From NCBI GenBank assembly GCA_012295275.1, contig CM022673.1:20522001-20586000 (forward strand): 64,000 nucleotides of DNA. Direction: 5' to 3'. The notes beneath the pieces were generated by a model, which did no database searches, had not been told where the DNA came from, and saw nothing but the letters and a program-made list of their open reading frames with translations. Origin of the DNA: Chrysomallon squamiferum. Its lineage: Eukaryota; Animalia; Mollusca. The translations under genes and the position numbers were made by a program. Numbering within the stretch: the stretch's first letter is position 1; the number at the start of each line of letters is the position of its first letter. This document shows positions 1 through 64,000 of this stretch, piece by piece.

Positions 1-751
1 TATGACGTTATCCTCTTTCGAGAATCACTAATTTATAACAGTATGTATTGTTTATACCTAGCATATTAATGATAATTATGCATCATATCTCTGATATAAA
101 CACAACAAGAAATAGATATATATTACATATATAATTGACAATATTTCCTGAAATCACCTATTAAACAAAAATAAAAAACTGGAATCAGTCACATTATCGC
201 CATACTTTAGGAAAGTTATCATCAGATACTAGACACTTAATTAGACAAAGGTGCAGACCTGACACGTGTTTTTTCATTTTTTTCTAATTTTGTGTGACAT
301 AAACATCTAACAAATTTTTTTTTTGGTATATCACACCTGCAAACACAACAGACACTCCACCTTGCATTCGGCGGACGAATATATCGCGACATTTGTAGCC
401 ATACAAAAGCACATATAGTATGCTGAAATAAAATTAAGTTAAATAGTATTGATGAATACAAAACTTACTATATAAACAGAAAAACTGAACATATATTTTT
501 TTGTTATTCTAGTGATTATTAAAATAAACCTTAAATTAGTGAACTTATTTTTTAAGGAACAGTAATATATGCAAAATAGCAATTCTCTGGCTGCCTCATT
601 TTGATGTATATATTCTTTATCATAAAAACAAACTATTTTTATTGTTTAGTATCATTTTTGTTGTTTTCTTGATTGAAATCAAATAGTACAGCTGATGTTG
701 ATTTAAAAAAATAACTGGAACAAATTATTATGAAATTGGCGAATTAAATCT

Positions 752-806
752 ACTTCCGGTTTATAATGCAAAGTTTGAACTTCCTGACATCAAAGGTTAC
801 TTCCTG
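752..806 (+). promoter_or_regulatory. Cluster of three ETS-type motifs (ACTTCCGGT, ACTTCCTG x2) just upstream of the TMED start codon
   Basis: ACTTCCGGT at 752-760, ACTTCCTG at 779-786 and 799-806; ATG at 816. Typical of metazoan housekeeping promoters. Confidence 0.5.
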
Positions 807-815
807 TTGAAGAAA

Positions 816-1584
816 ATGGAGATACGTAGCTATTTGTTAGTTTGTTTGGGCATTTTGACAGCATTGTCTGATACATGTATCAGTGTTGAAACTGACTTGA
901 CAGTAGAAGTTAACGCAGGATCTGAGCATTGCTTTTTCCAAAGCATAAAGAAGATAACATCTGTTGAAATTGAATATCAGGTGAATTTCTTAAGCCAATA
1001 CCGTGAATACGATTTAATTTTATAGGTACGGTGAATACCGTGAATAAGAGAATAATGAATTTGTGAAATATGAATTATTCAAATAATGAAATATAATATA
1101 AATTATAATATTAAATATACTAAATAGATCAAATACATTTAGTATACGTGATCATCACGCAAGACAGTTATTTTTATAATTTTGGAAGTCGAGTTCTGCT
1201 TCTGAATTCCACGTCATGCTCACATACATGACACACTGTGACACTGTGACATGTCATATAGGCATAGAAACTCTGCTTCTACTACTAATACTAGGTGAAG
1301 TCGCCGTATATTTTGTGTATATTTTAGTTAGAAAGGATTGACACTGTTTAAAATGATTATATTAATTATTATTAAACTTGCCTTTCTTCAGTTTTATCAA
1401 TTAAACACGCCTAATCCTATTTCGTATTTATTTGTACACAATCGTGACAATGCCACATTTAGTCTTACTCAAGTTACTTAACATCAATTTTAGTAAAGAA
1501 AACAGACGTTTGGTGTTATAAATTATTTAATTAACTGGTTTATAATAGTTGCTTTGTCTACAATCATCCAGAGTTGATCAAACA

Positions 1585-1627
<43 letters not shown>

Positions 1628-4600
1628 AAATGTTTTCTGTTGATGTTTTCATCAAAAGAGTCTTAAATGCATAAATGTATAAAATATATATGTAAAATAG
1701 TCAATTTATGTATTAGTTTTTTTACACATCTATGAATGCATTCTCTTGTGTCTACAGTTAACTGACTCTATAAATATATCCAGCATGTGCAAATTTGCAT
1801 TATTGAAAGAAAGAGGATTTTAGGGTGCATATGTTTGAACTTTATTTCTGATAAATTGAACAGAATTCATGCCAAAGAAATATTTTTCATAATTCATTGA
1901 TTTCTGGGCCCATTCATATAGAGTGGTTCCAGTTACACAACATATTTCTCATGATGCTAGTTGGTCTGCCATAGATGGGGAAACCATGCAGTAACACATG
2001 ACCCATATGAGCTGAAAAGTCGGTCAGCAATAACTTCAGCATTTAATTTGACATTTTCTATTCTTAAAGTTTGTAATTCTTCTTGCATTACTACAAACAG
2101 AAGCTGATCAATGTGTGTCTGGGCTGTTGTGTAGCTATTTCATAATGAATGCTAAGCATGTCAACCTCATTTTCTTCATGTATTTCACTTAATTGTTGTA
2201 ATGTTTTAGCTGCATTGACCTTCACAGCCCTGTCCACTTTTCTTCTGTACCTTTTGTCAACAGCAGATGATTTTAAATCTGGTGTTGATCTCATTGCTGC
2301 TGACACTGTGACTGTTGGTATCCAATCAGGACTGTCTTTCTAGAATAATTCTGCTGTCACTTCTGAAAATGTACAGCAGTTTATTTACATATGTCTAATA
2401 AAATATAGGATTAATGATAAAAGGAATTAACAAATGTATGTATGTTCAAATATATATTGTTAAACTATGGCACATATTAGTACTATATTGTAAAGCTTGC
2501 ATGATGATATAATTTATATGGTAACATGTTACTGCTACTGAAAAAAAATTATATACTGTTTATAAAATGTTCTGAGCAAACTCGAACATTTGCTAGATTT
2601 TTGTTGTCCATATTTTGATTAATTTCTCAAGCCATAATCACCTCCGTTCATTATTTAGTTTCTTAGTTTGTTCACCGTGATGTTTTATTATAGCTGGAGT
2701 TACATAATAGTGGATTTTTTCTTCAGCATTGTACAGCTTCTTCTTTTGTATGGCATGCTTCACTGTGATTGATAAGAAACAAAGGCTTCAGTGGTCCCAA
2801 AGATGGCTGACTTTGTTTTGGGACATCACTAGAAACCAATCTATTATATATACTAAAGTCAGAATAAATAACCTACAAGATATTAAAACTATAAACAATT
2901 TATGGCAAAATCTCTGGACACCAAATTTAATACTCTGAGCTTTGTTACTATTAGTATCCAGATCTGTTCTGTTATAAATGGGTAATGTTGTTGTTGTTTT
3001 AGATTTACACTTTTTTCAGCAAATGTTTACTGAATATTTTACTAGTTTGTTCATCTGTTAGTGAATACCTGATAAACAAAAAATCAAATAAAACTGTTAA
3101 AGCTTATTTTGGTTAATAAAATCAACCATTTTTTTTATGTTGTTATTTTTGCTAAATCGTGATTCAGCTGCCCATTTGTAATATATAAAATATAAAGAAA
3201 AGTAAATAGGAATGAAACTCCTGTTCAGTAAATTATAGATAATATAGATTTTTTAGTGTAAGGAGGTTTGTGTCCTTATTTCAGTACAGATTAATTAGAT
3301 TTTAATAGCAACATTTGCAGTATACGTTTTGAGATTTAATGATTATGTAAAATAAATGTCAGTAATAGTTAAAAAGTAACCACATAATATTTTTTCTTTC
3401 ATTGTTGAATTAAAAAAACTGACCATTATAAAAGTTATGAAGAATTCTGGTTCAAAAACCAGTAAACACTATCACCATCAAAACTGAATGATCAGTATAA
3501 GATTAACTTGTAGTGGCTTGTTTCTAAAAGTCCAATTAATTTTTATGAAAAACACAGTAATTCCAGTGGTTAAATACAATTGAAACTGATGTTTTGTTAG
3601 TAACTGTCATCTTTGTATGGAATGAATTTGTGCAGAAGGATTTGTGTCGATAAAGGATGTACACAATGTTTCTAAAAGTCAGTTCTCTGCATTTCTTGTT
3701 TCCTGATGGTTTAACTTTAAGAGGATTTGCAATTTCATTTCATTTCTGACAAGTACAGCTGTTCATGATTAATAAAATTACCAAAAAGTTACTCATTCTG
3801 AATAATATGAAAATTCATATTTATTATTTTAGGTTATAGATGGAGGTGAACTGGACATAAACTTTTACATCTCCAGCCCTGATAAAGTTGTTCTTGCTGC
3901 TGATGTCATGAAAACAGAAAATGTTCACAAGTAAGAAGACTGATATTAATAATTATAAATAAAATTATTAAAGTTTAAAAATTATGAACATGAACTTGAA
4001 TGTGTGAATTGGAAAATGTTTTTCAGTATCATTTTTGTCATTAATATTAAAATAGATAAATAATAAAAATTTCAGATGTATTATGTATAGATGTGTATTT
4101 AAAAGATATGGTAAATAATAATTACATATCAAATTACAGGTATGGGTAATACTTAAAAATTTACTTTTAGGTTTTAAATAAAGTTCTGGTGAATAGAGAC
4201 ATGGTATAGAAAACTGCTTACCAGCAGTATACTTTTAACTACAAATAAACTTTCAGTTTTGTTTTTAATAATTTTGATAATTGCTTCATTATATAAACAC
4301 TGACTTATGGTAATAGGTTCCAAATGATAATAAATTTTAAACATTTTGGTTGAAAAACATCATTCCAGTCAGTGCTTTAGAGTGACTGAAATAATTAATC
4401 TTAATAAAATTTATTTGATTGATTAATTGATTGGTTTATATGACTGATTTAAAACAAAAACAAATGTTTTTAATATATTTATTGATTTTTATTGTTAATG
4501 TTATTCAGGATAGAAGCCAAAAAACCTGGAGATTACATGTTCTGTTTAGACAACAGGTTTAGTCGCTTTTCAAAAAAATTAGTTTTCTTTGAGCTTGTTA

Positions 4601-5227
4601 CCAGTTCTGATGAAGATGGCGATGATGAAGAGGATGATGATAACTGGAAGGTTAACAAAGATGAACTTGAAGAAATTATGGATATAACAATTGATGATTT
4701 TAAAGTAAGACTAAAACAAAAATCCAAGTTATTAACATAATGTTATATGAAAAATGTGTAAAGGAACAGTTAAAATTTGTTCACTTCAGTTCAGTGATTT
4801 ATGCTTCCTGATTAATAGTTTAAATAAAAGATTTCTCTGAATATATTTGAAGGAGATAATTATTTCCTAAACAGTAATGTTATTCTCTCTTTTCATAAAG
4901 ATAACAAGGAGGAAAAGAATGCTAATAAACATGCAATTGTCTACTTATTAAAACTGTATATATTTACTATGTATCATCTTTTTTCAGACTATTATAGCCA
5001 ATGTGAAGGTAAATCTAGAGAAGTCTGTACAGTTGCAGAATTTAGTAAAAATGTTTGAGGCTCGTGATCGCAATATTCAAGAAAACAATTTTGAGCGAGT
5101 GAATTGGTGGTCTTCAATTTTCCTTGTTGTCATGATAGTAGTGAGTCTGACACAAGTAATAATGATTAGAAGTCTGTTTGCAAACAAGGCTAGTAAATCT
5201 ACACAGTCAATGAAGGTACGGACATGA
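816..5227 (+). CDS. TMED5: Transmembrane emp24/p24 GOLD-domain cargo receptor, gamma subfamily (TMED5/TMED1-like), about 232 aa, 4 exons
   Basis: Exons 816-980, 3833-3930, 4509-4704, 4988-5227; all GT-AG with consistent phases. Signal peptide, GOLD domain (VEVNAGSEHCFFQ...EYQVIDGGELDINF...GDYMFCLDNRFSRFSKKLVFF), EARDRNIQENNFERVNWWS, TM helix, C-terminal KVRT like TMED5 KSRT. TMED1 versus TMED5 cannot be resolved by eye. Confidence 0.9.
2030..2760 (-). mobile_element. Decayed THAP-domain transposon relic (ISL2EU/Harbinger-associated THAP type) antisense in TMED intron 1
   Basis: Minus strand reads YYVTPAIIKHHGEQTKKLNNERR*LWLEK...NVRVCSEHFIN, then a GT-AG intron (2556-2363), then KVTAELF*KDSPDWIPTV...RYRRKVDR and a coiled coil (MQEELQTLRIENVKL). 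RVCSxHF and PDWxPT are THAP hallmarks. In-frame stops and a frameshift show decay. Boundaries are approximate. Confidence 0.7.
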
Positions 5228-8200
5228 CTGCATCTTTTCAACAGTACGTTAAATCTGTTGTGTTCACATCTGAAGGGTTCAGGATTTATTAGTTATATTG
5301 TTATTGACTGAAACACAAAGTGCATTTAAGAAGTATTTTTAATAACATAATATGTGAGTATTATGTTTGGTGTTTTTTTTCTGTTGTTATTTTGGCAAAG
5401 GAAGGCTTCTTGTTTTTATTTGCATGAAGGCTGTGTGTATGTGTGATTCAGTCTACATGTAGTTGTTTTAAAGGTTAATGTTTTATAAACTAGCAATCAC
5501 ATGACCCTTATGTTTGTAATTAGGGAGCTGAGTACAAAATACACTTTTAAAACTGTTAAATGCCCATTCTTAATCTGATTATGTCCTTTTAACTTTCAAG
5601 AATATATATGTGTTTATTAGTATTAATCTTATTATAAGAATTATTGGAATAGGATGTTCAGTATATCAAATATAGTAATTCCTGTTATGTTAATATTTAT
5701 GGAAAGAACAGTTCTTCAAAAAAATATTTATTCAGCATGCTTTCCTACAAATAAAAGAGCATGTTAATAAGTTAAACAAAGTATTCTTGTATTTTAACAT
5801 TTTCATAATTAAAAAAATATTGTATTAAAGGTGGGATTCTTTTCCTTTTTTTTTTTTTTTTTTTTTTTAAATTATTTTTGATAGAAGAATGATAATTTTA
5901 CATTTAATAGTTTTGCCCTTTTAAGCTTAAAACTATTAAATGTAGGCCTATATCACTTCACTACACTGGATATTAAGTGAGAAATCCACATGCTCAAACA
6001 CTGTTATACCAAGATTCAAAAATGCATTTTCAAGTTTACTTTTTATTTTTTAAAGAAAAGAAAAATTCTAAACTGACAAGATTTGAACATTGTTTCATCA
6101 TCTGTAAAATTCAAACAACAAATATCCAGGCGGATTTATATTACGAATATGATCCAATTTGATACACTATTTAATCTAGTTGACATTTATTTTTAAATAA
6201 CATCTTGATTACCAGATTTATTTGATAATTTGAGCATACACATTTCCAGATCATTAAATAAATAACTAATAGCCAACAAACATGTATTTTATGGAGTTTT
6301 ACACATTTTTTATTATTATTTTTTCCTTTTGTTATATATTTATGATTTAAAGGAACAAGGACTAAAAAGTATACAAATTTGAATAATTTTATATATAACT
6401 GCCTTCGTCTTGTTGCTGATCAGATGATAAAAATCATTAGCCAATGTCATAAGGGCTCGTCTATTTAATACATTTTTGATGCAAGCTAGGTCAAATCTGT
6501 TGTATTACTTTAACTGCCTGCTATAAACAAACATTTCCTGTTTTTTTTAAATTTAATTATCCTTTCTTGTTAGGCTCTTATGTTACAGACATTTCCTATA
6601 TTTATTTATTTATTTATTTGTCCTTAAGTTGCAGATCACAGGCCAAAGTAGCACCTTGAATCCTCTTTAGATCTTAGAGTAAGATTTTGTTAGTAAACTT
6701 TGCAGAATGCAGATCTTTAACAGTCTACACAAATAAATCAAAGTGAATATTTTCAGTGTGATTGTTTCCACTCTGTCAGTGCAGAAGTCAGTGGTGTTTA
6801 TTAATGTTTTTATGAACAAATCCTTATTTTATTTTTTGATATTTTTACCATAAGTGCTAAAAAAGATAACTGTTAACTTTATATGTACTTCTGTCCATTT
6901 TAAAAGTGCCAAATTTAAGTTACGATACAATAGTTTTGTTTACAGAAATACTCGTAAATGGTCAGATATTTCACTTTTAAATGTTCAAATTTGTGAAGGT
7001 TGTGAACATGGGAGCTTTATTGAATATAGTTATCTTTTCAATCAGCTATTATCAAAATTAATAATAGGATTTCAGTGAACATCAAATGCAATAGAAAGCT
7101 CACAAAATATCAAAACTGATATTTTTTATGGATATGTTAATAAGATTTGTTTAATACAAATATTCCAAAGTTGTTAAAAAAAATTCACTTTCATTTGATT
7201 ATGAATATCAGAAAAGATTTTGTTTGTTTTTGTTTTCATTAGAATGTAATTGTATCTTTTTTTATGTTCGTTTTGATTTTCAATGTTGCTATCTCATTCT
7301 TTATAATCAAAATATCTATAAACAAATCCACCCTTTAGTTTTCTTACTTTAAAACTATTTTTATATTCTCACCATCATAAACCACTTTCTAGTTTTGTTT
7401 ATTTTCAATTACCTCAGAGCATAAAAAATTTGAAATTCCAAAGGAATGTACAAAGCCTTTTTCTTTATTTGGAACTGATATCAAGCATAAATCTAATGAA
7501 TACCTCAAAGTTTAGAAAGATTGTTTCATTGTTGTTGATACAATGTACCAAATAACCTATATCAATTTTAAAAATGTCTTGCTCGATATTAACTTTAACA
7601 TACAGATTTGTACACTGATATAAAGTAGTAGTGTTTTAAACACTGGTTGTGTTAATTGAATTAGATGAAGTATTTTAATATAACAATAAGAGGTGTTGTC
7701 AGATAACACAAGTCAGAACATATATTTAAACATCTAGATATTCTTAACAAATTATAAGGCCAAAACTTGTGTTTTCTGAGTCAATATTTTGTAAATTGTG
7801 ATATTTTTGTCTGTTTAGAAATAAATTAACTTACAGTTGAAGTTGCAAAATTCATATTAGATAAATTTGTCACACAGCAGTATAGTTAACCATTTTTGTT
7901 TCATTCCAGGTTATATGTGTAAAAATACAATGATAACAATCTTTATCTATGCATATTATATAAATATATGAGTTTTTCTATATTTTGATGATGACTTGCA
8001 GTGTGTGTGTGTGTTAACTCTTTTTGTCAATTTTAAAAATGAAACATTACACAAGAGAACTATTAAACTCAGTCTGGATTAAATTTATGTATGTAGAATG
8101 TTTGAGTTTTTACCATCCATAATTACATGTTGAATAATAATTAATGATATTAAATTTAGTTACATTGAAGTGAGTTGCTGTTTAAAACAGGTTTGAATTT

Positions 8201-9805
8201 GTATCAGCATAGTATTCCTGTGAAAAAGGCAAAATGTTACCCTCAAAAGTGTCCTCACAAACTTTTATTATAATTTTTTAATTATTGTTGCTATAAATTA
8301 ATGCAGAAAATGAATTACAGGTTATTTGTAAACATTGTCATAGCTATACTTTAATTTCTTGAAAATAAATGTTACATGGATGTGTTTCCTTCTGAACATT
8401 CATTAATTAACACTGTAATTCCATTAAATTATTATTATTGCTAACAGATGAATAAAATAGGTTTTATGTCTTATGTGACCTGCATAAATGCTACATTTGT
8501 TAAACAACTAACTTTTAATCAAAATTTCATATAAACTGTTTTGATGTGTTACTTACTTTTATTTCTTTTATGTTATTATTAAAGTAGTTAAAACTTTATA
8601 AATCAAAGTATTATCGTTTGTAACCTAGAATGTACAGTTATGAATTATTTACAGCTTTCTTTCAGTCATAACATACATGCTGAGTTAAATATTTAAAAAC
8701 GTGCAAATGAAAGAAATGTATAAAATAATCAAAATAATTTTATATATCACGATTATTTTTAATCTTTAAGTAAAGTGATGAAAGTAAAATCCATAAATTT
8801 TGCTTTTTATCTGCTTATACCCAGTGTCTTAAAATCAGCAGCTTCCTATTACTTTATTCATTCTGTGGTATTGTAGTAATTATCATAATAGTATTTATTA
8901 AAACTTAATGTATTTTTATATTTTACTTCCATTTAATTTACCTTTAATTTATATTTATTCTTGCTAGATTCAGTTTGTTGAATTTGTTTTGTAGCTGTTT
9001 CTAATTTTGATTTTAAAGATTTATTTATTTATTATCATCACAACTGTTTTAGTGGTATATTGTTAAAATAGTAACTATACATTTTTGCTACTGCAATATA
9101 GTCTATTTTTTTATTTTTTTCAAATATTTTATTTTAATTTTATTTTATATTTGAAGTGAAGTTTAATAAAATAATAAATATATATTATAATGAAATAAAA
9201 CTAACAGCAATAATGTACAAATAGCATTTAGATCACAAAATGAACAAAAATTGAGAATTATAATTTTCTCAAATCTCAGGATTTTCTGCTATTTGTGGTC
9301 TCAATTACATTTTATACTTTTGAATTTTTCTTTAATTAATATAATCTTGTTAATTAATTTTTCCCAAAATAATAAAACTGTACTTTGCAATTTCTAAATT
9401 TTCAACCTTTATAAAATAAACATTTGTTGATTTTTATGAAGCCTTTGTTTTATTTGCTGATTTTATATATTTTACTGTTCAAATTATTAATATCAGTCTT
9501 ATAACTGATTATAAGTTTTGGTTGTTTAATTTAAAATACATCTGCCATACAAAAGCTGCAATTTCTGATACAAGTTGGACTGATACACAGATCATCCCTG
9601 CCCAACAAAATGTGCATACTTATAAGCCTACCTTTATCTGAAGAATTTGTCAAAGCTGACCACTTCTATGGTATTTTTATTATATATATATATATTACCC
9701 AACAGCAGCAAATTTCAGTTAAAATAACTGTTTTCTTTATGAAAATAAAAACAAAATAATAAATAAAAAATTATTATCAGAAATATCCGATGACTTAATA
9801 CATAA

Positions 9806-12800
9806 TTATTTTTGAGACATATTTCTAAGTGTAAGTTGTGCATTTTTTGTCAAACGCCTTTTAAGACGATCAGCCAGTGTCAGTGGGAGAGGACTGTCTT
9901 TTTCTATCAAAGAATCATCAGCAGGACAAAATGTACTTTCTAACCTTGCCTTAGTCTGTGACTTAGATGAAATAATATTACAATCATGTTCACAAACAAC
10001 ATTTTTCATACTGGTTGGATCCACTGGAAATACCCCTTTTGCACTGAAACAGTATATACAGTTAATGCCCTTTTCAGAATCAGTGTTGTGTTGTTCAATT
10101 TTCATTTTATCCACATTTGGTTCTTTTGAATGTCCACTCTGTGGCAAAATTTTTATTTTCCATAATTTTCTATGCACAATGAAGTTGATTTTTCATCTGT
10201 ACATTTTCCAAAGTTGGGCAATTCATTACAAGTAATAGCCAGATCATTACTGTACATAGCTTCATTTTCATTCCATTTGTCCTTTAAACTATCCTTTTTC
10301 ATCATGTTATTACAACAAGATATTTCTTCTGCATCTTTGTGTCTTGGCACACTGAAATCTTTTTTAGTCTCATTCATGCTAATCTTACCATGTCCTGAAA
10401 CAGGCAGGTCATAGAGGTTGTTGAAAGATGATCCCACTTTATTTTTTGGCCATGTATCTGCAGTTAATTCATTTTCTTTCTTCAGCTTTATGTCTGTTAA
10501 ATGTCTGACTTGTCTAGTGTTGCTGACTGAAACACAAATTGGACTTTGTTCATTGGCAACATTAAATGAACTTGTGGTTGTATCGAATAACAATGGTGAT
10601 TCCAAATATGCTGTGATTTTTTCCTGATGGTCATTGCAATTATTTGCCAAACCATTATCTCCAGTGTTTGGTGATACCAACTGGCTAAAGTCATTTAACA
10701 GGGATGCTTGCATATTGAATTCACCAAATTCGAATGAAGTGTTTATTAGTCTATTGTAACTTAGCAATGGAGAAGTGTTGTCAACAGATTCATTAAATGG
10801 AATGTTGTTCTGAACACTAGTTAACAGAAATCTTCTGTAATTTGATCCTTTTTGTGAAACTGGAGTTCTGCTGTGGCATGAAATGGGTATTTTTATTAAA
10901 GACAAAGAACTCTGAAAATCAGATACAGGCTTTAAACTATTACCAGTACTACTGGTGTTTGATTCTGGACTGCAGTCATCTAATGAATCTAGATAATTGT
11001 CTTGGTCAACACTTTTAAAAGATGAGAATGAATTTTCTGTTCTGGAAAATGCATATGACATTTCATTCTCTGAGCAATTTAATTTTGGTGTTTCAAAAAT
11101 GGACTTCATTTCTAAAGCACAGATAAAGTCATCAAAAGAGACAGGTGTTGTTATTAAAGAAAGAGATTTATTATTCCGATGCAGTTCATCATTTTCTTCA
11201 ACAGCTTCAAATTTTTTCTTTGAAGATAAACAGCTGCTCTCTGTGAAAGGTGCAACTGCCTGGACTATACAGTATTCTGTATCATGTAACATGTTATCTG
11301 CAGGATACACTTCTGAAGAGTACAATTCAATTCCATCAAAATAGGCATTATTTTTTATCTCAGATTGTTTGAAAGGAGAATCATGACATTCAGTGTCAAG
11401 AGATTTATTTTTTTTCATATTCTGTTTAAAACTTTTTGTTTCACCACTGTTGAATGTTTCACTCTCAGTTTTAATATTTAACCAAGCTGTTGTATTTTTT
11501 GCAATATTACTCTCCTCTATTGTGGAGTGAGTATCTGACAAACATGAAACTGATCTATGTTTATTCTTTACAATCCTATTAAATCTTTTATTCTCTTGAG
11601 ACAAATCTAAAACTGATTTTGGTTTGTAATTTTCATTCATATACACATTTAAAATTTCATCGCTTTTGTTACTGTTACATTCTTTTAAACTGCTGCCTGA
11701 TGACAACTCAGAAAGTGATTTAGAGGTTAACTGATGAAAATCCTTGGAACCAGTCAAATGAAAAGATTTATCACTTCCTTCAAGTTTGAGCTGTAATCTC
11801 TGAGTTAATGTTAAAAATACTTCTTCATCACTGTCTCCGTGATCAGAATCTGTTCCATATTCTGAGGACCTCTTTACTTTATAAAGTTTTGGTTGTTTGT
11901 CTTCAGAATCAGGCTGAGCCTCATTTGAAATGGGCTCAATACTGTGCGAATACATTTGTACAACAGTTGAACTGGATTTAACAGTATGTGAAACAGGATG
12001 TTCATAAACTGTATTATTGGATTTATGTTTGAAATCAGTTCCCTCTTCATGCTGTTTTTTGTTCATTGTTTTAGTTTTCTTCTTGTTATCTTTTGCGGAT
12101 GTTCCAGTCTTTTTATTCGCAATTTCTTTATTTTTCTTTGTATCACACAACACATAATCTGAGTCAGCTGTTTTCTTCGATGTTTGACATGCTGCTGGCA
12201 AAGTATCAAGATTGACAGAACTCAGTTTAGAAACGAGCTCATCAACACAGGGATCATGAACATTCTTCTTTCTACCACCTGAGTTCATAAAAATAATTTT
12301 TTTGAAAATATTCAATTAACAATATTCAACCTCAGAAAAACAATTCTTATAAATTCAAAGTACAACTAAACATATGTTTACAATTTTTAAAGACAAAAAT
12401 AGCAATCAATGTGTATCTTTTCAGACATCTTATATAAAATACTGGTTTTCAAAATTAAATAAAAGAGTCTCATTAGATTATGTAAAATGTGTTTAAAAAT
12501 ATATATAGAAAACTTTCCAAAAGAATCTGAATGATAATATTAAATAATACCTTGTTTTCTATTTCTCTTAGCTTCCTCCAGATCTGCGACATACTTAAGT
12601 ACAACATCTGGAAAACACTGATTAAACAGACATTGTTCTTCTCTTGTTGTGTAGTAGTCCTTCGGGTATGATAAATACGATGCTGAAAATCAAATACATA
12701 TTTTCTAGACACCTCAACACATCTTATTAAGTCATTGTGTAACTGTTATTTTAAGTTATTAAATATATGGTTTTTGTGTAATTGTGATTCTTTGTTAAGT

Positions 12801-15800
12801 TATTAGATTCATTGTTTTTGTGTAGTTGTCATATTTTAGAAGTAAGGTATCTTTTGCACATGAGCAGGCAGTGTTAAAGACATACAAATTATAATGAGAA
12901 ATGGAAAAATGAAATAAAGAGGTTTTAACTAGCAACTAATCATTCTTTAATTCTCTACTGATAAACAATCATTTGCAGACACAATTTCAAAAGTGAAATT
13001 GGAAATATTTCCAACATAAAAGGTTGATTTATTAAGTTAAAAGTAATAAAATATAAATATTTTCAATAACCCTAGTAAATATACCATCTTTGTGCCACTC
13101 TACTTCATACACAGAAACACCATGTTGGACTCGAGCCTTCACAATCCTTAAACATTAAAAAATAATGAATAAAACCTATGTTGACAATCAGAATAACTAC
13201 TGTGTATGTTTTATTCCCAATTCAAGAGACTATATTCATTTATAATTCTGCCTCTAATTATTAATCTTTTAATCTCAAATTTCTTATATCTTTATTTTGT
13301 ATTTAAACTTCTATAATTATTTCACATTTTATACAGATATTTCTTTTTTCTCTGTTTATCACTCTTATAAAGATTAATTATAATTTGTAAATTTTAGCTC
13401 TGCGGTGTACTATTTAACTTAACCCTTGACAAGTCAAAACAGTGTTTTATGAAATGCATTAATGTCAAATATATATAAAAATGATACAAGAGAAGAAAGC
13501 ATTGTGGCCATTCCTAGGTCTACTGATAAATAAACATTTTTCTACAAGCTTTTTCAGACATAAATGCAAATGCTTTAACTGTGAACTCAGACTAGGATAT
13601 GAAACTGTGAGAAATACTACAACCTAATAATTTCATTTCTATTTTTATATATTTAAATATGTCTGAATATAATCAAAATGTTGTGAATGAATTGGTTAAA
13701 ATACAGAAATCTTTTACATAAAGTTACCTTCAAATATGTACAACATCTATTCAATCAAATGTGCATATGTAATAGAAAACATTTAAATAAATAGAAATTC
13801 TTGTTGATTTTAATTTCATTATTCTAAAAAAAAAATATTATTTCTGTTTTCATTCATTGACATCTACGATTTTATTTTTGTTTTATCCAAAGGATTTCAG
13901 AAAGTTTGATTCAATTTATTTACTTACAACTTTTTGTTGCTGTTTTACCTGTGAGGTTTTAAGTGATATAATGGTTTTATTTCACTGTGTAAAATATGAG
14001 TCATATCCCACAGAGTGACTAGAGGCAAAAGTTTCTCAAGAGTGTATTCTGGTGGCCATTCAAGTTTCACTTCAGCAAAATTCTAAAATATATCAGAAAT
14101 AGATATCATAATTTATTGCAGAAAAAGAATATTTTTTAATGAAGCCTGAAAAACTAGAAATTTTGTGAATTTGAATAACAAATCTTAAACTGTTGTTACA
14201 GATGACAGATGAAATACACAAAACTAATTAACAGCAGTGTCAGTAGATTATTTAATTCAATTTATTACAAGTATTAAATTTTATCTTTAAAAATGCCATC
14301 AGTTTGGTACAAAAACTGAAAATTACAGAATAAAATAATATGCAAAATTAGATTATCTTTTATTTAATTTTTGGTCAGATGTATTTCAAATACAAGAAAA
14401 TTGATCCCTAATTTTATAGTAATTAAGAATTTTTCAATATGAAATATATTAATTTTGCTTTTTAAATATTTTATCCTAACCTGAGCTCTCTGAATTAAAG
14501 GTCGTTTCCAACTGAACTGTTTGGATGGTATAATTTCTCTTGAATTAAGGAACTCAGAAATGACCTGTAAACATTTTAATATCATTTGAATAAATATGTT
14601 TCAACAAATAACAGGATTAAATAAACTTTTAACAACAAATATATAATATTTTACAAAATTTGTATCAAATAATAATCTTTAATGTGAGGACTTCAGAATA
14701 TAGTGTTTTATACAACTATTTCAGATAACTGCAGTAAGTAACATTAAAGAAGATCTATAAGCAACTTTTATTATCAAAAAATAGTCTGTAAGTATAAAGA
14801 TATACATACCTCTTTCTGGGGGAAACCAGGAACTGCAAGAGCTTTTCTTCGCACAAAAAGTTCTATTTTATCAACACATTCTTCTGGTGTAATACTTGCC
14901 CAGTTTTCAAATCTTATATTTTAAAGAAGCATAAATAAAAGTTGACTTTAAAAATTTCACCAAAATTATATCAAAATATTTTTGTTATATTACTATATTT
15001 TAGAATTGTTAAAGTTAAGACCACTTTTAACAAATATATAAACTGATTACCATTTATTAAGTTTTCACAAACCAAATTTACACATGCTGAAACATCAAAT
15101 TAATATATATATATTTTTTTATTCATTCATTCATTCATTTATTTATGTTTTTATTTATTTTATTTCTTTCCACTGGACAACATTTAGTCTTTAAAATAAG
15201 TAATTTAACATTTAATAGATTTACTTTTCCATCACAATGTTATTTCATACCACAATTTGTTTATGGATTCACTGTGAAGAAACACAACCCAAAAGAAAAT
15301 ATAATCAAATATACCTTTTCAAAACATCCATATGAGACAGTGATGCCATTAGTTTAATAACCCGTTCCAAACCAACTCCATGAACTCCTCCTGGCAAATA
15401 GTCACAACCTAACAGAAGAGCCATTGCTACAAGTTTCTGTTGGTTTAATCCAAGATTAGTTTCAACAGATGCCATATTGTAGCTTTCAACATGGGGATCC
15501 TGTGTAGACAATGACAATGACAGGATTCATTTCAGTTCTCATTCATTCCTCTGTGGCCTTCTCCACCTGTCTGTCTCTCTTTAGCACTCTCACAAACTCA
15601 CACATAATACACGAACATTTTCTTATAAATACAAATAACCAGTTAAAATAAAATCTAACACATCTTTCAAGATAACTTGTTAATAACTTGTTAATCAAAT
15701 AAAAATGATTTGCATAGATGAATATATTTGACATATTCAAAGTGGTACTTAAAATTAATTTGATTTTTTAAACATTTACACATTAGAACTGATGATAGGA

Positions 15801-17750
15801 TTGATGAGTGTACGATTTTTCAAAGCTGTTGTCAGTAACTACTGTAAACTACCAATCATAGAATTTAAGAGATCAAACAATTCACTGATTACTATATTAT
15901 TCAAATATTTAACAGGGAAAAAGAAAAAAATTACTTTTGTATTCATGGTGAAATTCCTGTAAACTTTTTTAGCTCCATAAAGAAATGCATCACCATCATC
16001 AGTGATACAGGCATCCACTAACTAAAATATTAATATTAAATTAAATAATACATACATAGATGTCATGAGAAATAGACATATATTATGTATAGAAATGTCA
16101 GTTGAAATGGTTTTTATCTAGTAATGTATTTTCAGTAAATAATCTTTTCTTAAAAATTAATTTAAATTTGTCACATAAAAAGTATTTATACAATCTATAA
16201 AGAATATTTTACTGTTTTCCAATTATGTTGTTTGTTTTTTTCTGTTTGTTATTTTTGTTGGTGTTGTAGTTATATTTTAAATATAAACTTTTATACAAGT
16301 CATGTTTGGTTTTTTACACATTAACTGATTAAGGATAATATATATATATTCTAAGTTGAAAAAGCAAATCCAGTTATATCATTTAACACATTATGCAATG
16401 ATTATTAACAGTAAAAATACCAATATAATTTTTTTCTTCTTTTTAAACAAATCCCTTCTTAAATCTCTATAATAGTAGTAATACAAATTACAAATAATGT
16501 ATGTGTGTGTTACATAAGTTTCCAGCAGTTCTTGAATATATATCATCAAAGCCCACTTAATATCTGGACTTAGTTTTCAGTTGTACTTGATTGGCCTGAA
16601 TAAAACTGCAATCTTACCCCACTGGAATTGAGGGCAGCACACAGAGACTCTGCTTCACCTTTACTCTGAATGTACGGGATCCCAAGAATGTCCAGTAGTT
16701 CACAGCACTAAATAAGGTAATTCATTTATTTGTATTAATTGTTAATTGGTTAGTGTCCAGTCATTTAGTTATTAAACACAAAAAGAAAGGATTATTCTAA
16801 CAACAAAATAGTAAAATATATTAACAGGTAAAACTAAAAATGAAATATAAATGATATATATAAAAATTTAAAAATAGTTGTATTTTTACTAAATTAATCA
16901 TATTCTTTCTTCATATCTTTCAAAAGTAAATAATTTACCTATCTTTCAAGAGTAAATAATTTAGCTCTGTATATATTTTATTTGTTTTATTTTTTATTTT
17001 TCATCTCTGGCCACCTTATTTTCTCTACATGTAGTTATTATTATGATTATTATTGTTTCTTCTGTTTTGTGTGGGGTACAAACTAAAGCTCTATATTTAA
17101 TCAAATATTTAATTCTTACTTCTTTCAGATATCTGTTGAAATTAGATCTGTGGCCTTTACCTACTCGTGTGCCACGCCCCAGTGCTTGGTTACGTCGTGA
17201 CATTACCTCCCATTTAATTTCTGGGGCCTGTCCATCCACAACAAACACCAGTTTTACACCAAGCTGTGTTAAGTGATTCACACGGAAAAATAAATTCCTT
17301 TAAAAAAAAGAATGTGTTTGTCTATATGCTTATATGTGTGTGTTTCTGTGTATATAGAAAGAGAAAAAGAGATTAGATATAACTTTGGTGTTGAACTTAG
17401 GTTAAATACAAAAATTAAGAAAAATTTGTTTAATATACTTATATAGACTAGAAAAAAGAAGAAAAAGAGACAAAAACTAAAATTAATTCTTTTACTCCAA
17501 ATTACATTCCTCATTGCCTAATTTGAGAAAATGTGTTGTATACAAACATAAATATATACATCTAATTAAATTTATAAAAAAATGAATACCTCAGATATGG
17601 TTTGGATACAATACTTTGCATCTTTTTTACACACTGTGTTTCACAAACCCATATACTTAAATCAACTGCCACTGTTTCACCTTGAAGACTGCCAAGTTCT
17701 TTATGCTCCTTTACAGGAGCAAGAATAGTCCATAATCCTGTCACACCCAT
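9806..17750 (-). CDS. GEN1: Flap endonuclease GEN homolog 1 (Holliday junction resolvase, XPG/Rad2 family), 11 coding exons, about 1229 aa if a 1-nt frameshift near 10155 is corrected
   Basis: Exons (minus) 17750-17590, 17297-17120, 16707-16618, 16021-15935, 15499-15315, 14912-14810, 14564-14481, 14082-13949, 13146-13085, 12682-12551, 12278-9806. Motifs MGVTGLW, AVDLSIWVCE, KPYLRNLFFR, VFVVDG, GEAESLCA, ITDDGDAFLYGA, LLLGCDYLPGGVHGVG, chromodomain RIVKARVQHGVSVYEVEW, C-terminal DSPLPLTLADRLKRR. Confidence 0.93.
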
Positions 17751-18389
17751 GTCATCAGTGCTCTATTGAAAAATAAAGACAGTATTTCAGATGGACATAA
17801 TTTCAGTTAAAAATATCTTCAGATCATATATTATAAAGATTTTTAAAATTCTTCAAGATTCAGATATTTGTATTTAAGCAGACTTTCATATTACAAAAGA
17901 CGTAAGTATTTTATACAGGTCTGATCTATATAACTGGGGGAAAAAAGGGTAATAATACGAATAAAAGTTAAAAATTATAATAATTAAAAATTAAAAATTA
18001 TAATTTAAACAATATTATTATTAATTTAGTTAGCATTACTATATAGAATATTAGAATCGGCTGGATTTAAAAAAAAAAAAAGTTTATTTTAAATTTTAGT
18101 TGAGAAAGCAGAATATAATTAAAATTTGCATTGTCACTAGTGCTACTCAGCTAGTACTGTTGTAGCCAAGTGAGTAGTTAACTTCTTTTTCAAATGTTTA
18201 TATTTTTTAACTTATTCAAGTTATTGTGCACCCTTACTTTGCCTACATTATTTGTTTTGCTGTATGAAGTGTATCTATAATTCTATTGGTATTTTTTTTT
18301 AATTATCGTGCACCATTAGCATATTATATAAGGTTAGTTTGTCGTACATTGTTTGCTTGCTATATCTTTCAGATAACATAAATCTAAAT

Positions 18390-18760
18390 ATTTTGTATAT
18401 TTCCCCGCCTTTTAAGAAATTGACTAGTTCTGTTTACAAGGTATTTATACATTATTTAACAGCGTATTTGTTTACAAAAACCGGTTAGATATTTCTCGCA
18501 AATTCTCGTTTTACGGCAGGTGCCGAAATTGTCCATTTTCCACCGGTGCGCGCCACATTTTAAACACCTTTGTTTTGATTGAATTTTGCGCTTTTTAAAA
18601 AAGATGCCACTTTTAGGGAGAAAATTATACAGCTGTCTGAAACCCCTGAACGATGTAAAACCAGACGAAACCTTATATACGATTCCTCATACAAAGGAAC
18701 AGTTCCGATCAAAAGCGTATCCTTTTGCTGATTTTTCTATTCAAGATGGCGGCGTACACA
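18390..18760. promoter_or_regulatory. Probable bidirectional promoter for GEN1 and BAZ1B
   Basis: Start codons diverge about 850 bp apart (17750 minus, 18604 plus). Local CpG-rich patch with E2F-like TTTCCCCGCC (about 18400) and GTGCGCGCCA (18546-18555), and a perfect YY1 motif CAAGATGGCGGC at 18742-18753. GEN1 has an acceptor just upstream of its ATG (17763), implying a non-coding first exon nearer this patch. Confidence 0.65.
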
Positions 18761-21700
18761 TGATATTTTATGTCAAATACTAAAATGTAAAAAGATTGAT
18801 GTTTTCGTTGAATGGTACCATTCATATTTTTATTTTTCAAGTACTCCTTTTCAGTTGATATCTTTATTTTTGTAGTAATGTTGTTGTTGTTATTAATATT
18901 ATTTAAAATACCAAGTTTATTTTTATTCATAATTTTGTCTTGGCAAATTCAGAAATTGGCAAAAACCAAACATGCATTTGTAGTAAAACTCGATTTAATT
19001 TCATAAATTCTAGGTTTCTTGGCAAGATGTTACTTACAGACTTTTTGTTTATTGTCTGATTCTTTCAAATCTGTTACAAACGCTCATGTGTAACATTTTT
19101 TGTTGTCATACAGTTTCTACAAATTAATTTTATTTAAGTTAACATTACTTTTATTTGATTGCACTATTTATTATTATTTTTTTTAAATGCATAAATATAA
19201 TGTATAGCAGTTACAATAAATGGCTATATATATGAATCCTTTTGTAAGAAGATGATAGATTAGTTGTAATATATATATCTTTCTTATGAGAAAAAGTTGG
19301 TTGTGTCAAAAATTTGGTGTTACATAAAAATGTAATGTGTTTTCAACAGATTAGCATATTTTCTTTTTGGATGTGCAGATATGTAACATTAGTTATCACC
19401 AAATGTTTTTGCTGCTTCATTTTGTTTAATACATTACATTTGCCTTTACGATGTGCATTGCTGTTTTTATAATTTTTCATACAAATCAGGAAAAAATGAA
19501 TTCTGGAAAGTAACTGAATGTTACTTGAACATTTACTTTCATGTTTGCTTTTTTATTTTTCGTCTGTTGCCTGACTTAAATTTAGAAGAGTATGTTGATA
19601 TCGCTACAGGTTGACTCACCATGGGCAACAAAACCCTTAAATTAAATTTCTTTTTGAGCATTTTATATGCAAGTTACACTGCCTAAAATTATTATATCAT
19701 TTAAAGAACAAGGTATAAATTACTACAATTATTTGCATCTATCAGTTATTAAAGTCATTGAATACCAGTTGTGTGTCATTGATACTGAGCTGTGCTTTGA
19801 TTTAAAATACAGAATCGGATATGTTTACTTTATTACAACTAATGCTAGTTATCTTAATTATAATAATAATTTCCCCCAAAAAATGGTTATGATCAAACAG
19901 GTACGACTAATGCTGCATTTTTTGTGAATATGTAATATATGTAGTATTTCTCCTGTGCAAATCTGACCTTTTGAAGACAGTTAATATGAAAATATGTACC
20001 TTTTTCTACCTGTTCTCTGTCATTTTTTTTTCAGTTTGGAAGAAAGGCTGTATGCACACACACACAAAATGGGATTAGGCATGATTAATAAGCATATTGG
20101 GTTTTACATTACTATTTAAAGGAAAACATAGTTCACCAGTAATAATGCAGACAAAATAGGTGGATACAGTTACTGAATACAATAATTAAGACAAAATATA
20201 TACGAAATAAAGTAACTTTTTTTCTTTGAATTGTAAAAACAATGTTATTATAGTAATATGTTATACACAGATGTGTAGTAATGATGCAGACATTTTAAAC
20301 AGCATCTTGCTGCACATGAAATGTACAGCAAGGTTACCTGCACAAGAAATGTGTACTTTTTTATTACAGTCAATATCAATAATTATCCTTAACGTGAACA
20401 GTGAATATGAGAAACAGTTGAGTGTGTACAATGATAAGGTTTGGACATGCCAGTGCACTGGACATATTAACCTAACGCACGAAGAAGCTTGGAATTCAGA
20501 GAAGGCTGCCATTAAAGTGGTGAAATCACAGTTTGCAAAGTGCTTTGAAAAACCTGTTCTTGAAATAGTGCATCACAGTAAGTATCTTTCTTTCAACATG
20601 GATGATTTAAAAACAAAACAAGAAAATTAATACATGTACATAAATACATATGTTTCTTCATAACTAGATAAATACAGGTTGAGAATTGTTTATCTGAAAT
20701 GCATGTGACCAAAAGTGTTTCAGATTTCAGGATATGAGGAGATAGTCTGAGCCTAAACACTAATTTCTTCTATAGTTATACAGGATCCTTAGCCTGTACT
20801 AATAATATTTTATTTTTATTTATTTTTTTAACTTTCCATTGTATATGCAAGGGCATTTTTATTGATTATATTATAAATATCTATACCAATAAAGTGTTTT
20901 GTAAAATGTAGTAAACGTTGTGGAAACTAGTGCATTTCTTATTAAAAAAAAATTAATTTTCATATTATAATTAATTGATACTTGTAGATACACTTTCATT
21001 GGATCAGCTTGTTGACAAAGCATGGCTGAGAATACAACAAGTGCTCTGTGTTGGTGAGAAGGTCACTTTGAAAGTCAAGAATGCAGGGAAAAGGCAAGTG
21101 ACCAGTTTAAAGTTTTGAAAAATTCATTATTGTGAGGAATAATATTTATATTGTTAATTTAGTTAATGTTTGAATTGGGTGGTAGAGTAATCTTTGAATA
21201 CTATAATATTCTTATTTTATTTATTTTCTTATTTTCTTATTTTATTTTATTTTTATGTGTGAAATAAATTTACAAGATAAAATATCATGTATTTATATTG
21301 AATATAAAAAGGTTATTTTACTGAATTTTTTTTTTATTTACAGCATTCAAGGTGTTGTGACACAAACAGAGCCAAACTCAGTAACGGTTAGTATTTTTCA
21401 CTCATACCAAATAACTTATTATTACTATTACTTCAACATGTAACTTTGTGCAAATTCAGAACACCTGTGTAGACATTTTTTTATATTTCTTTAGATATAT
21501 AATTAAAAATACAAAGGCGATACCGTCTTATTTCTCAGGCAACCAGACTATATATAATTATTTTAAAAAACCTAAAAAACCAACAACATTTACATGTAAT
21601 TACTCATGAGTATTCTTTGACACTTTTATACATTGATTCTATGTTAAGTAATATATTCTGACAGAAATACTGATAAGATGGCAAATAGATTATGATTTTT

Positions 21701-24700
21701 GGATACGTGTTAACAACCAAAATGTGAAACTCTTTTGACAGTTTTGTTGTTTTATGTGTTTCACTGTAAGTAAAACTGAAATTATTGTTTTAGATTAAAA
21801 TTAATACATATTTCATCAGAACATATTTCAAAGAGTAAAATGTGTTTAAAAAGTTTTAACAATTGGAATTAATCTTGAGTTTTTTTAATTAATTTTTTTT
21901 TATCACCATAATAGCATGGAAACCAAATCAAAAACATATTTAAATAAAAGCTTTTTATTTATTTCACAAATAATTATAAAGCAGTAAAGAACTATTAAAG
22001 AAATAATAAAAAGAAAATGTAAGTATAAACAACAAAGTCTGTATCAGACTCAATGTATCTGATGGATCAATTCCCAGTTTAAACAACTCATGTACAATAA
22101 ATATATACTGATGACCTACAGAAGTTTATATTACATAATTAAAGCATAAAAGACTCTTTTTTTGTTAGAATTTGAATTAAGCTGGCATGATTAAATAATT
22201 ATTTAAGCAGCTGCCAAATATATATGTCTGCATATTTTTATCATGTTTTAGACAAGTACCACAAGTAACTGCAGTTCTCCATCAAGTGATAAAGAGAATA
22301 CAACTGAAGAAAGTAAAGAAGATTCTCCCAAAAAATGGACACCTCCTAAAGTAAATATGCTGTCATTTGTTTCGTTTTTATTGTATTTGCAGTTTTATAC
22401 CTGACATTAATAAACTGACTCTGTGTAAGTTGAAGAAGAAAAATTGTTTGGATCAAAACAATATTTTTATTTTAAATACAGCTTAAAACCTCACTACTGT
22501 ATGTAATATTTTTGTAAAAAAATGTTTATTTAATAAACATCCTGACAGCAAATTCTTAATATTTCAGCTTCTGCCTTATACTTACACACTGAAACTTGAG
22601 GACGATACTGTTATCATATCAGTACCAGCTTCTGACATCACGTGAGTTTGTGTTATTATTGTTGTTATTGTTATTATGAAATAATCATGGTGTTTAATGT
22701 TATTTGGTTAAAATTTAAAAAAAAAATGTATATTGTAGACGAAATGAAAAACTACCATCAAAAGAACTGATGCGATTGTTCATTCGATCAACTGGAATAC
22801 GACATGGTGTGAACACCAGCAGTCCCTGGGTTGTTAATGAATCTTACGTGAAGAAATATTCACTTCCAAGCAAGTTTGCTGACTTGTTTGTCTCTCCAGC
22901 TAAGGTGAGAGTTTGACAAAAACATGGGAGGTATATTAACATTGTTTCTTTGTTTTTGTTAGCTGCAAGTAATTATTAAAGTAGCAGATTAATTAATTCT
23001 TGATTAAAATTTATTTCTTTTATATATTACTATTTTTTTTAACTATATATACCCTTTTGTAATTAACTATACACAATCAGTTTAAAAAATGAACATAATC
23101 TGATTTAATTAGGCATTTGATAGACTTTTCTTTTCATATAAAAATTAAGTATTGTACATCATTTATAAATCATTACAGATGGCTGAAGCTGGAACTCGTT
23201 CAGTTCAAGAAGCATCAAAAAAGAGAAAAATTAGGAAACAGGCTAATGGTACAAAAGCTAAAAGAATGAAACATGAAAGTTGTTCTAAAAATGATGAAAA
23301 GAAACGGAAGAGCAGTGGTTCCATAAAGAAAGTGAAAACTGCAGAAAAGTCATCAAATAAAACCAAGAAGAAGAGTCCAAAGAAAGAGAAGAAATCATTT
23401 GAAATTATTACACTTAATTCCAGTGACGACAGTTCTGATGAAGAAGTTCTGGCTAATATCAAAAAACGGCTTGACTCTGATTCTGATTCAGACACACCGT
23501 TGTACAAACTTGCTTCACCCAAAAAACTGAAACAGGCTTCAGACTCTGACTCTGATTCAGATTCACCTTTGTATATGCTAGCAAAAAGTCCTAAGAAGAA
23601 ACTGTCAGTTTCAAAACCTTGTACTCCCAAGAAATCTAAGAGTGATAAATCACTGAAGAAGTCTCCTACAAAGTCTGCAAAGAAATCACCATCTAAAATG
23701 AAAAAGTCTGAACTTACACCCACCAAGAATAATCAAAAAAAGGTAAAAAGAAAAGAATTATTTTTTTTTAAATATTTTATTTTCTTTATTTTTATTACAG
23801 TTAATTATAAAATTATAACTTCTAACAAATACAGTGATGAAGCAAGTTAAATACATTTTCCAAAGTTTCTTGCGCAGATTCCTTTTTGTAAATAGCTCTT
23901 TTAGAAATGTTGATTATGATTGCAGGGATTAAAGCAAATGACACTTCTGGATATAGCAAAGAAAAAAGGGATGAAAACTCCTGTAAAAAACATGAACAAA
24001 AAAATACGTGCAGCATCACCACCAAGAACTCCACCAATTGTTAAACGGTAAATGAAAACAAATGTGTGTTGTGTGTGTGCATTAATTTTTTAATTTTTTT
24101 TATTTTAAAAGTAATAAAAAGTACAGAGAAAAGTTTAATAGCATTTTTAGATTTCTTCTTGATTGAAATTAATGAAATTACTGACAATTATCTTTACCAT
24201 TATGATTTACCATTATTCTGACATTTCTCTCTCTCTCAGATATTAACTTACATTTTGCTAATTTCAGCTTATTAAATCTTCACAAAAATAATGAAAAAGT
24301 GAAGTTTGGTCTTCTGGTGAAAAGGGCCATTCTAGTACTGGATGCCAAACAGCGGGCAAAATTGCCAAATGAAATTAAAGATATTGTTCAGAAAAGATAT
24401 GAAGTTCATCAGGAAAAAAAGATGATGTAAGTATGAACATTTCCCTTATTATTAAAAGTTCTGATTTTACTGGGGAGGGGGAGAAATGAAGCATTAATGT
24501 TTTTGTTTCAGGTATGTGCAGATTGTTAGTGTGAGAATCATGCAAAATTGCCCTTGTGTAATCTATTTTCTGTTCATGCAAATTTATGGATAGGTGAACA
24601 ATATTTTGATCATTGTTGAAAATAAAATGCCACTTGCTACATCATCAGAGTTGGCTTTGCATGACACTTTCTTGTTCAGTGGTGCATAAATTAATCCATT

Positions 24701-27700
24701 AAAACGAACAACAAACTTCAACATTATTAAATTAAACACAGTAATTTCAGAATAGTTTTCATATTAGAAACAGTAATTGTGACTTTATTTATATGTGTAT
24801 AATAATATAACCATAAATTTAGGAAGCTGTCAGATTTGGGTTTTTTTAAATGTTGGGGGAAGTGTTTTTAGAAAAAAGAAAAAGTTACTATAATAGTTTC
24901 GATCTAATAAGATATATTTTCAATTCCTTGTATTTGGTCCAGGACTGGAAATCAATGCATTTCATACAATTTCATACAGTTTTCTTTGATATTTATTTTA
25001 ATAATATAAGAAATTACTAATTACTTCTTTCAGTTTATCAAAGACACATCGATTATCAGTAACTTAATGCTATCTCAGTTTTATCTATGTATTCGAATTA
25101 TTTAAAATTGTATTACAAAAGCAAAACAGAAACCAAGAACACTAATATAATGATTTGTACAGATGTTTTATACAGGATTTTCTAGGAACCATGGAATATG
25201 ATAATTTGGCTGTCAAAAATACCAATAATGTTTTCATTTAATTTAACCCTTTGATTTGTTTTTTGTTGTATATAAAGGTGGTTAGGGATTTGGTTATAAT
25301 TATACCCCTTATTGGTTTTTACAGTTTCACAAAAAAGAAAATAATATTTTTAACAGTCAGCATCACATTTCATACACTTGCACACACAACATTGGCTCTT
25401 GTTACGGTTACAGAGTTATCCATCTTATTCGTTTTGATAATTATTTATAATATTTTGTCTGTATTTTTTAACTTATTAAGAAATTGAATAGCAATTTTTA
25501 AACTGTTCTTAGGGAAAAAATGACTGCTGAAGAGAGAGAGGCATTCATTCAGTTGAAGAAAAAGAAAGAAAAGCAGAGGCAACTTGAAAGATTGAAAGAA
25601 CTTCGAAGAGTATGTTAATTCTTTTTTCTTAGATTCAAATATTTTAATTCTGGTAACTTAACATCATGAATTAGTTGACCAGTTCAGATCACTTGATTCA
25701 TATTTAGAACAAACAGTATGTAGAAGTGTAGAAATTTAATTAGGTTTGTACAACACTATAAATTGTTATTGTTTTTCTTTATCAGAAATTTGAAGATCAG
25801 GGATTGAATTTATCGCCCTTGCCAGTACCAAAGCTTGTATCCACACCTGAAGGTTTGCCAAATGAAGCATTTGGTGATGTTGCTATGGTGACAGAGTTCA
25901 TTAGTTGCTATGGTGGTTTACTGATGCCTGAGGATAAATATCCAATTCATACAGGTATAATATATTGTTTTATATAATAATAAACAGAATTAAGTAAATG
26001 AATTTGAAATGCAGTTCTGATATTTTTATTATTATTTCCATTTTTGTAACATTTTTTATTTGCTTTTCCATGTTTTATTTTTTTATTATAATTGTTATTT
26101 TTAAAAATAAGCTAAACAATTAAGAAAACAACAAATATGATCCCAAAGATGTTGTTGTGTAAACTAATTAATGTTTTTATAGATGCATTGATGAAAGCCC
26201 TTGTATCTGGTAAAAGTGGCTATGGATACCTGACACGAGTTTTAGTGATTTTGTTGCAGACATTATTGCAGGACCAGCTTGCTGAGGTAAGTTAATTATT
26301 GATAGAGAACTCTCAACAATTGACCCAGAAGGTTGTAACAGGCAGATGTGGCTTAAAACATTGTTTTAGCATAGTTTTTAGCCTCTATTACTGTCACAGA
26401 AGAATATCAGTTTGCCTTTTTAGCTTATTAAAACATTATTTCTATATATTTAACATATTATGGCTTGTACTGAAGTCTTTTAGCAAAATATAAGAATGAT
26501 CCAGGGTGTTAAGAAATTAAAAACCACTCACTGACAATTATGTTAATTTTTGCTAATTAAAGTAAAGGAAACAAAAATTGAGTGGTTTAATCAGGATATT
26601 GTTGGAATCAATTTTATGTGTAATTTTATGTTGAATTAGGATGGGTTGGTAAATTGTAATTTTACTATATCACATTAAAAAAAATGTATAACAGTTTCCT
26701 TAGTTAAAATTTTTAAAAAGAAAATGAATTAAATTTTAATTCTAATTAAAACCAGTGAAGTAAAGAAAAAATAGCTTAATATTATATTGAATTGAAAAAT
26801 GAATTAATATTAAAAATTTTATATTAAATATTTAATATTTCAGGGCTATTCTGAACTAAAAGTTCAACTGTCAGATATTCCTGTGAATAATTACACTGTA
26901 TCAGAACTTGTTCGACTTTGCCTACGTAAACATGACACTGATGATGGGGCAAGTGAAGGCTCATTTGAGGAGGAAGATCAGGAAGTGGTACATACTTCTT
27001 TTTAAAAGATCTTTTTTAATATAAAAAATAAAAAACAAATCTGATCTTTGAAAGAATAAAATGTTTTCAGGACATGTTTTTTTTTTTTACCAGATATCTG
27101 TAAACTTTTGTTCTATTATTTTATAATTTGTATGTTTGTACAGGTTTTACTCCTTTTATTTACAGTTTAATATTACTTTACTATTATTAAGAGGAGTAGT
27201 ATCATCATCATTACTTGGTTATTATTTTTTTATTATATTTAATTTGTTTTTGTAGCCTGATAGCATCATTGAATTACTGGAGCAACATGAGCTGTTTGAA
27301 CTGGATCCGCTACAGAAACTCGAAGTGTTGAAAGGTCTCTGTTTGAGAATTCTTGGTTCATACTCAGTGCAAGACTACATGGAGGAGAAACAGAAAGAAT
27401 CGTCTGCTTTGTAGTAAGCCATTTGTCATGTTTTTAGATATTATAAAAATACTGTCAAACTGGAATACCTTAATGCCATAACCTACACTGGTTGTTCAAA
27501 GCCCAATCAGTAGAATGTTTATAAAAATTAGCTTGCCACTGTTAAAAACAGTAGCATATGGAAGGGGATCAGAAAGTTTCCTTTTATATTATCTTGTAAT
27601 TAAAAATGGAAATAAAAGACACCTTATAAATATTGTTTATAAATATGAGTATCTTCAAATGAACATTTATCCTTTGCACATTCTTTTCAATAAGAGAAGT

Positions 27701-30700
27701 ATTTAAATTGTGTAATAACAATAACAATGAAATGAAGTGGTTGTTGTTTTTTTATGAAAAATAAATTGGGGCTAATAAAAAAAACAAATTTGCAGTCGCA
27801 GAATGCAGCAAGAACAAAGAAAGAAAAATGAAGAATTACGAGCAGAAAAAGAAAAGAAAAAAGAACAACAGGGAAAGGAAGAGAATGATGACAAGTCAGA
27901 AACAAAAGAAAACAAAAGTGAAGATGCTTCAAAACAAGGTTCAAATATTGTCATAATCATTCCAATTAAGTTTCAGCTAAAGAGAACTATGAAATCCTTA
28001 GGTTTGCTTTTAAAATCTTCCAATTTTTAACTTCCTTAAAAAATCGTAAATTGTATTTACTTTAATTGTACATAAATGATTCTGTGAATATACATGCCTT
28101 CTTTTAATGCCATAAGATTTTCAGTTTGTTTTCTCTTAGGATTAAAATTTACAGGACAAGATAAATTTTTCTAATTTGCAATTTAAAAAAATATAGCCAA
28201 AATATACCTAATAAAATTAACCATTTTAAAAATGTCAGAGGTAAAAGCAAGTTTGTTGATTTGGTTGTAACAATTGTGTTGTTATTTACCCTGCAGGTTT
28301 AACACTGACAAGTTTCTATGGTGCACAGAATTCAAACACAGCACCTGCTGATGGACCAGCTAACAATGTGGCAGACCTTGATGCTGATGGTGATAATTTG
28401 GCCTCCGTTGTAAGAAGACGTAGGATGATGGTTGCTCAGGCTGCCTTGGAGAGAGAGAGAAAAGAAAGAGAAAGACGAATTCAGTAAGTGAAAAAATTTG
28501 GAATTGATTTTGATGCCTTTCATTTTTGTAAGTGTGATAGATAAGAGAAGGAAGAATAGTTTGGAAGAACATCTGTGACTGAAGTATAACATATTATGAT
28601 TGCTTAATAAGCAGTTCTACATATAATAGTATATCACAGGAAAGTAGACAGTAATAATGTGAGTGAAATGGAAAGACTAAAAACAACCAAAAAACCTGAA
28701 ATTTTAAAAACAATAATTTTTTTCCTCCTTCAGGTTGGAGAAGGAAATGGAAGAAGAAAGGAAACTGAGAGATAAAGAAAAGTTTGAAGAACAGTTTAAG
28801 GTGTGTGTATAGATAGATAGATATACACATTTTTTTTTAATAAATCAAAAAACTTGATTGATTACTTTAGTCTTGAATTAATGTTTTATTTTCAAACGGG
28901 ATGATCTTTAAGGTCACGAAAGATAACTGGAAAAATATAATTCATCACATCCGATTTTTAAAGTGACCAAAGTTCACTTTTTATTTTTTTTATTTTTTAA
29001 ATGCTAATGTTACATTTGTTCTGAATACAGACTGGTATAATACTTGCAAAGAAAGTTCTTAGAACTACTCCTATAGGAACAGACAGGAATCACAGTCGTT
29101 ACTGGATTTTCAACAGCTGTACGCCAGGATTGTTCATAGAAAAAGGTAACATGTTCATAAAAAAACAAAAATCTAATTTAAATGTTACTTTTCTAAAAAT
29201 AAATGAACATTCTATATTTCTTGATTACAACTATAGCCATCATTAAATAATGTTTCTAAATCAATGATGTATCATTCTTACCTTTCTAAAATATTCCAAC
29301 ACTTCAACTTCTCCATAAGAATCATAGAAAAAAACCAAAAAACATAATTTTAAGTTTAATTGTATCTATTTTATATTTTGTAAATGTTGAGCAAGTGTGT
29401 TTCTGTGCTTTATTAAACTTGATTATTTTGCAAAAGATTTCTAGCAAGCCATTATTCCAACAGAAAGCCTAAATCATAGCATGCATATCTGTGACTGTGT
29501 AATTATATTGTAGGCTGGGTAAACAGTGATGTAAACTACAGCACATTTAAGTCACCAGAAGGCAGAGATGCTGATAGTGTTCCATCCACTCCAAAAAAAT
29601 CTGAAATCACAGAGTCAAAACCATTTACACCTGCAAAACGAGGTCGTCGCAGAAAAGATGAGGGTCAGACATCGTAAGTTGGGTTTTATTGATTTGGAAA
29701 TGTCCAAGCTGATTAATAATGTGTTGTCCAGTAATAAAAGTTGAAGAACAACAACTCTCTCTCACAGAGCCAGAAATTTACAGTTAATAAATTCTTGAGA
29801 TCTGAGACAATTCAAAACTTACTTTTATTATATGAAGTCATATAAATCTGGCATTACACTACAGATTTAAAGAATGACCACAGTGATTAGGGAGACACAT
29901 TGTGAAACATTTCTGACATTCCAGAAATGTTTTTTTGCCAATTTTTAGTTACACCATAATGATGAGGGTCGAGGATGTTGAAAATTAAAAATCTCAACAA
30001 TAAATATAGTTTAAGTCTGAGAATTCTTTCTTAAATTTAAAATTCCACAAGGATTTTATTATGATCCTGTATTATCATTACTTTTTTGCAGCATTCCACA
30101 TCCAGGACAGAATCTGTGGTTTACCTATGATTCACTGAAAGATTTAGAAAAACTGATGAGCAGTCTTCATCCACAAGGTTCCCGTGAGAGTGCACTGAGG
30201 CAGGAGGTGAAAAAGAACTATGACAGCATCAGCAAAAATATAATACTAGCACAACGGCAAGTATTCCTGGCATACTTAGATAATTCAGTACTATTTGCTT
30301 TTTATATTTATTTCTACATTTGTTTTTCTGTTCTAAGCTAAATTAAACATTAAATTGATAATTTATATACATAAACCATTTGATATTAATTTGAAACTAC
30401 ATCACTGAAAAATAATAACTGATTGTTTTTAATGTTACTTATTTATTTATAATGTAAGAAAGAGTCCTAATGGAAGTTAACAGACTTCAGAATATTTTAA
30501 AGTTTGAATCTGTGATGAAAGTGCAGGGGTCCAGAACACAGTCAGGAATGTGGACTGTTGACTTGAGACGTCTGCATGTGGCAGAAATTGTCTCAAGAAG
30601 GATATGCAGCTGTCTGAGATTTAATATTAGATTATTCAGAATATTTTATTTTATTTTATTTTTCATGGGTTTAAAATGTTTATGTTTTTTTTTGTTTTTT

Positions 30701-33700
30701 TTTAAATAGAACAAACCTGGAATTAAGAGAGTCTGATGGAGAAGTTGAAATGTTGGAAGGTTTTAGAAAGGTGAGAACCGTATCATTTGTATATAAAACA
30801 TTATTTAATGGTAGCTATAGTTGTAATCCAGAAGTAAAGAACAAAGAGTTTTATCCTATTCAATTCACTATTTCAAAACATTTCCTAGGCATTTTAAATG
30901 TTCTGATCAGGAATGATTTGATGTTTTTCAACTTTGTTTTTGCTTTTTATTAATAATCATTAAAAATCATTTATTAATTAATTAATTTATTTATTTAATT
31001 TCTTTTTTAAACACAGGAACTTCAGGACACAGAGTTAAGATTGAGAAATGGTGGACTTGGTGGTGTTAATGATTTTGGAAAGTGGGAAGGAAAACTTCTA
31101 TCTACCAAAGAAATATCAGAACTAGTAAGTGTTTAGAACAAGGAAGTTAAATAATTACATAATAAATTTTTGTTTTAATCCATGATGAAAGTGCAGGGGT
31201 CCAGAACACAGTTGGAAATGTGGACTGTCGACTCCAGATATCTGCATGTGGCAGAATATATCTGGAGAAGGATACGCAGCTCTCTGAGATTTAAACATAA
31301 TTTCTTATTATATAGCTACATTTCAGAAATTAAAATGTGTCAGGAAGCAGTTTCTGAAATATACAGTTTGCCATAAAATAAAACAAAGAAAATAGTGTGA
31401 GTGCACATTCAAAACATTTTCAAATAATGTTTAATTAATAAAAATAAATAATGTAGTATAACTGATTGGTTCCTGGTTTAAAATACTTATATCTACAAAT
31501 AATGAATAAATATTAAGTATTGTGGGAACAATATATCAAAGCTGCTCTTTACTATGTCTAATCTTTCCTGTACGTAACTGCATGTTTTCATTTACTCTCT
31601 GACATTTTATTTTTGTCACTTTGTGTGAAAGTTAAGACTGAAAAATAGTGGATTTGGTGATGTTTCTGATTTTTGAAAAGTGGGAAGGAAAACTTCTTTC
31701 CACCAAAGAAATCTTAGCACTAGTAAGTGTTTAGAACAAGGAAGTTACATAATTACATAATACATTTTTGTTTTAATCCATGATGAAAGTGCAGGGGTGC
31801 AGAACACAGTTGGAAATGTGGACTGTCGACTCCAGATATCTGCATGTGGCAGAATATATCTGGAGAAGGATACGCAGCTCTCTGAGATTTAAACATAATT
31901 TCTTATTATATAGCTACAATTCAGGAATTAAAATGTGTCAGGAAGATTTTTCTGAAATATACAGTTTGCCATAAAATAAAACAAAGAAAATTGTGTGTGT
32001 GTGTGTGCGCGTGCATTCAAAAATTTTAATGTTAAAGTTGAGTCATTATGCAACTCGCTGCAAGAAACAAAATTTATATTAGTTTTCTGATGTCAGTGGA
32101 AATAGGTTTGTATTTTGTCATTAAACAATGCAAAAACATTTTCAAATATTATTTTAATTAATAAATATAGGTAGGATAATTGATTGGTTCCTAATTTAAA
32201 ATATTTATGTCTACAAATAATGAATAAATTTTGAGTATTGAGGGGACAAATGTATCAAAACTCATCTATTCTGTGTCTCTAACCTTTCCTGAAAGTAACT
32301 ACATGGTTTCATTTACACTGACATTGCGTCAGTGGTGTGAAAGTTAAGATTGAGAAATGGTGGACTTGGTGGTGTTTCTGATTTTGGAAAGTGGGAAGGA
32401 AAACTTCTTTCCACCAAAGAAATCTCAGCACTAGTAAGTGTTTAGAACAAGGGCCCAAGGAAGTTAAATAATTACATAATAGATTTTTGTTTTAATCCAT
32501 GATGAAAGTGCAGGGGTCCAGAACACAGTTGGAAATGTGGACTGTTGACTCCAGATATCTGCATGTGGTAGAATATATCTGGAGAAGGATACGCAGCTCT
32601 CTGAGATTTTAGCTTTATTTTCTTATTATATAGCCTCAATTCAGAAATTAAAATGTGTCAGGAAGAAGTTTCTGAAATATACAGTTTGCCATAAAATAAA
32701 ACAAAGAAAATAGTGGGAGTGCACATTCAAAACATTTTCAAATAATGTTTAATTAATAAAAATAAATAATGTAGTATAACTGATTGGTTCCTGGTTTAAA
32801 ATACTTATATCTACAAATAATGAATAAATATTAAGTATTGTGGGAACAATATATCAAAGCTGCTCTTTACTATGTCTAATCTTTCCTGTACGTAACTGCA
32901 TGTTTTCATTTACTCTCTGACATTTTATTTTTGTCACTTTGTGTGAAAGTTAAGACTGAAAAATAGTGGATTTGGTGATGTTTCTGATTTTTTGAAAATG
33001 GGAAGGAAAACTTCTTTCCACCAAATAAATCTCAGCACTAGTAAGTGTTTAGAACAAGGAAGTTACATAATTACATAATAGATTTTTGTTTTAATCCATG
33101 ATGAAAGTGCAGGGGTGCAGAACACAGTTGGAAATGTGGACTGTCGACTCCAGATATCTGCATGTGGCAGAATATATCTGGAGAAGGATACGCAGCTCTC
33201 TGAGATTTAAACATAATTTCTTATTATATAGCTACAGTTCAGGAATTAAAATGTGTCAGGAAGATTTTTCTGAAATATACAGTTTGCCATAAAATAAAAC
33301 AAAGAAAATTGTGTGTGTGTGTGTGTGTGTGTGTGTTCGCGTGCATTCAAAAATTTTAATGTTAAAGTTGAGTCATTATGCAACTCGCTGCAAGAAACAA
33401 AATTTATATTAGTTTTCTGATGTCAGTGGAAATAGGTTTGTATTTTGTCATTAAACAATGCAGAAAACGTTTTCAAATATTATTTTAATTAATAAATATA
33501 GGTAGGATAATTGATTGGTTCCTAATTTAAAATATTTATGTCTACAAATAATGAATAAATTTTGAGTATTGAGGGGACAAATGTATCAAAGCTCATCTAT
33601 TCTGTGTCTCTAACCTTTCCTGAAAGTAACTACATGGTTTCATTTACACTGACATTTTATTTTTGTCAGTGGTGTGAAAGTTAAGATTGAGAAAGGGTGG

Positions 33701-34645
33701 ACTTGGTGGTGTTTCTGATTTTGGAAAGTGGGAAGGAAAACTTCTTTCCACCAAAGAAATCTCAGCACTAGTAAGTGTTTAGAACAAGGGCCCAAGGAAG
33801 TTAAATAATTACATAATAGATTTTTGTTTTAATCCATGATGAAAGTGCAGGGGTCCAGAACACAGTTGGAAATGTGGACTGTTGACTCCAGATATCTGCA
33901 TGTGGTAGAATATATCTGGAGAAGGATACGCAGCTCTCTGAGATTTTAGCTTTATTTTCTTATTATATAGCCTCAATTCAGAAATTAAAATGTGTCAGGA
34001 AGAAGTTTCTGAAATATACAGTTTGCCATAAAATAAAACAAAAAAATTAGTGGGAGTGCACATTCAAAACATTTTCAAATAAAGTTTAATTAATAAAAAT
34101 AAATAATGTAGTATAACTGATTGGTTCCTGGTTTAAAATACTTATATCTACAAATAATGAATAAATATTAAGTATTGTGGGAACAATATATCAAAGCTGC
34201 TCTTTACTATATCTAATCTTTCCTGTATGTAACTGCATGTTTTCATTTACTCTCTGACATTTTATTTTTGTCACTTTGTATGAAAGTTAAGATTGAGAAA
34301 TGGTGGACTTGGTGGTGTTTCTGATTTTTGGAAAGTGGGAAGGAAAACTTCTTTCCACCAAAGAAATATCAGAACTAGTAAGTGTTTAGAACAAGGAAGT
34401 TAAATAATTACATAATAGATTTTTGTTTTAATCCATGATGAAAGTGCAGGGGTCCAGAACACAGTTGGAAATGTGGACTGTCGACTCCAGATATCTGCAT
34501 GTGGCAGAATATATCTGGAGAAGGATACGCAGCTCTCTGAGATTTAAACATAATTTCTTATTATATAGCTGCATTTCAGAAATTAAAATGTGTCAGTAAG
34601 TAGCTTCTGAAATATACAGTTTGCCATAAAATAAAACAAAGAAAA

Positions 34646-34702
<57 letters not shown>

Positions 34703-37700
34703 CATTCAACAATTTTAATGTTAAAGTTGTCATTATGCAACTCACTGCAAGAAACAAAATTTATATTAGTTTTCTGATGTCAGTGGAAATAGGTTTGTAT
34801 TTTGTCATTAAACAATGCAGAAAACATTTTCAAATATTATTTTAATTAATAAAAATAAATATAGGTAGGATAATTGATTGGTTCCTAATTTAAAATATTT
34901 ATGTCTACAAATAATGAATAAATTTTGAGTATTGAGGGGACAAATGTATCAAAGCTGATCTATTCTGTGTGTCTAACCTTTCCTGAAAGTAACTACGTGG
35001 TTTCATTTACACTCTGACATTGTGTCAGTGGTGTGAAAGTTAAGATTGAGAAATGGTGGACTTGGTGGTGTTTCTGATTTTGGAAAGTGGGAAGGAAAAC
35101 TTCTTTCCACCAAAGAAATATCAGAACTAGTAAATGTTTAGAAAAGAAAGTTAAATAATTACATAATAGATTTTTGTTTTAATCCATGATGAAAGTGCAG
35201 GGGTCCAGAACACAGTTGGAAATGTGGACTGTCGACTCCAGATATCTGCATGTGGCAGAATATATCTGGAGAAGGATACGCAGCTCTCTGAGATTTAAAC
35301 ATAATTTCTTATTATATAGCTACAGTTCAGAAATTAAAATGTGTCAGGAAGATTTTTCTGAAATATACAGTTTGCCATAAAATAAAACAAAAGAAAATAG
35401 TGTGTATGTGTGTGTGTGTGTCTATACACACATTTAAAAACTTGAATGTTAAAGTTGAGTCATAACACAACTTGCATAATAATAAATTTATATTATTTTT
35501 CTGATGTCAGAGGAAATAGGTTCTTCTTTTATCATTAAAACAATGCAGAAAACATTTTCAAATAATTTTTAATTAATAAAAATAAATATATATATATTAA
35601 GTATTATGGGGACACGTATTTCAAAGCTGCTCTTTACTATGTCTAACCTTTCCTGAAAGTAACTACATGTTTTCATTTACTCTCTGACATTTTATTTTTG
35701 TTAATTTGTGTGAAAGTTAAGACTGAAAAATGGTGGACTTGGTGGTGTTTCCAATTTTGGAAACTGGGAAGGAAGACTTCTTTCCACCAAACAATTCTCA
35801 GAACTAGTAAATGTTTAGAAAAAGAAAGTTACATAATACATTTTTGTTTTAATCCATGATGAAAGTGCAGGGGTCCAGAACACAGTTGGAAATGTGGACT
35901 GTCGACTCCAGATATCTGCATGTGGCAGAATATATCTGGAGAAGGATACGCAGCTCTCTGAGATTTAAACATAATTTCTTATTATATAGCTACATTTCAG
36001 AAATTAAAATGTGTCAGTAAGTAGCTTCTGAAATATACAGTTTGCCATAAAATAAAACAAAGAAAATAGTGCGTGTGTGTGTGCATATTCAAAAATTTGA
36101 ATATTAAAGTTGAGTCATTACTTCAATAAATTTATATTATTTTTCTGGTTATGGTGAAAATAGGTTCTTATTTTGTCATTAAAATACTGCAGAAAACATT
36201 TTCAAATAATGTTTTAATGAATAAAAATAAATATAGGTAGGATAATTGATTGGTTCCTGGCTTAAATGATAAAATTAATAAATATTGAGTATTAAGAGGA
36301 GACATGTATCAAAGCTGATATTTTTTCTGTGCGTCTAACCTTTCCTGAAAGTAACCTCATGTTTTCATTTATACTTTTTATGTGTTGTCAGTTTGTGTGA
36401 AATATTAGTGACAGTTGCTAAAATTTCATAAACAGTGGTGACAACATTTTATTTCAAATTATACCACTGTGAAGGCAGGTTATTATGATCTGTGATGAAC
36501 ATGCAGGAGTCGACTGCAGATATCTGCATGTGGTAGAAATTGGCTGGTGAAGGATAGGTAGCTGACTAAGTTTTTCAGAATTTACATTTAAAAGTTTTAA
36601 CAAATGCATTTTAAAACAGTTTTAGTCCTTTATCCCAACATTTCCACCTCTATAATTCAAGATTTTGTGTTATGTACTCCAGATTAATATCTGAATATAG
36701 ATAATATAATATTTCGTTAACTTTAAAATGAAAATTTTCTTTTAATTATCAGTCAGTTTATGATTTCCTTCATCTTCAATTTCAGGGTTCCTGTTTAAAA
36801 GAGGTGCAGTCACATGTTCTCGAAAAGTTTCTGAAAGGTTTTATGAAACCAAAGGTTCCAAAAGCCCAAACAACCATTATACACAATACTGAAGACCATA
36901 TCAAAGGTAGAACATTATTTTTATTATTTTTCTATAGATTTACCAATTCAGGTTTATAAATAACATTTTGTTTCTGGAATTAAATTGGTTCCATCACACA
37001 ACTTGTGAGTTCTTGTTTAAAAAAAGTAAAAGTAACACAAAGTCCCCAGAAAACTACTGAATAGCTTTTAAATATAAATATGGATATGTCTGTGTATCGT
37101 GCTTTATAAAGAATAATGATCTAAGCTTCAGCTTTTTTCAAAACTAACATCAGTTATACACAATACTGAAGACCATATCAAAGGTAGAACATTATTTTTA
37201 TTATTTTTCTATAGATTTACCAATTCAGGTTTATAAATAACATTTTGTTTCTGGAATTAAATTGGTTCCATCACACAACTTGTGAGTTCTTGTTTAAAAA
37301 AAGTAAAAGTAACACAAAGTCCCCAGAAAACTACTGAATAGCTTTTAAATATAAATATGGATATGTCTGTGTATCGTGCTTTATAAAGAATAATGATCTA
37401 AGCTTCAGCTTTTTTCAAAACTAACATCAGTTACTGTAATTTCAGAAGAAGATGTTGGTGTTGAGGATGATGAGGATGACAAGAAACGATCATCACGAAT
37501 AGCACAGTGGAGAGATGCAATAGACAGCTGCCAGACTCTGTCCAGACTTCATGTTCTTCTTGGAATGTTTGACTCCTGCATCAAATGGGAGAAATCAGCA
37601 GAAAATGCAGTATGTTATTTTGAATTAAACAACTTGCTTTTCTTGAAAATTGATTTTTTTTTTTTTTTTTTTTTAAAAAAAAAAGTAAATCTCTATCTTT

Positions 37701-40700
37701 CTCATTAAATAAATATAATAATAACTAAAAAAAAAGTATCTGAAATCACTGAAAATGAAAAAAAAAAAATTGTTGTTACTTGTTTTTCAGAAATGTAAAA
37801 TCTGCAGGAAAAAAAGTGGGATGATGATTTGCTGCTGTGTGATGAATGTAATCAAGCTTTCCACATGTACTGTCTGCGTCCTGCCTTGACCTATGTGCCC
37901 AGGGGTGACTGGTTCTGTCCAGCTTGCATTGTAAGTACTAATAATAACAAAAATATTTAGCATTAACTTTGAAAAGGAAAATAAAATCTAAAATAAATTT
38001 GCTCAAATAAAAAATACAGATTTAAAACTAAAATTATGTTTAAATTACCTATTTGCAATAAATTCATTATTATTGTTATTAATTTCAGTTGATATTTTTG
38101 TTACTGTTTTTTTTATATATATTTTTAGCCAGCATCTCAGCGAAGAATAAGAGCCCCACGATATAAAGAACCTGTGAGTTTCTTTTTATTTATATATGTA
38201 TTCTGTTGGCCTAAATGTGTGTGTGTGTGTGTGTGTGTGTGTTTGTTATGGTTGTTATTTTATTTGATTCTGGTTAAAAAAAACAAAAACAAAAAACATG
38301 CACTGAGTATAATAAATGGAGATTGTAATTTTTATTTTTGTTAGCAAAAATGTTATATAAATGAGAAAATGTTAGCACACATGCATTTCAGTACCTTTTA
38401 CTTTATCTGTTGTTAGAAGACTTTGATCTCCTCACACAAAACAATAAAAAGGTGCATGGTTGATTATAAAATCTATTCAGTTTGTTTGTACCTACTATTC
38501 AAGTTACTTCTGAAGGAATTTATTTTGTTTTTGTGTGTGTTCATTGTGATTTATAAATTGCTTTAATTATCTGTTAGAACGACTATGGTCTGTCTGAAGA
38601 TGAGGAGGAAGAAGAAATGGAGCAGAAGGTGATAGAGCATGAGGTAAACTGTGTGGTGTGTGGAAAAGACCAGGAACTGTTAAACTGTTACTCTTGTCCA
38701 GCCGCCTACCATTTAGAGTGTCACGACCCCCCACTGAGAAGACCTCCCAGGTAGGTTACACAGAAATAACTGTACTGCTTCACGTTCAGTCTTGAAATTA
38801 CAATGACACATATTTGTACTATGTAGCCCCTTGTGAGATGTGCTTTTTGGAGGTTTCACCACACACCAGAATACTTAATTTTTGTGTTATTAATATATGA
38901 AATTTTAACCATTTAGAAAAAGATGTTCATAATAATATATTATGATTGTTCCTCATAAATTAATAATGGTAATGCTTGCTTTTTATAATCAAAAAGTAAT
39001 ATTTTTTTGTGTTTTTTTTTTTTCACAGAGGTGTATGGTGTTGTTCAGATTGTAAAAATGGAGGACCAACAAAAGGAACCAGATCTAGAAAACGTAAACA
39101 ACCACAGCGTAGAGGTGAACTCATTTTTTTAGTCTGTGACTCATTACTGGGCTGTACATATTGTTATTAATGGTTTTATTTCAGGAAGAAATGTTACATA
39201 TTCTTTATTATTTTCCATTTACCTTCAAATTTCCCTCCAACAGTTTTTATTTCCATTATTTTAGTGCAGTTGTAAAATTTCAAATAAATGTTTAATTGTG
39301 TATATAGTATATATTGTTTGTTTTTATTCATTTTTTACTTTGTTTTTGGGGGGTTTGTTTCCTGTTAAATTTACAATATTTTACAGTTTCTTAAGTTATT
39401 ACATAAACATTTATTTTATTTTCTCATAGCTGTGACAAAATCAAAATATGTCTGTGAATCTTCAAGTGATGAATCAAATAACGAGAGTGAGAAAGAGAAC
39501 ACAGAAGATGACATCACACCTAGAAGAGTGAAACAGAAAAAGACAACTTACAAAAAATCACCACAAAAGAAATCACGGAGGTCACATGAAGACATTGAAG
39601 AAACCTTAACATACTCCAGGACAAACAAGCGAGCTCCATCCGAGTTGTCAGTTAGTATCAGTGAATTTCCTTGTCTGAAATTCCCAGACTGGTTCTGGCT
39701 TGAATTAATCATGCAGCTGTATTTGTATAGCTGTTCTGCAGAGCATTCAGGCACATCACTTGTGACAGATAATTAGTCATTTGAACTGTTTTTATGATAT
39801 TACATTACGTTACACACGATAGATACAGTAAGCCAGTTTATATGGGAATTGAGTTTGTTCTTCAAAGTCAACACAGTCCTTAAAAACCATAAAAATCCAG
39901 GAATTTTTAATTGTGAGAATTGAGTATTTAAAAATAATAATAAAATGTTATGAGTGGTGTGTGGACAAAACCGAGTTTACCAACTGACCTATCAATCCCA
40001 AAGTCAGGGTTCTAAACTCTGAGCTACAGCCCAGTTATACAAATAGTGGATAACTTTTGAAGTAAAACTGAATTTTGTTTGTTTGCTAAGAATTAATTTG
40101 TAAAGATGGAAAAAATTATTCGTGTTTTGATGACATTGCATCTAAATACTGTTTGTTAATATATGGCTTTTGTGAAATAACTAAATGTATGGGGATTAAA
40201 CAAAAGTTGTGGGTAATTTCAAAAAAAGAAGAAAAAGTAACGAATGTAACTGATTGTATTTTTATTTGTTACAGATCTGTGAAAATATTTTGGCAAGATT
40301 GACAAAACACGAGGCTAGCTGGCCATTCATTCAGCCTGTGAACAAAAGAGATGTGAGGATTTATTTACTAATTGCCTAACTGATATGGAATTACGTTTTA
40401 TTTGACAACCTGCATGATTTACTAATATGTATATTTTTTGTATTAAAGGATTAATAATATATGGCTGCATTTTGGTTTTTAATTTTGTTTTAAACAAATT
40501 ATTATTTTATAAGAAAGGATGTAAAACAATACTATACAATTATAGAAAAGAAAAATTTAAAAATGTTTTCTTTTTCAGTAAGTTTAATCCTGAATGTTCA
40601 AATTAGCTTTATAGTTTAAAAGAAGATTATTTTTAATTTGAATATTTTACAAAGGTGCCTGATTACTACATTGTGATTAAACACCCAATGGATTTCCAGA

Positions 40701-41194
40701 CAATCAGACAAAAATTGATGAGACTAAGCTACTCATCTGCCCAGGAGTTCATCAAGGATGTCACTCTTGTGTTTAAAAACTGTAGTGACTACAACAAGGT
40801 TTGTCAATAGAATTAACTATTTTAATCATTATTAAATAGTCAAAAATAATATTTGATTTTCTTAATATTTCACTTAAAAACAAAAATACATTTTTAACAA
40901 TGGATTCAAAAACCTAAAGGTTTCACTAAAGTGAAACTAGACTGTTCAGGTAACATAAAATTGGTTTTATGTAAACAGAAAAATCATTACTTGGTTTACT
41001 ATCATGATGAATTGTAAATGAAAAATGAGATCTTGACTTTGTGTTTCCAGGTTGACACTGACATATACAGGTGCATGGAGCAGATGGAGAAAGAATTTAT
41101 GCATTTGCTTGGAGAAAGTCTGCCTTTTTATTCATACAGCCGAGATTCCATCAGCCTTGAGGAAAACAGCAGAAAGAGGGGAAAGAAAACTTGA
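18604..41194 (+). CDS. BAZ1B: BAZ1B/WSTF (WAC, DDT, WHIM, 2x PHD, bromodomain), 33 coding exons, about 1538 aa if one missing nt in exon 26 is restored
   Basis: Exons: 18604-18716, 20402-20577, 20988-21093, 21344-21386, 22252-22350, 22568-22641, 22739-22904, 23179-23742, 23926-24047, 24268-24426, 25513-25609, 25786-25954, 26183-26286, 26844-26987, 27256-27413, 27796-27938, 28297-28483, 28734-28800, 29031-29145, 29514-29673, 30092-30256, 30710-30770, 31017-31124, 36786-36906, 37446-37609, 37791-37930, 38129-38173, 38578-38750, 39029-39114, 39430-39650, 40275-40352, 40655-40798, 41051-41194. WSTF-type motifs: [99 protein letters not shown]...PDYY...HPMDFQT. Confidence 0.93.
18717..20401 (+). 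other. U12-type (minor spliceosome) GT-AG intron, BAZ1B intron 1
   Basis: 5' splice site GTATCCTTTT at 18717; branch site TCCTTAAC at 20386-20393 just before CAG (20399-20401), with no polypyrimidine tract. Joining gives FRSKAEYEKQL, matching WSTF FRTREEYEARL. Confidence 0.92.
20675..20796 (+). mobile_element. Short Tigger/pogo-type MITE (MER46/Tigger4-like ends) in BAZ1B intron 2
   Basis: TA|CAGGTTGAGAATTGTTTATCTGAAATGCATGTGACCAAAAGTGTTTCAGATTTCAG ... GGATCCTTAGCCTG|TA: TA target-site duplication, imperfect TIRs, and body similar from memory to MER46C with CpG decay. Confidence 0.6.
21094..21343 (+). other. GC-AG intron (BAZ1B intron 3)
   Basis: Donor AAG|GCAAGT is required for the phase-2 join to CAG|CATTCAA (GKSIQGVV). 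The nearby GT at 21098 is out of phase. Confidence 0.8.
30257..30709 (+). other. GC-AG intron (BAZ1B intron 21) hosting a snoRNA
   Basis: Donor CG|GCAAGT gives [14 protein letters not shown] (WSTF LARKPNLGLKSCDG). The GT at 30261 gives an out-of-frame stop. Confidence 0.8.
30507..30621 (+). ncRNA. SNORD94: Box C/D snoRNA, SNORD94/U94-like (U6 Cm62 guide), intron-21 paralog
   Basis: Box C GTGATGA 30512-30518; guide GTGCAGGGGTC then D' CAGA; hairpin CTTGAGAC..CTGCATGTGGCAG..GTCTCAAG; box D CTGA 30614-30617; terminal AATC/GATT stem; about 90 nt upstream of the 3' splice site. Confidence 0.85.
31177..31291 (+). ncRNA. SNORD94: SNORD94-like C/D snoRNA, array copy 1
   Basis: Box C ATGATGA 31182-31188, GTGCAGGGGTC-CAGA, CTCCAGATAT-CTGCATGTGGCAG-..ATATCTGGAG hairpin, box D CTGA 31284-31287. 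Confidence 0.85.
31775..31889 (+). ncRNA. SNORD94: SNORD94-like C/D snoRNA, array copy 2
   Basis: Box C 31780-31786, box D 31882-31885; guide GTGCAGGGGTG-CAGA. Confidence 0.8.
32494..32608 (+). ncRNA. SNORD94: SNORD94-like C/D snoRNA, array copy 3
   Basis: Box C 32499-32505, box D 32601-32604; loop-stem variant CTGCATGTGGTAG. Confidence 0.8.
33093..33207 (+). ncRNA. SNORD94: SNORD94-like C/D snoRNA, array copy 4
   Basis: Box C 33098-33104, box D 33200-33203; shares variants with copy 2. Confidence 0.8.
33831..33945 (+). ncRNA. SNORD94: SNORD94-like C/D snoRNA, array copy 5
   Basis: Box C 33836-33842, box D 33938-33941; shares variants with copy 3. Confidence 0.8.
34430..34544 (+). ncRNA. 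SNORD94: SNORD94-like C/D snoRNA, array copy 6
   Basis: Box C 34435-34441, box D 34537-34540. Confidence 0.8.
35181..35295 (+). ncRNA. SNORD94: SNORD94-like C/D snoRNA, array copy 7
   Basis: Box C 35186-35192, box D 35288-35291. Confidence 0.8.
35851..35965 (+). ncRNA. SNORD94: SNORD94-like C/D snoRNA, array copy 8
   Basis: Box C 35856-35862, box D 35958-35961. Confidence 0.8.
36487..36572 (+). pseudogene. Degenerate SNORD94-like copy
   Basis: GTGATGA 36492-36498, mutated guide ATGCAGGAGTC, D' box and first hairpin deleted, AGATATCTGCATGTGGTAGAA retained, terminal box reads CTAA. Confidence 0.7.
36877..37433 (+). repeat. Apparently perfect 277-bp tandem duplication spanning the end of BAZ1B exon 24, its donor and most of the intron
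   Basis: 36877-37153 repeats as 37154-37430 (TTATACACAATACTGAAGACC...CTAACATCAG) with TTA microhomology at the junction. Confidence 0.92.
39963..40032 (-). mobile_element. Possible tRNA-derived SINE head relic
   Basis: Minus strand GGGCTGTAGCTCAGAGTTTAGAACCCTGACT... resembles a tRNA 5' end with an A box; the B box is degenerate and no full cloverleaf forms. Confidence 0.4.
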
Positions 41195-42339
41195 TTTAAA
41201 ATGTCCCATAAAATAAACTTTTTATTTTTAAATTTGGAAGAAAATAAAATGAAAAAAAAATTTGTACAGTGTCATGTATATTTATAATACTTAAATGAAA
41301 GAATTGTATATATTTTGTTGTCATTTGTTTTGGTTGCTGTTACTGTATCAGAAGGTATTTATGTAATATTACATTTGTTTATGGCATGGAAACTTAAAAC
41401 AGAAAATTTAACTTAGAAAAAGTTTTTAAACTTCTTTGATTTAGACTATTTTTGTGTGGTTGATATTTATACTTCGATTTTTATTTATTTTTATAGATGT
41501 TTTTATGTTTGTGGTTTTATCAGGCATATCAGATAAAATCAAATTCATTTCTTCTTTTTTCTTTTTATTATTATATTTTTAATTGATTATGAAGAGACCC
41601 AGAAGTTTAAATCTCTGTATATTCATTAAGAGAGAACATTGTTCATTATTTTTAATTAGGATATCTGTATTAAGTTTGTTGGATACATTTCTGTGATATC
41701 TTTTAATATTAACCATCCAGTTAAAATATAAAGCACTTTGGACATTTTGTTAGGTTACATCAGTCAAAAAGTTTTTTTTTCATAAGATTTCTGTATTCAA
41801 AGTAATGAATTCAAATGCCCTGAATATGCTTCTGTATAAATAACCTTAAGAGGTTAAAATTTAATGTTTAAACATTTTTCAAATATTAAAAATTTAATTT
41901 CAGATCAAACATTTCATATAAAGTTTGTAAAACTTTTAATTGCTGAATAACAGAATACAAATTTGTGAAAAATACATTTATCATAAGGTCTTTGCAAAAA
42001 TGTATTTGCATTCTTTTAAAATTATCTTTCAAGGAATAATAATGTAAGTAAACAACAAAATGAAAGTATGTGACAATCTGAAAATTTTGTCTTGAATTCT
42101 TTATAATCTTCATAATCTTTTAATTTTTTTTTTTTTTTTTTTTTTTCTTTATTTAAATTGTAGGTTGGAAAAAAGAACATTCATAAAAAAAATATTTGAG
42201 AAAGTTATTAATATTTATTAGATTTGTTCAGTCACTAGCAACTTCAATTTAAAACAGAACGTGCCTGCCACATATGGAAATTGGTGCATTCTTTTATGAT
42301 CACTTTTGTACAGAATAACTTAGTGTTTATAGTTCTAAC

Positions 42340-42341
<2 letters not shown>

Positions 42342-42394
<53 letters not shown>
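42342..42394. repeat. (GT)n microsatellite
   Basis: Direct reading. Confidence 0.95.
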
Positions 42395-42397
<3 letters not shown>

Positions 42398-42963
42398 AGT
42401 AATTGTAACAAATAATGTATTAGTGAGTTTATGAATTTCATAGTAGATATTTTTGTAAAAAGTTGTCATCACTAAAACATTTCACTTGCCTGTATCTAAA
42501 TAAATATTTTCTGTGTATTTAGTATCTACTTGGTAGCTATCCAGTTTATGTATTATTTCATACATTTGAGATGCTGATATATTTTTAGAACTTTAGTTTA
42601 ATTTCTGAAATTTGTTACATACATTGATGGGGATATGAATTTTATTATTGATACAGATCAGTGTTGTTGACTTGTCATTTAGAGATTAGTTTCATATTCT
42701 TTGCAGTAAGATTTATCAACATTTCCCAAGTCTGGTTATTTTTATTGTTGAAATATTTTTAAAAAACTTAAAAACTATTTTCTGCTAAAATATTTTAAAA
42801 TTGAATGAATCAGACTTTTATCACTTTTCATTCATAGCAATTAATTTTTAAATGACATTTTGACAGAGTTGAAGAGTAAGATGTTCAGTTAAATCATGAG
42901 GTCAGTGACATATTTGGTGAAAAAATAGGAAAGAAATTAAATCCACAGTAATTTTTTTATTTA

Positions 42964-43007
<44 letters not shown>

Positions 43008-44212
43008 AATATCGAAATTACATTTTACTTAAATATTTTTAATATAAGGAAAATCTGGCATTTTAAGTTATTGTTGTACTTTTTCCGTTTCTTAAATCTT
43101 ACTGAAAATATCCAGTTGATATGAAATATATTTTAAACTGATATTACATTAAATACAGTAATGTAAAATATAATTCATTACCCTTCCAGTTCTCATTTCC
43201 TTCAGATAATACATTTTATTTTCAGTTAGATACCAAATGATAGTGAAAAATACAGGTGCATCTGCTTTTGATTAACATTTTGCAAAAGGATTTTTAAAAT
43301 ACTTAAATAACTTTGTACTTCTATTTTGCTAACTCAGAAAATCTGTTACATTAAAACCTCTAACATATAATTCAGATAAATGTGTTTAATATCTAATTTG
43401 GCATGTGACTGAATAACACTGAGTGGCAAGAACAGTAACAGAATTGTGTTCATATTGGCGTTGACTTATTGCAAAACGTTTTTTTTTTTATACCCCATCC
43501 TGTTGCCTCTTAAAAGCTCCTTTAATTTTTTTATTCTTTATTTTTTATTTTTTCTCTTCAACTGGATTGTTTTCTGTTTGCTTTTATTTAATGTATGCTC
43601 AATGATTTGCAATGCTAAACCAGACTGTACCCTATATTCGTTTGTCTGCTGGTTCAGAATTTTAATTTAGTTAGAAATTAACACAACCCATTCGTGATTA
43701 TTATAATGTAGATTTATCTTCAGGTGTGTACTACCCAAGAGTTTATGATATATTTCCTTCTTCTGTTCCCCACTGTTTCTATTCATTGACATTTAGTGTT
43801 ATCTGTAAGCGTTCAAAAGAGAAAAATAGTTTTTTTAGTGGCACTAAGCGGTTATTACATTTTAAATACTGTTAAACTCTTTACTGTTGAGTTTGTTAAA
43901 TGTTTGCCAAAACTGCCCAGGTGGCTGTATTCATCTTATGAAAAAGTTGCATGTAGGAAAAACAGAATTTCATAATCTTTGAAATGTCTTAAAGAGAATT
44001 TTTAAAATTTACCCTTTGTTGTCATAACTCAAGAAAATCGCTAGTTAAGTGCTATGAATGATATTACTTTTCTTCCTCCTCTTACCATTATTTAAACAAA
44101 TAATTCTGATGTTTTAACTATTTGTAACATGTTCATTAACAACAAACATTTCATCTGTAAGTTACTATAATTAACTGAAATGTACTAGTGTAATGATGTC
44201 TGTGAATGTCAG

Positions 44213-44316
44213 CAATAAAGTGACGATAACAAAATATCGTTTTTATTATTGAAAATTTTAGAATGTTTTTTTATTCTGCATATATATACATTTTTCTTAT
44301 TTTTTATTTTTTTATT

Positions 44317-44353
<37 letters not shown>
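44213..44353 (+). terminator. Candidate distal polyadenylation site of BAZ1B (AATAAA followed by U-rich downstream sequence)
   Basis: GCAATAAAG near 44211-44220 followed by T-rich tracts; roughly coincides with the end of the CpG-poor domain. A proximal AATAAA also lies near 41212. Confidence 0.3.
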
Positions 44354-44354
<1 letters not shown>

Positions 44355-45051
44355 TGGTGTACAATGTAGGGGGAAGGCATGACATAACTGACTTAAGTTC
44401 ATATTTGATTATAAAATTACATTAAATTCTTTATTCCAGTAATATTCGTTTCTTTCTGTTCACTTTCATTTATAATCATTCTAAACAAAAGCAATATTTT
44501 TCTCAAGAAAATCTCGTATAATCTGATGTCGGATCAGCGAGATTTCTAATATTTAGTTTACTGTTACTAAGAATACTATTACAGCATCTGTTTTTAAACC
44601 CTGTGTCGTCTTGATTTTTTTGTATTCGAGATATGTTAGTGCTTTCTGCTCAGATTCGAAATCCTAACCATATGGGTCGTGTCTACCACTTGTGACAAAG
44701 ATAGATAATCATCTATTTAATTAACGTTTTTTGTTAGATATGTTTAATAAATGTTCTATAGTATGTGCTTTGTGCAATAACAGAAACAGTAGTAGAAGAA
44801 GAAGTTGGAGTAACTATAGTAGCAAAGACTACAAAGACTTGTAGAACACGTTCTTAATATAGATCATCAGGGCAGACTTTAGTTTTAAATGTATGATCAC
44901 CGGGTTTCAGAGATCTAGCTAACCTGAAGAAAACAAAGTTTGATGAACTTAAAGTGGTTATTCTGATCAGTTCAATTATTCATTTTTACAATGTCTATAC
45001 TGATATATTTATCTTGAAAACTACAGCTGAATTTACAAATATATATATATA

Positions 45052-45200
<149 letters not shown>

Positions 45201-47094
45201 CATCTGGTGGAGACATGAATGAAAGTTAATTCTTAGCATACTGAAAAGATCAGTAAAATATGAATGTTACCTACAAATATAAATATATAATTCATAGGCT
45301 ACTTCTACGACTAAATTACTGTAAAATATTCAATGCCAATTTCAGCCTATTTTAGTCTTTCAGTCATCTAGAGCAGACTCATCAACCTAAAGACTGTAAC
45401 TTTATATTTAGACACCAACATTAAAATAAATAAAATCAAGAAACAATAATAATAAAAATTAATACAGGTGATGAGCAGTAAAACATGCCTTGGTTCGCTG
45501 ACTTGTTTACTGAAGTAAATGTGTGATTCTGACAGTGAAAGTCGATGACCTTGTTCAGTATCAGTTTTACGAAATTTATTTGTGAAATGTTCTGACTTCT
45601 GAAAATACTCGTTTTCCTTTTTGTGCTGAAGTGATGAATAGAATACATTTTTATTTCAAATAATTTAACAAAAAGATGTTTCATTACTCTGTATACTGTA
45701 CACAAGCCTGTTAAAAAAATATATATATAGTTTTAGAACTTCACTTTGCACTGTTCTTTTTTCATTTTCTTGTTCTTGAAAAGAAAAATACAAAACAAAA
45801 AAATATTGATTATTTGTTTTTGGAAAAATCCAGTGTGATTATTTATTTTGAATTTTTATTTTTATTTATTTATTTTTTTTTTTTTTTTTATTTATTTATT
45901 ATATTTTATTTTATTTATTTATTTATTTTATTTTTTATTATTATTCTTTAATTTTTTTTTTTTTTTTTTTTTTTTTAGTTTTTATTTTCTAAAAATATTA
46001 TTTACTGAATTTGAAAATTTGTTACAGTTTATTTTTGATAATTAGGGCTGCACATGCACCTACACGGTAGTCTGGTAAATCGGTATGTACTGCAGCATGG
46101 CATGGATATAGACTAAGCCGTGATACTTCTTAACCATTATAAACTCAGGTGACTAGCTTTCAAATGACCTTTTTGAAATAGAAACTGTTAATGTAGCCTA
46201 TTATACGGACAGACCAGTATATGTCTATCTATATAATATTACGCTCACATGTGTACTATGACTAGTTCACAAAATAATTCTGCATAGCTTTTCAGTCACA
46301 GATGTTTATTTTCTTCAGTTTAAGTTAAAAACATTCTTTTTTTTATTATTATTATTCTTTTTTTAATTTTCAATTTATTTATTTATTGTTTTGTTTTATT
46401 TTTTACTTTTTTATTTAATTTTGTTTTGTTTATTTTTTATTTTTTTAAAGTTTCAAATACTGAGCATGCAATATGATGGTGAAACCTATATACATTCGTT
46501 TCTAATTTGAAGGGTTATAATAATAGTTTTTATTTTATACAAATGTTATTTAAAATTTAAATAGTTCTAGTTAGCTTTCGTTAAGCAAATTATGCAGATA
46601 AATAGAAACGAAAGAACACAGTAGACTTTTTTGTTTTATGCAATGTTTGTTATTTATTTATTTATTTATTTATTTGTTTATTTGTTTGTTGTTTATTTAT
46701 TCATTATTGTTGTTATATGAATGAAAACAGAATCAGAGTTCAGACAAAATACAGAATTATGTTATTATTGTTACTAGTGTGGAATTAAACGTTTCTTTTA
46801 CGATTATTATTCAGCTAAAAGACAGTTTAGTGGAAAATTCCGAAAAGACTGAGTATGCCCATGGCTGAACACGATATTATTATTATTGTTATTATTATTA
46901 TTATAATATCCAACTTAAGGTAAATGAACCAAATATTTCCTCTCATGATTCAAATAACAAATAAACTTACAAAATTATTTTATTAAATTATTTAAGTAAT
47001 AAATAAGCAATAGTCAGAACGATAACTGTCTGCATGACGGAGTTATGGTTCTTATAAACCATTAGTGAAATGTATTCATTTTTTTTTAGATCAT

Positions 47095-47096
<2 letters not shown>

Positions 47097-47155
<59 letters not shown>

Positions 47156-47275
47156 TACATGTTATGAAATATTTATTGGTTTATTATTACTGCTACTATT
47201 ACTATATTTAGAAAAAAAAAAAAAAAAAAAAAAACGTTTTACCGAATGGAAGATGGATACTTTTTTACATCCAGC

Positions 47276-47319
<44 letters not shown>
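47097..47319. repeat. Two (AAT)n microsatellites and poly-A tracts
   Basis: (AAT)n at about 47097-47144 and 47277-47319. Confidence 0.9.
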
Positions 47320-48023
47320 TATAATTATAATTATATATATTATATATTATTAAATAATATGTTAAATAAAAAAGAAACTAGTTTTCAGTGTAAAATATTT
47401 ATTATCTGAGGAGTAGAAAGTGAAAACATCAATGGAATAATTTTATGAACAAAATACATAGAAATGTAATGGTTTGTTACACCTGTTTTTATTTTTTTTT
47501 TTTTTAACACTTTTTTTCTCTGTTCACTTACTCATTCATTTGTACACACATACATAAATACATACATACATACATATATAAATACATACAAACATACATA
47601 CATACATATATTTTTATATATGTATGTATACATACACGCTCACACACATACATACATACATACATATACATAAATGCACACACACCCACACACACACATC
47701 AATATCTGGCTAATTCAATCAAACCACAAAGCATAACATACAGGAAAACAATGTCTTTATCTCTGCGTAACAACATTAAATTACATTAAATATCAGAATC
47801 ATTTCACTTCACAGCTAAAGAGTTTTTGTACGATTATTTTCCTAACAGTATATCTAAGAAAAGAAATACAGCATCAAAGTTTGTTATAATGATCACAGTA
47901 ATTATTCATGGACTGACTTCCATGTGCCGCGACAGTTCAGTGTTCGTTAACAAAATGGAGGAAATCACGGCGATTGTCTTAAGCACTGACAGCGAGAAGC
48001 AAACGCGACGTGGTACGGTTTCA

Positions 48024-49043
48024 CTACGAAGTGCTTCCAATCTTATTCAGCATTCTGTTGAAAACATGTCTGACCTGCTGCGCTGAACTTCTTCTTCTTC
48101 CTCTGTTTTCTATCATTTTTCGTCGCTTGATTTCTCTGTGCAGCTCGTGAAACAGTTCTGTGATTTCCTCTCCGCCATCGCTCGCAGACGTCTCGAAGAA
48201 GGCGCACGCCATGTCCTGCGCAGCACTCTGCCCCTCGCACCCGTCCACCAGCTGCTCGTGAAGCAGGTCGTTTTTGTTGGCGACCAGCACGCACTGGACG
48301 TTAGTGCGTTTAATGTCGTCGATGTATTCTTTGATTTTGATGATTTCCTCAAAGCTCTCCCTGTCGTTTATGGCGTAGACGAGGACGAAGCCGTCAGCCC
48401 ACCTGATTGTCCCTTCTCGATGGATGCTGCCTTCGTCTTGCTGGAACACATTTATATTTAAAGACATTTTAAAGTTTGCTCAAATTTCCTTAATTTAATA
48501 TTTCCACTGTTAATAATTACTGATAAATTTTATTTTAAATGAAAGATGAAATAAAGGGAAACAGAAAAAAAATAAGAAGAAGAAGAAGAAGAAGAAGAAG
48601 ACGAAGAAGAACTCGAGAAATAACAAATGAAAGAATGCAAATGTTTACGAAATATAAAGTATACTTACTACTCCGGCTGTGTCAAGTATTTCCATGACAA
48701 CTGATTCGTCATCTACAACAGTGGAATGTTTGTAAGTGCATTCTGCAAGAAAATATAAAAATGATACCAACAACAGTTATTATAATGATGTTTATTCAAT
48801 ACTTAAGCAGTTATTTCAACATATCAGGTAATATGTACAATTTTCAGCTTCATATTAAAATCCTTGTATTAAACTATTAAAACCATAAAATTCGGTAAAA
48901 GAAAAAAAAAGTTATTTTGTTAGGAAATTAGCATAATCCAGTGGGAACTGTATTATACAAGTTCTGAGAACATAGCTGACAATGAAATATTGGTTTAAAT
49001 AGATGAGGAAACCACTAAAGAATTTAATATAAAATAAAATAAA

Positions 49044-49141
<98 letters not shown>

Positions 49142-52100
49142 AAGCACAAACTGTCTTATATTTTTCTTTTCAAAATGACACTAATACCATGAAATTAAAA
49201 ATAAATTAAAATTGCTATAATTTCAAATACAAAAGTGTCATATTTTTTCATCACTTTTATGCCTTCTGCTAGTTTTGTTTGGTGTGACACTAGTTTACCA
49301 AATCTACAACTGCTGCTGCCATAGCTACTTGTATTTCCTTTGCCACGACTACTACTGCTATTATACAGACATCAAACTACCAATAACATTACTTCAGTTA
49401 CAACTGCTTTTCTGTTACTCTTACTGCTGCTGCCACTACTACTTGTACTGCTACTATGGCTGTTACTACTACTATTACTATTACTACCAGTACCAGTACT
49501 ACAACTACAACCATCGCCACTACTACTACTATTACTGCTACTAATATTACTACTACTAGTAAAGCTATTACTACTTAGATACTAGTAAGATATAGTCACT
49601 TACCTAATGTTGGATCGTATTCCCAAATAAACCTTTTTGTCAGAAAACGAACAACGAGAGCTAAAAATGAATTAAAAACAAGTATGTACAATCAGAAATA
49701 AAAACAAATATTACAAACAGAATTAAAAACAAGTATGTATAAATGTATGTACATATGTATGTAGGTGTTTGTATGTACATACGTATGTGTGTTTGTGTAT
49801 ACATGTTTGTAGTATGTTTGTATTTGTGTAATTACACATTTAGTTTAGTGGTTCGTACATTATTTCCCTCATTTACACTAAGAAACCAAGTTAATAGGTG
49901 AAACAAAACAACGACAAAAGAAATTTACTAGCAAAAATTGTTAACCGCAAATGAAAGAACAACAAAATCGACAAAATATAAGAGAAATTCCCAAGCGTAG
50001 TTAAGATAGCTGAAATATTGTTTTTCCATTTGTGCACGAGCGGAGTAGCGCCAGTGGATTAACGTACTCCGAGCAGTCAGTCACGTAGTATGTGGTAAGT
50101 AACAGCAGAATACAACAATAAACGTTAAAACATTGCCAGAAATGTTGCACTCAGGACTAACTGATAATGTGCATGTCGTGATCAGTCTTAAGGATGTTTG
50201 GCTGATTTGCCAGAAGACAACCACGTTTCTTTTTTTTAAGGGGTTGGCCAAATGACTCGGTAAGAGAAAATTAAATGATGGATTAGATGGCCAATTAAAA
50301 GGCAATACTTAGGTATTAAACTCTTCAATGTATTAAATAATGTCGTGTGCATATAATGCTCAGTATGACATCTCGGAATCCTTTGATTACATGTTAACTG
50401 CTTAGTAAAAATGTTGGTCACCGACACGAAATGAGACCGATAAAAGTGAAGAAGATAATATTTTAGGCATTTTGTTGTAACCGTTAAAACACCGCTTCTA
50501 TCTTCGACATCGCGTTCCATTTTTTCCGAAAACCGTTATCTAGTAACTGATTTACTAAATACTCTTTAAAAGGACTCTCATGATGACGTTTATTGATATC
50601 AATGTGGGAGAGATGTTTTAAAAGAATTTTATGAAACCAATAGAAGCGCGTGTTCTCAAATGAACCAATCTAGACAGGTGTTAGAAAATCATGTAAAAAG
50701 AACCAGTCAGGATTTGCGTAATAAAAACTTTTGGCTAATCTAATTTACGTTCTGTTACTTTGACTGATTTATCTGACGTGCAATAAACCGTGTAATACTG
50801 CACGTGCTTACCGAGAAAATGGAGTCATATATAACATCTTATCTAAAGATCATTAATTTCTGCATCTTCCTCTGACTTCTAGAGTTCTATATCGCTGCGT
50901 TTATCATTTGACCCTCTTCAGTTAACCTTTTAAGCGGCAAAAACAGCGTAATAACTTTCTAGTAATCTAATAATCTAAATATATTACTATGGAATTCCTG
51001 AAAAACAAGCATTAGCCATAAATGTCAGGACCGATTCTTTGCTGAAATGACCAAAGAAGAATTTTATAAAAATGCTACTGTTAGAAAAATAACCCTTATT
51101 GTTATTGCCAAACAACAACAACTATTACCACCACCACTGCTACTACTACAACCATCTTTATTACAACTATCATGGATGCTGCTGCTACTGATATGTTTCC
51201 AGTCGAAAAATTCTGACGGCAAATTTTTAATACCAGAATATTCAGACTATTAGCATCTGTGCCTTTGCTGTTGCTACTACTGCTGCTACTTTTAATACTA
51301 GTACTGATACTAAGAACGAGACTAATACTGTACCATTCTTTCTACCAATAAAAGGAAGGGGTTGGTGGTGTGAAGACTACTACTGGAGATGTTATTCTTA
51401 GATTCACATTCACGTAACGGATCTATTTTTTTCAAAATGTATATTAATTTTTCTTTAATGCAGACCTCACATATCCGCTGTTAAATATTCTCAGCACACC
51501 ATTAAAATATATTTTTAATACGCGTTTTAAACCTATGCTAAATTTTTCGTCAAACTAAATTTCTGGTAGATACACAGATGTACAGTCCGAATTTATTAAA
51601 AATAAATCTGTTATATTATCCTAAATTAGCAGATTTAATGTTCGTAAATATTAGTATTATCTTTAATAATATTAAGCATTACTTTTCACAACTAGCCGTA
51701 CATGCTAATTCACAGAACGATGTTGAGACGTTCAGTTAGAACCTCTAAACGCGTAGTCTCAACATGGATGACAGTGCTGTGCTGACCTTCAGTGAACCCT
51801 AATTATAATTTATAAATAAACGTGTCAGACTGGGGCACGATCATTGTGTTCTGCAGGCAGGCCAAGAGCAGTTAGCATGTTGGCATTTGTCACTTACCTG
51901 TTACTCAGTTTGAGATTTAAGGAACAATCAAATGTAACACCGGGCTTTAATGAGAGCAGTGTTTCGTAATCTGTTTAGAGGTATGACTTTGTAGGTGAAT
52001 AAGTTAAATCGATGTTTATGTTATTCAACTTTAAAGAAAGAACTCGACAGAAGTGATGAAAACTGACACGCTGACGCTTTCACAATTTCAAATTTCTGAT

Positions 52101-54660
52101 TTGAATGTTTAAAAATGTACATACAAATTGTTACAGTATTACATCAACAATAATACCACTTGGACTATGACAATAACTACTACTAGAACTACTACCACTA
52201 CCACTACTGTTATTTATTTTATGAATTATCCAGTGGTACAGAACTGTTGACTATAATAATTTTGCGAACGCTATTTTTGTTTGTTTGTTTGGGTGGGTTT
52301 CTTTTTTCTTTTTTCTTTATGGCGGGTTAAATTCCTTTCAGTTAAATCCATTTTAGTGAAGTACAATTATTTATTTATTTATTTTATTAATATTATTATT
52401 TTATTTATTTAGTTTATTAATATTATTATTTTATTTATTTAGTTTATTAATATTATTATTTTATTTATTTATTTATTTTTTTTTTTTTAAATCTCCTATG
52501 TTCCTCTGGATTTAAAAGAACTGGTACAGATTGCCGAAACTTTAAAATGGATATAGCTGTTAGAAGATTCGAACTGACGTCACTGAAAGCAACTGCCGTT
52601 ATTTCCCAGTCCAGCTGCGCTATGATACGCGCACTGTCTTGGAAGAAAACCCAGACATTTAATATGTTAAGCTGTACAAAAATAAATAAATACAACTAAA
52701 TATCGTTTAAATATAATGTATGTTCAAACAAATAAGGAAGGAAGAAAAGTTTTGTAAATATTAAAGAATCAACTTCAAAAAGTTAAGGAAAAACAAAAAG
52801 CATAAAAAAACAAATGAAACAAAAGGAGGGAAGAAAACAAGAAAAATATGTTTAAAAAAAAATTAAATGGTTTAATCCAGCCAAAATATAACCCTAGAAC
52901 GCTAGTTAAAATGTATTTACAATTTAAAAAGAAAATAAATAAAAGAAGAAAATAAGAAGAAAATAAGAAGAAAAAAAAAAAGAAAGAAAAAAGAAAACAT
53001 GGAAAAGATTGCAAAGCATGTTTTTGCATGTCTAAGAAATGATAACGTTATCCTTTTACAAGAAAAACACGAGTTGTTATCTCCATTCTTCATAACGTTT
53101 CCCACGTTATGCAGCAGTCAGACATCTTGTCGAAGATTTCATTTATTTTTTAACTTGATCAAATACACCAATCCCCCGAAATAACTTTTATTCATCGAAA
53201 GGCGATAAAGAATGAAACCAGCTATTGCATACCCCTTGAATTGTCATTGTTGCATCAGTTTGTTTGCTGCGGTTTTGGCAAATTTAAAACAGAAAAAACA
53301 CACAAAAAAACAAATAACATACTGTTCATTTTAAATCGCTCCCGCTAATATGGTGTTTATATTCATAACAATAAAATAATAATAATTAAAAAAAAATACC
53401 CCCATCACACCAAGTTATATTCAAAACCATCTCTTTCAAAATACATGTACTCCTGTAAAGCTACAAAACCTTTTTTTTCAGTTTCGCTAAATTTAAAACG
53501 TATCAACGATATTAATAACAACAACAACAACAGAGCAAATTGACCATTAAGGCATTCTAAAAATGATAAGTAATATAGAAAGAAAAACAGAAAAAATAAA
53601 ATAATTTGTTATTATTTCAGTTATGCACGTTCTTATGTTAAAGTCAATTCAGCTGTTTTCACTAATATAAATGCTATTACTACTACTACTATTACTAATA
53701 TATATGCTATGACTACTACTACTACTATTACTACTAATCACTATTATTATCATTATCATTATGTTTTCATGTTAAGTTAATTCAGCTGTTTTTATTAATA
53801 TAAATGCTATTACTGCTACTACTACTGCTATTACTAATATAAATGATATTACTGCTACTACTACTACTACTATTACTAATATAAATGCTATTACTACTAC
53901 TACTACTACTATTACTAATATAAATGCTATTACTACTACTAGTACTACTAATAATCACTATTATTATCATCATCGTTATGTTGTTGTTGTTGTTACTACT
54001 GCTGCTGCTGATGATGATGATGACGGTGTTTCACAGTTTAATAATACAGTAAGACAATTAGCATGAAAGTTGTAGTTTTGCGTGCATCACCATGCTACCG
54101 CTGAACCATCCGCCGAAATAAAAAAATAAAAATAAAAATAAAAAAAAATGTCATTAAACAAAACAAATTCCTTTTATACCAAAATATATCACAATAATTG
54201 CAACAACAAAAAATTAAAAATTAAATTAAAATTTTAAATTTTTTTATATAATTATTTGACGATTATGTTATATTTGACCATATTGTTGCAGATATATTAG
54301 TGTGAAACTGCCGTTCTCTGTTCCTATGCGTTCCACTGATTAACTAAATAAACTATGAAAAAAAAGAAAAAAAAAAAAATACTATGCATCTGCCCCTTGC
54401 TACTAAGCTGACACTGATGTAATTTTCTCTGATAGATATAACATACGTGTCTGTTTACTAATTACAAACTGTGGAAATGTAAATTATCCAGATTTCCGGT
54501 TCTTACACGCATTCTGCTCTTCAGGTGCGATTTGCTGTAAGGTGGAACGATAGGAGAAACGAAAATCACTGCTAAGATCGATTATCATCAATTGGATGAC
54601 GTCACAAGAAAAACCTTGCCATGTTAAACGTTCAGGTTTTACCTAATGAATTTCAGCCAT

Positions 54661-54716
<56 letters not shown>

Positions 54717-55413
54717 GAAGATTAAACAGAAAGAAAACAAAATGGAAAGATAAAGGAGAGAAAAAAAGGTAAATAAATAAGATTGTTTATGAGTAAGATA
54801 AGAAAACATAATAATTTAGCTCATTAAATGTTTTTGCAACTGAATCGCGAATTTTAAATTGCTAAAAACAACAATAAAAAATGTATGCTAATGTTAACAA
54901 TGACATAAGTCAAAGTAATTTGTATTTAATGTGGAAATATTCGGGTATTTTTTAAAAAGTTAGAAAGAAATAAAAAATAAAGAAATAAAGAATGTAAAAA
55001 GAAAAGAAAAAATCACTTAATATGAAAATGTCGTAAATTACATTTCAGAAACTGTAAAAGTCATATTTGCTTTTAAATTACTGAAAATTCTGGCTTAATA
55101 TATATATTCAACAGAAATAAACGGCTGATTTATAACCTAAGGAAAAAAAATGAGTATGTGGTACTTGTACGTGCACGTGCATTGCATACATGCATCTAAG
55201 TGTGGTGTATGTACATAAACCGAGATATATATACACACACTAATATTCCATGATTGTAAAACCAGTTAGTTAATTAAATCATAGTAATTAATGTATTCAT
55301 AAAGTTAGAGAAAAGAAAAAATTTAAAAAAAAGGTCTTACCTGATTTTCCTACGCCTGTTTTCCCAATCACGACAATTTTACTGTCAGACTTTCCTTTCC
55401 CATTGGATGTCAT
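48024..55413 (-). CDS. RERG: Ras-related and estrogen-regulated growth inhibitor (RERG), 206 aa, 4 coding exons
   Basis: Exons (minus) 55413-55341, 49660-49604, 48742-48669, 48440-48024. [28 protein letters not shown] is the RERG signature; also [31 protein letters not shown]; no CAAX box, as in RERG. Confidence 0.93.
49047..49138. repeat. (AG)n microsatellite in RERG intron 2
   Basis: Direct reading. Confidence 0.95.
49305..49575. repeat. Degenerate (ACT/GCT)n trinucleotide tract
   Basis: Imperfect CTA/CTG/TTA runs; source of the spurious poly-Y and poly-L ORFs. Confidence 0.85.
52370..52480. repeat. 30-bp AT-rich minisatellite, about 3 copies
   Basis: TTTATTAATATTATTATTTTATTTATTTAG repeated. 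Confidence 0.8.
53630..54025. repeat. Minisatellite (TAATATAAATGCTATTACTACT..., about 33-40 bp) nested in a larger duplication
   Basis: Unit recurs several times; AATTCAGCTGTTTT occurs near 53645 and 53779. Confidence 0.8.
54664..54712. repeat. (CA)n microsatellite
   Basis: Direct reading. Confidence 0.95.
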
Positions 55414-55466
55414 GATGTTGAAATAATTTCCCAGTAACAACACAATGAGTAAAGAACACGTTAAAC

Positions 55467-55505
<39 letters not shown>

Positions 55506-56590
55506 GTCTTTCGTTCATTATACAAACTTTCACCTTTCTCAAACGCACGGCGTCATTTTTTATCTGAAGTCCAGAAAAAAAGTCAGAAAAGTTTGAATCA
55601 TGAGGGGTCACTAAGCAGCTCATTTACGAAGCAAATTAATAACTGTCAAACTTTAACTTTCTCCGAAAATATACGAGCTTAAGAAATTAGATGTTATCTT
55701 GTTACTCTTAAGCAGAGTTATGTTTTGAGAGCTGTTGGCGCCTTTCTGGACTCGATCTGACTTCTACGTTACACAGAAACACTGCAAGTCTGAACCGCCT
55801 CACAAAAACTTCTTTCTTTACCCGTCAGATTGCATCAGATCAATGGTTATCTTTCAGACGATTTTCTGACTTGTTCCGCGTAGTCTGAAATCAAATCTCA
55901 ACAGTCTGGGATTTCGCTGGTATCGGATAAGCGGAACCTGTAAATAAAACATTTATTGTGTTAGATAACCCCTAATTAATGTTTTCATTTGTTTGGCAAC
56001 AACAGTTCTTTGCAGGTGCCCGTGCAGCGTGTGCACGAAGTCTCGTTCGCAGTGTTACGAGTGAAACCAGTAACGAGGTACGCTTAGGGTAGTGTTTGGG
56101 AATACAGTTTATCATCTTACCTGTCATAGATTCGATAATTACAGGGCATCAGGCTTTTCAGCAAGTTAGTTAAAAAACAAGTGGCGGTCTATTAATCATA
56201 CAAAGTACAGTCTTCGTGCGAGCAAGCTGCAGGGACGTGTTAAACGTTACAGTGAAACTCGATATGCATGTGTGAATTTACGTCTACGTTTAAGCATGGT
56301 TGCAGTCGTATAATCCGATGTAATAATTTGCAACATGAAATAATAAAAAAGGTGTATTATAATAAATGATATAATAAATAACATGAAACAATTCAACAGA
56401 AAAAATCCCTGAACTGAATGCACATTATTTGAATCTACAGTTAAACTGAAATGTGTTCACAAGTATATACAAGTGTTATCTGTAGATACATATCTAGGCA
56501 GTGAGACTGCATATATAAAACTATGGTATTTTATATCAATACGTTACGGTAACAAAAAATAGTTATACAAATTTATTATATCTCCTCCAA

Positions 56591-56646
56591 CAGGATTTGA
56601 ACGAGAATCTCCAGACTAAGAGTTCAGTGCCCAACCAAATAAGCTA
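56591..56646 (-). mobile_element. tRNA-derived SINE head relic
   Basis: Minus strand TAGCTTATTTGGTTGGGCACTGAACTCTTAGTCTGGAGATTCTCGTTCAAATCCTG: A-box-like start and B box GTTCAAATCC at tRNA spacing; no intact cloverleaf. Confidence 0.5.
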
Positions 56647-57878
56647 ATAATAAAATCCTTTGCATCTTTACATCTAACATTAGTTATATATATATATATA
56701 TTTTTTTTCTTCTATTATAATCTGATAAAATATATAATCTGATAAAATATATAAAATATATAAAATACGTACTAGCTATCTTAAACGAATAACGTACTTC
56801 TTTGTTTGTACATTCCCTTGTGCGGTATCAGGTAACACAACTTAATATCCACATGTATTTACTCTGGAGACACCACAAGGCATTTTACTCCGCTCCTGCA
56901 TGAGATTTCTGCCAGATATGTGTCATAACAGTCGGAATAGTCTGATGGTGTTGTTCTAGAATCGCGAGGAAACGGGTCACATTATTTTAGGTAGGAGGAG
57001 ATGAGAGAGAAAAATATAGGTTATAATCTGAAATTAGGCGTTTACCCGTTTTATCTTCCAGTTCAGACATCTGAGTAAATTTATCGAAAGGTTTCATCAC
57101 CAGTGCAGTCGTATTTCCTCTTCTACTTCCTCTTTACACACACACACACACACACATACATATACATACACACCATTTAACACACACACATATATATAAA
57201 ATATATAAAATAGATATCGTATCTGTATAAAGACGTATTATGCTGCTATGTGTATATAATAAAAACAATAAAGATAATATATCAGCTACAGATTATACTT
57301 TTATTTTCGTGCTTTATTTTTGTTTATTATTAATATTTATTTCATTTTTTTTTTTTTTTTTTTTTTTTTGGTTTGTTTGTTTTTCCCTATCGTGTCTGGA
57401 TTTCAGCAAAGTTTTGATGAGGCTGATACTGTAAGAAGGAAAAGAGTTTGACTATGAAGAAAAACCGAAATCAGTGGAAAAATATTGTGCAGGCAGAGGC
57501 CGCCCCTTTCTTCCCGCATCCGCCTTTCGTATCAGATATCTGCGAGTTCTTAGTACAGTATTATTTATGTACTGCTTTCTACTACCCACATACATTTGTT
57601 GTGTATATCTTTTAAGTAAATACCGGCGTACACACGTGTGGCGTAATAGCACACACACACAGAGTAGAGTAATAATGAACCTACAACAAGAGTACGCGGT
57701 AAAGAAATGCAAAGTGGTCTGCAAAGGGCAAACGAGGACATGTTTTGTTTGTCTGAAACGCACCTAACTGAACTCAGGCAAGTCATTACTTTGCAAAACC
57801 TGATCAACATGAACAGCACACAGCTGAAAGTGAAAAAATGTATGTGTAAGGATTACAGGTGTGGGTATAGCGATCGAA

Positions 57879-58323
<445 letters not shown>

Positions 58324-59524
58324 AAATACGATTTAGGTTACTATAAAGCAATTTAGGTATAAACATGTTAATGAAAAGTATTTCCTTTTAAATTAATTAA
58401 CTAAATTATTTCATATGAAAAAAAACTAAAATTTTATGAATCTGAGAATATTAGTCATTTCGTAAATAACTTAGTGTCAAACATTAGATATAGAAATCAA
58501 GTTAAACAAAGAAATAAGTAAGTTAATCGGTGAAATAAGTCAAAGTAAATAAATAAATGTGTGAACTTATGCCAATACCTGAAATAAAATTTCATATGCT
58601 ATACAATAAGCAAAAGCAACATTAAAATAAATGAATTAATTTTTACCTGTGATTTTTGTTTCATTCAACAGCTACATGAAGTTTCAGAATCGAAACAAAT
58701 CCAACTGGATGTTTAAAACGACGTGCTAACAAAATGAACGCTCCCTACAAAAGCAATCGGAAAAGTGTTTTACGCGAAACATCAAACCCTTTGTTTTCAC
58801 TTCATTCCTTCGGTACTTCCCGATAATCTCCGGAGACTCGGTTCCAGCTGCTAAGTAAATGTATTCCAGACTGCGCTGTCGAGCTTGAAAGGAGATGATT
58901 GACAGGGAGTTGCTCGTGCGGTGTTGGGACACGACTTTGCAGTTAGTAATTCTTGAGTACACTCCACGTCCCAATAGTCTTCATTTTATTTGTCATTTCG
59001 TTTCATTTAGTTATTTTTATTGTTGCCGCTGTTTATATAATATATATATTTTTAAAATTTATTTTCACTTCATAATGAAACTTATTTAGTCTTAAAAATT
59101 TAATCCTAAAAACAACATCAGCTACGCTCCCCCTCTTTCAGAAATCACAGCTTTAGTGATTAGACAGCATTTTTACTTGTGTGGCATTAATATATATAAA
59201 AAAGAATAAAAAATAAAATATCAACTTAACAACTTAAGAAATGATAACGTAAATATTTTTCCAATATGTATGAGTATTGTGGTATAGTGTAATGTAGTGT
59301 GGCATAATGAGCAATATCATTCTTATAGAATGGCTTAATTTGATATACTATAGCATTCTAAGCAGTGTATTAGCCTATAGTGAAGAATAACAAACAAACA
59401 AACAAAAAACGCTGAACTGTTGCTGATAGAATATGTGTACGTGCGTTCATGTATATTCTATGTGTGTTCTCTGTGTGTATGAGTCTATCTATATATATGT
59501 CTCGCTTTGAGTGCAGAGAGTGAT

Positions 59525-59811
<287 letters not shown>

Positions 59812-60264
59812 AACAAATGCTCCTTTCTCGACACAAAACACCAGATCAGTGTTATCATAGGAAAGGCACACAAACTGAACAAACAGAAATCATTTCCGGA
59901 CCTTTACCACTGAAGAAAGAGTTTTTCACGTGATATTCATACATCATGTTAACTGTGCCTCGAGGTGTTCGTGTTTATTTGCGTTCTAACACGTTGTTTG
60001 TCAACAGTGTCTGAACTGATGTAAATTTATACATCCTTGCTAAGTATCTACACGTTTTCCTCTTTATATGTTAAGTGATCATGCATATGAAATACACACA
60101 ATTTACAATTCTAAACGTCTCTTTCTTTCTTTCTGTTTCTCCTTCCGCCTGTTCTTCGCCCCTTTTTCTCTCTTTTGTTGCATACATAGATACACATACA
60201 AATACACAGAAAGGCATACAAATACATACATACATATTTAAAAAACATGTACACATGTAATTAC

Positions 60265-60595
60265 ATATACACATACATACATACATGCATACATTCCTAC
60301 ATACATACATACGTAAGTACATACATACATACATACATACATACATACGTACGTACGTACGTACATACATACATACATACATACATACATACATACATAC
60401 ATACATACATACATACGTACGTACATACTTACGTACATATATACATACATACATTCGTACATACACACATACATATGTACGTACGTACATACATGCATGC
60501 ATGCATACATACATACATACATACATACATTCATACATTCATACATACATACGCACATAATACATTCATACATACATACATACGTACATACATAC
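60265..60595. repeat. (TACA)n/(TACG)n tetranucleotide microsatellite
   Basis: Direct reading. Confidence 0.95.
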
Positions 60596-60944
60596 AACAG
60601 TGGGAGCCATATGTTCGAGTCTCGTCAGAGGCATCTGACGGGATTTCTGAGTCGTGATGGACTTTGTCCTCCTGCGCCAGTGCGTTCCCGAGTATTTTCT
60701 ATGTGCAGACTAATCAGACATACACGTGACAGAGAATATTCAAATCCTAAAATACACACTTACGTACATTCGTATGTACATGCAAATACATAAATACATC
60801 AATCTCAAACATTAAGATTAATTCAGTTATTTGGCGACGCGTTGGACAGTGCACACAGTCTGAACGCTGTGTTTTAAGAAAGTCGTGTATTACGTGCAGT
60901 GACCACGTCAGACAAATCCGTTATAACCAAACTGTTCAAATAAA

Positions 60945-61612
60945 ACGTACTGAGCCCAACGAACGTGAACCGAAGTAGTTCGGATGAACTAAACTGACCG
61001 AAATGAACTGAAGTGATCTGAGTTGAGCTGAACTGATATTAAATTAAATTAAATTACTGAACTCGTCTCAGGCGAGCTGAACCGAGGTGATTGAATTCAA
61101 GTGAATTGAAAAAGATCGAACTGATCGAAATTTAAAAAGTTTTGAAAAGAACTGAAACGATATGGAATGTACATGGTTTTAATTAAACTCAGCTAAGAAG
61201 AACGAAGTAGAATAGATGTATATTTAAACTCAGTTCAAACAAGTGGTTGGGTTGATTAGCTTTGAACTGAACTAAAATTGACTGAGTTTTTTGTGGGGGG
61301 TTTTTTTTTTTTTTTCAAAAATGAAATCAAATGAAATGAATATAATTAAACTGAACGGAAAAACCTGATTCGGAATGCATCGTACTTTAATGAACTGAAA
61401 TGGGTATTTTAATTTTCTTGTTTTATTTTTTCTATATGAAATTAAATGAAGTGTATGTAATTAGACTGAACGAAACAAAAATGATTTGGAATATATTGTA
61501 CTTTATTGAGCTGAAATAAGGAAATAAAACGATATCGGACTGAACATAATTCTGCTGAAATATATAGATTTAACTGTACTGAACTGAACTGTACTGTACT
61601 GTAGTGAACTCT
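60945..61612. repeat. Highly degenerate (AACTG)n pentanucleotide-derived region
   Basis: Dense ACTGA/GAACT/AATGA motifs, purest at 61570-61610. Confidence 0.65.
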
Positions 61613-63004
61613 GCTGGGCTAAAATGACACTAACATAAAATATGAGTGCAGGAAACTTACAGAATACGCATTAAAATGGGAGAAAAACCACGCAACTGTA
61701 AAACAGATGCCCATGTTTGTACAGGGCGGAGTCGCCATTTTGAAAAGGAGTTCTTGGTTTACGATAAAATTTAAGTAGGTATTTTACCCTGTTTATCAGT
61801 AACATGCTTATATCACATGCAGGTGGCGCCCTTTCTCGAAGTGCAGGGCATGATCTGTTCAGATCTTGGAACAAGTTAGTTTCTAAAAATGACAAAGATG
61901 ATTTGTTTTATTTTTATTCCTGAGGTTTAGAATACATAAATTTATAACTGTATTATAATGATATGCTTATATGTGTTTATGTGTCTTTGTTATGTGTAAG
62001 TATAATACAGGTAAATGTGTATGTATGTATGTATGTACGTACGTACGTATGTAGATATATGAATATATATATATAGGTACTGAAAAATTGATGAATAGAT
62101 TATATGAATGGATTTTTACAGTTCTTTTTTTTTATCTCTCTCTTTTTTTTATATATATATTTTTTTTTTTTTTTTTTTTTTTTGGAGTTAGTCTGTGAAT
62201 TAAAAAACGAATAATAAAAAAACCCTGTGTGTGTTCTAATGGGTTTAAAACGTATAGCTTATTGCCAGTATAGACTTGCCTCGCCGACAGAACAGTGATA
62301 ATTCTGTAACAGCATCTCCGCGCCGACCAAATGTATTCCTTCCGACAAGCAACAACTGTGATTGGAGTTACCCCAGATAAAAACTGAAAAGACACCAGCG
62401 AATGCCGACGTCGAAGCCGCTAGACGTTATCTGCGTTGTTTTCACGATAAGAGAAACACTGAATCATTGACGAGGGGGAGTGGAAGCAGTCGAATAGCAG
62501 TGATGGGAAACACACAAACGAAATGCGCACTGTAAAGTAAATAAGACTGCAAACGAAACTTGAAATTAGGTAACATGCGATAATATGATATAAGGTTGTT
62601 GAAAACGTTGCTAGGAACATACCTTTACTTCCACATGTCTGTTTCTTGTTAGTGAACTAAGTGTGAGACTGCCTAATTGGGATAATGTTAAGTTTAGCAT
62701 CGCCGTATCATTTTATCGACTGTTTGTTTGCTAGGATTAAAGAGATCCTAACGTTTGTGTTTTTGTTGTTAGAATTTATTTTCAGCAAAGTTTTGTGTCC
62801 CGATATATCAAGAATAGAGTTAATCAATAATGATTATTTCACAGGTGAAAATAATTCTACATTTTGAGAAAGATTAGGGATAACGTAGCCACATCTGTTA
62901 ATAATATAAACATTTACACATACATTCAGAACATGTATGAGAGAGAGAGGTAGACACAGACAGACAGCCTCTTACCCATAACCTATACACATTTTAATGT
63001 AAAC

Positions 63005-63388
63005 GCACGTACATACATACATACGTATATACATACACACATACATACATACATATATGTAGATATATATATACATACATACATACATATATATATATAC
63101 ATACCTACATACATATATATATATACATACATACATACATACATATATATACATACCTACATACATATATATATACATATATACATACATATATACATAT
63201 ATACATACATACATACATACATATACGTAGATATATATACATATATATATACATACATACATACATATATATATACATATATACATACATATATACATGC
63301 AAACTTACTTACATACATATATACATACATACATACATACATACATACATGCATGCACAAAACACACACACACACACACACACACACA
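63005..63388. repeat. (TACA/TA)n plus (CA)n microsatellite
   Basis: Direct reading. Confidence 0.95.
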
Positions 63389-64000
63389 ACAAACCAAGGA
63401 AATAAACAAGTCTGACTATATTACTAGTACATAAAGTAAGTGTAACGTAAGACTGAATTGATTTATGGATATTTTGATGAATGGGTGGATAGACGAACAA
63501 AAATAATAATTATTATTATTCTGAAGGAAACAAAAACAAATGCATAAAAATTAACGTAACGATGAAATAGGTAGATAGCTGGACGATTAAGTAAGAAAGA
63601 AGTAACAATTGTGGTAGAAAAAATTAACTAAAAAGAAAGTAAAACAAAGTAACGAGACAATAATGATTAAATAATTTATGATCATTTCAGGTATTAGGAT
63701 ATATATATACAACAAAAAAGTAATGGAGAAGCAAGCTGGAAGGAATGCAGTCCAAATTACCACACAAATGTCATATTCGACGCGTTTTTCCAGCTCGCTC
63801 TGTGATTTACGATCACTAACTGATCTACGAAACTGTGTGACTGCTGGGAGAACATTACCAAACAATGTGTAATATTCCAGGGGCAAATGCCAGTACATAC
63901 ATCACAGCGACCAAGTGTTTAGTTCTGCTACTCTGAGAAATACGAGGTAAGCGTAACACGTAAACAACACTGGGAACACAACTGAAACATCAAGCAAACA

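Follow-up and report, generated by a model that had tools for sequence, protein, structure and literature searches.

Intronic snoRNAs of animals mostly occur one per intron, because the exonucleases that release them free outer ends only. The described snoRNA most similar to the one treated here is SNORD94, which is given in an excerpt of one report as the guide for U6-C62, with PTCD3 as its host in human (PMC6466398), and in an excerpt of another as binding LARP7 in human (PMC11863803). Tandem amplification is represented by SNORD113/114, SNORD115/116 and rat Bsr, which the excerpted account in PMC11028025 describes as orphans lodged in the repeated introns of mammalian non-coding genes that are imprinted. 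The sno-lncRNAs described in the same excerpt are mammalian and carry two snoRNAs.

The window analyzed here, the whole 64,000-nucleotide stretch of DNA from Chrysomallon squamiferum, contains what we take, with a probability of about 0.7, to be a genuine array: eight units in head-to-tail order, each joining the end of exon 23 of BAZ1B and its 5' splice site to a SNORD94-like snoRNA that is predicted to guide modification of U6 C62. Under this reading, the array likely grew by unequal crossing-over and the snoRNA is likely kept by selection.

Host gene and repeat unit

The host protein most closely matches a BAZ1B-like protein of Gigantopelta aegis (1250 of 1466 aligned residues identical, 85%), and among 47 other matches the named ones are almost all BAZ1B. 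Its WAC domain is located in exon 2, and by nearest named proteins and domain order the host is BAZ1B rather than BAZ1A. The exon structure below comes from a protein-guided model, and sequence runs were consulted as DNA contigs from two studies (X1, X3) and RNA contigs from one (X6, X7).

18604..41194, + strand: BAZ1B (WSTF) host gene, 33 coding exons, 1532 aa
30092..30256, + strand: exon 21, from the gene model; RNA contigs X6 and X7 end there and join exon 22; a GC donor follows
30257-30709, + strand: intron 21, with GC donor; holds snoRNA copy 0
30507..30623, + strand: snoRNA copy 0, Rfam SNORD94 27.7 bits, E 5e-4; box C 30512-30518, guide 30521-30531, D' 30532-30535, box D 30614-30617
30710..30770, + strand: exon 22, from the gene model and RNA contigs
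31017..31124, + strand: exon 23, from the gene model and RNA contigs; its last 90 nt (31035-31124) open repeat unit 1
31125-36785, + strand: intron 23, 5661 nt; holds eight intact snoRNA copies and one decayed copy
31035..36403, + strand: tandem array of eight head-to-tail units, 597-753 nt each, 87-99% identical
31177..31293, + strand: snoRNA copy 1, found by Rfam, box C and covariance-model searches
31632..31722, + strand: exon-23 copy of unit 2, 91 nt, frameshifted, with stop; donor 31723
31775..31891, + strand: snoRNA copy 2, variant at the base adjoining D'
32344..32433, + strand: exon-23 copy of unit 3, 90 nt, frame open; donor 32434
32494..32610, + strand: snoRNA copy 3, G-C to G-U in hairpin 2
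32950..33040, + strand: exon-23 copy of unit 4, 91 nt, frameshifted; donor 33041
33093..33209, + strand: snoRNA copy 4, found by covariance model
33681..33770, + strand: exon-23 copy of unit 5, 90 nt, frame open; donor 33771
33831..33947, + strand: snoRNA copy 5, found by covariance model
34287..34377, + strand: exon-23 copy of unit 6, 91 nt, frameshifted; donor 34378
34430..34546, + strand: snoRNA copy 6, found by covariance model
35040..35129, + strand: exon-23 copy of unit 7, 90 nt, frame open; weaker donor 35130
35181..35297, + strand: snoRNA copy 7, found by covariance model
35717..35806, + strand: exon-23 copy of unit 8, 90 nt, frame open; weaker donor 35807
35851..35967, + strand: snoRNA copy 8, found by covariance model
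36487..36575, + strand: decayed snoRNA copy, not part of any repeat unit; DNA run X1 has it too
36786..36906, + strand: exon 24, from the gene model; its first letters come after exon 23 in X6 and X7

The joins of exons 21 through 24 are confirmed by the RNA contigs, and exon 23 is joined straight to exon 24 in both RNA runs, which places all eight guides in a single excised intron of 5.7 kb. The other 31 introns of the gene measure 97-1685 nt. A second duplication of an exon end and donor, identical at 277 of 277 positions and lacking a snoRNA, is found in the intron after intron 23.

The original prediction placed one copy in intron 21 and eight copies plus a decayed one in intron 23 of BAZ1B, and counted nine intact C/D units. 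Both statements agree with the gene model, with ten box C sites that have a common core (30513, 31183, 31781, 32500, 33099, 33837, 34436, 35187, 35857 and 36493), and with a family covariance model that finds in the 64 kb nine copies at 98-101 bits, the decayed copy at 24 bits (23.8) and nothing else; because four copies from the window are included in that model, the high scores are partly by construction. All nine intact copies measure 106 nt from box C to box D, lie in introns in the sense of the host, and have a 5' box C (RUGAUGA), a 3' box D (CUGA) and a short terminal stem. The decayed copy has lost about 30 internal nucleotides, D' included, and its guide and box D are broken. Copy 0 lies 92 nt from the acceptor of intron 21 and matches copy 1 at 90 of 106 letters (16 differ), and all 14 pairs of hairpin 2 are kept between the two through three double changes and one single change.

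Each unit consists, in order, of the last 90 nt of exon 23, its 5' splice site, the snoRNA and intron sequence; the array had been recognized correctly as such, but the exon end and donor within its unit were overlooked. Tandem Repeats Finder does not report the array, whose period exceeds 500. The exon copies look neutral in their changes, with 6 synonymous and 17 non-synonymous substitutions (24% synonymous expected), and three of the seven are frameshifted. On this ratio and these frameshifts, a coding use of the exon copies was rejected.

The copies might instead serve as non-coding or poison exons, spliced in a minority of transcripts so that each snoRNA lies in its own intron and the one-per-intron arrangement is kept, with nonsense-mediated decay uncoupling snoRNA output from BAZ1B protein. 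In every unit a donor lies 50-66 nt before box C, and the exact exon 23 donor (score 7.4) is kept in five of the seven copies, although seven invariant donor letters would be expected about one time in five by chance, as estimated from 19% variable columns. An in-frame AG stands at each junction, preceded in most units by a T-rich tract and a word resembling a branch point; a single CAG close by reaches a score of 4.6, and the three frameshifts would suit such a role. However, these junction AGs fall within the lowest 1-27% of 479 background intronic AGs; their acceptor scores run from -3.7 down to -11.5, whereas the 32 true acceptors have a median of 7.3. One true acceptor in the gene model (intron 31, AAG) scores only -5.5, so weak junction acceptors may still be usable. 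Furthermore, none of the five splice joints listed for four runs enters an exon copy, and the copies occur only unspliced in both RNA runs. Taken together, a poison-exon role seems improbable.

Relationship to SNORD94 and predicted target

Searching the window with Rfam at gathering cut-offs gave 0 matches. The best Rfam match of the copies is SNORD94 (RF00613) at 25.4-27.7 bits, and because these scores lie far under the cut-off of 60 the copies are not filed as members of RF00613; other matches at E<1 were to miRNA models and were dismissed as microsatellites. The copies are divergent SNORD94 relatives, and likely orthologues. When the same model was applied to other animal loci, eight scored 23-45 bits and one 93 bits, a range that bridges the gap to the Rfam family; homologues of the non-vertebrate type, at 23-45 bits, thus miss the cut-off as well. 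Thus, the prediction of a SNORD94-like snoRNA holds in its top match and common structure but not at the score of formal membership.

A homologue search yielded 98 candidate loci, of which 53 failed the filter and were dropped, almost all as chance matches. The 45 retained animal loci have in common with the copies the guide, the position of D', two hairpins and the terminal stem; since the search pattern prescribed box C, the tip of hairpin 2 and some of the guide, the invariance of these elements is by construction. Covariation, as changes on both sides of a pair, is seen in 9 of 13 pairs and in all four pairs of the terminal stem, and 97% of cells are paired versus 23-44% when the alignment is slid. 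Outside the guide, hairpin 1, the hairpin-2 tip and the order of elements match SNORD94.

The guide forms 11 pairs, two of them G-U, with published U6, and the fifth base before D' faces C62 in the same register as in the Rfam consensus. This pairing was read by hand against the U6 of human, termite and C. elegans; the target stretch is identical in the three printed sequences (PMC10184414, PMC10256727, bioRxiv 2023.09.16.558044). The claim of antisense to U6 with C62 as target by the D'+5 rule agrees with this pairing, and the snoRNAs are predicted to guide 2'-O-methylation of U6 C62. A search of viral contigs with a short U6 motif gave 0 matches.

The proposed gain in dosage of about ninefold was overstated. 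Eight copies are confined to one intron, and, according to an excerpt of one study in human cells, more than 1000-fold overexpression raised C62 methylation only 1.45-fold, which was not significant (PMC6894857). The rise in guide dose is probably far smaller than ninefold and may not be the trait under selection.

Homologous snoRNAs reside in at least five other hosts, including genes for MetRS, a mitochondrial carrier, an XRN protein, RRM2 and UBAP2. Conserved hosting by BAZ1B was rejected, since none of the 98 loci matches any of seven BAZ1B proteins. Two copies occur on 6 of 37 short homologue-bearing contigs, and within MetRS the snoRNA occupies at least eight intron positions across samples. 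In the animals with this host, MetRS matches that of many named animals at 72-81%. To judge by these loci, host change and several copies are ordinary for the SNORD94-like family; a host other than PTCD3 was correctly noted but is the rule rather than an oddity, and the single human copy was the wrong baseline.

Conservation, origin and maturation of the copies

Within the array, 3 of the 106 snoRNA columns vary. By comparison, the exon copy has 21 variable columns among 91 (Fisher p=1.3e-5) and the 110 nt after the snoRNA have 16 among 111 (p=0.003), and 0 of 20000 shuffles yielded any 106-column window as quiet as the snoRNA. The quiet zone starts about 15 nt before box C and stops at the terminal stem. 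All three variants are mild: one lies by D', one in a linker where copy 0 has it too, and one turns a G-C pair of hairpin 2 into the G-U found also in three homologues. The hint of selection drawn earlier from better conservation of the snoRNA than of its flanks is thereby strengthened. Since the guides stayed near-unchanged while the rest of the unit drifted, selection likely keeps the snoRNA part and the copies are likely in use.

An array that is a neutral by-product of an unstable region might look similar if only copy 0, and perhaps one array copy, works while the others remain intact through gene conversion or recent origin. The snoRNA-less duplication in the next intron, the decayed copy, the conversion that tandem C/D arrays undergo (PMC11028025, excerpt) and the slight response of C62 methylation to overexpression in human cells (PMC6894857, excerpt) are all consistent with this, and unequal exchange together with conversion could spread one good sequence over copies not all of which are expressed. 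Yet low variation tracks the snoRNA edges in units that are otherwise 87-99% alike, which conversion has no cause to do, and none of the eight array copies has a damaging change. We hold this explanation to be doubtful at best.

An assembly expansion of one or two units is very unlikely. Units 2 and 4 differ by 12 substitutions and units 3 and 5 by 7 (98-99% identity), and each pair could be haplotypes written in tandem; unit support comes from short-read contigs rather than array-spanning long reads. Most pairs of units, however, are 3-13% apart and have indels of their own, several unit types and two kinds of junction are present among the short-read contigs from two studies, and at worst two units are doubtful. 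Contigs X1 and X3 carry the junctions, the decayed copy, and the variants of units 2/4, 3/5, 7 and 8, among them both copy-specific variants first assigned to copies 2/4 and 3/5; because these DNA contigs are independent, the array is not an assembly artefact, as had been anticipated. Contig depth, which is no copy number, gives a hint only: 107.5 on the snoRNA versus 15.2 on exon 21 in X1, and 272 on a unit-3/5-type contig versus 67-80 on single-copy parts in X3, whose sample may hold more units of that type.

For the array as a selected set of guides, the likely starting point is a copy of the intron-21 snoRNA that landed about 58 nt behind the exon-23 donor. A single duplication would have created the junction, later ones would have multiplied it, probably by unequal crossing-over, and the last appears to have been a two-unit block that turned units 2-3 into 4-5.

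From known snoRNA biogenesis, the 5.7-kb intron would leave as one lariat to be debranched and trimmed by exonucleases, which would stall at assembled snoRNPs. This might yield snoRNA-ended long RNAs of up to 4.8 kb, from the first to the last copy, alongside mature guides of about 110 nt; copy 0 would mature by the usual route. Each guide would base-pair with U6 nucleotides 58-68, bringing fibrillarin to C62. A tentative and rather unlikely extension is that the excised intron 23 persists as a string of eight U6-guide snoRNPs, 4.8 kb in length. It would then be the first sno-lncRNA from a non-mammal and the first to consist of a canonical spliceosomal guide; the seven spare donors would set alternative 5' ends and produce a ladder of shorter strings, and inner copies would be conserved because they work while joined.

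The RNA evidence consists of contigs from two ordinary runs, which drop rare forms and are uninformative on ends or levels. The array intron has some cover in both and introns 21-22 have almost none; eight units pile up there, and DNA carry-over is possible. Copy 0 has no cover in any of the four runs, and since this includes DNA, the gap is uninformative on expression. With eight conserved copies, several of them tagged by variants, packed into a single intron of an essential coding gene, the locus offers a natural test of inner-copy maturation.

Comparison with described systems

The snail snoRNA shares with SNORD94/U94 (RF00613) its box C, guide register before D', hairpin-tip motif, box D, terminal stem and predicted C62 target, and differs in being about 20 nt shorter, in having CAGA as D', in its host BAZ1B and in its nine intact copies. 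The U6 C62 guide is thus extended far past the reach of the Rfam model, with frequent change of host demonstrated. Other SNORD94-like animal loci have the same guide, hairpins and boxes, and several copies per gene are common, with apparently two in one intron at locus L034. Unlike the BAZ1B array, two-copy loci have an exon between the copies in five of six cases and unrepeated flanks, and on these short contigs there are at most two copies and no repeat of an exon end with its donor. Among the loci compared, the unusual feature is that a single intron of a protein-coding gene holds eight canonical guides, all of them conserved.

C/D snoRNAs are already known to amplify locally, and altered spliceosome modification forms no part of the result. 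SNORD113/114, SNORD115/116 and Bsr were likewise amplified head-to-tail together with a neighboring exon and intron and fall into unit subfamilies (PMC11028025, excerpt). The BAZ1B array differs from them in its canonical guide, its coding mollusc gene, its eight units and its skipped exon pieces; the host is coding, exon 23 joins exon 24, and the U6 guide is intact rather than orphan. The sno-lncRNAs of the PWS locus and SLERT, and intronic snoRNA clusters, likewise have at least two snoRNAs per intron, and trimming of such an intron should yield a long RNA with snoRNA ends (PMC11028025, excerpt). Intron 23 also has more than one snoRNA within a single spliced intron, but with eight of one kind in place of two and with the long RNA as a prediction.

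SNORD94-like copies in the introns of BAZ1B

All ten box C/D units described in the original prediction (nine intact, one decayed) were recovered at 30507-36575, and their assignment to BAZ1B is borne out by a model of 33 exons and 1532 residues that is 85% identical (1250/1466) to BAZ1B of the snail Gigantopelta aegis, which was also the best of the 48 proteins, among 86 candidates, matched by one exon. GC donors are present in introns 3 (21094) and 21 (30257), and RNA contigs confirm the latter.

Features of the window, with strand where assigned
700-5230, plus strand: p24/TMED gene
9800-18500, minus strand: gene arranged head-to-head to BAZ1B and containing a 720-codon exon
BAZ1B intron 21: copy 0 of the snoRNA, 92 nt from the acceptor
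BAZ1B intron 23 (5661 nt, far longer than any other intron): copies 1-8 and the decayed copy
31035-36403: eight-unit array, unit length 597-753 nt
48027-48479, minus strand: Ras-family exon, presumably RERG-like
52468-52695, minus strand: weak PEX1 N-terminal match

The upstream exons of the head-to-head gene appear similar to a GEN1/XPG-type nuclease; three pieces of this gene gave no Pfam match.

The copies are divergent relatives of SNORD94. SNORD94 is the top match, aligned over the full-length model at 25.4-27.7 bits (copy 0: E 5e-4 in a 1.7-kb search space), and a whole-window search recovers all nine intact copies, but these scores lie below the cut-off, and no Rfam family reached its own cut-off in the scan of the window. 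Hairpin 2 retains 14/14 pairs between copies 0 and 1, with three double changes. A pattern scan of metagenome contigs yielded 101 stretches. Of 98 loci analysed, 45 were retained under tighter criteria, giving 46 hits and 38 distinct sequences. SNORD94 was matched by nine of ten loci submitted to Rfam, eight at 23-45 bits and one, L067, at 93 bits. An alignment of 27 sequences (four window copies and 23 picked among the 46 hits) displays box C, guide, D', two hairpins with similar loops, a degenerate C', and box D. Both sides have changed in 9 of 13 pairs, although the shuffle control is inflated by related sequences and the search pattern fixed part of the motif. In most homologues the same five-letter word closes both hairpin loops, the first of which lay outside the search pattern; this word is a candidate protein-binding site.

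Host genes among the subset of loci scanned include MetRS, a mitochondrial carrier, an XRN gene, RRM2, UBAP2, and perhaps a Myb-domain gene, and BAZ1B hosts none of the 98 loci. The vertebrate-type L067 (450-588) is intronic to a gene for the ribonucleotide reductase small chain, not to PTCD3, the human host. Two copies occur in six of 37 homologue-bearing contigs searched, with an exon between them in five. In the sixth, a mitochondrial carrier gene (L034, 5560-6471), no exon was found between copies 640 nt apart that apparently share one intron; four related loci carry one copy at that place. Across samples, at least eight different introns of cytoplasmic MetRS carry the snoRNA (21 loci within L004-L076, grouped by flank similarity), a pattern of fast movement from intron to intron inside one gene. 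Thus, host change and multiple copies are normal for this family.

Splicing, divergence, and reality of the array

Each repeated unit comprises more than the snoRNA: it opens with the final 90 nt of exon 23 plus the donor, and box C lies 50-66 nt downstream. Five of the spare donors score the same as the true exon-23 donor (7.4) and two score lower (4.7), using matrices built from the 32 introns of the gene model. The exon copies could serve as rarely included poison exons, but this is unlikely: junction acceptors score -3.7 to -11.5 versus a median of 7.3, and among the pieces listed the copies occur in RNA contigs, which lose rare forms, only in unspliced context. In contigs of both RNA runs (one study), exons 21, 22, and 23 are joined and the start of exon 24 directly follows exon 23. 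Together with the weak acceptors, this indicates that the main mRNA drops all eight guides in one intron.

An array evolving neutrally with few working copies is comparably improbable. It gains some support from a snoRNA-free duplication of like design in intron 24. Units are 87-99% identical, and units 2/4 and 3/5, separated by 12 and 7 substitutions, represent a two-unit block of recent origin. Across the seven exon copies, 6 changes are synonymous and 17 non-synonymous, where 24% would be expected to be synonymous, and there are three frameshifts; by these changes the copies appear to decay like neutral DNA. Mean pairwise difference is 1.2% in the snoRNA, 8.2% in the exon copy, 6.7% in the next 110 nt, and 12.8% in the remainder of the unit. 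As had been proposed, the snoRNA is better conserved than its surroundings (3/106 variable columns versus 21/91 in the exon copy, p=1.3e-5); none of 20000 shuffles matched its quietness, and the low-variation zone coincides with its boundaries.

The intron 24 duplication (36877-37433) is a perfect 277-nt tandem that covers the terminal 30 nt of exon 24 together with its donor and intron 24. A CAG just precedes the second copy, which would form an in-frame 10-codon exon. This duplication arose very recently or else reflects an error in the assembly.

The snoRNA array itself is genuine. Intron-to-exon-copy junctions, as well as variants specific to units 2/4, 3/5, 7, and 8 and to the decayed copy, are present in contigs of DNA runs from two studies (two of five runs containing at least half of the query words, one of which may be the assembly source), and assembly error is accordingly very improbable. 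Because the array is not covered end to end by any single record, the precise unit number depends on the assembly, in which units 4-5 might in theory stem from a second haplotype.

Expected products and predicted U6 target

A snoRNA copy probably settled behind the exon-23 donor, after which unequal crossing-over likely built the array, with purifying selection presumably maintaining the guides. According to PMC11028025, animals mostly carry one snoRNA per intron, and two in one intron can yield a snoRNA-ended long RNA, mostly accompanied by mature snoRNA. Given this biogenesis and the one-intron array, we predict, with a probability of about 0.7, a mixture in which mature guides for U6 C62 occur alongside long RNAs with snoRNA ends. 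Literature searches turned up neither this locus nor invertebrate SNORD94, although annotation tables of genome papers or comparative snoRNA surveys may already include the array.

The stretch around C62 is identical in the human, termite, and C. elegans U6 sequences printed in PMC10184414, PMC10256727, and bioRxiv 2023.09.16.558044. Manual alignment pairs the guide with U6 58-68 and places the fifth base before D' opposite C62, consistent with the site originally predicted. Human SNORD94 has the same target (PMC6466398), and the window copies are likewise predicted C62 guides. In human cells, as reported in PMC6894857, SNORD94 knockdown lowered C62 methylation 1.72-fold, whereas overexpression by >1000-fold produced an increase of just 1.45-fold (P=0.12).
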